Assembly: GCA_029260135.1 (NCBI GenBank)
Contig: JAJDDV010000109.1
Location: 879-64,878, forward strand
Direction: 5' to 3'
Length of the DNA stretch: 64,000 nucleotides
DNA from: Phycisphaerae bacterium
GTDB taxonomy: Bacteria; Planctomycetota; Phycisphaerae; UBA1845
In this document: positions 1-64,000 of the stretch, in pieces
Layout: every line of letters starts with the position of its first letter
Numbering within the stretch: position 1 is the first letter of the stretch
Program-made: the position numbers and the translations under genes
Notes under the pieces: generated by a model
Told to the model about the DNA's origin: nothing
Seen by the model: only the letters and a program-made list of their open reading frames with translations
The model's database searches: none

Positions 1-3000
1 GTGTACCGCCCGCGCAAATCGTCTCGGCCGCGCGCCAGTCGCCGGCAGACAGTTCGACGGCATCGCCCCATTTGGCGTTACCGATTTCCAGGGGTGGCGA
101 AAAGCTAGCCGGGTTGGTCAGCACGCAGCTGTCGTCTACAAATTGGAGCCGGTACACGGCATGCGGGATGACGAACTCATCACGGACGTGCACGAAGTCG
201 GGGTCCGCGCTCCAATCGCGGAACACGGGTGTCTGCGTCAGCGTCGACGAGAGGAAGCTTCCCGCCGCACAAGGCGAGGAGGGGGTACAGGGATCGGTGA
301 AGCCGCGACCGCCACCCTCGCTGTACTCGACCGGTTCGCCGACCCACATTTCGGTTCCGTTCAACGCCGTATGCGCACCTGGAAGATCAACAAACGTCAC
401 ACGGACGGCTTGCAGTCGTCCCGGATCGCCGCCCGTGAAAGAGAGCATCCTGTTCTTGATGTTCGTCACGAGCGTGCCTTGCACGTTGAGGGTCGTTTCA
501 GGCTGTGCGGGTGCGGAGGGGAAGCATGGCGCGTCCACCTCGACGGTCAGGCTTTCGGCGACGAAATCGAAACGCGTACCGGTTGCGTCGCTCAGGAAGG
601 TTTGGGCAGGCGCGCCGGTTCCGGGAGCGACGAAGTCGATCGAGAAGGTTCCGTAGGCATCGGTCGACACTTCGTAGGTGAGCTCACCGCAGTACTTCGG
701 CTGTAATGACACAATCGGTGCGACGCCGACCGTTATCGCGGAGCCGAACTGCGCCGGCGGTCCCTGGACGACCGGGGCGACAACGCTCAGGCCGGCATGG
801 ACCCAGTCGCTCCTCGTCTGGTTGATGACCGTGTTTCCAAGTTGATAGGTCACGGATCCGTTGTTTCCGCCGGTCGCATCGTCGAGGGTGACCTGGTAGT
901 TCTGCAGGCCCACGGCGGTGTTCTCGACGTAGACGTCCAAGAGCAGCGTGTCGCCCGGCTGAGCGGTGACGACGGTCGGACTGGCAAAGAGGAGGGTCGG
1001 ATCCACGCCCTGCCGGGCAACGAGCAAGCGCACGGGTTCGCACGAATCGACGGTTCCATCTAGGTCAAGATCCTCCAAGTTGCCCACATTCAGGTCGATC
1101 CTGTCATCGACGCCGTTGCCGTCGCAGTCCTCCTCCGAGAGCGGAATCATGGAGAGTAGGGGGTTGAAGGGGCAGCCGTTGTTCGGCGCCACGATACAGT
1201 CGGGCATCTGTCCGAATGGTCCGACGCCGAGGTCGAACGCTTGGCCGCCGCATGCATTGATCAGGAAGCACTCCGGCGCGGCAGGGACGACTGAAGCCTC
1301 CAGCGCGGAGGCACCGGTGCAGCCTGCGGCCGAGGCCGTCGCGTTGACGCTCTGGACGAACTGAGACGCGAGTGTTGCAGCCGAGCCACCCGCGGGAACG
1401 CCGGGCGTCGTGGGATCGCAGACGCTGTAGCCGTTTCCGCTGACGCACCATGACCATCCAGCACCCGAGGATGTTCCAAGGGCGCAGTAAGCTTGTGACA
1501 CGCTGCGCCCGCCGCTGTAAAGCCAGGTATCCGGTCCGACCGGGCCCGACGGACTGTCGCCGTACAACACGGTCTGGGCGTTGGCGACGTCGTACGCCAT
1601 CGCGAAGGCGCTTCGAGGACCGGGGTCGTTCATGACGTACCTTGTCCATCCGACGCCGTCATATTCCCAGGTGTCGAGATTCACCGGATGGTTGTTGCCG
1701 CCGAACACCACGGAGACGCCTCGTGCCTCGTCGAAGGTCATGGCGTGTCCGTTGCGGCTCCCCGGGTTGTTCGCCGGGGACTTCCGATCCCAGTCGGTTC
1801 CGTCAAACTCCCAGGTTTCGGTGGTGCCAGGAAAGCCTCCATACAGGACCATGACGCCACGCGCGCTGTCGTACGCCATGGCGGCCGAGTTGCGGGGGCT
1901 CGGCGAGGTGGCGGGAGAGAGCTGGACCCAGTTCGTCCCGTTCCACTCCCAGGTGTCACCGAACTTTACGGCGTTCGCTCCTATGCCGCCGAACATGACG
2001 ACCACTCCGCGCGCAGCATCGTAGGCCATCATATGAGCCATGCGTGCGGGGGGCGTGGTCGCGGGGAATGCCTGTGTCCAGGTGCTGCCGTCCCACAACC
2101 AGGTGTCGCCGAACACCGGCGCGGTGTACTGACCGCCAAAGAGGACGATCTGCCCGCGTGCGGCGTCATAGGCCATCGCATGATCGAAGCGTAGGGATGG
2201 GACCGGGGCCGGCGGGAAGCGCTGCGTCCACTGCTGCACTGCGCCATCCCATACCCAGGTCATGGGGTTTCCCCCACTTCCGGTTCCGGCGTACATGACA
2301 ACCAAGCGGTTCAGCGCGTCGTACGCCATTGCATGGGCTATCTGGCCCCCGGGGCCCGTCGCCGGCCACAACTGCCAGCCACATCGGGCGGGTGGACAGT
2401 TATCCATCTCGCAGAGGTCATCCGTACCGTCGTTGTCGTTGTCTCCGCCGCAGAACCGCTCATCGCCGCGATACACGCCGCCTGCCATTACGCACTCCAG
2501 TCCCGAAAAGCTGGTGCATCCTCCGCTCGGCAGGCAGCATCCGCCGGTCGGATCACCACACGTGGTGGAAGCGCAGGATGCCATTTCACAGGTGCCACCG
2601 GGACATTGGAAACTGACGATGCAGTCCATTCCGTCGTTGGCGCCACCGATGCAGACCCTCTTTTCGCTGACGGTCAGGTCGAAGCGGCCTCTTGCCCTAT
2701 CAGCCGCTCGCAGCGCGGAGCCGTGAACCAGGATGAGATACTCGACGCCCGACTGTGAGCACCACTCCACGTCCGACCCGGTATTGACGCCGAGCCCGAG
2801 GGGGTCGCAAGCCGCATCGACGGGGCCGGGTCGATCGTCGTTTGCCGTGACGCAGACGGGGTTGTTGCAGTCCCCGCAGTAGACGCTCAAGCGTGTGTCG
2901 TAGTCTGCTCTGACGGATCCGCAGGTCGTGGCTTTCAACACATTCCCGGTTCCGCGGACACTGTGCCAGACGCCCGGCTGGTCGATCGGCACGCCGTTGC

Positions 3001-5500
3001 AGGTCGGGAACCCGGCGTCAACGACTCCGGCGAACGTCGACCCCGACTCGGCCCAGGGGCTGGGCTGGCTCTGATCGAACACGGAGGCGTCGTCACACAG
3101 GTCGGGGTACGCATCCGGGCACTGGATATCGAGCGCGTCGACATCGTCGTTCTGGACCAGACCGAGTTCGTCCGGTGTCAGGAACGGTGTCCCCAGTACG
3201 CTGATTCCCTCAAACCGAGAATAGAAGATGGCCGCAGGCGAACCCGTATCGTCACCGAGGCCGGTCTCGGGCGGGTCGTCGGTGGCGCCGTCCCCGTTGT
3301 CGTCAACGCCCGCCAAGCCCGGTTGTCCATCCGGACCCAGAAGCGAGGGCGAACCGCCTGCGAGGGAGAACAGGATCTCATCGTAGATCGGCGGCGGATT
3401 CACAATCGTGTAGGGATTCAGCACACCGTTCGGGACCTCCGGGCAACCAGGGAGCACGGTGATGAGGCCCGTCAGTCCCGCCCCACAGTGTGGCGTGCAG
3501 AAGTAGGGGATCGACGACGCGGTTTCCCTGATCGGGACGGTGTACTCGTAGACGATCGCACTGCTGGTGATCGGTTCATTGAACCGTCCGTCCGCCGTGC
3601 AGGGGAGTCCCGACGTCACGGTGTGCGTTCCGTTCTCCCACTCCCACCGGATGGTATCACCCGCGCGGACCTTCAGGGCCTGGGGATCGAACTCGGTATT
3701 TCGCACCTTTACAATGTGTGTGGTTTTCGGCCAGATGTCGGAGATGGCCAGTGCGTCGATCACATCGCCCGGCTGAAGTCCCAGATCATCCGGCGTCGCA
3801 AAGACGGTCAGGCTATCAGGCGTAAACGGTCCGCCGGCCGGATCGTACAGGTAGATTGTTGCGGCACTTGGAAACGACGGCCCCTCGAACGTTCCGTACC
3901 AGAGATCCAGGGTTCGAAAATCATCCAACTCGACCCCGGTGACGTTGTCCTGTCCTCCCGCGGCCGCCGTAACCGTCAACCGTAGACCCAATGCGGTGTT
4001 GTCCACGGCCATGATGTTGTGATTGTCCGGCGAGCGAAGCCCGGGAAACCGCGCGACATGTTTGCCGAACGTTCGCGTGCCGACCGCGAGAATATCAGCA
4101 GCCTGTTCGTTGTACTCCAGCGGGTGCGTCGCGCTGTACCAGAGGTCGGAGCACGGCACGCCTTTGGACTCCCTTGTCACCGAGAAGTAGAGCGTGGGCT
4201 CGTCGTCGTCCACGCCGCACGCGTCGAACGTGCATATGTCGGTCGTGATATCGATCGTGACGGTATCGGGATCGACCGTGCCGTCGCGCCCGAACGTAAA
4301 GCCCACGATGTTGTCACCGGGCGCGAACTCCCCGGGTCCGCCGACGGCGCCGACCAGCGGCGGGTCGCGTCGGTTTGTCAGGTCGGGAGGCTCGTTGGGC
4401 ATCGCAGCGGATGAGACGTACACGGTCAGCGGCAATTCGACGCTTCCGGCGTCGCTGAATACGTCGTTGGGCGGGGCCATGGTGACACCGACGGGGTCCA
4501 GGCCGAGACTGAGATTATCGACGGTAAAGGCGACCGGGCCTTTCCCTCTCGGCTGCTGTTTCCCGAACGGTGGGTCGTACGATCCCGCGCCGCCACCCCC
4601 ATGGAAGGCTTGTTTCAGCGATCCGATGAAGAGCCCGTTTTCATCGAACATCGGCGTGGCACCGTATCCTGAGTGTTGATACATGCCGGGCGGGAATGGC
4701 GATCCCGATCGCCTAGTACCGGGAAAGCCGCCAATCGACCGTTGTGTAACGAGCATCGGCGTCTTGTTGTAGAACTTGCCGCGGTTCTGGATGTCCACCT
4801 CGACGAAGATGTTGAACAGCGCGTCGGCTGGGAAGTCGGAGGAGCGGTCTTCTACATCGCAGCAGCCTGGTGGTGGTGGCGTCTGGGCGGGTTCCGCCGG
4901 CCCGCCGTCGTAAAGTGACCGGACCTCGCCGACGCTGTTCCAAAAGTATCGTGCCTGCGGTGTGGATCCCGTCGGCGGTGAGCCCAGGAAACCGACCGAA
5001 CTGGCAAAGGGCTGTCCGGCGCGAAGCCACACGTCGCCGAACGCCGTGGTGCCGTAGAGCTGCATCGACAGGATTTCCGTGTGCACCTCCCATCGCAGAT
5101 TGCAGGGTCGCGGGGGCCAGTAATCGGGGCGCAGGAAACACTCGCCCACGCTGGGCTGGGTGGCGGGGAAGACGGGGGCGCCGGCTGCGCAGATCGGCCA
5201 GGTTCCCTCAAAGCTCGCGGGGCTCGACCGCCCGACCACGGTGACTGGGTCCACGATATCCCGAAGCCAAATCGTGTCCCCGCCGGTGAAGGTGAGCTGG
5301 ACCGACGCGGACGAGGGGAAGATGTCCGGACAGGGTTGGCCGGCGCCCGAGACGGGCGAATCGCTGGGAAACTGCCCTAGCGAGGGTCCGCTGCAGCCCC
5401 TTGCTGCCTGGACCTCGCGCGGCGATTCTTGCGCTACGGTAGAACTCGTGGACCCGAAGACAACCACAAATGAAGCGATCAATATCGACATGCGCGTCAT
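1..5500 (-). CDS. Giant secreted multidomain protein (>1830 aa, runs off the left edge): signal peptide, cupredoxin domain, Kelch-like repeats, cohesin-like domain, KNR-type C-terminal domain
   Basis: Manual translation from ATG at 5500 (AGGAG upstream; MTRMSILIASFVVVFGSTSSTVAQE) is open to base 2, so it is absent from the ORF track. Motifs: HTVTSG...YFCTPHCGAGLTG; repeated AMAYDAARGxxVxFGG...DTWEWNG; IKNRMLSFTGGDPGRLQAVRVTFVDLP. Confidence 0.85.
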   Translation of the reverse strand, partial: MTRMSILIASFVVVFGSTSSTVAQESPREVQAARGCSGPSLGQFPSDSPVSGAGQPCPDIFPSSASVQLTFTGGDTIWLRDIVDPVTVVGRSSPASFEGTWPICAAGAPVFPATQPSVGECFLRPDYWPPRPCNLRWEVHTEILSMQLYGTTAFGDVWLRAGQPFASSVGFLGSPPTGSTPQARYFWNSVGEVRSLYDGGPAEPAQTPPPPGCCDVEDRSSDFPADALFNIFVEVDIQNRGKFYNKTPMLVTQRSIGGFPGTRRSGSPFPPGMYQHSGYGATPMFDENGLFIGSLKQAFHGGGGAGSYDPPFGKQQPRGKGPVAFTVDNLSLGLDPVGVTMAPPNDVFSDAGSVELPLTVYVSSAAMPNEPPDLTNRRDPPLVGAVGGPGEFAPGDNIVGFTFGRDGTVDPDTVTIDITTDICTFDACGVDDDEPTLYFSVTRESKGVPCSDLWYSATHPLEYNEQAADILAVGTRTFGKHVARFPGLRSPDNHNIMAVDNTALGLRLTVTAAAGGQDNVTGVELDDFRTLDLWYGTFEGPSFPSAATIYLYDPAGGPFTPDSLTVFATPDDLGLQPGDVIDALAISDIWPKTTHIVKVRNTEFDPQALKVRAGDTIRWEWENGTHTVTSGLPCTADGRFNEPITSSAIVYEYTVPIRETASSIPYFCTPHCGAGLTGLITVLPGCPEVPNGVLNPYTIVNPPPIYDEILFSLAGGSPSLLGPDGQPGLAGVDDNGDGATDDPPETGLGDDTGSPAAIFYSRFEGISVLGTPFLTPDELGLVQNDDVDALDIQCPDAYPDLCDDASVFDQSQPSPWAESGSTFAGVVDAGFPTCNGVPIDQPGVWHSVRGTGNVLKATTCGSVRADYDTRLSVYCGDCNNPVCVTANDDRPGPVDAACDPLGLGVNTGSDVEWCSQSGVEYLILVHGSALRAADRARGRFDLTVSEKRVCIGGANDGMDCIVSFQCPGGTCEMASCASTTCGDPTGGCCLPSGGCTSFSGLECVMAGGVYRGDERFCGGDNDNDGTDDLCEMDNCPPARCGWQLWPATGPGGQIAHAMAYDALNRLVVMYAGTGSGGNPMTWVWDGAVQQWTQRFPPAPVPSLRFDHAMAYDAARGQIVLFGGQYTAPVFGDTWLWDGSTWTQAFPATTPPARMAHMMAYDAARGVVVMFGGIGANAVKFGDTWEWNGTNWVQLSPATSPSPRNSAAMAYDSARGVMVLYGGFPGTTETWEFDGTDWDRKSPANNPGSRNGHAMTFDEARGVSVVFGGNNHPVNLDTWEYDGVGWTRYVMNDPGPRSAFAMAYDVANAQTVLYGDSPSGPVGPDTWLYSGGRSVSQAYCALGTSSGAGWSWCVSGNGYSVCDPTTPGVPAGGSAATLASQFVQSVNATASAAGCTGASALEASVVPAAPECFLINACGGQAFDLGVGPFGQMPDCIVAPNNGCPFNPLLSMIPLSEEDCDGNGVDDRIDLNVGNLEDLDLDGTVDSCEPVRLLVARQGVDPTLLFASPTVVTAQPGDTLLLDVYVENTAVGLQNYQVTLDDATGGNNGSVTYQLGNTVINQTRSDWVHAGLSVVAPVVQGPPAQFGSAITVGVAPIVSLQPKYCGELTYEVSTDAYGTFSIDFVAPGTGAPAQTFLSDATGTRFDFVAESLTVEVDAPCFPSAPAQPETTLNVQGTLVTNIKNRMLSFTGGDPGRLQAVRVTFVDLPGAHTALNGTEMWVGEPVEYSEGGGRGFTDPCTPSSPCAAGSFLSSTLTQTPVFRDWSADPDFVHVRDEFVIPHAVYRLQFVDDSCVLTNPASFSPPLEIGNAKWGDAVELSAGDWRAAETICAGGT

Positions 5501-5853
5501 GGTTTGCTCCTTCGATCCTGGTGAGATGTACCAGCGGACCACCTGGCAAGGGGGAGCCGGCGATCTTCCGATGCGACATAGCTACGAGAGCGAATGGCCT
5601 CCGCGGTTGGATAGCCCCAACGTAGTCCCGGATCGGCGGTCACCATCCAATCGCATCCGTCATCCGCGACGACCTCTCCGAGAAGGGCGACGTTCGAGTT
5701 CCCAGCGTCGATCGACCATTGCTGGGCCCACGCGGGGACACCTCCGAATAGCAGGAGAACAAGTATGGCCGCCAGGCTGTAATTGGATGGGTGTTGCCTC
5801 ACAATCTCATCTCCCGGGAATGGTGTCAGACCGATTCCGTACACATTTTCCAT
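5497..5853 (-). CDS. Small putative exported protein, translationally coupled to the giant gene
   Basis: Signal-peptide-like segment (YSLAAILVLLLFGGVPAWA-QQ); its stop overlaps the next ATG (ATGA). The real start may be the GTG near 5802. Confidence 0.5.
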   Translation of the reverse strand: MENVYGIGLTPFPGDEIVRQHPSNYSLAAILVLLLFGGVPAWAQQWSIDAGNSNVALLGEVVADDGCDWMVTADPGLRWGYPTAEAIRSRSYVASEDRRLPLARWSAGTSHQDRRSKP

Positions 5854-5899
5854 GTGCCACCGAATCGCCGGTCTGTCGCTCCGCCTGAACTGGGGAAGT

Positions 5900-5928
5900 A
5901 ATGTATCTTAAGTGCAAGCTCCCGTCAA
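5900..5928 (-). promoter_or_regulatory. Sigma70-type promoter
   Basis: TTGACG-17 nt-TACATT on the minus strand upstream of the 5853 and 5500 genes. Confidence 0.5.
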
Positions 5929-6055
5929 GCAAGAAAGTGATTTGGGTACTGTCAGGGTGCATGACAGATTAGCAGCCCGTGGTGAAAGTCGTCGGCTGCC
6001 GGTATCCTGTGGGTGAGCCGGTGATGTGTGCCGGTGTGTCAGGGAGGGCACGTTT

Positions 6056-6207
6056 ATGGCGATGGGCAAGCGGGCTCGGGAGGGGCAGGCATCCTTTTGG
6101 ATAGCGACGGATGAGCTGCCGCGTACACCCGGTCATCCCTTTTACGAGCGGCTGAATCAGATCTTCGAGGCCAACGGCTTCGATCGCTTCGTCGAGAAGC
6201 GGTGCGG
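6056..6207 (+). pseudogene. Truncated IS1182/IS5-like transposase N-terminus
   Basis: MAMGKRAREGQASFWIATDELPRTPGHPFYERLNQIFEANGFDRFVEKRC resembles the start of this transposase family; similarity stops abruptly and no DDE domain follows. Confidence 0.7.
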
Positions 6208-6811
6208 CGATGCGGCGCGTCGGTTGGTGCTGGCCGGTCGCGGTTTCCGTTTCCTGCGCTCGTGTGTTGCGGTTAGCAATGCGGCGCGCGTGTGAGGCTT
6301 GGCACGCGCGCGCCGCCCGGGTGAATTCCGACGGTCATGGGCGGAACGACGGATGGATGCCGTCGCGCCGCCGGGCAAGCCGCCGGTCGAATCGGACCAT
6401 GGCCAGGGCGGGGTGCCGACCCGCCCGGCACAGACGGGTTCGGCGCCGCCCCGGCGGACTCCTGCCGCGTCGAATCCTAAAGACGGAGCCGGGACACAGA
6501 CTGCCGTGCCCGGCCCCATCCGCATGCAGGTGTTCGTAGGTGTTACCGACAGTTGGGGCCGGACGGCGCGCGAAGAATTGGTTGGCGGCTGAATTCGCGT
6601 GGGCGAGGGTGTGAATGCGACCCGATCTTCGGGCAGGGGTGGGGGGGTGGAGGTGGCGCGTGTGGCACGCGGTTAGGATCTTGCAGCCGTTCAGGCTGTG
6701 GGAGGTGCATCGAGATGCATGCTGCGCGGTCATCCTTGCCAGGCTGAGGTTGACATCGGTCCTTCCCCCACCCTCGCTGCGCGAGAATGGGGCACCCGCA
6801 AAGAAGAAGAA

Positions 6812-6875
6812 ACAGACCCCCCTGGATCCCCCCTTAGTAAAGGGGGGAGCGGTTGGTCCGCGCAGCGGACCCTAC
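6812..6875. repeat. Composite palindromic repeat (C/G-run hairpin plus GTAG-type REP)
   Basis: cccccctggatccccccttagtaaaggggggag (relatives at about 35495-35532 and 45163-45262) followed by ggtccgcgcagcggaccctac. Confidence 0.7.
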
Positions 6876-7263
6876 GTGGGCCAATGAGGTTCACCCGGCG
6901 CGGAACGGGGCGACGCGATGGATTCTGCTGGGCGTTTCGCCGTTTGTGTTCAAGAAACGCAGCATCTTCACCTATTTAGTCGGTATTTCGAGAAATTTGT
7001 TGAACCGCGGGTGAGCGGCAGGTTATCCTGGGAGATCAGCTAGCCGGTGCCGTTCGGGTCTGTGCTGTTTATGGCTGTCGCGCAGTTCATTCGGAGACCA
7101 GAAGCGGAGTCTGACCCATGCTGAGACGAAGTCCGCGCGTTCTCTCTTCATGTCGTGTTCTCGCTTTGATCTCGTTGGAGTGCGTCGTCACCTCAACGGG
7201 CGTTCTTGGTCGGTCGACGTTCTGTATCGGAATCACACATCGGTCGATGAAAGGTGTCTGATC

Positions 7264-10200
7264 ATGTTCTGTGGACTTATGTTGCGCCGTTCAGTTCTTC
7301 CCGTGATTCTCATCGCATCCATGACGCTCGGGCAGACCCCGTCCGTTTCGCAGGATGGTCGGCGATCGCCGGAAGCGGGCTCCGCCGGGTCGAAGGCTCC
7401 TTCTATTCCGGATGGGTTCATGCTTATCGAGGGGGATATTCTCGTTCCCGTCGATTTTTTCAAACGTTCCCCCGACAAAGTAGCGTACACACCGGATCTC
7501 TGGCCCGGTGGCGTCGTTCCGTATGAGTTTGATGCCAATGTGACTGCCGCCAATCGCACGGCCATGGAAGCGGCGATGGTGAATTGGGAGGACGTAGCGG
7601 CCGTGGACTTTCGCCCCCGGGCGGGCGATGCCAACTTTGTCCACATTCAGGACGATGCTGGAAACCGGTCTCATGTAGGGATGAGAACCGGTCGTCAGGA
7701 CATCTGGATCGCCAGCTGGAATAGCGAGTTTACGATGGTTCACGAACTCGGGCACACTCTCGGATTGTGGCATGAGCAGTCGAGATGGGATCGCGACAGC
7801 TACGTACGGATCGTGGCGGGAAACATCTGCCAGACTTGTTGTGCCGGGGGGGCGTGCGATCACAACTTCGATATAGACATATCCGGCGGGCACGGTCCGT
7901 ACGATTTCGAGTCCCTCATGCACTATGGACAATGTGACTTCTCCGTATGTTCAAGCTGTCCGAATGATACGGGTTGTGCCGAGAGCGGCAGGACTATTGT
8001 CGTGCTTCCGCCCAACGAGAGCTGGCAGAGCCAGATCGGGCAGGGAGACCACCTCAGCGCCGGCGACCGTGCCATCATGGTCTTTCTGTACGGCTGTCCC
8101 GACTGCCCGTGGGGGCCTACGTGTCCTGACTGCGACGGAAACGCCTTTGGCGACGATTGCGAAATGGCGAACTGCCGGGATGATCCTGCGTGCGATGACT
8201 GCAACGGCAATGGCGTTATGGATGCATGCGATGTTTCCGCTTGCACGGGCGATCCAAGTTGCGGCGACTGCAACTTCAACGGTATTCCCGACGGGTGTGA
8301 CATACGTGTTCCGCAGCAGGTTGCGAAGCTGACCGCCCACGACGGCGCGGGCTATGACTTCTTTGGTCATTCCGTCGCCATCGACGGCAACTCGGCGTTG
8401 GTGGGTGCGTACGGCGTGAATGAAGACACCACGGCTGACAGCGGAGCGGCGTACATGTTCTCGCGCTATGGCGGCGTTTGGAGCGAGATCGGAGTCGTGG
8501 GTCGCACGACGGTGGAAGCCGGCGATGCCTTTGGCTGGTCTGTGTCGCTTGATGGCGGTCGAGGGGCCGTTGGTGCTCATCTGGATGACATTTTCGGGGG
8601 TACCGTCGACCGAGGCGCCGCGTTTCCTTTCGATCTTCCGGGTAACTTGTGGGTCAATCCGTTCACGGCGCAGCTTCGCTCTGGCGTGGGTGGTGCCGCG
8701 GGCGACAACTTCGGATCGTCCGTAGCACTCCAGGGTAACACGGCTGTGGTTGGTTCGTGGAAGGACGATATTCTAGGCGAGACGGAAGCTGGTTCGGCGT
8801 ATGTGTTTCGCACAACCACTGGTTCGTGGATTCAACAATTCAAGCTGACCGCGTCCGACGCGGGTGCGTACGATCGGTTCGGTGTTTCCGTGGCTGTGTG
8901 GGGTGACACGGCGATCGTCGGGTCCTACCGCGACGGTCACACGAATCGATGGAACGCGGGTTCGGCGTACGTCTTCACGCGTAGCGGAACCATCTGGACG
9001 CAGCAGGCCAAGCTGATCGCGTCCAGCCCTTTCGACGAGGAATTGTTCGGCCAATCGGTGGCGTTGTACGGCGACACAGCGTTTGTCGGCGCTCCGGGCG
9101 AATACTATCCAGGAGGGGGTGTGGGTCCCGGATCGGTGTATGTCTTCACGCGTACCGGAACCACCTGGACGCAGCAGGCCAGGCTGACGGCGTCCGACGG
9201 GGAAGTAGGCGACGGATTCGGGTATGCCGTGGCGGTGCAGGGCGTTACGGCGCTGATTGGGGCTCCTTACGATGACCTTACCGTAGGCGCGGAGGAGGGA
9301 TCTGCATACGTCTTCGTCCGCTCCGGGGCCTTTTGGCGGGAGAAGGCGAAGTTGACGGCCTCGGACGCGAAGGCATCGGCCAGGTTCGGTTGTTCTGCGT
9401 CGTTGGATGACGGCACGGGCATCGTGGGTGCCGAGCGGGATGATGTTGCGGGGATGACCGCTGTTGGTGCGGCCTACGTCTTCACGCTTCCGACATCTGC
9501 GGACTGCAACAACACGGGTGTACCCGACGAGTGTGAGTATGATTGTACCGGCAACGGTATCGTGGATGACTGCGAGATCGCGGATTGCGTCGGGGACCCG
9601 GCATGCGGCGACTGCAACGGCAACACACTTACGGATGAGTGCGACATTGCCTTATGCGGTCACTCGAGTCCGGCATGTGAGGACTGCAATTCGAACGGCG
9701 TACCGGATGGTTGCGACCTCAGTTCTTGCTCCGGTGATCCGGCGTGCGCCGACTGCCAAGGAAACGCCATTCCGGACGAATGCGACATCGCGAGTTGTGC
9801 GGGCGATCCGGCGTGCGGCGACTGTAACCTTAACGGGAGCCCCGACGGCTGTGACTTGACGACATGCGGTGGAGATCCTGCATGTTCGGACTGCAACGGC
9901 AACAGCCTTCCGGATGCCTGTGACATCGCCGGGTGCTCGGGTGATCCGTCGTGCGGCGACTGCAACGTCAACGGCATCCCCGACGGTTGCGAACTGTTGA
10001 GCTGTGCGGGAGATCCCGCGTGCGCTGACTGCAATGGCAACAGTGTTCCCGACGCCTGTGACATCGCCGGTTGTGCGGGGGATCCGGCATGTGGTGACTG
10101 CAACGTCAACGGGATTCCCGATGGTTGCGAGTTGGCGGGTTGCGCAGGTGATCCGTTGTGCAGCGACTGCAACGGCAACAGTGTTCCCGACGCTTGCGAC

Positions 10201-13200
10201 ATCGCCGGGTGCGCGGGTGACGTGGCATGCGCCGACTGCGACGGCAACAGCGTTCCGGATGCGTGCGACGTTTCCGCTTGCGCGGGCGATCCTAGGTGTT
10301 CGGACTGCGATCTCAACGGCGTTCCGGATTCCTGTGATATCGTCGCCTGTGTCGGCGATCCGGCCTGCGCCGACTGTGACGGCAACAGCGTTCCGGATGC
10401 ATGCGATCTGGTCACGTGCGTCGGCGATCCGGCGTGCGGCGACTGTCAAGGCAACGGCGTGCAGGACGCGTGCGACATTGCCTCGTGCGCCGGTGATCCG
10501 TCCTGTGCTGATTGTCAGGGCAACGGCGTACCGGACGGTTGCGATTTGGCTCCGAGCAGCCTCGCCAGGCTGGGTCTCGCAGGCGTGGCGTATCCGGAGT
10601 TCTTCGAGTCCTTGGCGGCGGTACCGTCGATTGATGAATGGGTGCAGGCATTGTCGCTTCGGTCATCCTTCGACTGCAACGTCAACTCCATACCGGATGA
10701 GTGTGACATCTCTTCGGGTCAGAGTCAGGACCACGACGGCAACGGCATTCCTGACGATTGCGAGGTGTTCAGGTTCTACGTGAACATTGCTTTCTCAGCG
10801 GTAGGTGCCAAGCGTTCGAGCTTGTACGGCATGGGCTGGGACAATCCGTTCTGGACGCTTCAGGAGGCGCTGGATGTGGCCGTCGGCGTGGGTGAGGCTG
10901 AGATTTGGGTGGCGGCCGGCACGTATACGCCTGATTACAACGCCGGCAGCGATTCTGGGATGTCGTTTGCGCTCAGGAACAAGGTGGCGCTTTATGGCGG
11001 TTTCATCGGCGTTGAAACCGAACGATCTCAGCGTGATCCCGTAGTCAACGAAACGGCTCTCAGTGGTGATCTCAACGGTGATGATGGAATCGGAATCGTC
11101 ACCGACAACTCGATCCATGTGATTACGGCGCATAGCGTCGACTCCACGGCTGTTCTCGACGGATTCACGGTATCGGGTGGGAACGCGATCGCGACTTGGT
11201 TCCCCGCGAATTCGGGCGGTGGGTTGTACAGCGACGGCGGGAGTCCGACCATCAGGAACTGTACTTTCACCGGGAACACGGCCGGCGTGCGGGGTGGTGC
11301 GATGTACACCGTCAACGGTGCACCAACGATCGACGGTTGTACGTTCACGGGCAACAGCTCGGGTTGGGGTGGGGCCATGAGGAACACCAACAGTGCTTCG
11401 ACGATCCTGGATTGTGTTTTCTCCGGCAACTCGGCGGTTACGAGCGGCGCAGCGGCGTATAGCAGCGACGGTGGCGTAACGTTCACGGGTTGTACATTCG
11501 ACGGAAACGACGCCGGCTGGGGAAGTGCCTTGTACAACGACGGTGGACTACCGATCATTGAGGATTGCACTTTTACGGCCAACACGGCCGTCAACAGCGG
11601 CGCCGCCGTCTACAACAGCTCCAGTGATGCGTCGCTCGTGCTATGCACATTCCAGGGGAACAGCGCGAACTGGGGTGGGGCCATCTACAATGATACGTCT
11701 GCTCCGAACGTCAGCGATTGCGGCTTTGACAACAACCAGGCGACGTACGGCGGGGCGCTGGTCAACGACAGCATTGTCGCCAGCTCCATTTCGCGCACGG
11801 CGTGGCGCGATTCACTGAAGCCCGTCGGCGGCAACTTTGAAGCGAGGGCGATCCCGGATGCAGATCCGTTTTCGATTCCGCAGCGACATCGGGCGTCCAG
11901 GCAGGTCGGCCAGGTCTATCAGAGATGCACATTCACAAACAACACGGCGCTGTATGGTGGTGCCGTCATGACGCTCGGCGGAACCGATGGCTACGTGAAC
12001 TGCCGGTTCGACAACAATGTGGCCGAGGGAGACGGGGGCGCCATGAACTACCAGGCGGCGGCGAGCGGATCGTTCACCAACTGCGAGTTCTTCAACAACC
12101 GTGCCAATGGTGATCCGGCGGTGGCGGGTGGCGGTTCGCCTTTCGGCGGCGGTGCGGTTGCACTTTTTGTTGAGTGCAACGTGTCGCTGACGAACTGCGC
12201 CCTGGTGAATAATCAAGCCGGCGGTCTCGATCCGACGGATGGCGGGGGTGGGCTCATCGTTTATGGCAGTACGGCCACGGTGATCAACAGCGTGTTGTGG
12301 AATAACTCGGATGTTGGTGGTACCGACGAATCGGCGCAGGTCTATCTGTTGGAACTTGGGGCTGCGTCGGTGGACTACTCCTGTGTTCAGGGCGGATGGT
12401 CAGGGGGTGGAGCGGGCAACCTCAGTTCCGACCCGGGCTTGTCGGATGTCGTTGCGGGCGACGTGCACCTTGCACGAGGGTCACTCTGCATCGATGCCGG
12501 CGACAACACGGCCGCGGAACTGTCCGGGGTTACTGTCGATCTCGACGGCAACCTGCGATACGTCGACGATCCGGCCACGCCCGATACGGGTGTCGGTGCG
12601 CCGCCGGTGGTTGATCTGGGTCCGTATGAGTTTTTCGACATCTGTCCGATTCCGGCTGCGCCCGAGGTTGAGCGGTTAGCGCTTCCGGACACTCCGGCGA
12701 GCATCAAGAACCGGTTTCTCGCGATCCTTCCGGGCAATGCGGGGTTGAGCGCGGCGGTTCGTGTCGTTTTGACGGATCTTCCCAGCCCCTTCGAGGGTTT
12801 GATCGGCGAGGTGATGTGGGTCGAGATTCCGGCGGTGTACTGCGAGAACTCCGGTCAGGATGTTCCAGGTAGCGGTGAGTGTAGTGTCGCGCCCGGTTCG
12901 TTGGGGCCGACTTACTTCGGTGCGACACTGGGATGCACCCCGGCGTATGCCGACTGGAGCGTGTTTGACACCGTTCACATCTTCGATGAGCTGGTCATTC
13001 CGGGTGCGTCTTACACGATCCAGATCGTCGCTGAGATTTGTGACACGACTGTGGAGGCCAACTTCTCTGGTCCACTCAACGTGGATACGAACTCGTGGGG
13101 TGACTCGGTCGGCGCGTTTGACGCGGGGTTCGCGATGTGGGGCCCGGCGGACGGTGTCGTCAATGTGACGACAGATGTCGTGGCGCAACTCGACAAGTTT

Positions 13201-13368
13201 TCCAATCTTCCGTCGGCGCCGGCCAAGGTTAGCGTGGACATCGATCCGTCGTTGCCGAATCATGTCATCAACATCACGGATGTCACGCGAACGCTTGATG
13301 CTTTCCGGGGTGCGTCTTACCCGTTCCAACCGGGGCCGGCGCCGTGCAGGTTCGCGAAGCGGTTTTAA
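7264..13368 (+). CDS. Secreted astacin-family (M12A) zinc metalloprotease with FG-GAP propeller, Cys-rich repeats, beta-helix and dockerin-like tail
   Basis: IEGDI propeptide motif, HELGHTLGLWHEQSRWDRD, Met-turn SLMHYG; FGxSVA...GAAYVF repeats; GGA/FxxN repeats; CIDAGDN...DLDGNLR...DLGPYEF. The ORF is open from 7150; start placed at the signal-peptide-like Met. Confidence 0.9.
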   Translation: MFCGLMLRRSVLPVILIASMTLGQTPSVSQDGRRSPEAGSAGSKAPSIPDGFMLIEGDILVPVDFFKRSPDKVAYTPDLWPGGVVPYEFDANVTAANRTAMEAAMVNWEDVAAVDFRPRAGDANFVHIQDDAGNRSHVGMRTGRQDIWIASWNSEFTMVHELGHTLGLWHEQSRWDRDSYVRIVAGNICQTCCAGGACDHNFDIDISGGHGPYDFESLMHYGQCDFSVCSSCPNDTGCAESGRTIVVLPPNESWQSQIGQGDHLSAGDRAIMVFLYGCPDCPWGPTCPDCDGNAFGDDCEMANCRDDPACDDCNGNGVMDACDVSACTGDPSCGDCNFNGIPDGCDIRVPQQVAKLTAHDGAGYDFFGHSVAIDGNSALVGAYGVNEDTTADSGAAYMFSRYGGVWSEIGVVGRTTVEAGDAFGWSVSLDGGRGAVGAHLDDIFGGTVDRGAAFPFDLPGNLWVNPFTAQLRSGVGGAAGDNFGSSVALQGNTAVVGSWKDDILGETEAGSAYVFRTTTGSWIQQFKLTASDAGAYDRFGVSVAVWGDTAIVGSYRDGHTNRWNAGSAYVFTRSGTIWTQQAKLIASSPFDEELFGQSVALYGDTAFVGAPGEYYPGGGVGPGSVYVFTRTGTTWTQQARLTASDGEVGDGFGYAVAVQGVTALIGAPYDDLTVGAEEGSAYVFVRSGAFWREKAKLTASDAKASARFGCSASLDDGTGIVGAERDDVAGMTAVGAAYVFTLPTSADCNNTGVPDECEYDCTGNGIVDDCEIADCVGDPACGDCNGNTLTDECDIALCGHSSPACEDCNSNGVPDGCDLSSCSGDPACADCQGNAIPDECDIASCAGDPACGDCNLNGSPDGCDLTTCGGDPACSDCNGNSLPDACDIAGCSGDPSCGDCNVNGIPDGCELLSCAGDPACADCNGNSVPDACDIAGCAGDPACGDCNVNGIPDGCELAGCAGDPLCSDCNGNSVPDACDIAGCAGDVACADCDGNSVPDACDVSACAGDPRCSDCDLNGVPDSCDIVACVGDPACADCDGNSVPDACDLVTCVGDPACGDCQGNGVQDACDIASCAGDPSCADCQGNGVPDGCDLAPSSLARLGLAGVAYPEFFESLAAVPSIDEWVQALSLRSSFDCNVNSIPDECDISSGQSQDHDGNGIPDDCEVFRFYVNIAFSAVGAKRSSLYGMGWDNPFWTLQEALDVAVGVGEAEIWVAAGTYTPDYNAGSDSGMSFALRNKVALYGGFIGVETERSQRDPVVNETALSGDLNGDDGIGIVTDNSIHVITAHSVDSTAVLDGFTVSGGNAIATWFPANSGGGLYSDGGSPTIRNCTFTGNTAGVRGGAMYTVNGAPTIDGCTFTGNSSGWGGAMRNTNSASTILDCVFSGNSAVTSGAAAYSSDGGVTFTGCTFDGNDAGWGSALYNDGGLPIIEDCTFTANTAVNSGAAVYNSSSDASLVLCTFQGNSANWGGAIYNDTSAPNVSDCGFDNNQATYGGALVNDSIVASSISRTAWRDSLKPVGGNFEARAIPDADPFSIPQRHRASRQVGQVYQRCTFTNNTALYGGAVMTLGGTDGYVNCRFDNNVAEGDGGAMNYQAAASGSFTNCEFFNNRANGDPAVAGGGSPFGGGAVALFVECNVSLTNCALVNNQAGGLDPTDGGGGLIVYGSTATVINSVLWNNSDVGGTDESAQVYLLELGAASVDYSCVQGGWSGGGAGNLSSDPGLSDVVAGDVHLARGSLCIDAGDNTAAELSGVTVDLDGNLRYVDDPATPDTGVGAPPVVDLGPYEFFDICPIPAAPEVERLALPDTPASIKNRFLAILPGNAGLSAAVRVVLTDLPSPFEGLIGEVMWVEIPAVYCENSGQDVPGSGECSVAPGSLGPTYFGATLGCTPAYADWSVFDTVHIFDELVIPGASYTIQIVAEICDTTVEANFSGPLNVDTNSWGDSVGAFDAGFAMWGPADGVVNVTTDVVAQLDKFSNLPSAPAKVSVDIDPSLPNHVINITDVTRTLDAFRGASYPFQPGPAPCRFAKRF
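9541..10550 (+). repeat. Intragenic tandem repeat, about 14-15 units of 69 bp (23 aa)
   Basis: Unit DCNGNSVPDACDIAGCAGDPACG, 4 Cys per unit. Confidence 0.9.
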
Positions 13369-13413
13369 TGCTTGGGAGCAGGCGCATCAAGTTGTTCCCT
13401 ACGGTTGGTGACT

Positions 13414-13503
13414 ATGTGGCGGCCGTCGGACGGTGTTGTCAACAGGACGACGGATGTCGTTGCGCAACTCGACAAGTTTTCGAGCCTTCCCACGGCACCG
13501 GCG
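13414..13503 (+). repeat. Diverged copy of the dockerin-like tail segment 13135-13224
   Basis: MWRPSDGVVNRTTDVVAQLDKFSSLPTAPA vs MWGPADGVVNVTTDVVAQLDKFSNLPSAPA (25/30 aa identical). Confidence 0.85.
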
Positions 13504-13504
13504 G

Positions 13505-13659
13505 TTGTCCAAGCCGGTCGTGTTCCCGTCGATTATAGCCATGTTGGCGTTGTTCTGGTCAAACGGATCATCCACGTCCCAGACCCGAAAATGGACGGGA
13601 ACGTTCGCCATCGGCGGATCGAGCGTGGCAGGGACCGCTACTACAGACTGTAGTAACAC
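13505..13659 (-). pseudogene. Fragment of the zincin gene's central region
   Basis: 13547-13626 is identical (80 bp) to 17686-17765; the fragment encodes ATLDPPMANVPVHFRVWDVDDPFDQNNANMAIIDGNTTG. Confidence 0.85.
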
Positions 13660-13687
13660 CTCCGGCAGGTTGACAATTCCCTTCGCC

Positions 13688-14911
13688 TCAGCGGTCGCGC
13701 TCGCGTTCTTGCTTGGCCGACTTGCTACGCTCGAGTTTCGCCCTGTATCCGTTCACGTCAGACTCCAGGCGATCCGCGAGTTCACTTGCGTTTGACACAT
13801 CGATGCGGCGAATCTTGACCGCGCATCCGTGAACCTTGTCCCATTGTTCGCTCAGCCCATACAGACGACCAAGCTGAAAATACGCCGCCGTACGCGGCCA
13901 AAGGTCTTGTCCTGCTGCCGTCGTGAGGTATCGCAACGCCGTCTCACGTGCCTTCGCCGCACGATCGTACACGGCCTGCAACTCCTCAGTGAGATTCTCT
14001 TGCGTCCACCGTTCAAGCTGCCCGTGGCTTGCCACGCGTTCGAAAGTCTCAATGTGGACCAGTCCCACGTATCGCGCCAGGTATCCTGCGTATGCCGTAT
14101 CCGGGAACCGTTTGAGCAAGTCCGTGAGCGTCTCAACCAAGGCCGCTTGCTTACGATTGTATGCGTCGCCTTCCGGATCGATCCGTAGTGGTTTCGTCTG
14201 TCGAATCACGCGTTTGAGAAGGTCAAAACCGAACTCATATTCTCGAATTGTCTCCCCCTCCGTCTCGATCAGGTAGTCCATGTTCACTCCGAGATAAGAT
14301 ATGCTCAGCGCCCGAAGTTCGGTAAAGAATGCTCTGTCCGTATCCGAGATCGGCTCAACAAATACCTTCGCTTCGTTGGACAAGACGGGGGCGAATCTTC
14401 CGTCCGGCTGGCATGCACACTGCACGGTGTATATTCCGGGCTCCGGGAACGCTACACCTGTGGGATAACCTCCACGGAGAATCAGCAATTCCCCAGTCGT
14501 GGACTCTCCAGGGGCAAGGACTACTTCGTGCCGTGCCGGTGAAGTCTCTGAGTGTGTCAGCCACTGGTGCATGCGCACGACGATGCCGTCGGGTTGAGTC
14601 ACGAGCGAGGCGGCACGGTGTGGGAGTCCATCATCGCGCACGTCGATTGTCAAAGGTAGAATATCGCGATTCGAGAGCGTAACATTGACAAGCAGGGGCT
14701 CGTACGCGCTCATGTTCTTCGCTGATGCCCGCACTAGGACCTCAATCCTGTGCTCAGGGGGCGGAAGACTGTCAGATTGCGCACGCCAGGGATTCACGGT
14801 TCCTGGCTGACCTTGCGCAATGGTCACAATAATCGTAACGTAGACAACAGGTAGACACCTCGCCAAGTTCATCATCTGTCTCCCACAGATCGCTATTCTC
14901 GGACGACCCAT
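13688..14911 (-). CDS. Exported partner protein 2 (predicted beta-sandwich plus TPR-like helices); candidate immunity/inhibitor
   Basis: Signal-peptide-like N-terminus; ATG overlaps the stop of the orphan zincin (TGATG); motifs AYEPLLVNVTL, FPEPGIYTV, VLSNEAKV, RFPDTAYA have counterparts in partner 1. Confidence 0.75.
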   Translation of the reverse strand: MGRPRIAICGRQMMNLARCLPVVYVTIIVTIAQGQPGTVNPWRAQSDSLPPPEHRIEVLVRASAKNMSAYEPLLVNVTLSNRDILPLTIDVRDDGLPHRAASLVTQPDGIVVRMHQWLTHSETSPARHEVVLAPGESTTGELLILRGGYPTGVAFPEPGIYTVQCACQPDGRFAPVLSNEAKVFVEPISDTDRAFFTELRALSISYLGVNMDYLIETEGETIREYEFGFDLLKRVIRQTKPLRIDPEGDAYNRKQAALVETLTDLLKRFPDTAYAGYLARYVGLVHIETFERVASHGQLERWTQENLTEELQAVYDRAAKARETALRYLTTAAGQDLWPRTAAYFQLGRLYGLSEQWDKVHGCAVKIRRIDVSNASELADRLESDVNGYRAKLERSKSAKQERERDR

Positions 14912-15591
14912 CAAGGGCCTGTGTAAGTCCGCAGTTCAAGAAGACTCTGCGAACCGAAGGAGTCCGTTTGGATATCTTCATCCATCAACTCCGTTGTATG
15001 GTCGACACCCAGCGCATGGGCGATTTCGTGGGCCACGGTAATACGCAGCGCCGCCCCACCGAACCCGTCATCGACCGCCTCGGCAAAGATCGCGCACATT
15101 CCTGTGTATTGCGAGCCCCATTTGCCTACAGGTTTTACATCTCCGAAGACGCCGACCTTGTTTGCATTAATACCCTTTGTAGCCTCAACCTCGCCGTCAA
15201 AGTCTTCGTGGCGCTCCGCTTGAAAAGCGGAGTACACGTAGGCCGTCCAGAAGTCCGGCGTGGAAACCGCAAGGGAGCGCGACAGAAGGATCGGAATCCA
15301 CGCTGCTTCGTATTCTATGTTGTCGATATTCTTGATGAACGCGATTCCGGTCAGCGAGGTATGGCTGCCCGCGACGACCGGCAGGATGGACTCCGGAGCA
15401 AACCGTTGTTCGCTCTTCGGTGCGCCCGCCTGCAGACGGAGGTCGCGCGTTAAGACGACGATGCCCCTGTCGTGTACTGTGCCATCGCAAGGCCCGGCAC
15501 AAACGACGGCAGAATGAACCTCAGGAAGGCCCTCATTATCGTTCCGATTCTTGATCTGTTGCTCTCTTGAGTTGGTCGAGTTCCTTGGCAA
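14911..15591 (-). CDS. Orphan zincin-like C-terminal module (no signal peptide, start uncertain)
   Basis: TVAHEIAHALGVDH...LMD; colinear with the C-terminus of 16521-19049 (STPDFW/SSASYW, CAIFAE/SAIFLQ, DSFGSQSLLELR/DHFSAETINIIR). Confidence 0.7.
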   Translation of the reverse strand: MPRNSTNSREQQIKNRNDNEGLPEVHSAVVCAGPCDGTVHDRGIVVLTRDLRLQAGAPKSEQRFAPESILPVVAGSHTSLTGIAFIKNIDNIEYEAAWIPILLSRSLAVSTPDFWTAYVYSAFQAERHEDFDGEVEATKGINANKVGVFGDVKPVGKWGSQYTGMCAIFAEAVDDGFGGAALRITVAHEIAHALGVDHTTELMDEDIQTDSFGSQSLLELRTYTGP

Positions 15592-16516
15592 GGCGCCTGC
15601 CCTGCCACGCCCACTGCCCTGCTGGATTGACTTGCTCCAATTGCGCTAGCGCGACGCGCGCTTCCGCGTACTTTCCGCATGCTGATCGAGCTACACTCAG
15701 TTGAAACAGCGCTTCCGTTCGGAGTGCATGGTCCGGAGCCAGTTCCCCCAAGCCTGCGGCGAGATCGTCGGCGATCGGCTCCCACCGCCGTTGATCATGC
15801 ACGCGAACCGTTGTCTTCGTGATGCTCTTGGCCCGCTCAAGCGACAACGCAACAACAGCAAGTCTCCCGAGATAGGTATCCGAATACTGTTGCGCTACAA
15901 CACCGAAAGCCTCTATTGTCGAAGCCGCCCCTTCGTGCGCCAGAAGAAACCTGATGCCGTCGGGATACGTTGGTATGACAACGTCAGCAGCGAGTTGCTC
16001 GCGCCGATTCAGCGAAGATACGGCAATCCGAATCGGGTCTGATCTCAGCGAGTTTCCCCTGTCGGTCAGCACAAGGAAGTACTCGCCGGGCTCCAGGGGC
16101 GTTCCTGATTCACGTGGGGTCTCCGAAGTGCTTGAGACCGCGAAGATCCCAATGGCCCTGCACCTGAAAACACCGTCGTGAGCCCCATTTTGGGTTTCCC
16201 ATTCAGGAGACATCAAGGCACTCGCGACAATCGTATTGGATCCGTCACGTAAGGTTGCGTAGAAGCGTCGGCGCGTAGCGGCAATCGGTACGCCCCGCTC
16301 GTCCGTCCGCTGACGTTCACTCAACGACAATTCGGCTTCCAGGGACACTGAGAGTGAAAAGGGCTCGTACACGCGGATTGATGCCTGGTCAAGGGCAATA
16401 TGTAGCGACTCCCCATTCGTGTCCGATGCTCCCGCGCCGAGGAGAAACAGAACCACCAGTGTACTGGCGTAAGGCTGTCCACCTACTATCATGATGCGTG
16501 CTATCATTGTATACAT
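15536..16516 (-). CDS. Exported partner protein 1; candidate immunity/inhibitor
   Basis: Starts 4 nt after the zincin stop; hydrophobic signal (STLVVLFLLGAGA); VYEPFSLSVSL, LEPGEYFL, LRSDPIRI, QYSDTYLG; TPR-like end (EALFQLSVARSACGKYAEA). Confidence 0.75.
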   Translation of the reverse strand: MYTMIARIMIVGGQPYASTLVVLFLLGAGASDTNGESLHIALDQASIRVYEPFSLSVSLEAELSLSERQRTDERGVPIAATRRRFYATLRDGSNTIVASALMSPEWETQNGAHDGVFRCRAIGIFAVSSTSETPRESGTPLEPGEYFLVLTDRGNSLRSDPIRIAVSSLNRREQLAADVVIPTYPDGIRFLLAHEGAASTIEAFGVVAQQYSDTYLGRLAVVALSLERAKSITKTTVRVHDQRRWEPIADDLAAGLGELAPDHALRTEALFQLSVARSACGKYAEARVALAQLEQVNPAGQWAWQGRRLAKELDQLKRATDQESER

Positions 16517-16520
16517 GACA

Positions 16521-19049
16521 TTACCAATCGATTTCACTACGAATGATGTTGATTGTCTCAGCGGAAAAGTGGTCAAACTGCCCCGGCGCGCCAACGTCCA
16601 TGATTGACTGCGGGACGTGGTCCGGATGAGAATCGCACGTGTGAACGATCTCATGCGTAACAACGTGCGGTTCATCCGTCGTGAATGTACAAGCGCGATC
16701 GTCTACAATCACCTGAAGGAAGATGGCACTGGTACCGGAGTCGTCGTCGGTCACCCCACTGTCTTTGCCTTCGGACCCCGGAACGGCAGGTGCCGGGCAC
16801 GGGTCTGGATCGTAGTCTGTGTTCTCTCCAGGCTCCCAGCAGCCGACGACACAACAGGCCCAGTACGACGCACTTGAAGACAAGGTGCATCCGTCATCCC
16901 AAGGGCCGAATCCGTACTCAATCGAATAATCATCCAGGTGGCGGTCAAAGCCGACAATTGTCTGAGAACTCGCGCCCGCACTTTCTGGGAACACGAATGC
17001 GGCCGCAAACGCATTGACGCCAAGTTGCCCGAAACTCGGAAAGTGCGGGAGTACCATGATGTCGTCATCATCGGTGAGCGTGAATATGCTCCCCGTTGAG
17101 CAAGTTCCCGGGACGCCTGCAATCGTGACGGTGTCGCTGAACCCCGGGAGGTTGCTTGTACTCAGCAGAACCGGGTACGCATCAGAACCCAGCGGACAGT
17201 TCGCGAATGCGATCTCGCCACCCTCGAAAGCATTGAGGTCTGATACATCGTCAGCTAGGTTAAGCCCTAGATTCACCACGCTTTGCCCCACCGCAGGCGA
17301 ATTCCGCGTGATCGATGCAACAGTACCTACAACCCGCGTCTCTGAAATGTCCGGCCGGGCCATGCTGTCCGTCTCGACGTGAAGCTTCCGCCATACCGTC
17401 AGCATCTCGCTCCAGAACAGCGGCACCGAGTATCCGCTCCAGTTGCCGCCGCCGGGCATGCTGTTGAGCGCGTCGGCGTCGGCTTGGGTGGCCTGCGTCA
17501 GCGCGTCTTGCAGGACGGACGCGCCGGCTCGGTAGTTGTTTCCGGGTTGCATCGATACGGTGATCAGCACGGTGGCCTCGCCGTCGGCGTTCGTCACGCC
17601 CTGGTGGCTTCCCACAGCCGGGTCCGACCCGCCAGAGGGTCGATTATCCGGGCCGGTCGTGTTCCCATCGACAATCGCCATATTCGCGTTGTTCTGGTCA
17701 AACGGATCATCCACGTCCCAGACCCGAAAATGGACGGGAACGTTCGCCATCGGCGGATCGAGCGTAGCCACAAGCGCTACCAGACGCCGCTGCGAGGCCG
17801 ACGCGTCGTTCGGAGACGTCTTGCCGGGGAAGATCCCTACGCCGCCGTTGTTCGGACAAGGAACAAAGAGCTCCGGGTTGTTTCCGACCTTCCGCCATGT
17901 TAACGCGGCGACCTCGACACTTGGGATGGGATCGCTGTCGGTGCCACACCATCCGTAATCGGCGCTGGCGAAGTAGCAGCCCATCGTCAGCCTGGCCGGG
18001 CTTCCGCAGGCCGTGACCGCGCGACGGCCCTCAATGTAGAACGTGCCGGGAATGGGCCATTCTTCATACGCCGACGAGCTCCAGGTGGTCTTGTCCGGAG
18101 CCGGGAACAAACCGTGGATGTAGCCGATGCTCCCCAGGCCGTGCATCCCCCACACGACCCGAAGGTGCGGTACCCCATCACACCAGGTGGAGAGGTCCGT
18201 CGGCGGACACCCCGAGACCGATACGGTAGCTGGCACCAAGTCGTTCTCGCTGGCCATCGGCCCAGGGTCAGCCCAGTCGGCCCTACCGTTACCGTTATCG
18301 TCGTCGTTGTTCGCGGGAACCCACGCTGGCACGTTGAACGTAACGAAACATCCTGCGCGGCTGCAGCCATTCGTCAGTGGCGGCCACATCGGCCAGGTCG
18401 AGCACTCGGTGGTGACCGGGTCGCAATCATGCTCCGTAGAGCATTCGTTGTTGTCGTCACAATCGATTGGTGTTCCGGTACACGCGCCGTACCGGCAGGT
18501 GTCGTCCTCCGTACACTCGTCATGATCGTCGCACGGGCGACGGTTGAACGGGTTGATGCAGCCGTCACCAAAGCAAATGTCTTCCGTACAGAAGTTGTCG
18601 TCACTGCAATCGCGAAACCGTATTCCGACACACTCGCCGTTCATGCAGGCGTCGTTCTTGGTACACGTATCCCCGTCTTCGCAGGCGATTCCGTTGTTCG
18701 GAAGGTGGGAGCACGTGCTTCCCGCGCAGAGGTCCAGGGTACAGGGGTTGTTGTCATCGGTGCAGGGGAACCCGTCTTTGGGCAGGTGCGTGCACTCCGT
18801 GCCGCGGCAGACGTCGTCCGTACACACGTTTCCGTCCGACGTGCAGATGCCCTTCACCGGCGTGTTGTAGCACACGCCGTCGATACACTCGTCGTCGGTA
18901 CAAACAAGATTGTCATGGCAGGGATTCTGTCCTCCGATGGCATACGTACGGAGCCCGCAGTTTGGATCCGGTACTTCGTGCGGATCCTGTGCGAAGAGCG
19001 TTGGTCCGGTCCCGGCCTGCACGATCACTGTGAGGACGAGGACGCCCAC
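16521..19049 (-). CDS. Secreted protein with Cys-rich CDDxNxCTxDxC repeats and a C-terminal HExxH zincin-like domain
   Basis: Signal-like N-terminus; about 6-7 Cys-rich repeats; NNDDDNGNG motif; VVTHEIVHTCDSHPDH...SIMD near the C-terminus. Confidence 0.85.
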   Translation of the reverse strand: MGVLVLTVIVQAGTGPTLFAQDPHEVPDPNCGLRTYAIGGQNPCHDNLVCTDDECIDGVCYNTPVKGICTSDGNVCTDDVCRGTECTHLPKDGFPCTDDNNPCTLDLCAGSTCSHLPNNGIACEDGDTCTKNDACMNGECVGIRFRDCSDDNFCTEDICFGDGCINPFNRRPCDDHDECTEDDTCRYGACTGTPIDCDDNNECSTEHDCDPVTTECSTWPMWPPLTNGCSRAGCFVTFNVPAWVPANNDDDNGNGRADWADPGPMASENDLVPATVSVSGCPPTDLSTWCDGVPHLRVVWGMHGLGSIGYIHGLFPAPDKTTWSSSAYEEWPIPGTFYIEGRRAVTACGSPARLTMGCYFASADYGWCGTDSDPIPSVEVAALTWRKVGNNPELFVPCPNNGGVGIFPGKTSPNDASASQRRLVALVATLDPPMANVPVHFRVWDVDDPFDQNNANMAIVDGNTTGPDNRPSGGSDPAVGSHQGVTNADGEATVLITVSMQPGNNYRAGASVLQDALTQATQADADALNSMPGGGNWSGYSVPLFWSEMLTVWRKLHVETDSMARPDISETRVVGTVASITRNSPAVGQSVVNLGLNLADDVSDLNAFEGGEIAFANCPLGSDAYPVLLSTSNLPGFSDTVTIAGVPGTCSTGSIFTLTDDDDIMVLPHFPSFGQLGVNAFAAAFVFPESAGASSQTIVGFDRHLDDYSIEYGFGPWDDGCTLSSSASYWACCVVGCWEPGENTDYDPDPCPAPAVPGSEGKDSGVTDDDSGTSAIFLQVIVDDRACTFTTDEPHVVTHEIVHTCDSHPDHVPQSIMDVGAPGQFDHFSAETINIIRSEIDW

Positions 19050-19655
19050 GCGAGTGGGCAGGGGCCCTCCGGCCGACCGTGGATCGATTCGGCCGGCGTT
19101 GCGCTAGCGCGGGTCGAGTGCTTCTGCCATGTCGACATGATTACCCTCTCGGGGCGGCTGTCGCTGCTACGCCGTCGAACGACTCGCCGCTGGTTACTCA
19201 TCAACCCTGCCACGTACGGGGAGCAAGCAAATGGTACAAAGGAGTATACGTACCTCATTTCTAACTGTAAAGACAGAAACTCCCCTGAATTCGGAAACAG
19301 GTGAGAATGCGTTGAGGATGGTTGGTTTGGGGGTCTGAGCCGGTCATTTCATCCGGTTAACCGGTTCCCAACCGCGGGCGGTGTCAGCGATGGGCATGAT
19401 GTCGATGCGCGGCGCGTGTGGCACCGGCTGCTGGAGCGCGGTGGCCTACGGCGCCGCCCACCCGGGACGGCGCTCCCTTGGCTCGGCGGGAGCCTCGCCC
19501 TCGCTGCGAAGACGAGCGCGTCAGGCTTGGCCATGGCGCTCCTGGTGGGCGCTCCTGGGGGGCGCTGTTGTGGGGGTGATCGGGCGGAGGGCGGTCTTGG
19601 GCGCGCGCGTGCGACGTTGTTGGTTTAGTGCTCGGATCGAGGAGGTGATGGTCGC

Positions 19656-20063
19656 ATGCTGGGTTCGCAGGCTGTGGAATCGTCGGGTCTGTTTGTCGCG
19701 CTGGTGACGCCGTTGATTGCGGTGCCGCTGACGGCGATCACGTTTTATCTGCGGTCGCTCCGGGAGCAGCAGCAGTCGGGGTTTGCGGGGTTGGTGCAGC
19801 GGATCGAGACGGTGGAGCGGTCGGTGCTGGAGTTGCGGGGGATCACGTCGGAGTTCAACCGCGATTACACGACCAAGGAGGAGTGGCTTCGCGAGTGCAT
19901 GTTGGCCAGGCAGACGTTGGAGCAACTTCGCGCGGCAACCGTTCGTCTGGAGGCAGTGGCTGCCATGGCGACGTCGGGTCGGGCGATGGGGACAGCGTCG
20001 CGGTCGTGGGGCGTACAGACGAGTGATCGCAGCGGAATCGGCGGATCCGACACGGGTGGATAA
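19656..20063 (+). CDS. Single-TM coiled-coil protein resembling Mu-like phage gp25-type proteins
   Basis: GGAGG RBS; N-terminal TM segment, coiled coil, RDYTTKEEWLRE motif. Confidence 0.6.
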   Translation: MLGSQAVESSGLFVALVTPLIAVPLTAITFYLRSLREQQQSGFAGLVQRIETVERSVLELRGITSEFNRDYTTKEEWLRECMLARQTLEQLRAATVRLEAVAAMATSGRAMGTASRSWGVQTSDRSGIGGSDTGG

Positions 20064-20075
20064 GGGCGGCAAGTC

Positions 20076-20393
20076 ATGGCGAACGGTCGAGAGGCACGTC
20101 AGATCAAACGGGTTCGAAACGAGGTTCTAGTGGCCCTTCGGGTGGTCTATCCGGCGGCGCTGCAGGCGGGTCAGCTCATGCGCAGTGTGTTGCCGCTGTT
20201 TCCGACGTTGGAGTTCGATCATCTGCGACGGGATCTTCATTACCTGGTTCAGAAGGGGTACGTCGAGCGGGTAATCGCGGACTTCGAGAACGGCAACGGC
20301 GCGACGCCGTGGCGTCGGCGGTGGTTTCGTCTGACGACGGCCGGGATCGAAGTGGCTGAGCGGTGTGTGAAGGACCCGGCGTTGGAGGAGTGA
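20076..20393 (+). CDS. Small winged-helix protein resembling Mu gp26
   Basis: RNEVLVAL...LRRDLHYLVQKGYV...RLTTAGIEVAE pattern. Confidence 0.65.
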   Translation: MANGREARQIKRVRNEVLVALRVVYPAALQAGQLMRSVLPLFPTLEFDHLRRDLHYLVQKGYVERVIADFENGNGATPWRRRWFRLTTAGIEVAERCVKDPALEE

Positions 20394-21178
20394 TGGTAGC
20401 GTCAACTTCATCCGAAGCTGGTACCGCGAAAACAGTTGGCGGTCGCGTCAAGCGGCGCGGTGCGAAGCGCAGCGGAACGTATCGAGGGGGTGCTCGTTAC
20501 TCGGCGGTCGAGCGTCTTCTGCCTGAAGACTTGTTGGGTTCGCTTCGCGCGATCGCGGAGGGCGAGGAGGCGATCGACGCGCCGCTGGCGGCGCGGCTGG
20601 ATCGGCAGTTTCAGATCGAGGTTCGGTATGGGGTCTCGAGGCGGCGCGTTCGGCGGTATCTCGAGCGATTGCGCGCGGCGGCGAATGAGGTGGAGGACAG
20701 GGAGGCCGAAGCGGCGCGCGACGTTGAGGACGAGGGTGAAGGGAGGACGTGTGCGCGCTGTCGGGGGGCGTCGGGTGGTTCGGGTCAGACGGGAGATGCG
20801 TATGTGCGCAAGCTGGCAGATCGTCGACAGCGTCAGGGGTCGGTGGCGACGATTTTGGATAAGACGTTGGGGGAGGCGGCGCGTGACAAGCCGGAGCTTT
20901 GGGATCGGCGAGCGTATCTGATGTTGGTGGGATTGATTCATGCCCGGTTGAGTGCGAAGGATGTGTCGACGGAGGAGGTGGTGAAGTTGGCCAAGGCGCT
21001 GGCGGAGAATCGCCGTGCGGAGGCGTCGGCAACTAAACAGGAACCGCGCGACGGGCCGGGGACGTTGTCTGAGGTGCGGACGGGCGATCTTCCGGCACGG
21101 TTCGCGGATGTGGTTCGTCAGGTGTATGGGGTGGGTGAGGAAGCGACGAAGCGACGTGGCGACGAAGCGACGCAGTGA
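20393..21178 (+). CDS. Helical protein resembling DUF3486 / Mu gp27
   Basis: TGATG coupling to the previous gene; YSAVERLLPEDL, VSRRRVRRY, C-terminal VVRQVYGV. Confidence 0.55.
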   Translation: MVASTSSEAGTAKTVGGRVKRRGAKRSGTYRGGARYSAVERLLPEDLLGSLRAIAEGEEAIDAPLAARLDRQFQIEVRYGVSRRRVRRYLERLRAAANEVEDREAEAARDVEDEGEGRTCARCRGASGGSGQTGDAYVRKLADRRQRQGSVATILDKTLGEAARDKPELWDRRAYLMLVGLIHARLSAKDVSTEEVVKLAKALAENRRAEASATKQEPRDGPGTLSEVRTGDLPARFADVVRQVYGVGEEATKRRGDEATQ

Positions 21179-21461
21179 TTTCGAAAGGGACGGGGCAAAG
21201 GGAAAAGAGGCGGCGATCCCGAGAGGGGCGGGTAGGCGTTCCTTCGTGATGACCGTTCGGAGAACACTGCTCATGAAGAGTCGAATAGCGTGAAGCAAGT
21301 TCGTCTCAACTGCCCCTTGCCTGGAAGGAGTTGAAAGGTGTTCAGCGTTTCGAGAGCGGTGCGGTGACGGTTCTACGTTAGCCGCGGATTCGCTTTCTGC
21401 CGGTACGCATTTCTCGGCCGCCCTATTCGGATCGCCCCGGAACACCTAACGCCTGGCGATG

Positions 21462-21776
21462 CTATCGACGACCTCGCGCATTCGCTTTACGCGCTAGCCC
21501 GTTGGAGTCGCCTCCACGAAGTCGCGAACGACGGCCGTTCCAGCGCGATCGTTCGCGACGTTTGAGTTCATTCTCGAACCGGTCGCGCTCGAACAAGTGC
21601 ATTCTGAGCAACAGCGCGATGATGACGAGCGCCAGCGCTGCGACCCAGAAGCCCAGCTGCCAGATTCCCGTCACGATGATCGTTCCCAGCGCCCACCATT
21701 CCTTCGCCGCATCCATCGAATCACTCCCGTACCAAGCAACGCCTGCGATGATGTCCACGGTGTTGTTGGTGCGCAT
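21462..21776 (-). CDS. Small hypothetical membrane protein
   Basis: MRTNNTVDII...WWALGTIIVTGIWQLGFWVAALALVIIALLL followed by a basic tail. Confidence 0.45.
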   Translation of the reverse strand: MRTNNTVDIIAGVAWYGSDSMDAAKEWWALGTIIVTGIWQLGFWVAALALVIIALLLRMHLFERDRFENELKRRERSRWNGRRSRLRGGDSNGLARKANARGRR

Positions 21777-21966
21777 GTCATCGCAACTGCGCAAGCACTG
21801 TTTAAGAAACAGCGAAAAACGACTCGAAATAAGATGACAGCGTTTCCTGCGCAGTCCGAAGTCATGATGCACCATACAACTGAGCGAGGCATTGGACCTC
21901 GCAGAAAGGGCGCAGGTGAGCCTGCGAGGAACCGCCTGATAAAGGCAAGACAAAGGAGCTTGGATC

Positions 21967-22455
21967 ATGTCGCCGAAGGAAATGAGAAAGAGAGTCGAGG
22001 ACGGACAGTTTACGAATGTTGAGCCTGACGAGTCGTGTGACGCACCCATGAAGCAGTGTTGCGATCCGGAGGCTGGCGGGAGCGGGTTGTACAATGATGA
22101 GCGAGAGCGGGAGCTGTACTACGACTTGGCCGAGTACATTGCCAAGCGCACGCTAGCGACATTCTACCGTGGGTACACGGGTGGATTGGCCTGCGCGGCA
22201 ACCGGCGAGCCCTACTCCGACGCCTACGTCTACCAAAAGGCTGAAACGCTGGGGTTGTTGGCTTGCCTCGTCAAGTACTACGCCCAGGGATATCGAATCG
22301 GTTATGGGGCCTACAGCGACCCGCAGGAGGCTGCCCGGTACGCCGATCAGTATGCTCGCGAGCTGGGTGGCGAGTGCATGACGGCGGTAGGTTCCGGCGG
22401 TCCATCCGCCACGACGGGGCACGTGTATCCGTCCGCTTCGGATGGGGTTTATTAA
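21967..22455 (+). CDS. Hypothetical Tyr-rich protein
   Basis: AAGGAG RBS; 162-aa ORF; no recognised family. Confidence 0.6.
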   Translation: MSPKEMRKRVEDGQFTNVEPDESCDAPMKQCCDPEAGGSGLYNDERERELYYDLAEYIAKRTLATFYRGYTGGLACAATGEPYSDAYVYQKAETLGLLACLVKYYAQGYRIGYGAYSDPQEAARYADQYARELGGECMTAVGSGGPSATTGHVYPSASDGVY

Positions 22456-22891
22456 AGCGGGGAAACTCGCGTGGCCCGATACTCGAGCGCGCCGGTCCCC
22501 TGGCGATGCTGGGAAGAGCGTATCATCCCAGTCGCCGCCGGAGGCCGCCCCGACGGCCGGGGGGATTGTCTCAAGCTGTGCGGGCCAGCGTCCGAGAAGT
22601 AGAGCGGACGACGGCGCGGCAGGAACCGCGCCCGCGGAGGGCGGAGCGCGGGACGAACGATTGGTGGGCTCTACCTCAGGTGGACACGATACGCCGGACT
22701 TGGTGTTCGCGGAGCTGCTTGCTGCCGCTGACACGAGTGATCCCGGTTCCGCGCTGCGGAAGATCCTCGATAAGTACGCAGAAGCGGCGTTCTACGGTGA
22801 CCTGTGTTCGAAGATCAAGGCGCTTCGGTTTCTTCGAGAAGACGAGGTCCGAGCGCTCCTGCGAATCGACGAACACACTCGCCGGGACTAG
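22442..22891 (+). CDS. Hypothetical protein (paralogous motif with 23384-23758)
   Basis: Overlaps the previous stop; VFAELL...KYAEAAFYGDLCSKIKA. Confidence 0.5.
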   Translation: MGFIKAGKLAWPDTRARRSPGDAGKSVSSQSPPEAAPTAGGIVSSCAGQRPRSRADDGAAGTAPAEGGARDERLVGSTSGGHDTPDLVFAELLAAADTSDPGSALRKILDKYAEAAFYGDLCSKIKALRFLREDEVRALLRIDEHTRRD

Positions 22892-23383
22892 ACACGCGCG
22901 TGAGCGGGCAGTCGTGGCGTGCCACCAGTAGACGCTCGATCCAGCGCGACCCGCTACGGCGGAGGTTGGTGTTCCGTCACCGACACCCGCCTTGTGGGTG
23001 GCTGGAGCAGGCGTCTTGGGGACCTCGGATCGTTCGTTTCAGACAGCACTGCAACTCCCCAAAGTAGTCGACCGCGGCCAAGAAACGGAACCTAACTTAC
23101 TTTATCGAAGTGGGTTGCGCCGTGAGGCTGAGGCGCAATCGCAGTCGGCGACTTCAGGGACGACCGGACCATTTCACAGGTGACCTGAAGGCCACTCCAG
23201 GCGACCACTGAAGCAGTCTGAACTCAAATCTGAAAAAACGAGCTTGACGACAGTAGTGTAGAGTTGGTATGGTCAAGCGGCACTTTGATCGTTGCGTGGT
23301 CAGCCGTATTATTCGAGGATGGATTGGGCATACTTGAAGCACAGGGCCTGGACCCGTTCAGTCTCTCAGCTACGGAGCATCAC

Positions 23384-23758
23384 ATGGCAGGTCAACCCGC
23401 GGCACGATTCGAGAAAGGGCCATCCCATGAATCGGGTGGCTCAGTGACACCGGAAGGCGTGTTCGACAAAGTCGTCGACACTGTGGATGCTTCGAGCGTT
23501 GAGAACGCGCCGGTCGCTGTGGAGACGCTCCTCGTGACGTACCGCGACGCTCCATTCTACGAAGACCTCAAAGCCAAGGCCAAGGCGGCGCTGGTTGCTT
23601 CCGGACGTCTTGATGGTCGCGTTTCGGCCGAGTTTGGCATCCGCTTGGGGCACTTAGTCGTTGCGTCGTTGGGATCGTTGGACGGCCCTGGCGTCATGGG
23701 GTGTTCGTCGACGGGAGCCTCGACCGAGAAAGCTCCTGGAAAGGCGGCGCCGAAGTGA
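23384..23758 (+). CDS. Hypothetical protein
   Basis: GGAG RBS before the ATG; VFDKVV...TYRDAPFYEDLKAKAKA. Confidence 0.5.
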   Translation: MAGQPAARFEKGPSHESGGSVTPEGVFDKVVDTVDASSVENAPVAVETLLVTYRDAPFYEDLKAKAKAALVASGRLDGRVSAEFGIRLGHLVVASLGSLDGPGVMGCSSTGASTEKAPGKAAPK

Positions 23759-24011
23759 GGAGCCTGGGTCTGGGCTGTCGAGGGTCGACGGTGAGTTCCG
23801 GCAGAGGAACATGTTTCAGTCAACGACCAATGTCTCCTCATATTCGGTGTTGCCTTGCGCGGTCGTCGTTCCCTGAAGAGGGTTCGATCCATGGCAGCCT
23901 GACGGATTCTCGCGGATTTCCTGCGCAGATACCGTTGACCATGTACCAGCACCATTGAGGACACTCGAGGCAGCGAACGAACAAGAGCGCCTTCGGGCAG
24001 GATAGACATCG

Positions 24012-24593
24012 GTGGAACACGGAAACCCCGATAGAGCGAGTGCGGCGCCAGCGGGTAACGGCGACGACGCAAGTCCTCCGATTCCCGCTGTTGAATTCGC
24101 CGCCGATTTCGACAGCTACGTCCATGACGATCCGACAGCCCTTGAGGCGTTTGAGAGGATCGCCGAGAACGCGACTCGAAGCGCCAAGTGCGAAGAACGA
24201 ACGCGCGAAGTTTTCGTCTATATGTGCGTGCAGCTCCGCGCGAAATGGCCGACGATCCAGTCATTGTTCAGCTTCGCCAAGACCGTCGCGCGGCGTCGTG
24301 CGAGCTACCTGGCCAAGGAAGCTGAGCGGCATCCCACATTAGTGACGGCCCCGGACGTACTTGCATCGAAGGCGGGCTCTGGACAAACACCGGAGCAAAT
24401 CGCTTTCACCAAGGACGATGAGGAGTACATGCTGGCTCAGTTATCGAAGCTCCCCGACGGCGACAAGAGGATTCTTGCAGCCTACCACGTATGGGGAACC
24501 TACCGCGAGGCTGCGAAGAAACTCGGCATTCCAGAAGCCACGTTCCGAACGCGGCTGCAGCGCGTCATCTCCAAGATCCAGCCCTTGCCGTAG
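24012..24593 (+). CDS. Divergent ECF-like sigma factor
   Basis: Region 4 HTH LSKLPDGDKRIL...TYREAAKKLGIPEATFRTRLQR; region 2-like FSFAKTVARRRA. Confidence 0.7.
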   Translation: MEHGNPDRASAAPAGNGDDASPPIPAVEFAADFDSYVHDDPTALEAFERIAENATRSAKCEERTREVFVYMCVQLRAKWPTIQSLFSFAKTVARRRASYLAKEAERHPTLVTAPDVLASKAGSGQTPEQIAFTKDDEEYMLAQLSKLPDGDKRILAAYHVWGTYREAAKKLGIPEATFRTRLQRVISKIQPLP

Positions 24594-24849
24594 CGGCCGT
24601 CGTGTCGGCGGGTTCGTACGGCGAGATCTATCCTGACGGCGGGGATGGTACCTTCCTTGCCGTACTGCACACCGCACGGAGTCTGCCGGATTGGCCGTAG
24701 CGTCGCGGGGTGGGCGTCGGCAACCGTCTCATCTCCAATTGCGGCTTCACCGAGCAATTGTGGAGACGGCGCTACGGTGCGTCCGTGGTGGAGCGTATTC
24801 TGCATCGTCTCTGAATCACCGGCTGGAAACCGGTACCACACAGAAAATG

Positions 24850-25655
24850 GTGGAGTGGGCGGGTAAGCCGAATTCTGTGGTCGCTCGTATTTCACCGGTT
24901 GGAAACCGGTGCCACACAGCGTGGTGGCGATCATTCATCTAGGCCGGCGGTCGCCCGCCGGCTCGAGCACCCTACCCGCAGCTTCGGAGGATCGAAGCGA
25001 GCCCCGAGCGATTGTGGCCGCTCCCTTGCGGTCGCGGTACGGATCGTCGGTCTGCGATCGATCGTTCATGAGGCGGGTCGCCTCTCGCTGCCTATTTGGG
25101 CTTGCTGGCGGTGGGGTTTACCCTGCCACGACCGTCACCGGCCGCGCGGTGCGCTCTTACCGCACCTTTTCACCCTTACCCTTGACACGTCGCGCTGCGA
25201 TTCGCGAAGAGGTCGTCGCCGGCACTGGCAGCAAGCTGCCCGTGGTACCCTGTGACGACATGCCCGCGCCTTCGGCTTGGCACCCGGCACCCGGTGTGGT
25301 CCGCGCAGCGGACCCTACGGACTCGAGCGGCCTGGTCCGCATGGCGGAGCCTACACAGCTGTCGGTTGCACCCGGTCTGGTGCCGACATGGCGGCGCTTC
25401 GCTTGGCCATGGCACCCACCGATATGGCGGCGCTTCGCTTGGCCATGGCACCCACCGACATGGCGGCGCTTCGCTTGGCCATGCCACCCACCGTCCTCGC
25501 GAATGGTGGCGCGACGTGTCAAGGGCGGTGTCTTTTCTGTGGCACTTTCCCTCGGCTCGCGCCGGGTTGGCGTTACCAACCACCGTACCCTATCCAGTTC
25601 GGACTTTCCTCCCGCGCGTCATTGCGCGCGGGCGATCGCCTTCGCCCACTCCACC
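24850..25655 (-). ncRNA. rnpB: RNase P RNA (type A), about 805 nt with large insertions
   Basis: Conserved GGAGGAAAGUCCG, AGUGCCACAGAAA, GGGUGAAAAGGUGCGGUAAGAGCGCAC, GGUAAACCCC, AGAUGAAUGAU and ACAGAAUUCGGCUUA in the correct order; P1 GGUGGAGUGGGCG/CGCCCACUCCACC. Confidence 0.95.
25383..25490. repeat. Three 36-bp tandem hairpin repeats inside rnpB P12
   Basis: ccgacatggcggcgcttcgcttggccatggcaccca at 25383, 25419 and 25455. Confidence 0.9.
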
Positions 25656-25661
25656 GGTCTG

Positions 25662-25690
25662 ATTGTAGGTTGCGGGGCGCGGATTGTCGA
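25662..25690 (-). promoter_or_regulatory. rnpB promoter
   Basis: TCGACA-17 nt-TACAAT ending about 7 nt before the predicted 5' end. Confidence 0.65.
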
Positions 25691-25764
25691 ACGCGGGCGA
25701 GGTGGGTCGTTTTCGGCAGACGAGATGCACGCAACATCGGCTGCGCGACTGGACAAGAGGTTGG

Positions 25765-25972
25765 CCCTCCCCGACCCCTCCCCGTGGGAGGGGGGATTTC
25801 ATGCCCGCGCCTTCGGCTTGGGCATGGCACGCGGCGCTCCCTGCACCGCGCGGGCTGAAGAGCCCGCGGCTCCGGTAGGAATCCGTAGTATCGGGCGCTC
25901 CCGACAAGGGGGGATTTCATGCCCGCGCCTTCGGCTTGGGCATGGCACCAGGCGGGTTGGGCATGGCACCCG
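25765..25972. repeat. Intergenic palindromic repeat cluster
   Basis: aggggggatttcatgcccgcgccttcggcttgggcatggcac occurs twice (about 25789 and 25907); a related copy lies inside rnpB at about 25260. Confidence 0.8.
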
Positions 25973-25994
25973 ATTTCGCGGGATGTTGGTGGTT

Positions 25995-27965
25995 TCAGCC
26001 TCGTTTGTTTTGCCAGGGGTTGCCGGCTGTGACGGGGAAGGGCGAGTATCCCGTCATACCGGGGGGCAGTGAGGGTTTGACGTTTGCGTCGGGCGGTGTC
26101 TGTGGTGGCGGTGGCGATTCGGCGCCGGCGGGTTCGAGGTCGGCGGGGTCGATGTTGGTTCGGTCTTGTCTTCGCCAGTGGTCGACGATGTCGTCGAGGT
26201 CGTAGGCGACCGACTCGGATGACCAGTGTTTGAAGAAGTCCATGTCGCCACTCTGCGGGCGCGGATCGGGTATTTCGACGAGGGTTCTCATGGGCATGAG
26301 TACGCAGTCGCCGATGATGAAGGCTTCGCCGGGTCGCAGGACGGGTAGCATTTCGAGCACGCCGGCGAAGTGATCGCCGATGACTCTCGAGACGTAGTGC
26401 TGGTCGTCGGGGTTGCTCATTCTCAGGACGACGAAGCTGTTACACTGCGAGAGCACGGTTTCCGAGAGTTCGGAGGGTCGCTGCGAGATGATCATGGCGC
26501 TGACGCCGTACTTCCGCCCTTCCTTGGCGACGCGTTCGACGGCCATCTTGGCGAATGCGGTTCCTTGTTCTCGGCGCGGGATGTAGTTGTGCGCTTCTTC
26601 GAAGACCAGAAGCGTGGGGTGGCGTTGCGTGACGGGTGTCCAGAAGTTGAGGTCGAAGAGCAATCGCGTGAGTACGGCGACGGTGATATCGACGATTTCG
26701 AAAGGGATTCCGGAGAGATCGACGATGGTCAGGTTGCTTCGCGGTTCGACGCGTCCGGTGAGGAGCTTGACGAGGTGGTTCATCAGGCTCGAGGTTTGCT
26801 CGGGGCCGTCGAGGTGCGAGATTTCATCGCGGAAGTACTTTGATTTGAGTCCGTGCTCGAGTGGTTTGAGGAGGAACTCGTATCGTCGGTCGTTGTACTT
26901 GGTGTCGATCTGATCGATCAGTCCGAGGAGTTTCCCGAAGTAGAGCGGGTGCGGGGTCTCGCCCTGGGGGTTTCCGCGATTGAACTGGCAGCGCTGGTCG
27001 CGCATGAGGCGTTCTTGTTCTTTGGGGTCCATGGACCTCAGGGCGAGCTGGCTGAAGGCGTATCGGTCGTCGTTGAGGACGAATCGTGCGTCGTTAAGGT
27101 TTTCGCCGTAGGTCTTGAGTCTGTCGAGGGAGAAGAAGATCGGGGTGTCGAGGGTCAGGGTCTTGGTGAGGCCCAGCGCCTCGGCGGCGTCTTGCTTGAA
27201 CTCGAGCAGTGCGGTTCTGAGGAAGGAGATCTGTGTTGAGACGTTGATCGGGTTGGATCGGTCGACGAAGAGGGCTTCCATTTCCTCGTACTTGAGAAGC
27301 CAGTAGGGGACGACGAGGTCGTTGACGCCGAGGTAGGTGACGTTTGCGTTGACTTGTCCTTCGTCGTCGCTGAAGGCGGCGCGGTATTCGCCGTGCATAT
27401 CGAAGAGGACAACCTGCGACTGGTTGAGATCGAGGATTTCCTGGAGGACTTTGGCGGTCGTGCAGCTTTTTCCGCTTCCGCTGTTTCCCAGGAGGGCGGC
27501 GTGTTTGGCGAAGAACTCGGAGCCGAGGATCTTGACGTCGAAGTCGGGGTTATAGGCGAACTGTCCCAGAGAGAAGCTCTGGGGGTGGTCGGATCCGGCG
27601 AGAAGCTGATCGTAGCTCCCGAAGATGGTCTCGAAGTCGTCGCGAACGGCGATCCAGACGTCGTCGCCGACGATGGGGTAGTCGTTCACGCCGCGGGTGA
27701 ATTTTCCGTTCCGGATTTCGCCGAGTAGCTGGACGCTCATGAGGAGTTGGGGTTCGGTGCCGCCGACGATGACGTCTTGTCGGCCGGTACCGGTGACGAA
27801 TCCGACGAGGGTCCGCTCGTCCATGGGGATGGTGACGTAGGAGCCGAGTTGGCCTACGCGGTAGGGCCTGTCTTCGTAGACGAGGTTCAGCTCGGTGGTG
27901 GTGATGAGCACCTCCACGGCTCCGCTCTTGACCCGAATGACGCTACCAATCTGGAGTGGGTTCAT
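25995..27965 (-). CDS. HerA/FtsK-superfamily ATPase (HAS barrel, DUF87-like)
   Basis: GQLGSYV barrel; Walker A GNSGSGKS; FDMHGEY; Walker B LLVFEEAH; KEGRKYG; SQRPSEL. Confidence 0.9.
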   Translation of the reverse strand: MNPLQIGSVIRVKSGAVEVLITTTELNLVYEDRPYRVGQLGSYVTIPMDERTLVGFVTGTGRQDVIVGGTEPQLLMSVQLLGEIRNGKFTRGVNDYPIVGDDVWIAVRDDFETIFGSYDQLLAGSDHPQSFSLGQFAYNPDFDVKILGSEFFAKHAALLGNSGSGKSCTTAKVLQEILDLNQSQVVLFDMHGEYRAAFSDDEGQVNANVTYLGVNDLVVPYWLLKYEEMEALFVDRSNPINVSTQISFLRTALLEFKQDAAEALGLTKTLTLDTPIFFSLDRLKTYGENLNDARFVLNDDRYAFSQLALRSMDPKEQERLMRDQRCQFNRGNPQGETPHPLYFGKLLGLIDQIDTKYNDRRYEFLLKPLEHGLKSKYFRDEISHLDGPEQTSSLMNHLVKLLTGRVEPRSNLTIVDLSGIPFEIVDITVAVLTRLLFDLNFWTPVTQRHPTLLVFEEAHNYIPRREQGTAFAKMAVERVAKEGRKYGVSAMIISQRPSELSETVLSQCNSFVVLRMSNPDDQHYVSRVIGDHFAGVLEMLPVLRPGEAFIIGDCVLMPMRTLVEIPDPRPQSGDMDFFKHWSSESVAYDLDDIVDHWRRQDRTNIDPADLEPAGAESPPPPQTPPDANVKPSLPPGMTGYSPFPVTAGNPWQNKRG

Positions 27966-28631
27966 CGACTGTCGCCTCTTGTTTTATTCGGTTTGAGACC
28001 GTGGCCCCCGGTTTATCGTCAAGGCGGACTCCGTCCGGGAGCCCGAAGCGGTTCGGGGAGTTCCGGGGTGAGTCTTTGCAGGAAAGATACGATCCGCCGG
28101 GGGTTGGGGCGTTCGGGGGGGTCGGATTCGCCCGATAACGAGGGGGTTTCGGCTTCACCGCACGGCTGGATCGCCGTTGCGGAAGGGTTGGTGATGGCCT
28201 TGGGCGGTTCCACTTCCGGCAGGACGATTCGGTATTGCGTAGGCCCAGTGTGGAGGTTTCGGCGTCTCATTCCGGCACATATGGGAGTCTGGGCAGATTC
28301 GGTGAGCGAGATTGGGCTCAACTAGCGGACGTTGAAAGAATCTTTGTCGTCGAGTATTGACGTGGGCTGACTTACCGATATAGTATTACGTGATTGCGCA
28401 GATCGCGGTTGCTGTTCGCGGCCCGAGCTCGTAACCTCTTTTTACAACCAAGCTTCCACTCGCTGCGGCACCCTTTGACCGCGCCAATACTTTTCGGGGT
28501 GCCGCACGCCTTTTATAGGGATATCACACATTCAAAACGGGTGGGGTCGTCACGGGTGGGCCCGGGGTCCAGATCCGGGTTGGCGCTATGGTGGCTGCGG
28601 TTTTCGGGGTCGCCGGGCCGTATCCAGAGGT

Positions 28632-29585
28632 TCAGCCGGGGATCTCATCGTCGTCACGGGCGATGCCGAGGTCGTCGAGTTCATCCACCACGGCATCCCA
28701 GACATCATCCTCCTCGTCGTCCCAGGGGACGTCGTCTTCGACGGGAGACGGGGAATGGAGGCGTTTTGAGACGATGACGCGGGCCAAGTCGAGCCTTTGG
28801 ATGAGTGCGGACATTGACTGGATGCGGTCGGCCGGGTCGTACTGGCAGCAGTCCTGGATCAAGCGGGCGAGGAAGCTCGGGAGCTTCTCGATGGCGAGCT
28901 CGTGCGTGTCGGAGACGCGTTTTCCGGCCAGGCTCTGGGAACTCATGCTGATGGTCTGGTTCATGTCCGTGAGGACGTGCTCGCCGGTGAGGATCTTATG
29001 AAGCGTGGCGCCGAGTCCGAAGATGTCGGTTCGTTCGTCGAGGACGCCGCGCTGGACCTGTTCGGGTGCCATGTAGTCGATGGTGCCCTGGATTCGAGGT
29101 TTGGCTTCGTGGATTTTGGCGCTTTGTCCGAGGTCAATCAGCTTCACGGATTCGTCGGAGCAGATCAGGATGTTGGTCGGTTTCAGGTCGGCATGGACGT
29201 AGCCGGCCCGGTGCATGGCATGAATACCTGCGGCCACTTCCCGGAAGATCCGCAGGATTTCGTTCAAGGGTCGGCTGAAATCCTTGTCGCCGAGCGAAGG
29301 GCCGTCCACGTATTCCATGAAGAGAATGGCGCCGCGGACGCGTAGGCGCCGGCGAAGCATGCGGAGTTCGTAGACCTTGCGTATGACGGGGTGGTCGACG
29401 GCGGAGCCGATGGCGTGTTCGGTTCTGAGCAGATCGATGAAGCTGGTGTCTTCGGGATTGAGGACTTTGACGATTTTGACGGCGTAGTCCTTGCCCGTTC
29501 TCATGCACCGAGCGCGAAACACCCTTGATTGGGCGCCGATGCCGAGCTTCTCGACGACTCGATAGTTTGGAATATCGACAGCCAC
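28632..29585 (-). CDS. Hanks-type Ser/Thr protein kinase
   Basis: LGIGAQS, AVK, HADLKPTN, DLG, GTIDYMAPEQ, DIFGLG; acidic tail; start placed at GTG. Confidence 0.9.
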   Translation of the reverse strand: MAVDIPNYRVVEKLGIGAQSRVFRARCMRTGKDYAVKIVKVLNPEDTSFIDLLRTEHAIGSAVDHPVIRKVYELRMLRRRLRVRGAILFMEYVDGPSLGDKDFSRPLNEILRIFREVAAGIHAMHRAGYVHADLKPTNILICSDESVKLIDLGQSAKIHEAKPRIQGTIDYMAPEQVQRGVLDERTDIFGLGATLHKILTGEHVLTDMNQTISMSSQSLAGKRVSDTHELAIEKLPSFLARLIQDCCQYDPADRIQSMSALIQRLDLARVIVSKRLHSPSPVEDDVPWDDEEDDVWDAVVDELDDLGIARDDDEIPG

Positions 29586-29937
29586 AAGCTTCTCGCCGAA
29601 ACCGTTGAACCGTTGCGGAATCCTCGTTTCGAGGTCCGCGCTACGAACACCACCCGGAGCCAAGATCTCCGGCGGTTCGCCCTTCAGGGTCGATTCGCTG
29701 AAAAAACGGCGCGATGCGGCAAGCGTGCTCGCTCGGTATGCGCGCACAGCGTAACGACACCCGTTTGTCAGCGCATGGACGACCCGATCGCTATTTCATC
29801 AGGTCAACGGCAACGTGAGCCCAAGGCACACGCGAGAGGTGGGAAGAGAGAATAATGGCAGAACGCTTCGATCAAATAATATAAGGTATTCGTTATAAAA
29901 CTGCGTTCGCCTCAGCTTCCGCTACCGTTCGTCCTAT

Positions 29938-29966
29938 AGTCTACAATTATGTACGTGTCCGGTCAA
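29938..29966 (-). promoter_or_regulatory. Sigma70-type promoter upstream of the kinase
   Basis: TTGACC-17 nt-TAGACT in an AT-rich patch. Confidence 0.5.
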
Positions 29967-30061
29967 CCGGAATTACCGTACCAGGGGCCTTATCGGACAG
30001 CCGAGGGGGGCTCCGTTAGCAAACGGGTGGGGTGATTTTGCGAAATCGGCCGCCGAGCCCG

Positions 30062-31003
30062 CTACTCGGAGAAGAGCGGCGTCGAAATATATCGGTCGCC
30101 GCCGCTGGGAAGAACGGTCACGATGGTCTTTCCTTTGTTTTGCGGCATGTTGGCGACGCGGTCGGCGGCGCAGAGGGCTGCGCCCGAGGAGATTCCGCAG
30201 AGGATGCCCTCCTCGCGGGCGGCCCGGCGGGCCCAGTTGATGGCATCGTCGTTAGAGACCTGCACGACGCCGTCGACGACGTCGAGGTTCAGGACTTCGG
30301 GGATGAAGCCGGCTCCGATGCCCTGGATCATGTGTTTTCCGGGTTGGAGGGGTCGTCCGTCGCGGGTCTGGGTGATGACTGGCGAGGCCTCCGGCTCTAC
30401 GGCGAAGCATTGAAAGGAGGACTTCTTTTCCTTCAGTGCTTCGCCAGCGCCGGTGATGGTTCCGCCAGTGCCGACTCCGGAGACGAGGATGTCGGCCTTT
30501 CCGTCCGTGTCGTCCCAGATTTCGGCCGCGGTGGTTCGCCGGTGTATTTCGGGGTTGGCGGGGTTGTTGAACTGCTGCGGCATGTAGGCGTTGGTCGTGT
30601 CTTCGACGAGTTTTTGCGCGGCGGCGACGGCCCCCTTCATGCCTTCGGCGGCGGGGGTCAGGACGAGGGAGGCGCCGTGGGCTTTGAGGATGGCGCGTCG
30701 TTCGATGGACATGCTTTCGGGCATGGTGAGCGTGAGCTTGTAGCCGCGGGCTGCGCAGACGAAGGCGAGTGCGATTCCGGTGTTTCCGGAGGTGGGCTCG
30801 ACGATCATGGTGTTTGCGTCGACCTGCCCATCGCGTTCGGCGGCGGCGATCATCGACGCCCCGATCCGGTCTTTGACGCTCGAGAGGGGATTGTTGAATT
30901 CGAGCTTGGCGTAGACGGTGGCTGGGGCATCGATCATTCGGTTGATGCGAACCATCGGTGTTCGACCGATGGCGCCCATGATGTTGTCGTATAGGTTCGC
31001 CAT
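30062..31003 (-). CDS. cysK: Cysteine synthase A
   Basis: [11 protein letters not shown] (PLP Lys), [23 protein letters not shown]. Confidence 0.97.
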
Positions 31004-31281
31004 GTGATTTCTCCCTTTCTTGCTCTTTCCCGGTCCTGCCCGACACTTGCAGGTTACGAGGCGTTTTCGGCGGTGTCAACGACGGGAGGTGCCTAGAGCA
31101 AGCTCTATCCGATTGTAGCGTTCGGGGGTCCATTTCGCCCGGAGAGTCCTGCCAGTCTTCCGCTACGTTTGGACGGGTTGCGCTATAGGATGGAGCCGGG
31201 TGAGGTGTCGCCGCCTGGGGAAGAAACAGCGTATACTGCCCTCGATTCGTTTCGGTTGTGCGCGTGAGATAAAACGAGGGT

Positions 31282-31911
31282 GTGAAGTCCATGGGGCCGT
31301 TGGGCATTGGTGACGCTTCGTGCTGCGTGAGCTGTGGGTATCTTCTGCGCGGTCTTGAGCAACCGGTTTGTCCGGAGTGCGGGCGCCGGTTCGATCCGGT
31401 TGACGTCACGACCTACGACGCTGATCCGCGTCGACGTCGTCGAGTGCGGCGATGGCGGCAGGCGTGCGTGGGCCTCGCGCTGCTCTTGCTTCTCGGCGTT
31501 ATTTGTCCTCGCGGGTTGCTCCGGGGAAACCTTACGCTGACGTGCGCGCGGTGTGGCGACGTCACGCTGGTGCGGCGGTGGGAGCTGAAACCGCCGCGGT
31601 GGATTTCGTTTCGCCTTCCGGGGTTTCACTGGACGACGCGGGGGACGACGGCGGTACCCTGTACGGACCACGTGTACAGCGTCAACGCCCGTTTTGATCT
31701 GGCGATCGGCGGGTCGAGCAGCGGAAGCGCCAGCGCTTCTCCTGGCGTCGTCGTGACGGTCAACGGTCAACCGACGACGCCGGAAACGGCCCCTCGCGTC
31801 CTGAAGTCGGTTCTTTCGCCCTTGAATCGTGGTATCAGGATTGGACGCATCCCCGCGCGCGAGCGTGGGGACACGAAGGATGCATTGGATGAGGATGGCG
31901 GCGGCGCGTAG
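31282..31911 (+). CDS. Zinc-ribbon membrane protein
   Basis: CVSCGYLLRGL...CPECG followed by a TM segment. Confidence 0.7.
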   Translation: MKSMGPLGIGDASCCVSCGYLLRGLEQPVCPECGRRFDPVDVTTYDADPRRRRRVRRWRQACVGLALLLLLGVICPRGLLRGNLTLTCARCGDVTLVRRWELKPPRWISFRLPGFHWTTRGTTAVPCTDHVYSVNARFDLAIGGSSSGSASASPGVVVTVNGQPTTPETAPRVLKSVLSPLNRGIRIGRIPARERGDTKDALDEDGGGA

Positions 31912-32026
31912 ATCCGGCGGTTTGCGGCCGGCGACGGCGCCCGGTATCGTTGAGCCCGGCGGCGCGGGGTGAACGGTCTTCGCGCCATCGAACAGCTTGC
32001 GCGTTGAATCCGAAAGGAGCAGCATC

Positions 32027-33499
32027 ATGGCTACCGCAGCGATTTCACCTCCCCAGGTCTCGGATCAGAAGATGCTCATCGACGGGAAGTGGGTCCAGAG
32101 CGCCTCGGGGAAGACGTTCGAGACGCTTTATCCGGCGACCGGCGACACCATCTGCCGGGTGGCGGAAGGTGACACGGCGGATGTCGATCGCGCAGTTCAG
32201 GCGGCGCGTCGTGCGTTCGAATCGCGGGCGTGGGGGAGCATGGATGCGGCGGGTCGCGGTCGATTGCTCTATAAGCTCGCTGATCTGATCGAAGCGAATG
32301 CCGAGGAACTGGCGGCGCTGGAGACGTTGGACAACGGCAAGCCGATCAGCGATTCGTTGCACATCGACATCCCGGGTGCGGCGGCGGTGTATCGCTATTA
32401 CGCCGGCTGGGCGGACAAGATTCACGGTAAGACGCTTCCGGTGAGCGGGCCGTTTGCGGCGTATACGCGTCACGAGCCGGTGGGTGTTGTGGGGCAGATC
32501 ATCCCCTGGAACTTTCCGGCGTTGATGCAGGCGTGGAAGTGGGGTCCGGCGCTGGCGTGTGGGTGCACGATCGTGCTCAAGCCGGCCGAGCAGACGCCGC
32601 TGACGGCGCTTCGGATCGGCGAGCTGGCGATGGAGGCGGGTTTTCCGGAGGGCGTGGTGAACGTGGTTCCGGGGTTCGGTCCGACGGCGGGTGCCGCACT
32701 GGTGGCACATCCGGACGTGGATAAGGTCGCGTTCACGGGGAGTACGGAAGTCGGGCAGGAGATCATGCGTCGGGCGGCGGATTCGAACCTCAAGCGGGTG
32801 ACGCTGGAGCTCGGCGGTAAGAGCCCCAACATCATCTTCGCGGACGCGGACGTGGAGCGTGCGGCGGCGTTCGCGTACAGCGCGCTGTTCTTCAATATGG
32901 GGCAGTGTTGCTGTGCGGGGTCGCGCTTGTTTGTGGAGGATTCGATTCACGACGAGGTTCTGGAGGCGATCACGTCGAGGGCGAAGAAGCAGCGTATCGG
33001 CGATCCGTTCGATCGCCAGACGACACAGGGCCCGCAGGTTTCTCAGGAGCAGTACGAGAAGATCCTGGGATACATCGATTCGGGGAAGTCGGCCGGGGCG
33101 CGGTGTGTTACGGGCGGTAGCAAGTTGGATCGCGCGGGGTACTTCATCGAGCCGACGGTGTTCGACGAGGTGAAGGATGATATGAAGATCGCCCAGGAGG
33201 AGATCTTCGGTCCGGTGTTGTGTGCGCTGCGATTCAAGGATGTGGACGAGGTGATTCGTCGCGGTAACAAGACCATGTACGGTCTTGCGGCGGCGGTGTG
33301 GACGCGCGACATCGAGAAGGCCAATCGCGCGGCGGCGGGATTGCGGGCCGGGACGGTCTGGATCAACTGCTACGACGTGTTCGACGCGGCGGTGCCGTTC
33401 GGCGGATTCAAGATGAGCGGTCTGGGGCGGGAGCTGGGCGAATACGGGTTGCAGAACTACCTCGAAGTGAAGGCGGTTGTGACGGCGCTGGGAGGCTGA
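32027..33499 (+). CDS. NAD-dependent aldehyde dehydrogenase
   Basis: [37 protein letters not shown]; AAGGAG RBS. Confidence 0.96.
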
Positions 33500-33696
33500 G
33501 GCGCGGGGATGACGAATTGCAGATTTCGGATGATCGAATAATCCTGGCTGTTCGATGAGCTGATCGGGGGTGGCGCGTGTTTTTGGCGTCGTCCGGCGGT
33601 TTTTGGGTCGCCGCTTCTAACGGTTCCGTGCGGTGGTTGTCGAAGCAGATGATGTAGACGATGCTGAAGGTCTGGACGGTCAGCGGAGATAAAGCC

Positions 33697-34152
33697 ATGT
33701 GGAAACGGTTATCGGGAGTGGGGCTGGTTGTTGCAGCCGGGATGGTGTGCGTGGGTTGTCGCGTCAGTGGTTTTTCGCTGTCGGTTCACGATCATGATGC
33801 GCGACCGGTGCGGGTGAAGCGCGTTCATGTTCCCAGGGCTCACATTTGCACGCATGATTGCCACGCTCATTACTGGGACGGGGCGAAGGTCATCGTATTG
33901 GCCGAGCACCGTCACGGGCACGATTGTGGGCACCATTGGGATGGTTCTCACTGGATCGTCCGCAAGGGCCGCGTGAAGCGAGCGCACGGGAGTCCGAAGG
34001 TTTATCGGGTTGCGCACGAACACAGTCCGTCGTGTGGTCATGTGTACAACCGACGCGCGCACAAGTGGATCAAGGTGAGGAAGGGGCATGTTCACCGTCA
34101 TGGCTGTGGTCATGTTCACTTGAATGGGCGGTGGAGTATTCGGATTCGCTAG
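33697..34152 (+). CDS. His/Cys-rich putative lipoprotein
   Basis: Lipobox-like CVGC; four HxHxxxCxHxW/Y-type units. Confidence 0.7.
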   Translation: MWKRLSGVGLVVAAGMVCVGCRVSGFSLSVHDHDARPVRVKRVHVPRAHICTHDCHAHYWDGAKVIVLAEHRHGHDCGHHWDGSHWIVRKGRVKRAHGSPKVYRVAHEHSPSCGHVYNRRAHKWIKVRKGHVHRHGCGHVHLNGRWSIRIR

Positions 34153-34314
34153 GCTGGTCTAAGAACGCACCGGCGGACAAGCCGCCAGTGGCACCCGGCG
34201 CAGCCTTCGTCGTCACCCACAAGGGGTGACGCTACATGATCGCCGAAACGGCGCATTTGCGTCGTAGCGACCTGCGATCGACTTTGCGCGGTCTGACGGG
34301 TGGAGGGTTGAGTC

Positions 34315-34839
34315 ATCGTCGAGGCAGAGCGCCACGATCGGATCGTTTGCGGGATTGACCCGGGTCTGGGGATCACGGGGTATGCGGTGCTGCGTCGGCG
34401 CGGCGACGCGGTTTCGCTGATCGAGGCCGGCGTCTGTCGCCTCGACAAGACGCAGCCGCTCGCGGCGCGTTTGGCCGCACTCGAAGGCGACATATCGTCC
34501 GTTCTGGAAGAGCATCGTCCGGAAGTCGTGGCGGTGGAATCGTTGTATGCCCATTACAGGCATCCGCGGACGGCCATCATGATGGGGCACGCGCGCGGGG
34601 TGATCCTGCTGGCGGCGGCGAAGCTCGGGATTGAGTCGCGGGATTATGCGGCGACGCAGGTCAAGCGACATCTGACGGGGAACGGCCGGGCGACCAAGGC
34701 GCAGATGCAGCGGGCGATTCAGGGTACGCTGGGTCTTGCGGAGCCGCCCCAGCCGGCTGACGTGGCGGATGCGGTGGCGGTGGCGATGTGTTGTGCGGCG
34801 GATCTGAGGAAGCGTCGGCCTGCTGAGGTGTTGGGATGA
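34315..34839 (+). CDS. ruvC: Holliday junction resolvase RuvC (start codon non-canonical or uncertain)
   Basis: IVCGIDPGLGITGYAV, AVE, MGHARGV, GNGRATKAQM, DVADAVAVA; directly upstream of ruvA. Confidence 0.92.
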   Translation: MVEAERHDRIVCGIDPGLGITGYAVLRRRGDAVSLIEAGVCRLDKTQPLAARLAALEGDISSVLEEHRPEVVAVESLYAHYRHPRTAIMMGHARGVILLAAAKLGIESRDYAATQVKRHLTGNGRATKAQMQRAIQGTLGLAEPPQPADVADAVAVAMCCAADLRKRRPAEVLG

Positions 34840-35468
34840 TCGTTCGGCTTAGCGGAACGCTCGTGGATGTGACGGAGGAGTCGGTCGTTGTGGAGCGCGA
34901 CGGGCTGGCGCGCGAGGTTCTGGTTCCGCCGTTCGCGATCACGGAGTTGGCGGTCTATCGCGGGCAAGAGGTGACGTTGCACACGCGCGAGTTTCTCGAG
35001 GGGAATCAGGCGTCGGGTCATCTGATACCGCGTCTGCTCGGGTTCTTGCACCCGGAAGATCGCGCGTTCTTCTTGCGGTTCGTCAATGTCAAGGGGATCG
35101 GGCCTCGCAAGGCGCTCAAGGCGTTGAGCGAGCCGGTTCGGCGCATCGCGACCTGGATCGAGGAGGGGGACGCCAAGGCGTTGTCGCGATTGCCGGGGAT
35201 CGGCGCGCGGGCGTCGGAGCTGATCGTGGCTTCGCTGAAGGGCAAGATGGACGACCTGGCGCTCACGGTCTCGGAAGTGAAGGAGATGAAGGCGGCATCG
35301 CTCTCGCAGCCACAGCGTGATGCGCTGGAGGTTTTGACGGCATGGGGGGATACGCGCAATGACGCGGAGCGCTGGTTGGCGCGGGCGGCGCAGTTGAATC
35401 CGGATGTGAAATCTCCGGATGAGTGGGTTCGGGCGGCGTACCGGGTCAAGTCTGGCGTGGCGGGCTGA
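34836..35468 (+). CDS. ruvA: Holliday junction DNA-binding protein RuvA
   Basis: MIVRLSGTL, LLGF, VKGIGPRKA, LPGIG; gene order. Confidence 0.93.
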   Translation: MIVRLSGTLVDVTEESVVVERDGLAREVLVPPFAITELAVYRGQEVTLHTREFLEGNQASGHLIPRLLGFLHPEDRAFFLRFVNVKGIGPRKALKALSEPVRRIATWIEEGDAKALSRLPGIGARASELIVASLKGKMDDLALTVSEVKEMKAASLSQPQRDALEVLTAWGDTRNDAERWLARAAQLNPDVKSPDEWVRAAYRVKSGVAG

Positions 35469-35563
35469 CGGTGCGGCGAAGACGGGTGGTGGCAGAACCC
35501 CCCTGTGGTCCCCCCTGGGTAAGGGGGGGAGCGGTTGGTGTTGGAAGGGTTAAGTGACATCGC

Positions 35564-36604
35564 ATGGCACGGGATCGCGTATTATCCGGAAGTGAACGGC
35601 TTGGCGACGAGCCGGTCGACACGGCGCTGAGGCCTAAGCGTTTTCGCGACATGGTCGGGCAGCGCAGCGTGCTCGAGAAGCTCGAGATTGCGATGGCGGC
35701 TGCCAAGAAGCGGGGGGAGCCGCTCGAGCATGTGCTTCTGGACGGTCCACCGGGTTTGGGCAAGACGACGCTGGCGAACGTGATTGCGGCGGAGATGAGC
35801 GATCGTCCGCCGCGGATCACTTCGGGGCCTTCGCTGGCGAAGCAGGCGGACCTGATGGCGCTCTTGACGAATCTCGAGGCGGGTGACGTTTTGTTCATCG
35901 ACGAGATTCACCGGTTGCCGACCGTGGTGGAGGAGTTTCTCTATCCGGCGATGGAGGATTTCCGGGTCGATTACACGATCGAAGGCGGGCTCAGCGGGCG
36001 CGTCGTGAACTTCGCGCTGCGCCGCTTCACGCTCATCGGCGCGACGACGCGGGCGGGGTTGTTGAGCGGCGCGATGCGCGACCGCTTTGGGCATCGCTAC
36101 CATCTCGAGTTCTATTCGACGGACGATCTCACGACGATCTTGCACCGATCGGCCGCGATGCTGGCATTGGAGGCTGAGGCGCATACGCTCGAGGCGATTG
36201 CCGCGCGGAGTCGCGGAACGCCGCGCGTGGCGAATCGGCTGCTCAAGCGCGTGCGCGACTATGCGCAGGTTCGCGGCGACGGTGTGCTGACGGCGTCGAT
36301 TGTGGAGGAGGCGCTCGACATCCAGCAGGTGGACGGACTCGGTTTGGATGAGTTGGACCGGCAGTTCCTTACGACGCTGATCAAAGTGTATCGCGGCGGT
36401 CCAGCCGGGATCGATGCGCTGGCGGCGACGATGGGTCAGGAGCGTGACACGCTGGAGGATCTCGTCGAGCCGTATCTTCTACAGATCGGGTTTGTGGTTC
36501 GAACGCGCCAGGGACGGCAGGTGACGCGCGAGGCGTGCGAGCATATCGGTCTGGCGTATATCGAGCGTGATGACACGCCGGCACAGCAGGCGACGCTGTT
36601 TTGA
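35564..36604 (+). CDS. ruvB: Holliday junction helicase RuvB
   Basis: LRP, GPPGLGKTT, FIDEIHRL, GATTRAG, RGTPR, EPYLLQ. Confidence 0.97.
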   Translation: MARDRVLSGSERLGDEPVDTALRPKRFRDMVGQRSVLEKLEIAMAAAKKRGEPLEHVLLDGPPGLGKTTLANVIAAEMSDRPPRITSGPSLAKQADLMALLTNLEAGDVLFIDEIHRLPTVVEEFLYPAMEDFRVDYTIEGGLSGRVVNFALRRFTLIGATTRAGLLSGAMRDRFGHRYHLEFYSTDDLTTILHRSAAMLALEAEAHTLEAIAARSRGTPRVANRLLKRVRDYAQVRGDGVLTASIVEEALDIQQVDGLGLDELDRQFLTTLIKVYRGGPAGIDALAATMGQERDTLEDLVEPYLLQIGFVVRTRQGRQVTREACEHIGLAYIERDDTPAQQATLF

Positions 36605-36651
36605 GGGAAGAAGTCGTCAGTTATCAGTTATCAGTGGCCGCACGTGCTGAG

Positions 36652-37215
36652 TCAATAGAAATCGGAGTGGCTGATGTCGTCGCGGATGAAGTTGGCGCTG
36701 AGGGCGAGTTCATCGAGTTCGGCGATGAACTGCTTGCGCTTGAACTCGGGCGGCAGGAGCACGGTGAACCGGTGGCGATAGGCCACGCCGCCCGGTGAAA
36801 GGGGCACGGTGGACATGTGTGCGTGGTGGGCGATGATCGGCAGCGAGTGGGTTCGAAAGAGCCTCGTCATCGCGGAGAGGAGGCCGACGAAGTCCGGCGA
36901 GGAGATGCGAAGGGTGAGGGGCAGGTCGTCGCGTTCGCGGGCGGCGCCGGGATTGGCGATTCGCGTGAAGAGCGTCAGCAGTTTGAGCGCGTCGCCCAGA
37001 AGCTGTACGTCCTTTTCGACCCGATCGATCTGGTCGGAGGTTCCGGAGACATAGAGCAAAACGACGGCTTCGGTACTGAGGGTGTGCGAGATGCCCTCTT
37101 CGACGCGAGCGCCGCGCTCACTCACAAAGACGGATGCATCTTCGAGGATGCCGACGCGATCGCTGCCGATGAGGTGCAGTAGGCCAAAGACTCGACCCAA
37201 CGACTCCGGGCTCAT
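36652..37215 (-). CDS. Tandem ACT-domain protein (GcvR-like)
   Basis: IGSDRVGIL and SSPDFVGLL ACT-like starts. Confidence 0.7.
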   Translation of the reverse strand: MSPESLGRVFGLLHLIGSDRVGILEDASVFVSERGARVEEGISHTLSTEAVVLLYVSGTSDQIDRVEKDVQLLGDALKLLTLFTRIANPGAARERDDLPLTLRISSPDFVGLLSAMTRLFRTHSLPIIAHHAHMSTVPLSPGGVAYRHRFTVLLPPEFKRKQFIAELDELALSANFIRDDISHSDFY

Positions 37216-37369
37216 TCGTCGTTTCCTTCCCTTGTTGTCGTAGCTCGGCGGATGTCGACCGAGACCCTGACAGAGCGACGAGAATCGTATCGCGGTTACC
37301 GTGCCTCGTCAATGTCCCGGCACGCCCGGTGTGCGACCCATTGTCGCACGGGGGCGGGCGACGATGCGC

Positions 37370-37831
37370 TTATTCCTCGCCAGGTTGGAAGACCCATTCG
37401 CTGCCGACGGGGGCGTAGTCGAGCAGTTCGTCGTCGTTGAAGTAGAGTGCGATTTCGGTGGCGGCGGTTTCTGGAGAGTCGCTGCCGTGGATCAGGTTGA
37501 AGGTCCGCGAGGCGCCGAAATCGCCCCGGATGGTACCCGGCTGGGCTTCGTAGCCGAAGGTCTTTCCCATCAGCGTACGCGAGATGTCGATGGCGCGTTG
37601 GCCGGCGAGAACCATCACGACGACCGGTCCGCTGGTGATGTAGTCAATCAGGCCGGGGTAGAAGGGCTTGCCCTTATGGGGCGCGTAGTGGCGCTCGGCG
37701 AGGTCGGTCGAGATCTGCATGAGTTTCATGCCGGCGAGGACGAGGCCTTTGTCTTCGAAGCGCTGGAGGATTCGCCCGGTGAGGCGGCGTTGGAGGCAGT
37801 CCGGCTTCAGGATCAGTAACGTTCGTTCCAC
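37370..37831 (-). CDS. ndk: Nucleoside diphosphate kinase
   Basis: ERTLLILKPD, GTIRGDF, NLIHGSDS; GTG start. Confidence 0.97.
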   Translation of the reverse strand: MERTLLILKPDCLQRRLTGRILQRFEDKGLVLAGMKLMQISTDLAERHYAPHKGKPFYPGLIDYITSGPVVVMVLAGQRAIDISRTLMGKTFGYEAQPGTIRGDFGASRTFNLIHGSDSPETAATEIALYFNDDELLDYAPVGSEWVFQPGEE

Positions 37832-37909
37832 GTTTGCGTTCTCTCTGCTTGCGTTTTTGTCAAAAGGAAACGGTGCATCGCGGTGCACCCCACGAATCGA
37901 GCGGATACC

Positions 37910-38908
37910 CTAGGCGGTTCGGCGGGCGGCGGCAACTATGGCGAGGAGATTTTCCTCGGGGACGCGGTCGGGGGCGTACGTACACCCGGCGGAGATCATG
38001 ATGGGCCGATCGCCGGCCTGGTGGAGGGCGTCAGCCACCTCGTTCTCGACGTCCGCGGGCGTCTTGTCGGGGAGCGTTTCGAGGTTGTCGACGCCGCCGC
38101 AGACGGCCGGTTTGACGCGGTCGATGACGTCTTTGATGGCCGGTCCGGCCGCACGGTCGGCCCAGTTGATCGCGTGGACGCCGTAGTCGGCGAAGGCGTC
38201 GAAGTTCTTGGCGACGCCGCAGACGTGGAGCATGTTGAGGCGGGCGTCTTTGGCAGCCGCGAGGATCTGCCCGTCGCCCAGGCGGACGAGTTCGTCGTAG
38301 GTCTCTTCGCCGTTGGCGGGCGTGTCGACCCAATCGTCGCGAACGCTGAGGAAGATGCCGTCGGCGCCGGCGTCGATGCAACGCGCGGCGAAATTCGCCT
38401 GTGACGCGGCGATGGCATCGACAGCCATGGCGACCGCCGTGCGGTCTCGGGCGAGGAATTCCGCAAGCCGTTGGTCGGGCGGTGCGATGGGGCCGTGCAG
38501 CGTCGGCGGGTTGTGCCCCGGCGCGGTGCGCGGTGTGACCACGCGCCGGAGAATCGTCCAGGCGTTGAAGAGCGTGGTGGAGAGCAGCACTTGGCCGGAG
38601 AGTTCATCAGCCAAGGCGCGGATCAGGTCGAGCTGACGCGCGTAGTTCTCTTCGTCGCCTTTGAGCACGGGGAGGTTCTTGAGGTCTGCGGCGGATTTGA
38701 CCTCGACGCGCGCAGGGTAGGGGTTGTCGTTCATGACCTTGAGGAAGTCGAGATCGAAACGCTGCAGGAACTTCAGGTGCGCGTCGACGGCGGGCTTGCC
38801 GTGCTCGGCGTCAGGCGGAAAGTGATGCCAGAAGCTGACGGGAGTTCGATCGGGCTGTTGCCCGTCGACCACGGCCAGCACACGCTCGATTTTTGTCATC
38901 TCGGCCAT
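37910..38908 (-). CDS. Uroporphyrinogen decarboxylase / MtaA-CmuA family protein
   Basis: ERVLAVVDGQQPDRTPVSFW, LHVCG, GGVD, ISAGC, VPEENL. Confidence 0.85.
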   Translation of the reverse strand: MAEMTKIERVLAVVDGQQPDRTPVSFWHHFPPDAEHGKPAVDAHLKFLQRFDLDFLKVMNDNPYPARVEVKSAADLKNLPVLKGDEENYARQLDLIRALADELSGQVLLSTTLFNAWTILRRVVTPRTAPGHNPPTLHGPIAPPDQRLAEFLARDRTAVAMAVDAIAASQANFAARCIDAGADGIFLSVRDDWVDTPANGEETYDELVRLGDGQILAAAKDARLNMLHVCGVAKNFDAFADYGVHAINWADRAAGPAIKDVIDRVKPAVCGGVDNLETLPDKTPADVENEVADALHQAGDRPIMISAGCTYAPDRVPEENLLAIVAAARRTA

Positions 38909-38987
38909 GAACGGAATCTAGTTCGCGCGGGGGAGAGGGTCAAGGTGTGCGCAGCGCGCGCCAAGCTTGCGGGCGCAGGTCGCCTGC

Positions 38988-39013
38988 GTAGGGTGCGTCC
39001 CGGACGCACCATT
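38988..39013 (+). repeat. GTAG REP left of RAYT (plus a partial copy at 39017-39037)
   Basis: GTAGGGTGCGTCCCGGACGCACCATT. Confidence 0.9.
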
Positions 39014-39085
39014 CCTCGTCCCGGACGCACCATTCCTCTGATCAACCTTGTCTACGCCGACGTCGGCGTCTATTCTCCTCGCGTT

Positions 39086-39658
39086 ATGCCCGAGTATCGA
39101 CGTCCCTTCGCACCCGGTGCGAGGTTCTTCTTCACCGTCGTGACGGCCTGTCGGCGTCCAATTCTCACCGGCGAGGCGTTGGATCTTCTTCGCACCGCAT
39201 TTTCCGAGGAACGCGCTCACCATGCCTTCGAAATGGACGCTGTGGTCGTGCTTCCGGAACACCTGCATTGCATCTGGACGTTGCCACCTGATGACACGCG
39301 TTTTTCAATGCGTTGGTCAGGTATCAAGGGTCGGTTCACCGAGTTGTATCTTGCGCAAGGCGGTACCGAAGCCAGGCGGAGTGCATCACGCCGAACACGC
39401 AACGAGCGCGGTGTCTGGCAGCGCCGCTTCTGGGACCACGTGATCCGCGATGAGGCGGACTACCAGCGACATGTGGATTACATTCATTATAACCCTGTCA
39501 AGCATGGATACGCTCGTTGTCCACACTCGTGGGGGCCATCGAGCTTCGACAAGTGGATAACGGCCGGCGTGTATCCGGCCGATTGGATGTGTGAATGTGC
39601 CGGCGTGGACGTGAAGCCGCCGGATTTCGGTGATGTAGAGGGCCGGGCCGGCGAGTGA
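39086..39658 (+). mobile_element. rayT: REP-associated tyrosine transposase (RAYT/TnpA-REP)
   Basis: MPEYRR...FFFTVVT, VVLPEHLHCIW (HUH), WQRRFWDHVIRD, YIHYNPVKHG; flanked by inverted REPs. Confidence 0.93.
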
Positions 39659-39665
39659 ACAAAAC

Positions 39666-39691
39666 AATGGTGCGTCCGGGACGCACCCTAC
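39666..39691 (-). repeat. GTAG REP right of RAYT
   Basis: Perfect 26-bp reverse complement of 38988-39013. Confidence 0.9.
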
Positions 39692-39736
39692 AACTTGGAG
39701 CGTCAGATTCGCCGATGCTGCCACCCGCCGCGCCGC

Positions 39737-42700
39737 TCAGTCCGTAAACACGGCCTGCAGATACGCGGCATCGAACAGGTCGATCGTGCTGGATCCGTCG
39801 GCGTCGAAGCGGTCGAGGCAGACCTCAAAGGGCGGCGGCTCCAGCGGTCCGGAGACGAAGAGGCAAAGTTCGAAGATCTCGTAGTCGGTAAGATCGACAT
39901 CGGCATCATGATCGTAGTCGCCGATTCGATCGCAATCGTCGGGGATGCCGTCCAGATCCTTGTCGGATTCACATTCGTCCGGTGTCGCGTCGCCGTCACA
40001 ATCGTCGCTGACAAAGGCGGCGATGTCGCACTCGTCGGGAACTTCGTTGACGTTGCAGTCTGCACTGGTGGCCGCCACAAGATCGCACGCGTCGGGGATG
40101 GCGTTGCCGTTGCAGTCGCTGGCCGCGCCGAAGGCAATGTCGAGGAAGTCCGGGAAACCGTTGTCGTTGCAGTCGGGCTGACACTCGTCGGGAACGCCGT
40201 TGACGTCGAAGTCGTAGCTCGCTCCTGCGGCGATGTCGCACTCGTCGGCCACGTCATTCGTGTTGCAGTCGGGCTCGCATTCGTCCGGAACGGCGTTGAT
40301 GTTGCAGTCGTGGCTGGTGCCGTCGGCGATGTCGCACTCATCGGCCAGGCCGTTGCCGTTGCAGTCTTCGCAGTCGTCGGGGATCAGATTCTCGTTGCAG
40401 TCGTTATCGACGAGCTCGCACTCGTCGGGAACGGCCGTCTGGTTGCAGTCGTCACTGGTTCCGTCAGCCAGGTCGCAGATGTCCTGGACGCCGTTCGTGT
40501 TGCAGTCGTCATCCGCCTCACATTCGTCGGGAGTCTCGTTGGCGTTGCAGTCGTCGCTGGTGCCGCCGGCGATGTCGCACTCGTCGAGCGTGCCGTCTTG
40601 GTTGCAGTCGTTACCTTGAATCGGCGCGCCGGGAGATGTCCAAAACGGATCACGACCGTCGCCCGCGGGATCGGCATTTCCTCCGAGCATGCCGTGGAAG
40701 CCGTTTGGCGATGCGTCGAACACTGTTTGACCGGTACCCTCGTCAAATCGCCAGTAGCCCACGAGCCCGGGTGGCGAACCTGTGAGGGGTACACCGAGGC
40801 TGTCGGCAATCTGTGTCTGGGTACGTGCGACCTCCCAGATTCGGACTTCGTCGATCAGACCGTCAAAGTCCTCGCCGCTCTCCACGTGGTTGCCGAAATA
40901 GAGGTCGGAGCCCGAGTATCGAAGCGTGCCCACAGCCGGCCGGCTACCCTTTAGGACCCCGTCGACGTAGATCTGGCAGAGGTCCTGCGAGTTGGAGTAG
41001 ACGGCTGCGACGTGTATCCACTTGCCGAAGTAGTCTGAAACCGGGGTCGGGTCCGTCGCAAAACACAAACCATCGGCTCCGCTGATTCGTAGCTCAAGTT
41101 TGGATGTGCCCGATTGCCGCCACGACAGGATGTAGCCCGGTGCGAACGGCGAAGCCATTCGAACGATTCGACTGTTATTCGTACTGCCGATCGAATCGGG
41201 GCGAATCCAGGTTTCGATCGTGAGTTCGTCGGTCGGCTCGAGCAGCGGCGATCGGGGCACCCTCACCCAATCGTCCCGGCCGTCGAAGTCGAGCGCGAAC
41301 TGATCGGCGATCAGGTCGCAGTCATCCGGGATTCCGTTGTCGTTGCAGTCGTCGCTGGTGGCATCGCGGATGTCGCACCCGTCCGGTATGTCGTTCCTGT
41401 TGCAATCCTCCGCACCGCCGGGATCGCACAGGTCCGTGATTCCGTTACCATTGCAATCGACCGTTCCGGCGAATTCGCATTCGTCGGGGACGTCGTTTGT
41501 GTTGCAGTCGTTGCTGATGTTCGAGGCGATGTCGCACTCGTCGAGCGCGCCGTTGTCGTTACAGTCCGACACCGGTGCGAATTCGATGATTGCAGGCTGG
41601 GAAGCGGAACATCTGTTGTCATTCCATGTGCCGGCTTGGCAGCACCCGGCGGTGCGCAGCATTAACTCACCGCAATCCTCGCCATTTGTGTCATCCGGCT
41701 GAGTAGAGAACCAGTTCGAATACGTTGCGAATTCGTCGTTTGACCATTCCCACGCTCCCTCCACATCCAGGTCGTTAAACCCGATCCAGATTCGATTCGA
41801 AGCAGTCAAATCGAAGAACGCATCTAGAAGCCACTGGTTTTCCGCTTGGTCGCTGATCGTGGCCAAATCCCCGTTCAATGAGACGGCAAAGGCCTCCGCA
41901 TCTGGCCAAGTCATGGCTGGTGCGAGCAAGTAGTAGCTTCCGTTTTCCGGATTCAGGATGGCGCCATGCGGAGGTATCGCCCCGCCTCCGATCCACTCGC
42001 ACTCGTCGGGAACGTTATTTGTGTTGCAGTCATCACTGGTCCCGCTGGCGATATCGCACTCATCGGCGGCGCCATTACTGTTGCAGTCGGGCTCGCAATC
42101 ATCCGGGATCAGATTCGTGTTGCAGTCGTTGCTGTCGAGCTCGCACTCGTCGGGCACGCCGTTGAATTGACAATCCAGGCTCGTTCTAGACGCAATATCG
42201 CACGCATCACCGGTTCCGTTCTCGTTGCAGTCTGGATCGGGAAAGGCCTCGAACGCGATGCCGTACAGGTAGACGTCGCCGTTAGGGTTGGGGCCGAAAT
42301 CGACTGGTAAGCGGTCCAAGAGGTCGCCCTCAGTGCTAAAGACGAAGACCTCATGAGCATTCCAATTTGTGGCGTAGAGGCGTTCCGCTTCGTCGAAGGC
42401 AAGCCCAACCGGCTTAAGCTCGGGATGGCTCATTGAGTCCAGGAACGTGCCGTCATGGCTGAATTTGAGGATCTCACCACCGGTGGCGGCGTAGAGGTTT
42501 TCCGATCTGTCGAAGGCGAGCGTGGTAGGATCTGGCTGAAAGAGCCCCTGCCCGACGTAACGCACGAACGCTCGGTTAGTGTCAAACATCGCGATGCGAC
42601 CATTCCCGTTATTACGGGAGGCCACAAAGAGGTTCCCAGCACGGTCATACACAACATGCTTGGGGTCTTCCGTGCCGGCGTGCCGCAAGTTGCTCAGGTA

Positions 42701-44809
42701 GGTGCCGTCGGCAGCAAAGAACTTGATGCTGTCAGTGAAGTAACTCCCCACGGCGATGTTCCCAGCCTCATCAATAGCCACCCCCTGAGTGCCATCAGCC
42801 CCACCGCCGGAAATGGTCTGAATAAGCTTGCCGTTTCTGTCAACGACGATGATCTTGTCCTTGCGCGATTGTGGGACGATCATGTTTCCTTGTCGGTCGA
42901 AGACCGGGTTACCGCCTACAGCGCCGATAGTTCCACCTAGAAACACGCCCTTGGGATTTCCGGAGCGATCAAACGCTCGAATGGCGTCCGCTACCTCGTT
43001 GGGGTAATACGTTGAGGGGGTGATAAACATTCGCCCGCAGGGTTTCACCCGATCTACTACCAGCTCGCACGCGTCGAGCATCCCATTTCCATTTTCGTCT
43101 TCGCCGATCCCTGCTGCAAGATCGCACTCATCTGGAACGGCGTTGTCGTTACAGTCTCGACTTGCGCCGGCACCAATATCGCAAATGTCCGGGGCACCGT
43201 TTTCGTTGCAGTCATCAGCCGGTTCGCACTCATCTGGTATGCCGTTGTCGTTGCAGTCCTGAGTGCTATCGACGGTGAAGACGATGACGAAGTGACCGCC
43301 GGCAGCGCCGTCACCGGAAGGCAAAGGGGCAATTAGCCCACCCAATCCGGGAAACTCGCCGTCGAGGGCCGTGCCGGCGACGCTCCGAGCGCTATCCTGA
43401 AGAGTGAACCGGTACGTATCATCCGTCAAAGCTGCATCAAACGTGTAAGTGGCGGTGCTTGCCGTGGGATCGTATACGGGACTAGCTAGCAGTTCAAAGG
43501 TCTCGTTGCCGTCATCGAAGGTGCCGTCACCACCACTGCCGAGCACGAAGGTGTCGGCTGCCACCAAAGAGGCTGGAGCCATCTCGTCATCGAACTTCAA
43601 CGTCAGTGACGGCGCGGTCACCAGAATGGGGCAGCTGAGCAAATCCGGCTCGACATTCACTACGCGCGGTGGCGTGGTGTCGATCGAGAATGTGCTGACC
43701 AGCACGCCGCCGGGTGCGCCATCCCCAGTGGCGTCGACCGGTAGGGAATCACCACCAAGGAGTGCAACGCTGGACATCTCAATGAGTGGCGCTTCTGACA
43801 GTCGTCGAGGTGCACCGCCGCGCGTGCCGGCGTAGCCGTTACCAGTCGCATCGATCAAGACGTCACCGGTCGTTTGATCTAGCGGATGATAGAGTAGCAA
43901 TCCGCTTTCCGTTCCGGCGAGCGGGGTATGCATCGTCGCGTTGATTTCGGCTTCACTACGGGCGACGTTCCAGACGCGCAGTTCGTCGAACATGCCCAGG
44001 ACGTAATCGTAGGCACCGGCCCACCGGCTGTAACCGGAAAGGGCGACTACGATCTGGTCTGCGAAGCTGTCGGGTCGGAACACATCCGGTATGGAGGTGG
44101 CCAGCTGGCCGTCCACATAGACCTTCATCCCAGCGGGCGAGGAGACGCCGGCCAGGTGTCGCCATTCGCCCTTGGCGAGCGCATCCAGAGCCGTTGCCGT
44201 CGCTTGGCGACCATCAGCCTCCCGAAAGAAGAAGTGGATCTTCTCGCCCTGGTGACTGAGCCCAAAACCTGGAACGTGTCGACCAGTTTGACCCACGTCG
44301 AAGACGGCACCGTAGGTGTGAGAGCCGTAACTGGCCCAGTCATCAAAGCGTGTCCAGGCTTCGAACGTGAATTCTTCACCGAGCGTCTTGAAAGCCTCGA
44401 CATCCATTCGTGCGACGTGGCGAGAGAAGTAGAGTCCGTGGCCTGGCCCCGATCGATTCGACGCAGTACCGTAAATGACCCATGCATACCGGCCATCAGT
44501 CAGGAGATTGGCTGTGGTGATCCGTAACTGGGTGTTACCGATTTCCGGGGTAATCGCGGCAATCACAACGGGCACGTCGTCGGGTCCGGGTGTGAGCGGG
44601 TCATTCCCAAGGCGATAGATGCGGATCGAGTCAGAAGTCGCGGTGAGCGGGTCGACCGGGGCGGAGAAGTCGATCAACAACTCCGGGGTCGCTGATCCGA
44701 CGGTCTGGTCGTCGCCGGGAGTCACGCTGATCAGATCCGCGGCGTTGGTAACACTTGAGAAGATGAGGACACAAATACAGACTTCAGGGGAGTGCCAATG
44801 CCTCTTCAT
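39737..44809 (-). CDS. Giant secreted adhesin-like protein (Ig-like, two LamG, NHL propeller, C-type lectin, DCN repeats, dockerin-like tail)
   Basis: Signal peptide; WRHLAG...GMFDELRVWN; GVAIDEAGN repeats; WIGFNDLDVEGAWEWS...QPDD; GDYDHDADVDLTDY...DADGSSTIDLFD. Confidence 0.9.
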   Translation of the reverse strand: MKRHWHSPEVCICVLIFSSVTNAADLISVTPGDDQTVGSATPELLIDFSAPVDPLTATSDSIRIYRLGNDPLTPGPDDVPVVIAAITPEIGNTQLRITTANLLTDGRYAWVIYGTASNRSGPGHGLYFSRHVARMDVEAFKTLGEEFTFEAWTRFDDWASYGSHTYGAVFDVGQTGRHVPGFGLSHQGEKIHFFFREADGRQATATALDALAKGEWRHLAGVSSPAGMKVYVDGQLATSIPDVFRPDSFADQIVVALSGYSRWAGAYDYVLGMFDELRVWNVARSEAEINATMHTPLAGTESGLLLYHPLDQTTGDVLIDATGNGYAGTRGGAPRRLSEAPLIEMSSVALLGGDSLPVDATGDGAPGGVLVSTFSIDTTPPRVVNVEPDLLSCPILVTAPSLTLKFDDEMAPASLVAADTFVLGSGGDGTFDDGNETFELLASPVYDPTASTATYTFDAALTDDTYRFTLQDSARSVAGTALDGEFPGLGGLIAPLPSGDGAAGGHFVIVFTVDSTQDCNDNGIPDECEPADDCNENGAPDICDIGAGASRDCNDNAVPDECDLAAGIGEDENGNGMLDACELVVDRVKPCGRMFITPSTYYPNEVADAIRAFDRSGNPKGVFLGGTIGAVGGNPVFDRQGNMIVPQSRKDKIIVVDRNGKLIQTISGGGADGTQGVAIDEAGNIAVGSYFTDSIKFFAADGTYLSNLRHAGTEDPKHVVYDRAGNLFVASRNNGNGRIAMFDTNRAFVRYVGQGLFQPDPTTLAFDRSENLYAATGGEILKFSHDGTFLDSMSHPELKPVGLAFDEAERLYATNWNAHEVFVFSTEGDLLDRLPVDFGPNPNGDVYLYGIAFEAFPDPDCNENGTGDACDIASRTSLDCQFNGVPDECELDSNDCNTNLIPDDCEPDCNSNGAADECDIASGTSDDCNTNNVPDECEWIGGGAIPPHGAILNPENGSYYLLAPAMTWPDAEAFAVSLNGDLATISDQAENQWLLDAFFDLTASNRIWIGFNDLDVEGAWEWSNDEFATYSNWFSTQPDDTNGEDCGELMLRTAGCCQAGTWNDNRCSASQPAIIEFAPVSDCNDNGALDECDIASNISNDCNTNDVPDECEFAGTVDCNGNGITDLCDPGGAEDCNRNDIPDGCDIRDATSDDCNDNGIPDDCDLIADQFALDFDGRDDWVRVPRSPLLEPTDELTIETWIRPDSIGSTNNSRIVRMASPFAPGYILSWRQSGTSKLELRISGADGLCFATDPTPVSDYFGKWIHVAAVYSNSQDLCQIYVDGVLKGSRPAVGTLRYSGSDLYFGNHVESGEDFDGLIDEVRIWEVARTQTQIADSLGVPLTGSPPGLVGYWRFDEGTGQTVFDASPNGFHGMLGGNADPAGDGRDPFWTSPGAPIQGNDCNQDGTLDECDIAGGTSDDCNANETPDECEADDDCNTNGVQDICDLADGTSDDCNQTAVPDECELVDNDCNENLIPDDCEDCNGNGLADECDIADGTSHDCNINAVPDECEPDCNTNDVADECDIAAGASYDFDVNGVPDECQPDCNDNGFPDFLDIAFGAASDCNGNAIPDACDLVAATSADCNVNEVPDECDIAAFVSDDCDGDATPDECESDKDLDGIPDDCDRIGDYDHDADVDLTDYEIFELCLFVSGPLEPPPFEVCLDRFDADGSSTIDLFDAAYLQAVFTD

Positions 44810-44925
44810 GAGATCCGCCTCCTGTTGAGGGATGCTCGGTAGTGCGCGGGGAATCGCGGCCCGAACTACCGTGCGAGTTTCAATTTAGCGAATTCATGAT
44901 TGGGATTCAAGTAGGAATGGGAGAT
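44810..44925 (-). promoter_or_regulatory. Promoter plus structured 5' leader (copy 1)
   Basis: TTGAAT-17-TAAATT (44910-44882); stem CGGTAGT/ACTACCG; GGAGG; homologous to 60843-60953. Confidence 0.7.
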
Positions 44926-45019
44926 CGTGCTTTCAGACGGGTGGGAGGCGTTTTGGACGGGAAGAAGCTCGGGAGCGTTGGCGTGAGCAGAGGCCTTCCG
45001 TTTGAAGACAGTGGCAAAT

Positions 45020-45385
45020 CCCGGCGCGCCGGGACCAGTGGCACCCGCATTCGGCAGCGATTGTGGTCCGCACAGCGGACCCTGCGTAGCTTCACCGGTT
45101 GGAAACCGGTGCCACACAGGGGCGCCACGCATGAAGCGTGGCGCTACATGGCGGACAGCGGCAGAACCCCCTGTCGTCCGCCCTTGGTGAAGGGGGGAGC
45201 CGGTTCGCTTCACGACGGTCGGTTACAGAACCCCCCTGTCGTCCGCCTTTGGTGAGGGGGGAGCGAGCAGAGCGTGCATCAGGATGCACCTACCTGCGGT
45301 GGTCCGCACAGCGGGCCCTGCGTGGCTTCACCGGTTGGAAACCGGTGCCACACAGGGGCGCCACGCATGAAGCGTGGCGCTACAT
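45020..45385. repeat. BIME-like REP cluster
   Basis: 87-bp unit at 45063-45149 and 45299-45385 (2 mismatches), made of three hairpin types and separated by two C/G-run hairpins. Confidence 0.85.
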
Positions 45386-45426
45386 CTTTGTCATCAGGCG
45401 AGCGGAGCCGTTATTCGTTGCGCGGG

Positions 45427-47331
45427 CTACTTTCCTTTGCGCAGGTGTTGGTCGAAGAACTTGGCGAGTTTTTCGTAGTAGATCAGCCGGTTCTTTTCCT
45501 TGGCGAAGCCATGGCCTTCGTCGGAGAAGTAGAGCTCTTCCACTTTGACGCCGCGTTTCTTGAGTGCGGCGGCCACCTGCTTCGCTTCGCCGATGGGAAC
45601 GCGCGGGTCGTTGTGACCATGGGCGACCATCAGGGGCGTCGTGATCTTGTCGACCTTGTAGATCGGCGAGATGGACTTGAGGAAGTCGGGATCGGAGAGC
45701 GGGCCGTACTCGGCTTCGCGAAGATGACGGCGATAGGCTTTGGTCTGCTGGAGGAAGGTCTCGAAGTTGACGATGCCGACGACGTTACAGGCGGCGCCGA
45801 ACAGTTCGGGCGCTTCGGTGATGACGGCCATGGTCATGAACCCACCGTAGCTTCCGCCCCACGCAGCGACTTTCTTGGGGGCTGAGTAGCCGTTGTCGAT
45901 GACGTACTTGGCGGCCCAGATGCCGTCTTTGACGCTTTTGTGGCGGTTCTTGTAGTTGTCGGCTTCGAGGTAGGCTTTGCCGTAACCGCTGGAGCCTCGG
46001 ACGTTCGGCGCGATGATGCCGTAGCCCTTGGAGAGCAGGTATTGGAACGATCGGCTGAAGGAGGGTCGGTACTGGCCTTCCGGTCCGCCGTGGTAGTAGG
46101 CGATGAAGGGGATCTTGGTGCCTTTCTTGTAGTCCGGCGGCAGGTAGAGGAAGGCGGGGATCTTCGTTCCATCGAAGGAGGGGTAGTGAACGAGCTGAGG
46201 CAAGCGGAACTTGGAGACATCGATGCCCTGGGTGTCGGCTTCGGTGAGGGGCAGGCCTGGGTTTGTGGGGGAGTTGAAGTTCCAGGAGTAGACCACGCCG
46301 GGCGTTTTGGCGTTGTTGAGGGAATAGAGCATGTATTGCCCGTTGAAGCTGAGGTTTCCGACGATGCCCTTTTCCATGGGCGGTGTGGCCATGGGTGAGT
46401 AGTCGTAGGTTCGCCGCAGGTGTACGGTTCGGTATCCGTCCTCGTTGACGGCGACGGCGAAGACCACACGTCTGGGGTGCATCGCGGCGAAGTCGACTTC
46501 TTTGCCTTTGAGTTCGGGGAGGATGGGCGTGAGCTTTCCGGAGCTCAGGTCGATGGCGTGGACGGCGTTGAGATCACCGTGGTAGTCGGTATTGACGAGG
46601 AAATGGCGGTCGTTTTCGGTGTATCCGATCGGGTCGAAGGACCACTTTTCGCCTTTCGGCGTAAGTTCTCGGATGTCATCGGTATTGAGATCGATCTCGA
46701 ACAGCTGGGAGTGCGACGCAGAGTTGTACTTTCCGACGACGAGCTTGGTACCGTCGAGGCTGAAGTCGACGGGATAGTGATACCCCTTGCCGGACATGAC
46801 TTTCTTGCGCGTTCCGGCGGCCATGCTGAAGATGTAGACATGGAAGTCGGAGGGCGAGTCATCGTTGGCGCGGAACGCGAGCGCCTGCGAGTCGCGGCGC
46901 CAGACGACGCTTCCGTAGACGACCTCGGGGTCTTTGAAGATCGGTTTGAGGAGCATGTTCGCGGTGTTCATCAGGAAGAGATCGGCCTGCTCGCTACCGC
47001 CCTGGCTCGCGGTCATCGCAAGCCATCGTCCGTTCTCACTGAGGGCATATCCACCGATGCCGTCTTCGAAGTCGGTTACTTTGATGGCGTCTTTGGGCGT
47101 CTTTCCGTAGGGCACTTTGTAGAGTTGGCGGATTCCGTCGGGGTCGTAGACGTAGTACATCGTCTGATCGGGTGCGAGTTGGACGGCGCGTGGCCAACGA
47201 ATCTTGATGAACTGCGCGATGCCGGATTCGTCGGGTGGCGGGGTCGCGGCGACGGGGCAGGCGTTCGCTGAGAGTAGGGTCGAGACGAGTCCGCCGTAGA
47301 GTGCGAGTTTCAGGCTCTTGGCTGAGTACAT
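45427..47331 (-). CDS. Secreted S9-family peptidase
   Basis: Signal peptide; HGGPE, NVRGSSGYG, GGSYGG, NDPRVP, DEGHGF. Confidence 0.93.
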   Translation of the reverse strand: MYSAKSLKLALYGGLVSTLLSANACPVAATPPPDESGIAQFIKIRWPRAVQLAPDQTMYYVYDPDGIRQLYKVPYGKTPKDAIKVTDFEDGIGGYALSENGRWLAMTASQGGSEQADLFLMNTANMLLKPIFKDPEVVYGSVVWRRDSQALAFRANDDSPSDFHVYIFSMAAGTRKKVMSGKGYHYPVDFSLDGTKLVVGKYNSASHSQLFEIDLNTDDIRELTPKGEKWSFDPIGYTENDRHFLVNTDYHGDLNAVHAIDLSSGKLTPILPELKGKEVDFAAMHPRRVVFAVAVNEDGYRTVHLRRTYDYSPMATPPMEKGIVGNLSFNGQYMLYSLNNAKTPGVVYSWNFNSPTNPGLPLTEADTQGIDVSKFRLPQLVHYPSFDGTKIPAFLYLPPDYKKGTKIPFIAYYHGGPEGQYRPSFSRSFQYLLSKGYGIIAPNVRGSSGYGKAYLEADNYKNRHKSVKDGIWAAKYVIDNGYSAPKKVAAWGGSYGGFMTMAVITEAPELFGAACNVVGIVNFETFLQQTKAYRRHLREAEYGPLSDPDFLKSISPIYKVDKITTPLMVAHGHNDPRVPIGEAKQVAAALKKRGVKVEELYFSDEGHGFAKEKNRLIYYEKLAKFFDQHLRKGK

Positions 47332-47416
47332 CGAGAGTTCCTCCGGTTTTGACCGTTCCTGTCTGTTCGCGTCGTGTGTCGACGGCGAATCTGTCGTTCC
47401 GCTATCGGCATGGACA

Positions 47417-48472
47417 TCATACCGCTGATTGTGATCCGAGTACGTTTCCGAGCACGGTGATGGCGCGTTCGATCTGGTCGCGTGACACATCGAGATGTGT
47501 CACGGCGCGAATGCGCTGCGGCGCCACGGGCAACATCCAGACCCCTTTTTCGCGAAAGGTCTGACAGCGTGACTGTGCGGTTCCGGCGTTTTCGTCCACG
47601 TCAAAGTAGGCGATATTCGTTTCGACGGAATCCGGATCGATCGACAGGCCCGGCATTTCGGCGGCGGCGAGGGCGAGGCGTTTGGCGTTGTCGTGGTCAT
47701 CCGAGAGCCGATCGATGTGGTTTTCGATCGCGTACAGCGCTCCGGCGGCGATGATGCCGGCTTGGCGCATGCCGCCGCCGAACATTTTCCGGAACCGGTG
47801 TACGCGCCGGATGGTTGCAGCGGTACCGGCGACGGCGGATCCGACCGGCGCGCCGAGCCCTTTGGAGAAGCAGGTCGAGACGGTGTCGAAGTATTTGGCA
47901 TACCCGGCCGGTGGAGTTCCGGTGGCGATGCAGGCGTTCATCAGTCTTGCGCCGTCGAGGTGCATTTTCAGATTGTGTGCATCCGCGACCGCGCGGATGG
48001 CGGCGATGCTATCGATCGACCAGACGCTTCCGCCCCCGCGATTGTGGGTGTTCTCGACGACAATGAGCGTGGATTGTGGGAAGTGAGAATCCAGTGGACG
48101 GATCGCCGCTTCGACGTCGGATGCGGTGTAGCGCCCTTGCGGTCCCGGGAGGAGGCGGAGCGAGCAGCCGGAGAGCCCGGAAGGGGCGCCGGCTTCGTAG
48201 TGATAGATGTGGCTGTCGGCGTGTGCGATGATTTCGTCACCGGGCTGGGTCTGGGCACGGATGGCCGTTTGATTGGCCATCGATCCGGAGGGTACGAAGA
48301 TCGCGGCCTCCTTTCCGAGCAGCTCAGCCACCTTCTCCTGCAGTCGGTTGACGGTGGGATCATCGCCGAACACATCATCTCCGACTTGTGCGTCGGCCAT
48401 GGCCTGGCGCATGTCCGGCGTCGGTTTCGTCACGGTGTCACTTCGAAGGTCTACGATGTTTGTGTCAGTCAT
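47417..48472 (-). CDS. ltaE: Low-specificity L-threonine aldolase
   Basis: [43 protein letters not shown]. Confidence 0.95.
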
Positions 48473-48526
48473 GCGTTTTCGAGGCTGTGGTTTTGGCGAA
48501 CCTCAGGGTTCACCGCGCAGCCGATC

Positions 48527-48977
48527 CTAAAACTCGTCTCCCGTGTACAGGTGTGCGACGAACTCGCCGTATCCGTTGAAGGGCGTTGACGAGCCCTGCG
48601 ACTTCGAGGGTCCACGGTCTGACGGTCAATGCTTGTGCGTCGCTCCACGCGCGGCGTTTGTCGGCGCTGAACTCGAAGAAGTTGACGTTGGCGGCGGCGA
48701 CCCGTTCATCCGTGACGGGTCGGTCGACCGCAAATGCTGCATTTCGATCTCCCGGCGTGAAGGCGCTGCCGGCGGGCGGAAGCAGCGATGCCGAGAGAAC
48801 GTCGTCGGACGACTCGGTCATCATCGCGGCAGGATCAAGCCCGCAACGTGTTGCGGCTACGCCGAGTCCGGCGATCCCGGCTGCTTTGAGAAACCGGCGC
48901 CGGTTCCAGAAGACGGATTCCGGCGTGGCACGGCCGACATCTACATTCCATGCGCAAGTTTCCGGTCTGCGATGCAT
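48527..48977 (-). pseudogene. msrP: msrP (yedY) with a large out-of-frame internal deletion
   Basis: TPESVFWNRRRFLK Tat signal and NFFEFSADK...RPWTLEVAGLV, joined in another frame to the C-terminal PFNGYGEFVAHLYTGDEF-stop. Confidence 0.8.
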
Positions 48978-49000
48978 ATCCCCCCACGCGCGACCCTGGG

Positions 49001-49495
49001 TCACGCTTTGGCCATCATCTGATGACGAATGCGAGATTCCACCTGAAGCATATTGCCTTCGGCAAGTTGTACGAGGTCGAGCAGGTCGATCATGCTGGAG
49101 ACCTCTTCGACTTGCTCGTCGACGAACCAGTTGAGGAAGCTACGGGTCGGATAGTCTTTCTCCGCCTCGGACAGCGTTACGAGATCGTGGATCATCCGGG
49201 TGACGTTCTTTTCACTTTCGAGGGCGGCCTGGACGATGGCCTCGGCGTCTCTGTAATCGCCCGTCGGGTCGGCCACGGCACCGATCTTCACCGCGCCGCC
49301 GACTTCCTGCACGTACTTCACGATCTTGAGTGCGTGCTCGCGTTCCTCGTCATACTGTTCGTGGAAGCGGTGCGCGAGAACCTTCAGGCCCATTGTGTCG
49401 AATGCGCAGGCCATCGCGAGATAGGCGTGCGCCGCGGAGAACTCGGCCGCGATTTGTTCATTCAGCTTGGCGTTCATCGTCTCGGAGATCATCAT
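49001..49495 (-). CDS. ftnA: Non-heme ferritin
   Basis: LNEQIAAEF, EEREHA, FLNWFVDEQVEE. Confidence 0.93.
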   Translation of the reverse strand: MMISETMNAKLNEQIAAEFSAAHAYLAMACAFDTMGLKVLAHRFHEQYDEEREHALKIVKYVQEVGGAVKIGAVADPTGDYRDAEAIVQAALESEKNVTRMIHDLVTLSEAEKDYPTRSFLNWFVDEQVEEVSSMIDLLDLVQLAEGNMLQVESRIRHQMMAKA

Positions 49496-49840
49496 CGTTG
49501 TGTTCCTATTTGGTTGCAGGTTCCTGAGCTACGTTGTCCCCACGCGTGCGCGGCCTCGGTCAGGGGATCCGCGAGCGTCGTTCGCTTCGATCTTTCGCGG
49601 GAAGCACTACGCCGGCGTCTTCGGCGGGATCGCTCGAAGATCCGACCCGCGCCGCCGGCTGCCCGGTATCGCCTCATCTCCCGTTTTTGCCCCCTCTTGG
49701 CGGTGATGGTACGGTCTGCGCTCGGCAGGGTCAACGTGGGCCGGAGGGGGGAAGGCGAGGCGTCGCAGTGACGCGTGCGCGCCGTTGGGTGTCCTGGAAA
49801 TGAGCCGCGCGATGCTGCGTCGGCGACGTCGCGAGCGGGC

Positions 49841-52408
49841 TCATGCGACGGGATGGGGGCTCAGGCGACGCCGGATCGTTGCGATCAGGACCTTCCGGTC
49901 CACCGGCTTGGAGGCGTAGTCATCGCAGCCGGCGTCGATGCACTTGTCGCGATCGGACGCCATGGCGTGTGCGGTGAGCGCGATGATCGGTCCGACGTAT
50001 CCCTTTTCGCGCAGTGTGCGCGTTGCGGCGTAGCCGTCCATGACCGGCATCTGCATGTCCATCAGGATCAGGTCGATGGGGCGTGGTGCGTCGGCATGGC
50101 GCTGGTGGAGGGTGGCACTGAGGGCGGCATCGACGGCCTGCTGACCATTTTCGACGACGGTTATGGCGGCACCGGCTTTTCGGAGAATGTGCGAGATAAG
50201 CCTCTGATTGTCGATCCCGTCGTCGGCGAGAAGGATGTGGCAGTCGAGCCTTTTCTGATCGGCGTCGCCCTCGAGGCAGGCGTCCTCTGGAAGGAACCCG
50301 AGCGCCGCTTCCGAAACGTCGGTCAACATACGAACGCCGTCGAGCGTTCCGGTGGCAACGGTGACCGAGAACGTCGTGCCTTCGCCGAACCGGCTGGTTA
50401 CGGCAATCTCTCCGCCGAGCATCGTCACGAGGCGTTTGCTGATGGTCAGGCCCAGTCCCGTTCCGCCAAACCGGCGTGTGGTGGACGAATCGGCTTGCGT
50501 GAAGGGTTCGAACAGTTTCTCCCGTTGCGCTTCCGTAAGGCCGATCCCGGTGTCGATGATGTCGAACTGCATCATGGGATTCGGAGCGTCGGACAGGAAG
50601 TGGGTGACGAGTCGAACGCTGCCTTTCTCCGTAAACTTGATGGCGTTTCCGACGAGGTTGATGAGGATCTGTCGCAATCGCGTCGGATCGCTTTGAATGG
50701 TCTCAGGGATGGGTCCTTTATACTCACAATGGAACTGCACGCCCTTGGCCAGCGTTCGCGCCCGCGAAAGGGACGCCACTTCGGCCGTTACGCTGCACGG
50801 CGAGCAGAGGATGCACTCGATGTCGAGACGCCCCGCCTCGATCTTTGAAATGTCCAGGATGTCGTTGATGAGCGTCAGCAGATGTTCGGCGTTTCGACGG
50901 ATGGTCTGGATGCAGTCGAGACGTTCAGACGGCGATAGCTGCGCTTCCATCAGGTTTTCGGAGAACCCGAGAATCGCCGTCATGGGTGTGCGGATCTCAT
51001 GACTCATGTTGGCCAGGAACGAGCTCTTGGCTTCGTTGGCTTCATCCGCCGCGGCGCGTGCTTCCTGATAGGCGAGGTTGGACTGCTCGAGCGCTGCTGC
51101 GTATTCCTTCAACTCCTTTTCGGATCGTTTTCGGTCGGTAATGTCGCGGATGATTCCCGTGAACAATCGGCGCGCGCCCAGTCGCAGTTCGCTGACATGC
51201 AGGTCCAACGGTATGGTCGATCCGTCCTTGCGCCGACCGACGACTTCCTGCCGTTGGCCGATGACCCGCCTATCGCCGCTGTGGACGTACCGCTGAATGT
51301 ACCCCTCATGGGCTTCTCGATGAGGTGACGGCATGAGGACGCCGACCGAGGTGCCGACGATCTCCGCTGCCTTGAATCCGAACGTTCTCTCCGCCGCGGC
51401 GTTGTATGATTCGATCGCTCCGCGCTCGTCGATCGTGATGATCCCGTCCGGTGCGGATTCGAGCAGTGCGCGGTTCCGTGCGCTGGCCTCGGCGAGTTGC
51501 CCACTCCGTTCGACCAGGTGCTTCATCAGTGTGTGCTGGCGCCGGCTGTACCCGCCGATCAGAATGATCATCACCAATCCGCATCCGAGCGACATCCATC
51601 GAACCGTAGAGCCGAGCAGGTCGACCGAACCGAGCAGGTCTTTCTGGCGATCGGCGGTCACGACATACCAGGAAGGAGCGTCGATCCCAGAGGGGAAGTC
51701 AATATGCAGGAACTTCTTCATGATCGGCCCCATTCCGAGGCATTCTTGCTCGTTCACATGGAGGTTGATCCGATCTGGAAGCTCGGGGCCGAGCTGTGCG
51801 ATGAGTCGGCCACTGGCATCCGCCAGTCCCGCCCACCAATCAGGGTTGATCTTGAGGAACGCGTTGGACGCGAGTGCCCCGCGCAACGTACCGAGGAACT
51901 CCTTCTCATCGAACTCGACAAAGATCGGGACGGTCACGATAAACGTATCGCCCGCCGGCTCAATGGTACCTCGCTGTTTCCCTTTCTCGAACATGCCACG
52001 GCGCGTCTCTGCGTATTTGATGATCGTCCCGGCCAGCGCAACTGAGGAAGACGTCAGGATCTTTCCGTCCGCGGTTACGCATGAGATTTCCCGCAGCGAT
52101 GTGGAACGTTCGGCGACCGCTTCGAGGAACCCCTCGATTTCATTGTTGACGTCGTTCGCGAGAATCTCCGCCATCACCGGCTGGCGAGCCCAGGATTCCA
52201 TGTCGTCGACCAGCGATGAGATCGAGTCCTCCACCGACGCCTTGAGGAACGCCACCTCACGTTCCTGGTGTTCATCGGCCGATTGCCGTATCGACTCGGC
52301 GCTTTGGCGATAGACGAGGTAACCAGCACCAAGGATGACGCTCAGCAGTGCGGCGCAGAGGCCCAGGAGTGGTTTCATCCCCGGGAGGGGGTCACGGGGA
52401 CGGGCCAT
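49841..52408 (-). CDS. Hybrid sensor histidine kinase (periplasmic sensor, PAS, HisKA, HATPase, REC)
   Basis: Two TM segments; FLANMSHEIRTPM; NLVGNAIKFT; DTGIG; GGTGLGL; LMDMQMP. Confidence 0.95.
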   Translation of the reverse strand: MARPRDPLPGMKPLLGLCAALLSVILGAGYLVYRQSAESIRQSADEHQEREVAFLKASVEDSISSLVDDMESWARQPVMAEILANDVNNEIEGFLEAVAERSTSLREISCVTADGKILTSSSVALAGTIIKYAETRRGMFEKGKQRGTIEPAGDTFIVTVPIFVEFDEKEFLGTLRGALASNAFLKINPDWWAGLADASGRLIAQLGPELPDRINLHVNEQECLGMGPIMKKFLHIDFPSGIDAPSWYVVTADRQKDLLGSVDLLGSTVRWMSLGCGLVMIILIGGYSRRQHTLMKHLVERSGQLAEASARNRALLESAPDGIITIDERGAIESYNAAAERTFGFKAAEIVGTSVGVLMPSPHREAHEGYIQRYVHSGDRRVIGQRQEVVGRRKDGSTIPLDLHVSELRLGARRLFTGIIRDITDRKRSEKELKEYAAALEQSNLAYQEARAAADEANEAKSSFLANMSHEIRTPMTAILGFSENLMEAQLSPSERLDCIQTIRRNAEHLLTLINDILDISKIEAGRLDIECILCSPCSVTAEVASLSRARTLAKGVQFHCEYKGPIPETIQSDPTRLRQILINLVGNAIKFTEKGSVRLVTHFLSDAPNPMMQFDIIDTGIGLTEAQREKLFEPFTQADSSTTRRFGGTGLGLTISKRLVTMLGGEIAVTSRFGEGTTFSVTVATGTLDGVRMLTDVSEAALGFLPEDACLEGDADQKRLDCHILLADDGIDNQRLISHILRKAGAAITVVENGQQAVDAALSATLHQRHADAPRPIDLILMDMQMPVMDGYAATRTLREKGYVGPIIALTAHAMASDRDKCIDAGCDDYASKPVDRKVLIATIRRRLSPHPVA

Positions 52409-52901
52409 GCACGCTCACCTCAATGATCGAGACGACCTTCACGGTGTCGTCAGTGTCCCGTTCTTCGATGTAGCCGATGCCCCCCTTGACCCTTGAAAGG
52501 TACTCTTTGACCAACCTGGCGGATCGACAGGCCTTGGGCGCTTTGAGACCGCGGGTGAGCTTGAGGTTCAGCCAGTACTCTCTGAGTTGCTCCGGTGTTT
52601 TTCCCAGGACGGCGATCGAGAACAGTGAGCGAATGGGATTCCTGGTGTGTCGTTCGTATACGGTGATCGGCCACTGGTTCGGCCACACGGTTTTTTGTCG
52701 AAGGAAGATGCGGCGAAGCTGAGTTTCGTTCAGCTTGTCGACCGGGTTCTTGCTGCTCACGACGACGGCGATGCGCTTCCTCGCTTTGCCATCCACCCTC
52801 TTGGGCTTCGACTCAGGCTGCTGCCCAATACTGAGCGACAGTAGCAGCAAGCTCAAAATGCTCGTTTTCAAGGTCATTGCAGATGACAACCAGGTCGTCA
52901 C
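52392..52901 (-). CDS. Small PstS-like periplasmic binding protein
   Basis: IAVVVSSKNPVDKL...LRRIFL...GGIGYI; overlaps both neighbours. Confidence 0.75.
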   Translation of the reverse strand: MTTWLSSAMTLKTSILSLLLLSLSIGQQPESKPKRVDGKARKRIAVVVSSKNPVDKLNETQLRRIFLRQKTVWPNQWPITVYERHTRNPIRSLFSIAVLGKTPEQLREYWLNLKLTRGLKAPKACRSARLVKEYLSRVKGGIGYIEERDTDDTVKVVSIIEVSVHGPSP

Positions 52902-54109
52902 TAGAAGGCAATCGCGATCGATGCGGCGACACCGTCCGCGTCCTCGCCTTCGGACCGGGCGGAATGAAAGTACTCCAACTTCAGCGAGACATCGGGAATC
53001 GGTCGGTAGTTGACACCGAGGGTGTGTTCCTGCGTTTCGCCTTCATGCTCGATGTTCATCAGGTCGTACCGGTAGAAGGCGGCCCACTGTTCGTCCCACC
53101 GATAGCTGGGTTGCAGGTAGAATCCGGTGCGGTCCTCGGTAGCATCCCGCTTGGCGAGTTCGGTGAGCAGCTCCCAGGGGCCGGTACGGAGCTGGGCGTC
53201 GACCCCCCACGTAAAGACGCGATCCTCGCCGGATGGGCTCTCGTGATAGGCGCTGAGTCCCAGGTTCAGCGTGTCGACGGTGTCATTGGTCGGTACGTGC
53301 CACGTCAACTTCCCACCGATCGCCTTGCCTTCGTTGTCGTCGTGTTTCGTGAAGTAGACGGATCGGCCGTTGCCCACGTAACCGGTGTAGGTGATCCCGT
53401 GCTTTTCACCGTATCGACTTCCGTACGCCATCAGCCCGACGAACGATTCTCGGAAGACCTTGCGCACCATGAGTGGGCGGCGTGTCGGCAGGACGACGAT
53501 GGGATAGTGGTTGACGTTCCAATACCCCGGCGTGAGGATGAGGCCGCCGCGCAGCGTCAGCGCGTCGCTGTGGACATACTCGCTCCAGACCTGCTCCACC
53601 TTGACCTCGCCTCGGGCCTCCTCCAGGTCGTCCGCTCCGTCTCCTTCGAACTTCGCACCGAATTCAAACTCGAACTCAGAGAAGAGCCTCCACTGATCCC
53701 ACTCCTTGGTCAGGTGAAGCGAGAGGTGGTGTTGGCGGAACTCGCCTGGACTGTCGTCGCGGTTGTCGTTGAAGTACTCGAAGTCGTAGTATCCCGACAG
53801 CGTCGGCATCTGGTCGAGCCTGTCCTGGAAATCGAAGAAGTCATCACGAAGTTCTTCCAGGCCTTCATCGCACTCCCGCGGGAAGGCTTGCCCGCCTGCC
53901 TGCCTCTCGGCCGCGCCGAGCTTCTGGAGGATCTCGGTCTGACTCGACTCGAGCGCTTCAATGCGCTCGAGCAGACGCTGATTCAACGCTTGCTGCGCCT
54001 TCAGTGAGGCGGCAAGTGCGGCGAGGTCGTCGCCTTCCTGGGCGTGCGTGTACGGTGCGATGGTTGCGCCCAGGGACATGACTGCGATGAGTGATTGTGT
54101 CCGAATCAT
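52901..54109 (-). CDS. Outer-membrane porin-like beta-barrel with N-terminal coiled coil
   Basis: Signal peptide; alternating beta-strand patterns; terminal Phe (ASIAIAF). Confidence 0.75.
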   Translation of the reverse strand: MIRTQSLIAVMSLGATIAPYTHAQEGDDLAALAASLKAQQALNQRLLERIEALESSQTEILQKLGAAERQAGGQAFPRECDEGLEELRDDFFDFQDRLDQMPTLSGYYDFEYFNDNRDDSPGEFRQHHLSLHLTKEWDQWRLFSEFEFEFGAKFEGDGADDLEEARGEVKVEQVWSEYVHSDALTLRGGLILTPGYWNVNHYPIVVLPTRRPLMVRKVFRESFVGLMAYGSRYGEKHGITYTGYVGNGRSVYFTKHDDNEGKAIGGKLTWHVPTNDTVDTLNLGLSAYHESPSGEDRVFTWGVDAQLRTGPWELLTELAKRDATEDRTGFYLQPSYRWDEQWAAFYRYDLMNIEHEGETQEHTLGVNYRPIPDVSLKLEYFHSARSEGEDADGVAASIAIAF

Positions 54110-54354
54110 TCGGAGGCCTCGCGGATCGGTCACTGGCGGATCGGAAACGAGCCGTTGCGCCGGCCGAGCGTTCGTTCGTCCCCCCAATGAATGACCTATC
54201 GGACAGGCTGGAACGGCTCTGAAACCGAGCCGAAGGCAAACCCGGCCATGGGAATGGCCAGCCACTGCGGATCCTCAAGAGGAAGGCATGCGCGGGTCTC
54301 TCGGAAGTGAGAATATGCGGCAAGGGTCGTGTGGGTGGCACCCTCCAAGCGGGC

Positions 54355-55932
54355 TCACGGGTTATGGGACGGAGCGGTCACGTCTGAGATCGTGTTTTCG
54401 GGGCGATGTATCTCACGGATCAGGCGTTGATACTCGGGATGATCGAGGATCATGGTTCGGCCCATCCCGATCAGGTCGTCGACGTCGGACGGCGGCAGGA
54501 AGAAGCTCGTCCGCATGGACAGGAATCGCTCGCGCTCGGCCTGATCGGCGATGCGCTTGAAGTCCAGCACGATGAGGTACTGCTCGACGGCATCGATCGC
54601 GCGGGGCGACGGTTTTGGCGCGTCGGGACAATGTGTCTTGAACACGGTCTCATACGAGTCTGCGACTTGTTCGCAGACCCGAGTGTCTTCCACCATCAAG
54701 TGCTTGATGATCGCGATAAGGGCCTTGCTGTAGTTTCGCATGCTGGTGATGGCCGTCTTGTACCCGACGCGCAGCAATCCCGGCGCTGAAGACTGACTCT
54801 CGATGTCCTGCGGCGGATTCGTGCCCACATCGACGACGATCACCATCAGTCGTTTGATCTTGCGCGCCTCGACAAGTCGGCGGATTTCTCCCGATCGGTA
54901 CGCTCGAATGACATAGGTCAGACCGAGGTTGTCCGCCAGCCCGCCATCGACAAGGTACAGATACTTGTGCCTCTTGACATCGAAAGCAGGGCGAGGCCCC
55001 CGATCAGAAGCTCGCCGCGGTACCAGCAGATCTTTCGCCCAGGCACGGCGGGGAGGGTCATTCGTTTTCTCGTTGTCATCCGCGACGACGGCGTGAAGGG
55101 CTTGGGACATGGCGGGTCCGTCATGGTACTTCAATCGCATCGGGCTCAGCAGAAGGGGAAATGCGGATGACGCCGCGACCGACCAGCCTAGCGGCACGGA
55201 ACCGAGATCCGAGCCGAGCAGATCGAAGGAGCCCTGCGTGAACTCGAAGACTTGCTCACGCGAAAGATCGGTTGCGTTGACCACGATGAAGGGTCGATCG
55301 TTTCGCCGAAGCAGATCAGCGTAGGTGCCGCCATGGAAGATCTCGGTATCATAGTACGAGGCCGCAAGATCGATGCGATCGAGAACGACCCACGGCAACT
55401 GCAACAGATTCAACGGTCGGAGGATAAGCTTCAGGAGCAGCGACTGGATGTTGCTCTTCAGGAACCTGCGTTCGAACGTGCCGTCGAAGAGGCGATCGCG
55501 TTGCAGCACCCAGGCGGCGGCGGTGAACGATCCGCCCGATACCGACGACACGATGTCCACTTCATCCAGCATCCGCCGCGCGGGTCCACCCTGCGCGTTC
55601 GATGGGATCGCGGTCTCTCGAAGCCCCCGCAAGACGCCATAGGAGAATGCGGCCGCTCGTGTACCGCCGCCGGAGAAGGTCAGACAGATGAACAAGTCGT
55701 CGGTGTTGCCGCTTCCGAGTTCGAGGGCATCGAAACGATAACCGCTCCGCGCGTCGAAGGCCTCCAGTGGCGCGTTCTTGTAGAGCGGGCCCAGACATCC
55801 GCCAAGAAAGCCGCTCCAGATGACCAGGAGGTACAGTCCCGGACGAGGTACGCAGGGCGTGATGCCGGTGCGATTCCATCGTTGCCCGTTTGAACACTGT
55901 TCCTTCGCGCTACGCAACGAAAGATCTCTCAT
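54355..55932 (-). CDS. Patatin-like phospholipase (probable lipoprotein)
   Basis: FSGGGTRAA, SSVSGGS, LVDGG; LGGC lipobox; start uncertain. Confidence 0.88.
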   Translation of the reverse strand: MRDLSLRSAKEQCSNGQRWNRTGITPCVPRPGLYLLVIWSGFLGGCLGPLYKNAPLEAFDARSGYRFDALELGSGNTDDLFICLTFSGGGTRAAAFSYGVLRGLRETAIPSNAQGGPARRMLDEVDIVSSVSGGSFTAAAWVLQRDRLFDGTFERRFLKSNIQSLLLKLILRPLNLLQLPWVVLDRIDLAASYYDTEIFHGGTYADLLRRNDRPFIVVNATDLSREQVFEFTQGSFDLLGSDLGSVPLGWSVAASSAFPLLLSPMRLKYHDGPAMSQALHAVVADDNEKTNDPPRRAWAKDLLVPRRASDRGPRPAFDVKRHKYLYLVDGGLADNLGLTYVIRAYRSGEIRRLVEARKIKRLMVIVVDVGTNPPQDIESQSSAPGLLRVGYKTAITSMRNYSKALIAIIKHLMVEDTRVCEQVADSYETVFKTHCPDAPKPSPRAIDAVEQYLIVLDFKRIADQAERERFLSMRTSFFLPPSDVDDLIGMGRTMILDHPEYQRLIREIHRPENTISDVTAPSHNP

Positions 55933-56100
55933 TCGGGGGGGAACTCGCGCCCGTACGCCCGGCACGCTTCGTCCCGATGTTACCGCCTGCTGAAAAAGTA
56001 TGCGGAGCAGGCTTCCCATGGTGTCGACCCGCACTGGGGCGCCTGAGATGACCGAGTGGAAAGTCGGTCCCACCGCCAGACTGAGTTCTTCAACAGGCTT

Positions 56101-56673
56101 CTAAGGGCCGTTTGTTGGAGAATCCGGGGGCGGCGTCGAACCGGTCAGCCGCTCCACAATGTCTTCGAGGATGCGGCGCTCTGCGATCTTGTTCCGCCGG
56201 ATCGTGCGCCAGACCGTGTTTTGCTCCGGCGTGGTCCCCGCGCCGCGATCGATCGGCGTCTCACCCGGTCGATCCGTTGTGGCCAGATCGTGTTGGAGGA
56301 TTCGGTGCGTCTCTGTCAGCCGTTCCTGAATCGCCGCTTGGCAATACACGTTGACGGTATCCGCCGTCGCCGCCACGCGCACGCGAACGACACGTCGAAG
56401 ATCACCGCGCGAGCTGATGCGGACACCGGTGCGTTCCCCATGGCGGGAATGAGAGGTCGGGCGCGTCGTCAGCAGACCGGCGGCCCTGTCGGCGTGGTCA
56501 ATCGCGTAGCCCAGTTCATCGAGCGTGGATCTGGCGGCTGCGTATGCCGCCGCGCGGTCGCCGCCAGGAAAGTGTCGCACGCCATAGGTGATCGGCGCGG
56601 ATCCCGGCGCTGCGCACCCGGCAAGTACCATACAGGCAAGAGACCACCAGACGCTCTGACGGGCGCGCTTCAT
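56101..56673 (-). CDS. Hypothetical lipoprotein
   Basis: MKRARQSVWWSLACMVLAGC lipobox. Confidence 0.7.
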   Translation of the reverse strand: MKRARQSVWWSLACMVLAGCAAPGSAPITYGVRHFPGGDRAAAYAAARSTLDELGYAIDHADRAAGLLTTRPTSHSRHGERTGVRISSRGDLRRVVRVRVAATADTVNVYCQAAIQERLTETHRILQHDLATTDRPGETPIDRGAGTTPEQNTVWRTIRRNKIAERRILEDIVERLTGSTPPPDSPTNGP

Positions 56674-56829
56674 CCCCCCATTATCGAAGAAGGCGGTCGT
56701 TCTGCAAGTGCGATCGGCAAAACCGATCCTTGAGGGAAATGCCCGCCACATCGCCGCCGACCGGCGCGTGCATTTGCGATCACGGGGAGAACCGCGCGAT
56801 TCGGCCGGTGAAGAAAAACAGAGGTTACG

Positions 56830-57177
56830 CTAGTCGGCGGCGAGCTGAACCGCAGCCAGCCCGTTCGACACGTCATCGGCGAACTCGAACACCTTGTCGA
56901 GACCGGTCACGAGAAACAGCCCCCACACACTCGTGTCGATGCCGCACAGAATCAAACGCCGCTTGTTGTTGACCACCTGTTTGCGAAGCTTCAACAGCTT
57001 GGCGAGATTGGAGGAATTGATGTAGTTCACCGCCGCGAAGTTCAACACGACATCGACATCGGTGCGCGTATCGAGTTGATCGATCACCGTCGTCACATCG
57101 TCCGCGAACGCAGGATCGTCCTGCAACTCCACGACGAGAATGTTCTCTGACCAACTCTCTATAGACACCGGCGACAC
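56830..57177 (-). CDS. STAS-domain anti-sigma-factor antagonist
   Basis: VVLNFAAVNYINSSNLAKL...VTGLDKVF. Confidence 0.88.
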   Translation of the reverse strand: MSPVSIESWSENILVVELQDDPAFADDVTTVIDQLDTRTDVDVVLNFAAVNYINSSNLAKLLKLRKQVVNNKRRLILCGIDTSVWGLFLVTGLDKVFEFADDVSNGLAAVQLAAD

Positions 57178-57302
57178 TCCCCGAAGCCTTCCGCAGCCTT
57201 CCGCGTCGGCTTTGATTTCCTACAACACGTTATCGCCGCCGACGCACAATGTCAAACGATTCGTGCAACTTCACGATCCAATCCGCGGCGTCATACCGCT
57301 TC

Positions 57303-58265
57303 TCATCGCTCACGCACGAGTAGCGTCCGGTCGACCGAGCGATGCTTCAGCTCCGCCGATGCCTCCTGAAGCCAGCGTTTCGCGTCGGTGTAGTAGCCCG
57401 CCGTGGGACGCAAGCCGGGCACCGCCTCCGACCAATACCGATTGAACGCGTGCATGTGAAGCTCGCGAAGGTATTTGCTGTAGATGCTGGCCAGCGCCAC
57501 CGGAAACCGCTTTGCATCGCCGCGCGTGACGAACTCGATCTCGAAACACTGTGCCGTTTGGTCCAGTTGATACGCGCTTCGCGTTGACGACTCCTCCAGA
57601 ATTCGCAAGGTATATCCGGGAAACGCCGTCGTCAGCGCAGGGCGATAGTGCGTGCGACCTCCCAGTCGATCAACGAAGACGCGAATCCGTTCCTGCGGCG
57701 CCGATCGCATCACGCGATCGACCACGCGAAGCGCCAGCCCGAGCAGAACGACGGCCTTATTCCGCGTGTTGCGTACCAGCCGATTGTACACGCCGACCGG
57801 AACCGGTTCACAGAAAACGCCCGCCGGCACGACATCCTGCGCCTCGCAATCCAGCCGCACGGCATTGGCCTGCGTGCCGACGTCGCCCGTGACCGGATCG
57901 AGCGGCAGCGCGAGATCCGTGCCGCCATACCATGGATAGGCGTTGAGTTGATCCCCGGCACCGGGTGATACCAGATCGAGCAACGTGCGGAACGTGTCCG
58001 GACGATGACCGCCCGCCGCCAGCATGACGAGCGCCGTCCGCTCCAACGCGCCAAGCCCCTCGCCGCCGCGATGGAGCTTCTTACTATCGGTGATCACCAA
58101 ACGGCGCCCGGATTTGCGAACCGTCGACGTGCAGCTCACCTGAAGCGTGTCCCAAAGACAGCCGTCGAGATGATCGTCAGGGACCCGAAACGCCACGCCC
58201 GAGACCACCAGAGGTCCGAGCGTCGGACCGAATCCCGCCTCATCGATCCCCGCTAGTATGGCCAA
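57303..58265 (-). CDS. RNase HII-like protein
   Basis: GIDEAGFGPTLGPLVV, DSKKL, VALASIYSKYLRE. Confidence 0.8.
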   Translation of the reverse strand: MAILAGIDEAGFGPTLGPLVVSGVAFRVPDDHLDGCLWDTLQVSCTSTVRKSGRRLVITDSKKLHRGGEGLGALERTALVMLAAGGHRPDTFRTLLDLVSPGAGDQLNAYPWYGGTDLALPLDPVTGDVGTQANAVRLDCEAQDVVPAGVFCEPVPVGVYNRLVRNTRNKAVVLLGLALRVVDRVMRSAPQERIRVFVDRLGGRTHYRPALTTAFPGYTLRILEESSTRSAYQLDQTAQCFEIEFVTRGDAKRFPVALASIYSKYLRELHMHAFNRYWSEAVPGLRPTAGYYTDAKRWLQEASAELKHRSVDRTLLVRER

Positions 58266-58578
58266 CGTTTCGTATCCCGTACCTTCATCCGACTCGGGAA
58301 CCGCAACACCAGAAAAGGGAATGTAGACCCCCGACCCGCATGCGGCAAGCTCACGCGGCTCGCCCTACCGAATACGGCATTCGCCCGCGCGAACCGCCTT
58401 CGTCCAGAGGCCGGGTAAGAACGCGCACCGTAGCGAATGCGCCACGCCGCCCGTCGAATCCCGAGCTTCGGCATCGTTCTTGCCACACGTTCCGAACGAA
58501 CGCGGGTCCCAGCCCGTCGCGTTGGGATGGCGGAAACCTGGACCCTCCAAAAGCACATGACCTTTGGATCGCGCGCTG

Positions 58579-60276
58579 ATGACTCTCTCCAACGACAACC
58601 TCGACCTCACGACGCCACCCTATCCCGGCCTGCAACTCCTTCGGGACCCCGCCTTCAATAAGGACGCCGCCTTCTCAGCGGCCGAGCGTCGCAAGCTGGG
58701 GCTCGACGGGCTGTTACCGCCCACCCAGTCCACCATCGAAGAACAGGTCGCGCTGGAACTCGAACACCTCCGCGCCAAACACGACGATCTCGAGGAGTTC
58801 ATCGGCCTCGCGGCCCTGCTCGATCGCAACGAGACCCTCTTCTACCGCGTGCTCGTCGACAATCTGGCCGAGTTGATGCCCATCGTCTACACCCCCACCG
58901 TCGGGCAGGCCTGCCAGCAGTATAGCCACATATTCCGCCGCCCCCGCGGGATCTGGATCACCCCGCAAGACATCGAGCGGATTCCCGAGCTGCTGCGCAA
59001 TGTCCCCCAGAGCAACGTCAAGCTCATCGTCGTGACCGACAACGAGCGGATCCTCGGCCTGGGCGATCAGGGCGCCGGCGGGATGGGCATCCCCATCGGC
59101 AAGGTCGCGCTCTATTGTGCCGCGGCCGGCATCCACCCGCAGTACTGCCTGCCCATCAGCCTCGACGTCGGAACCGACAACGCCGACCTGCTCAACGATC
59201 CGCACTACATCGGCTATCGCCACCGCCGTCTCCGCGGCGAGGCGTACGAGCAGTTCATCGAGGCCTTCGTCGACGCCGTCCACGATGTCTTCCCGCGGGC
59301 GCTGCTCCAGTGGGAAGACTTCCACAAAGACATCGCCTTCCAGAACCTCGAGCGATACCGCAAACGCATCCCCTGTTTCAACGACGACATCCAGGGAACC
59401 AGTGCGGTTGCGCTGGCGGGAATTCTGGCCGCGCTCCGCCTGACCGGTGGGTCGCTGGAAGACCAGCGCATCGTTTATATGGGTGCCGGCGCCGCGGGCG
59501 TGGGGATCGGGCGCCTGGTGAGATCGGCCATGCTCGAAGAGGGCACCTCGCCCGACAAGATCATGCGGGCACAGCTCTTCATCGACTCGCGAGGGCTGAT
59601 CTACGAAGGCCGCACCATCAAGGACGAGCACAAGAAGGAGTTCGCCCTCCGCGCCGACGGCATGGCTGAGCTGGGCTTCAAGACCGACCAGGCCGTGAGC
59701 CTGCTCGACGTCGTCAAGGCGTACAAGCCGACCATTCTTCTGGGCACGGCGGCTACGCCCGGGTGCTTCACCGAAGACATCATCCGGGAGATGGCCTCTC
59801 ACGTGGAACGGCCCATCGTGCTGCCGTTCAGCAACCCGACGTCCAAGGCGGAGTGTACGCCGCTCGAACTCATCCGCTGGACCGACGGGCGTGCCATCGT
59901 CGCCACCGGGAGCCCCTTCGCGCCGGTCAAGCACAACGGCAAGACGCACGTGATCGGGCAGGGCAACAACGTCTACATTTTCCCCGGTGTGGGGCTCGGC
60001 TGCATCCTGGCCGAGGCGAATGCGGTGACGGATTCGATGTTCCTCGTGGCGGCACGAACGCTGGCTTCGCTGATCACGCCCGACCGTCTCGACGCCGGCG
60101 CGATCTATCCGGATCAGAGCAAGCTACGCGACGTCAGCCGCGCGGTAGCGTGCGCCGTGATTAGAGAAGCGCGCAAACTCCACATTGGCCGCCAGATTCC
60201 TGACGACGCGGTGGAAGACATGGTGGCGGATGCGATGTGGTTCCCGGATTACCCGGATTATGCGGCGGAGGGGTAG
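58579..60276 (+). CDS. maeA: NAD-dependent malic enzyme
   Basis: [51 protein letters not shown]. Confidence 0.95.
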
Positions 60277-60356
60277 CTGCATCGTCGAGCCCACAGTGCG
60301 GGGGGCCGGGTGATGTAGGGGCCGGTGTGCGGATCGACATTGCCGTTTGCTGATTT

Positions 60357-60755
60357 AGATTCGTAGGGTCCGCTGAGCGGACCGCAGCCGCTGCAAAGAT
60401 TCGTAGGGTCCGCTGTGCGGACCGCAGATTCGTAAGGCCCGCTGTGCGGACCGCAGATTCGTAGGGTCCGCTGTGCGGACCGCTGATCGCTGACAACCGA
60501 CCCCTGACAACTGACAACTGCTTGCTGACAACTGCTTACTGACAACAGACGACTTTCTCCTGTGTGGCACCGGTCTTCAACCGGTGGTCCGGAGCATAGT
60601 GTTCCCTGTGGGACCGACTTTCCAGATTCGTAGGGTCCGCTGTGCGGACCGCTGATCGCTGACAACCGACCCCTGACAACTGACAACTGCTTGCTGACAA
60701 CTGCTTACTGACAACAGACGACTTTCTCCTGTGTGGCACCGGTCTTCAACCGGTG
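60357..60755. repeat. REP cluster: tandem GTAG REPs plus a 133-bp direct duplication
   Basis: GTAGGGTCCGCTGTGCGGACCGC-like units, five in total; 60454-60586 matches 60623-60755; CTGACAA heptamers. Confidence 0.9.
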
Positions 60756-60842
60756 AGCGATGCAGGGGGGTGCGGTGCGACCCCCGCCAACGACTGCATT
60801 TCACGGAATAACCGCTCTCACACCCTTCCCGCAAGGCAATCA

Positions 60843-60953
60843 CCCATTTTCACTTGAATCGAGATCATGAACTCGCTAAACTGAAAGACGCACGGCAGTT
60901 CGGACCGCGATTCGCCACGCACTGCCGCGCGTAGCTCAACGGAGGCAGATCTC
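60843..60953 (+). promoter_or_regulatory. Promoter plus structured 5' leader (copy 2)
   Basis: TTGAAT(60854)-17-TAAACT(60877); stem CGGCAGT/ACTGCCG; GGAGG at 60941. Confidence 0.7.
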
Positions 60954-63059
60954 ATGAAGAGGCAAAGGCGACTCCCCAGCGTATGTTTGCAGGCATGGAC
61001 CATTGCGCCCGTGGCGGCGTGTTCTTTTTTTGCCGCGCCGACCGCTTTGACCGTTGCGCTGTCAATGGCGATACTGGTTTCGCCGGTTCTGGCACAGTGT
61101 TCGCCGAAGAAGCTCACAGAGAGCGGCACGGGAGCTAAATTCGGATACGCGGTACACACGGATGGGATCAGAGCGGTCATGGGTGCACCGGCGGACGGAG
61201 CAGGAAAGGTCATAATCTACCGTCATACAGAGAGTGGTCTGATTCGAGAGTGGTCGAACGGCAACTGGACTCATCAGAATCCCAGCTGGTATGGACGCGA
61301 TGTGTCGATTAGCGGTGACTTGGCCGCTGTCTCCGGTTCCTCTCCCGGTCGCGTTTTTCGACGTGAAGGCTCGGGTTGGGTGCAGGACTGGCACGGCTTC
61401 GTTGGACCGTTGTCGATCAGCGGAGAACGATTCATCGCCCGATCTTCCATCTACCGGCGTGACGCAACACGGTGGAGCCACGAACAATCCCTCGTTGAAA
61501 GTGATCCAACGTCCGGAGGCGGTATTGGATCCTCCGTCTCCTTGAGCGGTGATCTTGTACTTGTTGGTGCGTCAGAAAAGGACGACGCCTGCCCTGGAGA
61601 TACTGGCTGTCAATCCGGAGCTGCGTACGTGTTTCGCCGTGAAGATACCACCTGGATCGAGGAGACCAAGCTCACCGCTTCGGACATGGACGCGGGGGAC
61701 TATTTCGGGGCGTCCGTTTCACTAGATGTGGATGTGGCCGTCGTCGGTGCCTACCGTAACAGCGACGCCGGGGCTGAATCAGGATCAGCATACGTTTTTC
61801 ACCGCTTAGGGACCGATTGGACGGAAGCGGCGAAGCTCACGGGCTCGGATACCGCTGAGGACGACTGGTTTGGGTGGTCTGTGTCGATCAGCGGAGACAT
61901 CGTTGTTGTTGGAGCACCCGGGCATGACCACGTCGGTCTTGACTCGGGGGCAGTCTACGTTTTTCGACGTGAGGGAAACACCTGGGTCCAGCAGTCGAAG
62001 CTGACTCCTCCGGACGCGGAGCCATTTGACACGTTTGGCTATTCCGTATCGGTCAACAGCGGTGCAGTCCTTGTGGGTGCAATCGGAGATGATGACCGGG
62101 GCTCGGAAGCAGGAGCCGTCTACGTTTACCAGCAGGTCAACGATGACTGTAATGGCAACGGAATCGGTGACTCGTGCGAGGCAGACCGTGATGCGGACGG
62201 GGTTATCGACGAGTGCGACCCCTGCCCACTCGACAATCCTGACGATTCCGACGCCGACGGGGTATGCGACGCGACCGATGCGTGCCCTGGATTCGACGAT
62301 GGGCTTGATGCCGACGCGGACGGAGTTCCCGACGACTGCGACATCTGCCCTGGAGCAGACGACAGAGTGGACGGGGATGCGGACTTGATCCCCGACGACT
62401 GTGACCTCTGTGGGGACACACCGACCGGACTGCTCGTAGATATTGACGGCTGCACGCTGCAGACCGGACCGTGTTGCTTCCCGGCTGGAATATGCGTCGA
62501 CGATACGAGTACCGCACCGTGCGAGCTGTTCCCCGGCGGCGCATATTACGGGGACGGGCTGACTTGTGATGGCGATCCGGACGGCGATGGTGTGGTTGGG
62601 TGCAGTGACGGTTGTCCACTCGACGCGGGCAAGACTCACCCCGGCGTGTGTGGCTGCGGTGCTCGTGATGACGACGCCGATACGGATGGATTCGTGGACT
62701 GCGTCGATCAGTGCCTTGCGACACCAATCGACGTCATAGTAAACGCATGTGGTTGCCCCCAACTCGGTGCGTGCTGCTCAGCGGGAGGCGGCTGTTTCGA
62801 GGATGTCGAGCAAGCGATCTGTCCGGCCCTTGGCGGCTCGTACCAGGGAGACGGATCGGGTTGTGCGGACGGGTGCAATCTTGGCGATCCCGACATGGAC
62901 GGTGATGTGGACCTACTCGACATTGCAGGCCTGCAGCGGTGTTTCGGGGGCGGTGTCGCCCCATCCGCCGAGTGTTCGTTTCTTGATACTGACCGCTGCG
63001 GCACCATCGACCTCAGCGACTTTGCGGCGTTTGAAGCGGCGATGACGGGGCCGAGTTAA
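60954..63059 (+). CDS. Secreted FG-GAP repeat protein with thrombospondin type-3-like repeats and dockerin-like tail
   Basis: FGxSVS...GAAYVF repeats; DADADGVPDDCDICP; GDPDMDGDVDLLD...IDLSDFAAF. Confidence 0.9.
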   Translation: MKRQRRLPSVCLQAWTIAPVAACSFFAAPTALTVALSMAILVSPVLAQCSPKKLTESGTGAKFGYAVHTDGIRAVMGAPADGAGKVIIYRHTESGLIREWSNGNWTHQNPSWYGRDVSISGDLAAVSGSSPGRVFRREGSGWVQDWHGFVGPLSISGERFIARSSIYRRDATRWSHEQSLVESDPTSGGGIGSSVSLSGDLVLVGASEKDDACPGDTGCQSGAAYVFRREDTTWIEETKLTASDMDAGDYFGASVSLDVDVAVVGAYRNSDAGAESGSAYVFHRLGTDWTEAAKLTGSDTAEDDWFGWSVSISGDIVVVGAPGHDHVGLDSGAVYVFRREGNTWVQQSKLTPPDAEPFDTFGYSVSVNSGAVLVGAIGDDDRGSEAGAVYVYQQVNDDCNGNGIGDSCEADRDADGVIDECDPCPLDNPDDSDADGVCDATDACPGFDDGLDADADGVPDDCDICPGADDRVDGDADLIPDDCDLCGDTPTGLLVDIDGCTLQTGPCCFPAGICVDDTSTAPCELFPGGAYYGDGLTCDGDPDGDGVVGCSDGCPLDAGKTHPGVCGCGARDDDADTDGFVDCVDQCLATPIDVIVNACGCPQLGACCSAGGGCFEDVEQAICPALGGSYQGDGSGCADGCNLGDPDMDGDVDLLDIAGLQRCFGGGVAPSAECSFLDTDRCGTIDLSDFAAFEAAMTGPS

Positions 63060-63212
63060 GGCGGAAGACCAAATTCATTTGTCTTGCCTCGGCGCTCTCC
63101 TCAGAAAAGGCGGAATTCCTTCGGTCTCCGCGCCGCGAAAATGACGAACAACACTGCGCACACCGCAGAGTCATCGTTCTTCATGAACGACCACGTACGC
63201 GGATACTGCCGA

Positions 63213-64000
63213 TCAGTCCTCCAGCGCCTTGACGATGACCGTGTCGTTTTGGCCGCCGAAGCCGAAGCTGTTGGAGAGGCAGGCTCGCACGGGCATTTTG
63301 CGGGCGTGGTTGGGGACATAGTCCAGATCGCAGTTGGGATCCGGGTTCTCGTAGTTGATGGTTGGGGGGACCACGCCGTCGCGAATAGCCAATAGGCAGG
63401 TGATCAGCTCGACCGCTCCCGCGGCGGCGATCAGGTGGCCGATCATGCTCTTGATACTACTGATGGCTACGTTCTTGGCATGATCGCCGAAGACCTTTCG
63501 GATGGCGAGGGTCTCGATCTTGTCGTTTTCTTCGGTGCCGGTTCCGTGGGCGGAGATGTAATCGATGTCACCCGGTGACAGTTGCGCACTCTTCAGCGCC
63601 GCTTCCATGGCCGCGACCCCGCCGCGGCCGTCCTCGTGGATGTCGGTAATGCGGAACGCGTCGGCGGTGGATCCGAACCCGACGATCTCTGCCAGGATGT
63701 TGGCACTTCTGGCGCGCGCGTGTTCCAGCTCCTCCAGCACGAGGATTCCGGCCCCTTCGCCGAGGACGAATCCGTCGCGGGTTCGGTCGAAGGGTCGGGA
63801 GGCGGTCTGGGGAGAGTCATTTCGGGTGGATAGTGCTGTCAGTCGGCTGAATCCGGTCACGCCGAGCGGGTGGATCATGCTGTGGGTCCCGCCGGAGATC
63901 ATGACGTCGGCGTCGCCGTATCGGATGATGTGTGTGGCCTCTCCGATGGCCTGTGTGCTGGCTGCGCAGGCGGTGAGGGTGTTGAGGTTGGGTCCTTCGG
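63213..64000 (-). CDS. fabF: Beta-ketoacyl-ACP synthase II family (5' end outside the window)
   Basis: LTACAAS catalytic Cys, SRPFD...GFVLGEG, AHGTGT, KSMIGH, SNSFGFGG. Confidence 0.92.
   Translation of the reverse strand, partial: EGPNLNTLTACAASTQAIGEATHIIRYGDADVMISGGTHSMIHPLGVTGFSRLTALSTRNDSPQTASRPFDRTRDGFVLGEGAGILVLEELEHARARSANILAEIVGFGSTADAFRITDIHEDGRGGVAAMEAALKSAQLSPGDIDYISAHGTGTEENDKIETLAIRKVFGDHAKNVAISSIKSMIGHLIAAAGAVELITCLLAIRDGVVPPTINYENPDPNCDLDYVPNHARKMPVRACLSNSFGFGGQNDTVIVKALED

Follow-up and report, generated by a model that had tools for sequence, protein, structure and literature searches.

The window analysed here is a stretch of 64,000 nucleotides, and the locus of interest occupies positions 13399-19049 within it. 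A sequence-only reading of the stretch had listed five elements in this region, namely a full-length secreted protein, a first exported partner, a headless HExxH module, a second exported partner and a fragment of the central domain of the first protein; all five are present in that order on one strand, the minus strand. GC content is 0.55-0.59 in the cassette region and 0.60-0.65 in the flanks (composition of the window), and in three DNA runs from one biofilm-metagenome study at least 99% of the stretch is covered; no RNA run was listed as containing it. Neighbouring genes of the contig encode giant secreted proteins, one of them an astacin. The features are as follows:

16521..19049, minus strand: full-length, putatively exported main protein, 842 aa (ORF, identical to gene call P0021)
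17352..17918 (~aa 378-566), minus strand: central domain of the main protein (HMM match, E 4.5e-76)
17361..17393 (aa 553-563), minus strand: boundary motif WRKLHVETDSM (motif position, alignment A1)
16524..17342 (aa 570-842), minus strand: variable C-terminal module, a second beta-sandwich followed by the predicted metzincin catalytic domain (~aa 667-842)
15536..16675, minus strand: ORF of partner 1; from its likely ATG, 15536..16516, 326 aa
14911..15591, minus strand: headless HExxH ORF (orphan, putative metzincin), motif HEIAHALGVDH
13688..14911, minus strand: partner 2, 394-407 aa, with its start at 14872 or 14911
13502..13641, minus strand: central-domain relic (DNA repeat D6)
13414..13502, plus strand: 89-nt copy of the 3'-terminal stretch of the neighbouring gene for a 2072-aa exoprotein (DNA repeat D7)

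From N- to C-terminus the main protein comprises a hydrophobic N-terminus, Cys-rich repeats, an Asp-rich region, the Ig-like central domain, the second beta-sandwich and the metzincin. The N-terminus (MGVLVLTVIVQAGTGPTLFA, read by eye) is hydrophobic and has no positive n-region; full-length relatives carry classical signal peptides, and export of the main protein by Sec is presumed. Residues 368-842 were modelled with AF2 (pLDDT 89.2, pTM 0.89), and in this model the central domain adopts an intimin/invasin-like Ig fold (VIA Z 9.2 to intimin 6tpl_B, 94 residues aligned, rmsd 2.7). Within the boundary motif, alignment A1 has L183, W186 and R187 as invariant positions and T184, L189, E192, D194 and M196 as nearly invariant ones.

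The C-terminal module is, on the predicted structure, a metzincin. Searching the whole 475-aa model with Foldseek returned tandem Ig-like matches only (TM <0.2), and detection of the metzincin needed VIA-align, which gave Z 9.0-10.5 to 18 metzincin entries (137-168 residues aligned, rmsd 2.9-4.1). Scores of 10.0-10.5 were obtained with CpaA (6o38_A), ADAM8 (4dd8_A), ADAM17, archaemetzincin (2x7m_A), ulilysin (2cki_A) and mirolysin (6r7u_A), and the top match of the catalytic domain is CpaA (Z 10.5, 153 residues aligned), tied with the entries that follow it. Metzincin entries of the PDB are also matched by a profile of the C-terminal module, with E-values from 7e-4 to 0.08. The module resembles members of the metzincin clan (adamalysin/reprolysin M12B, archaemetzincin, pappalysin, fragilysin, snapalysin) in its fold, in the HExxH on the active-site helix, in a Met a few residues past the third-ligand position and in a short C-terminal helix; the HExxH and the later Met are conserved in the family of C-terminal modules. 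It differs from the clan in that the main protein carries HEIVHTCDSHPDH...SIM (HEIVH at aa 799-803, 16641-16655), in which the spacing of the third ligand departs from canonical HExxHxxGxxH. The orphan zincin has a canonical zinc motif and Met-turn (HEIAHALGVDH...ELM), and the main protein of a second locus in the same genome, on contig C20, is also canonical. A C-terminal HExxH is found in 78 of the 84 homologues examined, and the canonical motif in 33 of those 78 (28 with H and 5 with D as the third ligand).

Pfam assigns no family to the main protein at E up to 0.1 and none to the partners, and the orphan zincin falls below the cut-offs of the reprolysin, matrixin and astacin models (Reprolysin_4, 17.2 bits against 22; Peptidase_M10, 17.1 against 24); NCBIfam gave no match for the main protein, the orphan or the partners. 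Together with literature searches that yielded no description, these results uphold the earlier impression that this is not a described family.

The two zincin modules are, as had been noticed, highly diverged yet alignable (24% identity over 173 aa, E 3e-4). A headless divergent HExxH module is indeed present, but it consists of the catalytic domain only and has no convincing start codon. The complete catalytic domain is formed by the last 165 aa, residues 62-226 (14914-15408, HExxH at 15016-15030), which match positions 111-267 of the C-terminal zincin (CT) HMM at E 4.8e-35. Inspection of the ORF revealed neither signal peptide nor central domain, and a start-codon scan found no canonical start of its own, only a TTG inside partner 1.

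The fragment at the far end of the locus proved to be a relic of 140 nt, corresponding approximately to aa 430-474 of the main protein and identified by its 89% DNA identity to 17641-17780 (D6), far beyond chance; a second relic at G000:C12:287-418 is 95% identical to it. The original description had to be amended, however, because the relic is fused head-to-head, on the opposite strand, to the 89-nt copy of the 3' end of the 2072-aa gene (13414-13502 against 13135-13223, 83% identity, D7). This junction marks a rearrangement scar and is crossed by a Logan contig spanning 13300-13576. The relic probably represents the beginning of one more orphan cassette, which was subsequently truncated. The two orphans of the window lack DNA homology to the main gene sufficient for a productive swap, and recombination across D6, the sole direct repeat, would remove the C-terminus of the live gene. 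These orphans resemble truncated relics, decayed or silent, more than spare parts ready for use.

Such features could be taken to mean that the locus is an ordinary tandem paralogue family in decay, in which headless modules, relic and extra partners would be duplication, deletion and IS debris with no cassette function, and gene conversion would keep the central domains similar. The joining of the relic to a copy of another gene's 3' end, the absence of start codons from the orphans and an IS transposase within a related array (L011, below) would all fit this account, as would the failure to find a form joined across D6 in the three DNA runs, although these were available as contigs, which break at the repeat, so that its absence is uninformative. 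Simple decay is nevertheless considered quite improbable: the orphan catalytic domain stays open over 244 codons, shares 77% identity across 165 aa with the C-terminus of a full-length relative (P0032) and keeps every motif residue, this genome has the same four-gene order at two loci that differ in subtype, and subtype and partner match across genera.

The likely ATG of partner 1 (16516) lies 4 nt past the TAA of the main gene. The protein has a hydrophobic, signal-like N-terminus and a single homologue among 5.8 billion proteins, and it belongs to partner cluster 2, together with ORFs located behind zincins of the same HE..HTC subtype in L050 and with an L011 partner that has no zincin directly upstream. 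In partner 2 (cluster 1; AF2 model, pLDDT 81) a signal peptide precedes a beta-sandwich (aa 43-173), which is followed by TPR-like helices (aa 177-393). Its family numbers 16 members including itself, none of them named (alignment A2), and the relatives with available DNA are less than 50% identical. Its ATG overlaps the TGA of the orphan as TGATG, as had been reported, but the gene call and 15 of 15 homologues favour a start 13 codons inward, at 14872; coupling is thus possible, not certain. The claim that the two partners are highly diverged is substantiated, since BLASTP detects no similarity between them and their families are linked only at the profile level (hhalign probability 97.7%, E 1.3e-12, mainly in the C-terminal helical half). 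Structural comparison of the partner gave marginal matches to BsuPI (3isy_A, beta-sandwich, Z 8.9, 114 residues aligned, rmsd 4.4) and to the AsaP1 propeptide (2x3a_A, Z 8.7), against a noise level of 7-8. With partner 2, Foldseek returned Fn3-like domains of GH3 enzymes, complement C4 and M1 aminopeptidase at an uninformative TM of ~0.2, and a protein atlas nothing but unnamed clusters, in which TPR families occur in 10-36% of the members. Prediction of a complex between orphan zincin residues 58-226 and partner 2 residues 27-394 (with alignments, without controls) scored 0.00, which is no evidence either way.

An exported protein encoded directly behind a secreted protease might also serve the protease alone, and this is the chief rival account. 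On this account the metzincin would act on proteins outside the cell (prey, host or polymer-bound) and degrade them, the product of the downstream gene would be a dedicated periplasmic chaperone or self-protective inhibitor that keeps it folded, silent or secretion-competent until release, there would be no bacterial antagonism, and the extra copies would be decaying tandem duplicates. Such a role is played by AprI for AprA, by CpaB for CpaA and by potempins for KLIKK peptidases. The top structural match is to CpaA in complex with its chaperone (6o38_A, Z 10.5), all C-termini belong to one enzyme family, the contig neighbours include the giant secreted proteins mentioned above, and the accessible text of PMC9890683 describes a specific-inhibitor gene adjacent to each KLIKK peptidase; all of this speaks for a chaperone or inhibitor. 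The account is nonetheless held to be unlikely. Intact partners adjoin zincins that have no head, signal peptide or start codon, as in the window, where partner 2 has an uninterrupted ORF of 394 aa with 32 of 32 invariant family positions preserved and the adjacent orphan zincin is unable to be exported, and some partners have no upstream zincin at all, whereas a chaperone without a client should decay.

The proposed layout of a full pair followed by an orphan pair recurs both in the same genome and in others. On C20, a main protein of at least 1170 aa is followed by a partner (364 aa), a headless zincin (182 aa) and a second partner (428 aa); the window locus and C20 are the only two loci of the genome that match the central, CT or partner profiles. 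(Continuation of C20 into the start of C12 was considered and rejected, the orientation of the relic being unsuitable and no end sequence being common to the two.) The same four-gene layout is found in other Phycisphaerae/Planctomycetota genomes, in which the spare copies often retain the central domain: in L025 and L010 the main gene and its partner are followed by a headless copy beginning in the central domain, and the L011 array runs main gene, partner, extra partner, headless central+CT, IS-disrupted partner, headless central+CT, partner, extra partner. Orphan cassettes of C-terminus and putative immunity gene lie downstream in the window, C20, L010, L011, L025, L055 and L062. Across 25 loci, 22 of 29 zincin ORFs are directly followed by a same-strand ORF of 272-456 aa; three of the seven exceptions lie at a contig end and one has an IS-disrupted partner. 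Conversely, other loci contain three partner genes that are not immediately preceded by a zincin. The family has a patchy distribution, occurring in 16 of the 401 genomes of the class and in 9 of 41 relatives.

That C-termini and downstream genes vary together is borne out across genomes and genera, the HExxH subtype matching the partner cluster. HE..HTC zincins pair with cluster 2 (2/2), HEIGHS[AG]GNTGTE zincins with cluster 4 (2/2), HE.GHQF zincins with cluster 3 in two cases and the related cluster 7 in one, and the HEIxHxLGxxH group with cluster 1; P0032, the 77% relative of the orphan, adjoins P0007, a homologue of partner 2 (adjacent NCBI locus tags, contigs of equal length). Within loci (L025 main against orphan, L010a against L010b, L011 orphan 1 against orphan 2), identity is 80-98% through the central domain and 15-30% right past WRKLHVETDSM. 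Comparison of the window and C20 main proteins gives 52-70% before the motif and 18-38% past it, and cassettes of one type, compared between genomes, show an even 40-70% identity from end to end. Headless copies repeatedly start at the same place, where the central domain begins, and from there to the motif share 80-98% identity with the live gene, a signature of recombination cassettes and not of random decay, which argues further against the chaperone account and its decaying duplicates. Type matching and homogenisation of central domains could, however, also arise among ordinary tandem paralogues through gene conversion.

The central domain stands directly upstream of the zincin in 62 of 62 testable representatives, and every C-terminus linked to it is a predicted metzincin; one protein, in L028, has a central-like domain with a different C-terminus. 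C-terminal diversity thus consists of subtypes within one enzyme family, and the zincin module is not promiscuous in the manner of classical toxin domains. The idea of a polymorphic metalloprotease effector is supported in part, by the covariation of subtype and partner and by the collapse of identity at the motif, but not by a mix of unrelated toxin folds on a common scaffold.

The locus is read, with slightly more confidence than doubt, as that of a polymorphic metzincin effector exported by Sec, accompanied by cognate exported proteins for inhibition or immunity and by orphan cassettes that have been displaced. Architecture, folds, layout recurrence, cassette-type matching and the mosaic identity pattern were computed here; export, binding, inhibition, toxicity, target and the direction of recombination are what we infer from them. 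The main protein would leave the cell by Sec with its metzincin at the C-terminus behind the conserved Ig-like domain, and the downstream partner would bind and block the protease subtype encoded with it, whether in the periplasm or on the cell surface, protecting the producer and its kin. New protease-partner cassettes would be installed by homologous recombination inside the central domain, displacing the earlier cassette downstream; the displaced protease would lose head and start codon, and the displaced partner gene would stay intact as retained immunity. The window would represent a late stage, with a live pair (main protein and partner 1), a displaced pair (orphan and intact partner 2) and the stub of a third cassette. 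No route of delivery into a target cell is evident, the main protein having no T5SS, T6SS or T7SS marker. A more specific proposal, offered tentatively and judged less likely than not, is that of a contact-independent, Sec-exported polymorphic metzincin bacteriocin system of Planctomycetota, with the Ig-like 'pre-toxin' domain as recombination handle and the exported beta-sandwich/TPR-like proteins as a hitherto unknown superfamily of subtype-specific metzincin inhibitors.

By analogy, the layout is typical of bacterial toxin-immunity weapons. In Rhs, CdiA and MafB loci a full toxin-immunity pair is followed by orphan CT-immunity pairs. The likeness to these systems and to the Sec/T2SS class (accessible text of PMC3482391) extends to a large exported protein whose conserved region ends in a short motif before a variable C-terminus, a linked downstream gene varying with that C-terminus, headless downstream copies with part of the conserved region, and patchy distribution. 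The locus differs in having no Rhs/YD, filamentous haemagglutinin, MafB-N, PAAR, LXG or HINT elements, in the Ig-like nature of the pre-toxin part, in C-termini that are all predicted metzincins and not unrelated toxin folds, and in partners of 272-456 aa that appear to be exported and combine a beta-sandwich with a TPR-like domain, unlike small cytoplasmic proteins. An Rhs or filamentous scaffold is thus absent, as had been stated, but this is no novelty, since Sec-signal-only polymorphic toxins already form a category in Table 1 of Zhang et al. 2012 (accessible text of PMC3482391).

KLIKK peptidases of Tannerella forsythia, in the accessible text of PMC9890683 and PMC4404884, are likewise secreted, share one nearly identical non-catalytic domain and are each accompanied by a neighbouring gene that encodes a specific exported inhibitor, and mirolysin is among the structural matches (6r7u_A, Z 10.1). 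According to the same text, however, potempins are lipoproteins of 98-132 residues encoded upstream, the peptidases are of different catalytic classes with a T9SS C-terminal domain, and headless orphan copies are not described there. CpaA of Acinetobacter (PDB 6o38) is, in the accessible text of PMC4713064, an adamalysin-like secreted metzincin behind beta-rich domains that requires a membrane-associated chaperone encoded alongside, and here too the adjacent gene specifies an envelope-located binding protein; CpaB is a type II secretion chaperone, however, the single locus is described there without subtype cassettes or orphans, and Pfam and NCBIfam searches detected no sequence similarity.

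To our knowledge, little is known of competition among Planctomycetota. Literature searches found no paper linking Phycisphaerae with polymorphic toxins, although the supplement of Zhang et al. 2012 may list planctomycete toxins. In the accessible part of that 2012 catalogue (PMC3482391), metallopeptidase toxin families stand without an immunity protein, Tox-MPTase1-5 and Tox-HopH1 being entered as '-' under immunity. If the preferred reading holds, the locus and its relatives offer matched protease-inhibitor pairs of several subtypes, a defined recombination boundary and a natural set of specific metzincin inhibitors, and pairs, boundary and inhibitors would be directly testable by standard expression and inhibition assays; if the more specific proposal is true, the partners would be the first clear immunity proteins for metallopeptidase toxins in polymorphic systems and would form a new class among natural inhibitors of metzincins.

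The five-element layout claimed by the sequence-only reading is present in full at 13399-19049, all on the minus strand:

16521-19049, minus strand: main gene, encoding an 842-aa protein with a hydrophobic N-terminus followed by Cys-rich repeats
Likely ATG at 16516, minus strand: partner 1, starting 4 nt past the stop codon of the main gene
14911-15591, minus strand: orphan HExxH ORF, overlapping the end of partner 1
13688-14911, minus strand: partner 2, whose first ATG has one base in common with the TGA of the orphan
13502-13641, minus strand: central-domain relic, 89% identical in DNA to 17641-17780 within the main gene

The overlapping first ATG by which partner 2 was proposed to be TGATG-coupled to the orphan does exist; however, the coupling is only possible and not established, because the public gene call, like all 15 homologues, begins 13 codons further in. 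The GC content of the cassettes is 0.55-0.59, versus 0.60-0.65 in the flanks. Abutting the relic is an 89-nt copy (83% identity) of the 3' end of the adjacent 2072-aa gene, on the opposite strand; this junction is a rearrangement scar. A second relic, just upstream of the window on the same contig (G000:C12:287-443), shares 95% identity with the first and stops at the same point in the gene; each relic adjoins the 3' end, or a 3'-end copy, of a giant exoprotein gene. The 2072-aa exoprotein (7150-13368, plus strand) carries an astacin domain, seven FG-GAP repeats, a beta-helix and PMP repeats, and its gene contains at 9489-10763 about 13-20 tandem 69-nt (23-aa) Cys-rich units of the form CxDCNxNGxPDxCD. 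A 1940-aa exoprotein (G000:C12:640-6459, minus strand; window 1-5581 plus upstream sequence) has a dockerin-like C-terminal stretch similar to that of the 2072-aa protein, and DNA similar to the 3' end of its gene lies on at least six other contigs (C38, C146, C204, C135, C210 and C3). More than 20 contigs, often at their ends, carry a short dispersed repeat whose units measure about 40-72 nt; it is tandem at the start of this contig (G000:C12:1-270) and occurs again at window 6681-6799 (100% identity over 119 nt).

Pfam and NCBIfam give no family for the main protein, partner 1 or partner 2, and for the orphan solely sub-threshold reprolysin, matrixin and astacin matches around HExxH. An AlphaFold2 model of main-protein residues 368-842, built from 66 sequences (pLDDT 89.2, pTM 0.89), is split by VIA-align into three domains: an intimin/invasin-like Ig domain (model residues 11-187; Z 9.2, 94 aligned, rmsd 2.7), a second small beta-sandwich with likeness to phage tail-tip domains (201-295; Z 7.9), and, from about residue 185/300 to 475, a metzincin catalytic domain (Z 10.0-10.5, about 150-168 residues aligned) that matches CpaA, ADAM8, ADAM17, archaemetzincin, ulilysin and mirolysin. 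The family sequence profile reaches PDB metzincins weakly (E 7e-4 to 0.08). The orphan has the canonical HExxHxxGxxH followed by ELM, and the main protein the non-canonical HEIVHTCDSHPDH followed by SIM; the high divergence claimed for these two alignable modules is borne out by their 24% identity over 173 aa.

The model of partner 2 (pLDDT 81) shows a signal peptide followed by a beta-sandwich (aa 43-173) and then a TPR-like helical domain (aa 177-393), the last matching TPR proteins at Z 9-10, under the tool's stated bar for helical folds. Likenesses of the modeled beta-sandwich to the Bacillus intracellular proteinase inhibitor 3isy_A (Z 8.9) and the AsaP1 propeptide 2x3a_A (Z 8.7) are leads only, because both lie near noise level. 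Partners 1 and 2 have no BLASTP similarity to each other, as expected from the divergence ascribed to them. Clustering of the partners from all retrieved loci assigned partners 2 and 1 to clusters 1 and 2, respectively. A profile comparison matches the two clusters (probability 97.7%, E 1.3e-12), chiefly in the helical half, and other clusters tie to cluster 1 at 80-90% profile probability, so that the partners form one divergent superfamily.

With the query genome or protein itself included in every count, the central domain was found in 16 of 401 genomes of the class; central domain plus CT (the C-terminal HExxH module; aa 368-842) in 9 genomes when 41 relatives were searched; main-protein residues 368-842 in 84 of about 5.8 billion proteins, none with a functional name; the C-terminal 270 aa in 123 of 1.84 billion cluster representatives, every time at the protein C-terminus; and partners 2 and 1 in 16 and 2 family members, respectively, of about 5.8 billion proteins. 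The order is repeated, with other subtypes, at a second locus of the window's own genome: contig C20 encodes a main protein of at least 1170 aa, then a 364-aa partner, a headless zincin of 182 aa and a second partner of 428 aa. The rest of that genome gave no profile match. Among loci from other genomes, L025 and L010 each combine a main gene with a partner and with a headless copy beginning in the central domain, and L011 is a longer array: main gene, partner, extra partner, headless central+CT copy, an IS transposase cutting a partner, second headless central+CT copy, partner and further extra partner. The transposase-like ORF (L011:7961-8944, minus strand; zinc-ribbon N-terminus) interrupts a cluster-1 partner gene, the remainder of which is at 8942-9814. 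In L027 (G017:C80), three tandem paralogous ORFs of an unrelated family (190-3409, plus strand; 346-394 aa) sit directly upstream of a full-length member of the main-protein family.

Across 25 loci, 22 of 29 zincin-bearing ORFs are followed directly by a same-strand ORF of 272-456 aa. Of the seven others, three are at a contig end and one has an IS-disrupted partner; one, at L060 in a complete genome, has just an ORF of 248 aa about 1 kb off, and the two in L062 have genes of other kinds downstream. L062 (G271:C56, 8201-18000, minus strand) encodes three large proteins with a common N-terminal region and different ends, one of them ending in central domain and zincin, and also a 265-aa headless zincin; the ORF after the latter, of 221 aa, has hydrophobic segments and is not the usual partner.

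C-termini and downstream genes vary together, as the sequence-only reading would have it: HE..HTC zincins pair with cluster-2 partners (window main gene, L050), HEIGHS[AG]GNTGTE zincins with cluster 4 (L010, L011), HE.GHQF zincins with cluster 3 (L009, L054) or the related cluster 7 (C20), and the HEIxHxLGxxH group with cluster 1. The pair of orphan and partner 2 recurs elsewhere: the last 165 aa of the orphan are 77% identical to the C-terminus of the homologue P0032, next to which, judging by locus tag, lies P0007, a homologue of partner 2 (47-49% identity), and P0064 and P0009, on one JGI contig, look like the same pairing. Such pairing and co-variation would also be accounted for by a secreted protease that has its own chaperone or an inhibitor for self-protection, for which CpaA-CpaB, KLIKK-potempin and AprA-AprI are models; however, this main rival, which is conceivable but rather unlikely, leaves unexplained the persistence of partners without clients.

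Between copies of one locus the central domain is 80-98% identical, and identity falls to 15-30% directly past the boundary motif WRKLHVETDSM, whereas same-type cassettes of different genomes have an even 40-70% identity on either side of it. Such a mosaic would be expected were recombination or conversion to take place at the central domain, with C-terminus and partner moving as a unit. The window's orphans are poor spare parts. The orphan has no canonical start codon ahead of its catalytic domain save a TTG inside partner 1, the C20 orphan has no canonical one at all, and the sole repeat in common with the live main gene would, on recombining, delete that gene's C-terminus.

The co-variation and mosaic agree with the proposed polymorphic metalloprotease effector; the variable part, however, is one enzyme family split into subtypes and not a set of unrelated toxins, since in 78 of the 84 homologues HExxH stands near the end, 38-77 residues before the C-terminus, and the central domain, matched in 74 of the 117 zincin representatives examined, is present in all 62 with room upstream. 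No delivery apparatus is evident. One protein that joins a central-like domain to another kind of C-terminus was seen, in L028 (G003:C236). It has 1420 aa (1556-5815, minus strand), carries that domain near its N-terminus and ends in a non-zincin C-terminus; next comes a partner of 373 aa that belongs to another family (405-1523, minus strand). A headless copy of the same C-terminus, 229 aa long, stands apart (6947-7633, minus strand) and has its own 411-aa partner (5769-7001, minus strand). The cassette logic is the same, the payload different. Polymorphic toxins with only a Sec signal, and the zincin toxin domains Tox-MPTase1-5, some in planctomycetes, are already listed by Zhang et al. 2012 (PMC3482391), in table rows where the immunity entry for the latter is '-'. 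No paper combining 'Phycisphaerae' and 'polymorphic toxin' was found, and the literature searched on Planctomycetes/Planctomycetota, metallopeptidase and immunity held nothing on the zincin-partner family, on which supplements, outside that search, may bear. That the sequence-only reading recognised no described family accords with both the domain databases and the literature searched. The logic is familiar; neither the handle domain nor the metzincin subtypes nor the partner superfamily has been described.

That such loci are simply tandem paralogues in decay is considered quite improbable. The effector-immunity reading is modestly favoured, its strongest points being the recurrent headless copies that retain the central domain, the sharp identity boundary past WRKLHVETDSM, the matching of subtype and partner across genera, and the intact partners beside zincins that cannot be exported. 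On this effector-immunity reading the main protein would be a putative Sec-exported metzincin effector, each subtype of which is matched by a putative exported inhibitor, and displaced cassettes would survive mainly since their partner genes may still protect against neighbours making that subtype.

Follow-up and report, generated by a model that had tools for sequence, protein, structure and literature searches.

RNase P RNA is an essential ribozyme that usually measures 350-420 nt. The 64-kb stretch of DNA analysed here (the window) belongs to an uncultured Phycisphaerales bacterium of the phylum Planctomycetota and carries an rnpB gene of 805 nt, which encodes a type-A RNase P RNA (Table 1). 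This gene was the sole match to RF00010 that cmscan returned in the window, and no second Rfam family was matched there. It scored 221 bits (E 2.1e-70), the gathering score of the model being 100 bits, and model positions 1-367 were all aligned without truncation. An earlier reading of the sequence alone had proposed an intact rnpB of about 805 nt, with an intact P1 and a promoter, and had expected Infernal to return a split or gapped match. The gene is indeed intact and its match is gapped by inserts, but the match is unbroken over its full length and not split. P1 is extended to 24849/25655 by a perfect 13-nt inverted repeat, in which 24849-24861 pairs with 25643-25655, reaching the limits that the sequence-only reading had drawn for the gene. 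As for the promoter, one sigma-70-like consensus match was found, ending 10 nt upstream of the 5' end of the RNA, compared to a mean of 0.2 sites in shuffled sequence. A T-run terminator was looked for downstream of rnpB and none was found. A hairpin repeat of the family that we call REP-D lies directly downstream, and this copy may play the role of a 3' hairpin for rnpB.

The neighbours of rnpB are a fragment of an ECF-type sigma factor gene and a gene for a HerA-like ATPase (HerA domain). The HerA-rnpB synteny was observed at 22 of 80 related loci. Two REP-B copies lie upstream of rnpB, in the interval that separates it from the HerA-like gene. A 387-aa open reading frame on the plus strand (24909-26072) runs antisense to rnpB; it had no Pfam match and was treated as spurious. 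A permissive Rfam scan of 24700-26000 (E up to 1) returned no family other than RF00010, and a group I or group II intron, or another Rfam RNA nested in the insert, was rejected on this basis. Among the other structural RNAs of the same genome, the tmRNA (353 nt) and the SRP RNA (98 nt) are of ordinary length, and the 23S rRNA is assembled only in part.

Table 1. Features of rnpB and its surroundings, in window coordinates.
Feature	Position	Strand	Remarks
REP-D copy downstream of rnpB	24815-24843	minus	3 mismatches; begins 5 nt past the 3' end of the rnpB RNA
rnpB, type-A RNase P RNA	24848-25652	minus	805 nt
P19 segment	24879-24931	minus	53 nt
Exact REP-D at the tip of the P19 helix	24891-24919	minus	0 mismatches
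P16/P17-region segment	24979-25090	minus	112 nt
Low-copy repeat F in the P16/P17 insert	25016-25042	minus	
Enlarged P12, basal stem and REP cluster	25179-25525	minus	347 nt
P12 basal stem, 3' arm	25179-25210	minus	pairs with 25494-25525
Hairpin, diverged member of the small REP family G	25223-25250	minus	GGGTGCC tag
Decayed REP-B	25262-25294	minus	from BLAST coverage and reading against the consensus
GTAG-type REP-C	25297-25319	minus	1 mismatch to genome consensus
Diverged GTAG-type REP-C	25333-25355	minus	4 mismatches to genome consensus
Three tandem REP-A units	25383-25493	minus	period 36, 3.1 copies, 96% matches
P12 basal stem, 5' arm	25494-25525	minus	inverted repeat, 32 nt, 88% complementary
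Sigma-70-like promoter match, TCGACA-17-TACAAT	25662-25690	minus	consensus match only
Two REP-B copies, HerA-rnpB spacer	25800-25832, 25918-25950	minus	

The extra length of the gene lies at three peripheral sites. In the cmscan alignment, the P12 loop takes up about 320 unaligned nucleotides, the P16/P17 region about 70 and the P19 position, flanked by the 3' strands of P2 and P4, about 32. The inserts are confined to these sites and all core elements are untouched. The sequence-only reading had described the enlargement of P12; those of the P16/P17 region and of P19 were absent from it, as was the placement of the gene on the minus strand. Segment lengths were measured between conserved anchors in an alignment of 30 sequences, consisting of this gene and 29 relatives. 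The P12 segment is 357 nt long, compared to 18-136 nt in the 29 relatives. The P16/P17 segment measures 112 nt (30-135 nt in the relatives) and the P19 segment 53 nt (21-65 nt). The remainder of the gene amounts to 283 nt, within the 271-326 nt of the relatives, showing that the core is of ordinary size and that most of the excess is in P12.

The enlarged P12 consists of a basal stem closing a cluster of repeats. The stem has an outer run of 17 perfect base pairs followed by 11 more, in agreement with the earlier description of a P12 of about 347 nt closed by a perfect 17-bp stem. The first bases of its 5' arm, CCCUUGAC, are common to the P12 of one relative (G008). The predicted fold of the P12 element has an energy of -192.4 kcal/mol (z -5.9 compared to 100 shuffles). 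The minimum-energy fold of the whole 805-nt RNA has a z of -6.6 and keeps the closure of 17 and 11 bp. The interior of P12 is made up almost wholly of genome-wide repeats, which follow one another in RNA order as A, A, A, diverged C, C, decayed B and diverged G. Three features of this interior had been noticed from the letters alone, and each was recovered. The three 36-bp tandem hairpins correspond to the REP-A array, whose cores at 25387-25417, 25423-25453 and 25459-25489 have 0, 1 and 1 mismatches to the consensus, respectively. The two GTAG REPs are the two REP-C units. The hairpin thought to be related to 34168-34197 is a diverged relative of that repeat and belongs to the same family G. 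The decayed REP-B retains the first 22 nt of the consensus as read on the plus strand, and its far arm is replaced by a duplication of GGCACCC; the replaced hairpin arm is the 5' end of the unit in the RNA. Consistent with this, TRF detected a 7-nt repeat at 25279-25294, inside this unit.

The other two inserts are smaller. Within the P16/P17 segment, 25005-25041 has no counterpart in at least 27 of the 30 aligned sequences. This part overlaps a repeat, family F (27 nt), which was considered as a REP and not called one, as it has just 4 genome copies at up to 3 mismatches. At P19, the tip of the helix is an exact copy of REP-D, and the hairpin of this copy is present in the predicted 805-nt fold.

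A BLAST search of rnpB against its own genome gave matches in the inserted parts only, and five repeat families (A, B, C, D and F) were derived from these matches. All five are hairpins carrying a short conserved tail, and in each family the copies are split roughly evenly between the strands. Family A (31 nt) has 115 genome copies at up to 3 mismatches, family B (33 nt) 98 copies at up to 4, family C (23 nt, beginning CGTAG) 98 copies at up to 2, and family D (29 nt) 41 copies at up to 3. Family G has 29 copies at up to 5 substitutions, including 34168-34197. The tag of family C is GTAG; families A, B and G carry the tag GGGTGCC. The genome contains 11 matches to the Y1 transposase family. 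Three of the corresponding loci are RAYT genes bracketed by inverted REP copies, of family A on contig C193, family B on C25 and family C on C198. They scored 102.9, 98.7 and 192.4 bits, respectively, against NF047646 (REP-associated tyrosine transposase; cut-off 80). Families A, B and C are hence true REPs, each having a RAYT of its own. A fourth RAYT gene is flanked by another GTAG repeat. For family D, the search for a RAYT was negative: D copies flank none of the other eight Y1_Tnp loci.

The REP copies are mostly extragenic. Coding calls were crude, made from ORF length and GC by codon position, and called 83.6% of the genome coding. Outside these calls lie 87 of the 115 copies of family A, 74 of 98 of family B, 73 of 98 of family C and 28 of 41 of family D (68-76%), leaving about a quarter of the REP copies inside them. 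Other loci of the genome also have REP clusters in a single orientation, such as eight A copies on contig C133 and a C-A-A-C-A-C series on C126, and the P12 cluster thus resembles any other REP cluster of this genome. Beyond this organism, family A was detected in 34 of the 101 genomes of the taxonomic family (22 of 54 genera) and family C in 43 of the 101 (24 of 54 genera), at 1 to more than 200 copies per genome. Reversed-pattern controls for both families gave 0 matches in all 101 genomes. Families A and C are old.

We next consider whether the gene works. In its genome (94.8% complete, 224 contigs), it is the sole match to RF00010; the second rnpB that the sequence-only reading had suggested looking for was not found there. 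The genome encodes rnpA (PF00825, 96.9 bits, contig C41), and no match to TIGR03875, the HARP protein-only RNase P, was found in it. The core blocks (the P4 strands, the J11/12-J12/13 region and the P15-P18 junction) are all present and in order in the cmscan alignment. Over the four conserved blocks (236 nt), located with nhmmer profiles, the gene shares 97.0% identity with that of G101, the nearest relative by block identity, and the inserts of the two genes are unalignable. From the single match, the retention of rnpA, the lack of a HARP match, the core identity of 97.0% and the location of the inserts off the core, we conclude that rnpB is functional, as judged from sequence.

Enlarged rnpB genes recur among the relatives of this organism. 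An rnpB match was obtained in 89 of the 101 genomes of the taxonomic family. Using nhmmer block profiles, and leaving out three partial loci, 66 loci were measured, namely this gene and 65 relatives. The P12 segment of the relatives has a median of 41 nt and a maximum of 273 nt, compared to 358 nt here by the same measure. For the P16/17 segment the median is 54 nt and the maximum 282 nt (113 nt here), and for the P19 segment 25 and 146 nt (53 nt here). The block-to-block span of G067, at 760 nt, equals that of the present gene; those of G071 and G069 are 673 and 636 nt. The rnpB of G093 is 705 nt long; in that of G014, a gene split over two contigs, the P12 segment comes to about 346 nt. One relative's rnpB with an insert of similar size comes from an independent MAG and lies on a 380-kb contig. 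The relatives with large inserts have one rnpB match each. In a sample of 150 genomes of other Planctomycetota, each with a completeness of 90% or more, rnpB was matched in 148, and the longest full-length match was 585 nt.

The inserts of the relatives are located in P3, P12, P16/17 and P19 and are made of other repeats. In many of the closest relatives, the P12 arms are tandem octamers, GAAACGYC pairing with its complement, and in some the P16/17 arms are built from GAATGNN heptamers. The inserts of G067 match 66 further places in the G067 genome. Recognisable copies of five REP families were observed in 4 rnpB genes among the 66 loci. Exact copies are present in G093 (REP-C, in P12) and in G008 (REP-G, in the P3 loop); the REP-G of G110 is diverged, and G089 has a D-like hairpin at P19. 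Across the taxonomic family, then, the outer helices of rnpB have been filled time and again by the repeats that happen to abound in each genome.

The expansion sites themselves are known ones. The tip of P12 is described as such in PMC12974513, and the P16.1 and P19 positions in PMC9945441. Taken together, we consider it probable that the locus holds a single working type-A rnpB whose outer helices have been filled by mobile or slippage-prone repeats, and that the insert is retained and near-neutral. That intergenic repeats had repeatedly inserted into tolerant helices was already the interpretation of the sequence-only reading, and it has been strengthened, the repeats being true REPs with RAYTs, mostly extragenic, and the phenomenon recurring in relatives. 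REPs would have been deposited in the P12 loop as copies made by the RAYT tyrosine transposases, which would act on single-stranded hairpin DNA. The cluster may then have grown by insertions beside existing REPs and by tandem duplication, the latter giving the array of 3 x 36 nt. Tolerance of the cluster could be due to the stem of 17 and 11 bp, from which the self-folded repeats would project as a side arm off the specificity domain, comparable to an rRNA expansion segment. Most likely, the P12 insert stays in the mature RNA and would be nearly neutral for catalysis. A near-perfect stem of 28 bp is the type of duplex that is cut by RNase III, and since such a duplex closes P12, retention is our preference rather than a finding.

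The reading that competes most directly with retention is that the P12 REP cluster is excised after transcription, for example by RNase III acting at the stem of 17 and 11 bp, to give a two-piece ribozyme. The pieces would be held together by the stub of the P12 stem and by tertiary contacts, much as in 23S rRNAs fragmented at intervening sequences. The long near-perfect basal duplex that closes the insert is consistent with this. So is the location of the insert at the tip of a helix, where rRNA intervening sequences also sit, and in vitro the RNase P RNA of bacteria can be put together again from fragments. However, relatives have equally long perfect P12 duplexes composed of octamer repeats, so a long stem alone is no sign of cleavage, and in cyanobacterial rnpB the repeat-extended P12 belongs to the RNA. 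We regard excision as rather unlikely. That the organism, together with the relatives that have giant rnpB genes, runs on a natural two-piece RNase P ribozyme produced by excision at the P12 stem is a broader claim, and we regard it as unlikely.

Public sequencing runs were searched for reads of the organism. Twenty runs shared sampled words with the stretch, one of them at least half of the words (share 0.63), and four were compared with it. No RNA of the organism was found in the runs sharing words; the RNA runs matched through the conserved rnpB cores of other organisms, with their own short P12. Apparent skips of about 343 nt in DNA and RNA runs were likewise from the rnpB of other organisms, with other letters between the two sides, and were rejected as signs of excision or of transcription of the present gene.

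The assembly of the P12 interior has also to be considered, as the assembler may have strayed through REP copies of other loci, in which case the interior would be partly an artefact and the true P12 would have fewer elements or another order. The genome has many REP copies. Logan contigs from what is probably the source study match the locus at 100% over 24700-25158 and 25487-25799. None of these contigs bridges the P12 interior (~25181-25486), and the break falls exactly at the REP array, at 25487. The depth of the organism in the runs that hold it is about 5x. Scans of metagenome contigs gave no independent assembly: a 33-nt junction pattern had 0 matches, and a 20-nt pattern from the base of P12 had one chance match, in an unrelated coding region without rnpB. 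With no independent bridging contig, the order and number of the P12 units rest on one short-read MAG. On the other hand, the two flanks are colinear, on one strand, and form the complementary arms of a single stem. The REP units (23-33 nt) and the 111-nt array should be below the typical read length, and clusters of the same make-up occur at other loci. Inserts of similar size are present in independent MAGs of relatives, including the one on the 380-kb contig. Moreover, unless the true P12 itself had two or more REPs, the assembler could not have made a detour via another locus. An artefact of this kind is very unlikely, and the colinear complementary flanks, the units shorter than a read and the comparable inserts of relatives argue that the P12 insert is at least mostly real.

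A further alternative is that the REP cluster has been co-opted as a platform for protein binding, as a stabiliser of the RNA or as a regulator of the level or location of RNase P. Expansions at the tip of P12 give protein-binding sites in archaea and eukaryotes, according to PMC12974513, and all eight REP units in and around rnpB are in one orientation. However, the 14 REP copies that lie from 6854 to 45355 of the window all have this orientation, which makes it a regional feature and not one specific to the RNA. The inserts are also wholly different among relatives (REPs, octamers, heptamers or unique sequence), and in this gene the B unit is decayed and one of the C units diverged. We find co-option highly improbable. 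Finally, a dead rnpB disrupted by repeats, with RNase P function supplied from the unassembled 5% of the genome by a protein-only enzyme or an rnpB of normal size, is hardly credible: the genome is indeed incomplete and in many contigs, and 221 bits is below most relatives' scores, but the lower score would be explained by insert penalties, the whole model is aligned with core blocks 97% identical to those of a relative, the inserts spare every core element, rnpA is kept with no HARP match, and in relatives with large inserts, too, rnpB gave a single match.

For a working rnpB with repeats in its outer helices, the closest precedent is that of heterocyst-forming cyanobacteria, which reportedly carry STRR repeats inside P12 of rnpB. 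In both cases, dispersed repeats of the genome lengthen P12 and the core is intact, and the relatives of our organism also share with the cyanobacteria the use of tandem units of 7-8 nt. In contrast, the units of the present gene are REP hairpins of 23-33 nt tied to RAYTs rather than arrays of heptamers, a single helix combines several families, and three helices are affected. The RNA reaches about 800 nt, and the phylum is Planctomycetota. The intervening sequences of bacterial 23S and 16S rRNA, which are removed by RNase III, offer a second comparison. They too are helix-tip inserts in an essential RNA with a long closing duplex. Excision is their defining step, whereas the present insert is known from sequence alone.

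The repeats themselves agree with REP/RAYT (REPIN) systems as described in PMC3116915 and PMC3337134, where short tagged hairpins occur in about 100 copies, mostly extragenic, with a single RAYT gene flanked by inverted copies and with the GTAG tag seen here in family C. GTAG REPs in Planctomycetes, and REPs inside protein-coding genes, are described in PMC3733652; the term 'RNA genes' is absent from that paper. Compared to the REP/RAYT systems in these papers, the REPs of this locus are inside a structural RNA gene and form direct arrays instead of inverted pairs, and families A, B and G have the tag GGGTGCC instead of GTAG. The matches listed for the REP, RAYT and REPIN literature contained no mention of rnpB.

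RNase P RNAs of the PVC group have P16.1 and P19 expansion elements, as given in PMC9945441, which cites Butler and Fuerst 2004. As in the present gene, the extra structure of these elements is at the P15/16/17 region and at P19, and the superphylum is the same. The PVC elements are typical of their lineages and modest in size, whereas the P19 tip described here exactly reproduces a dispersed repeat and the main site of expansion is P12. At the tip of P12 itself, archaeal and eukaryal RNase P RNAs have the expansion segments ES5.1 and ES5.2 (PMC12974513), which were likewise inserted with the older core untouched. In that account ES5.1 and ES5.2 are conserved and protein-binding; in contrast, the inserts of this organism are young, variable between genera and composed of mobile repeats. 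The literature found on repeats in bacterial RNase P RNAs, or on unusually large ones, did not describe the present case. As far as our search extended, repeats in P12 are known, and what is new is the REP/RAYT agent, the presence of several families, the involvement of three helices, the size of about 800 nt and the recurrence across the lineage.

The finding shows that selfish DNA is able to enlarge an essential RNA, with REP families present in three outer helices of rnpB. It adds structural RNA, which is absent as an insertion site from the REP papers searched, as a new kind of REP target to the intergenic DNA and protein genes reported before. It also provides a concrete source for RNA expansion segments, which are usually inferred solely from ancient, conserved insertions. 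The giant rnpB genes mark the positions of the ribozyme that tolerate hundreds of extra nucleotides, and they supply natural constructs, full-length or insert-less and from differing relatives, for work on folding, RnpA binding and possible processing by RNase III. As their covariance-model matches are low or split, such genes may be missed or miscalled in the annotation of MAGs. If the two-piece ribozyme were true, it would be the first fragmented bacterial RNase P RNA, made by mobile repeats, and would parallel the fragmentation of rRNA by intervening sequences. In this Phycisphaerales family, the outer helices of rnpB grow to twice the usual size, and in the organism studied here the added material can be named.

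The rnpB gene of one related genome, G067 (locus L151, G067:C7:240415-241702), equals the Phycisphaerae bacterium gene in length. Its P16/17 region holds arrays of the heptamer GAATGNN, its P19 carries a hairpin with a GTAG tag, and its inserts have 66 further matching places within the G067 genome. Repeats were also observed in the P3 loop of two other relatives. REP family G, one of the short hairpin repeat families of the Phycisphaerae bacterium genome, is represented by an exact copy in the P3 loop of G008 rnpB (locus L011, positions about 1525-1555) and by a diverged copy in that of G110 (locus L147). These two copies indicate that P3 is a fourth helix that accepts REPs.

P12 is ~100 nt long in the close relatives represented by loci L035, L037-L039, L041, L047, L049, L146 and L155, and its arms are built from tandem octamers, with GAAACGYC in one arm and the complement in the other. 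This mode of helix lengthening resembles that of the STRR, the short repeats known inside P12 of cyanobacterial rnpB. In a further relative, G014, the 3' part of rnpB is carried at a contig end (G014:C1234, locus L033), where the last about 300 nt form a perfect self-foldback that looks like an assembly artefact.

In the Phycisphaerae bacterium genome itself, the assembled part of the 23S rRNA is limited to its 3' third, at a contig end (G000:C169:15618-16745). No Pfam match was found for the ORF that runs antisense across rnpB and its upstream spacer, and ORF-based annotation could therefore miscall a protein there.

Features of the window
Feature	Position	Strand	Details
Antisense ORF across rnpB and its upstream spacer	24909-26072	+	387 aa
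Y1 transposase match	39131-39487 (C12:40009-40365)	+	weak (22.3 bits), within a 417-aa open frame
REP cluster	45064-45355		pair of C-D composite units separated by 236 nt
REP cluster	60362-60757		array of four C units and one D, opposite orientation

No repeat of families A-D or G was found within 700 nt of the weak Y1 transposase match. On contig C218 (locus L114, G000:C218:8206-11535), at about 1140-1970 of the locus, a further RAYT-like gene is located between arrays of another GTAG repeat (GTAGCGCCACCC..GGGTGGCG). Given that families A, B and C each have their own RAYT transposase gene, this arrangement brings the REP/RAYT systems of this genome to at least four.
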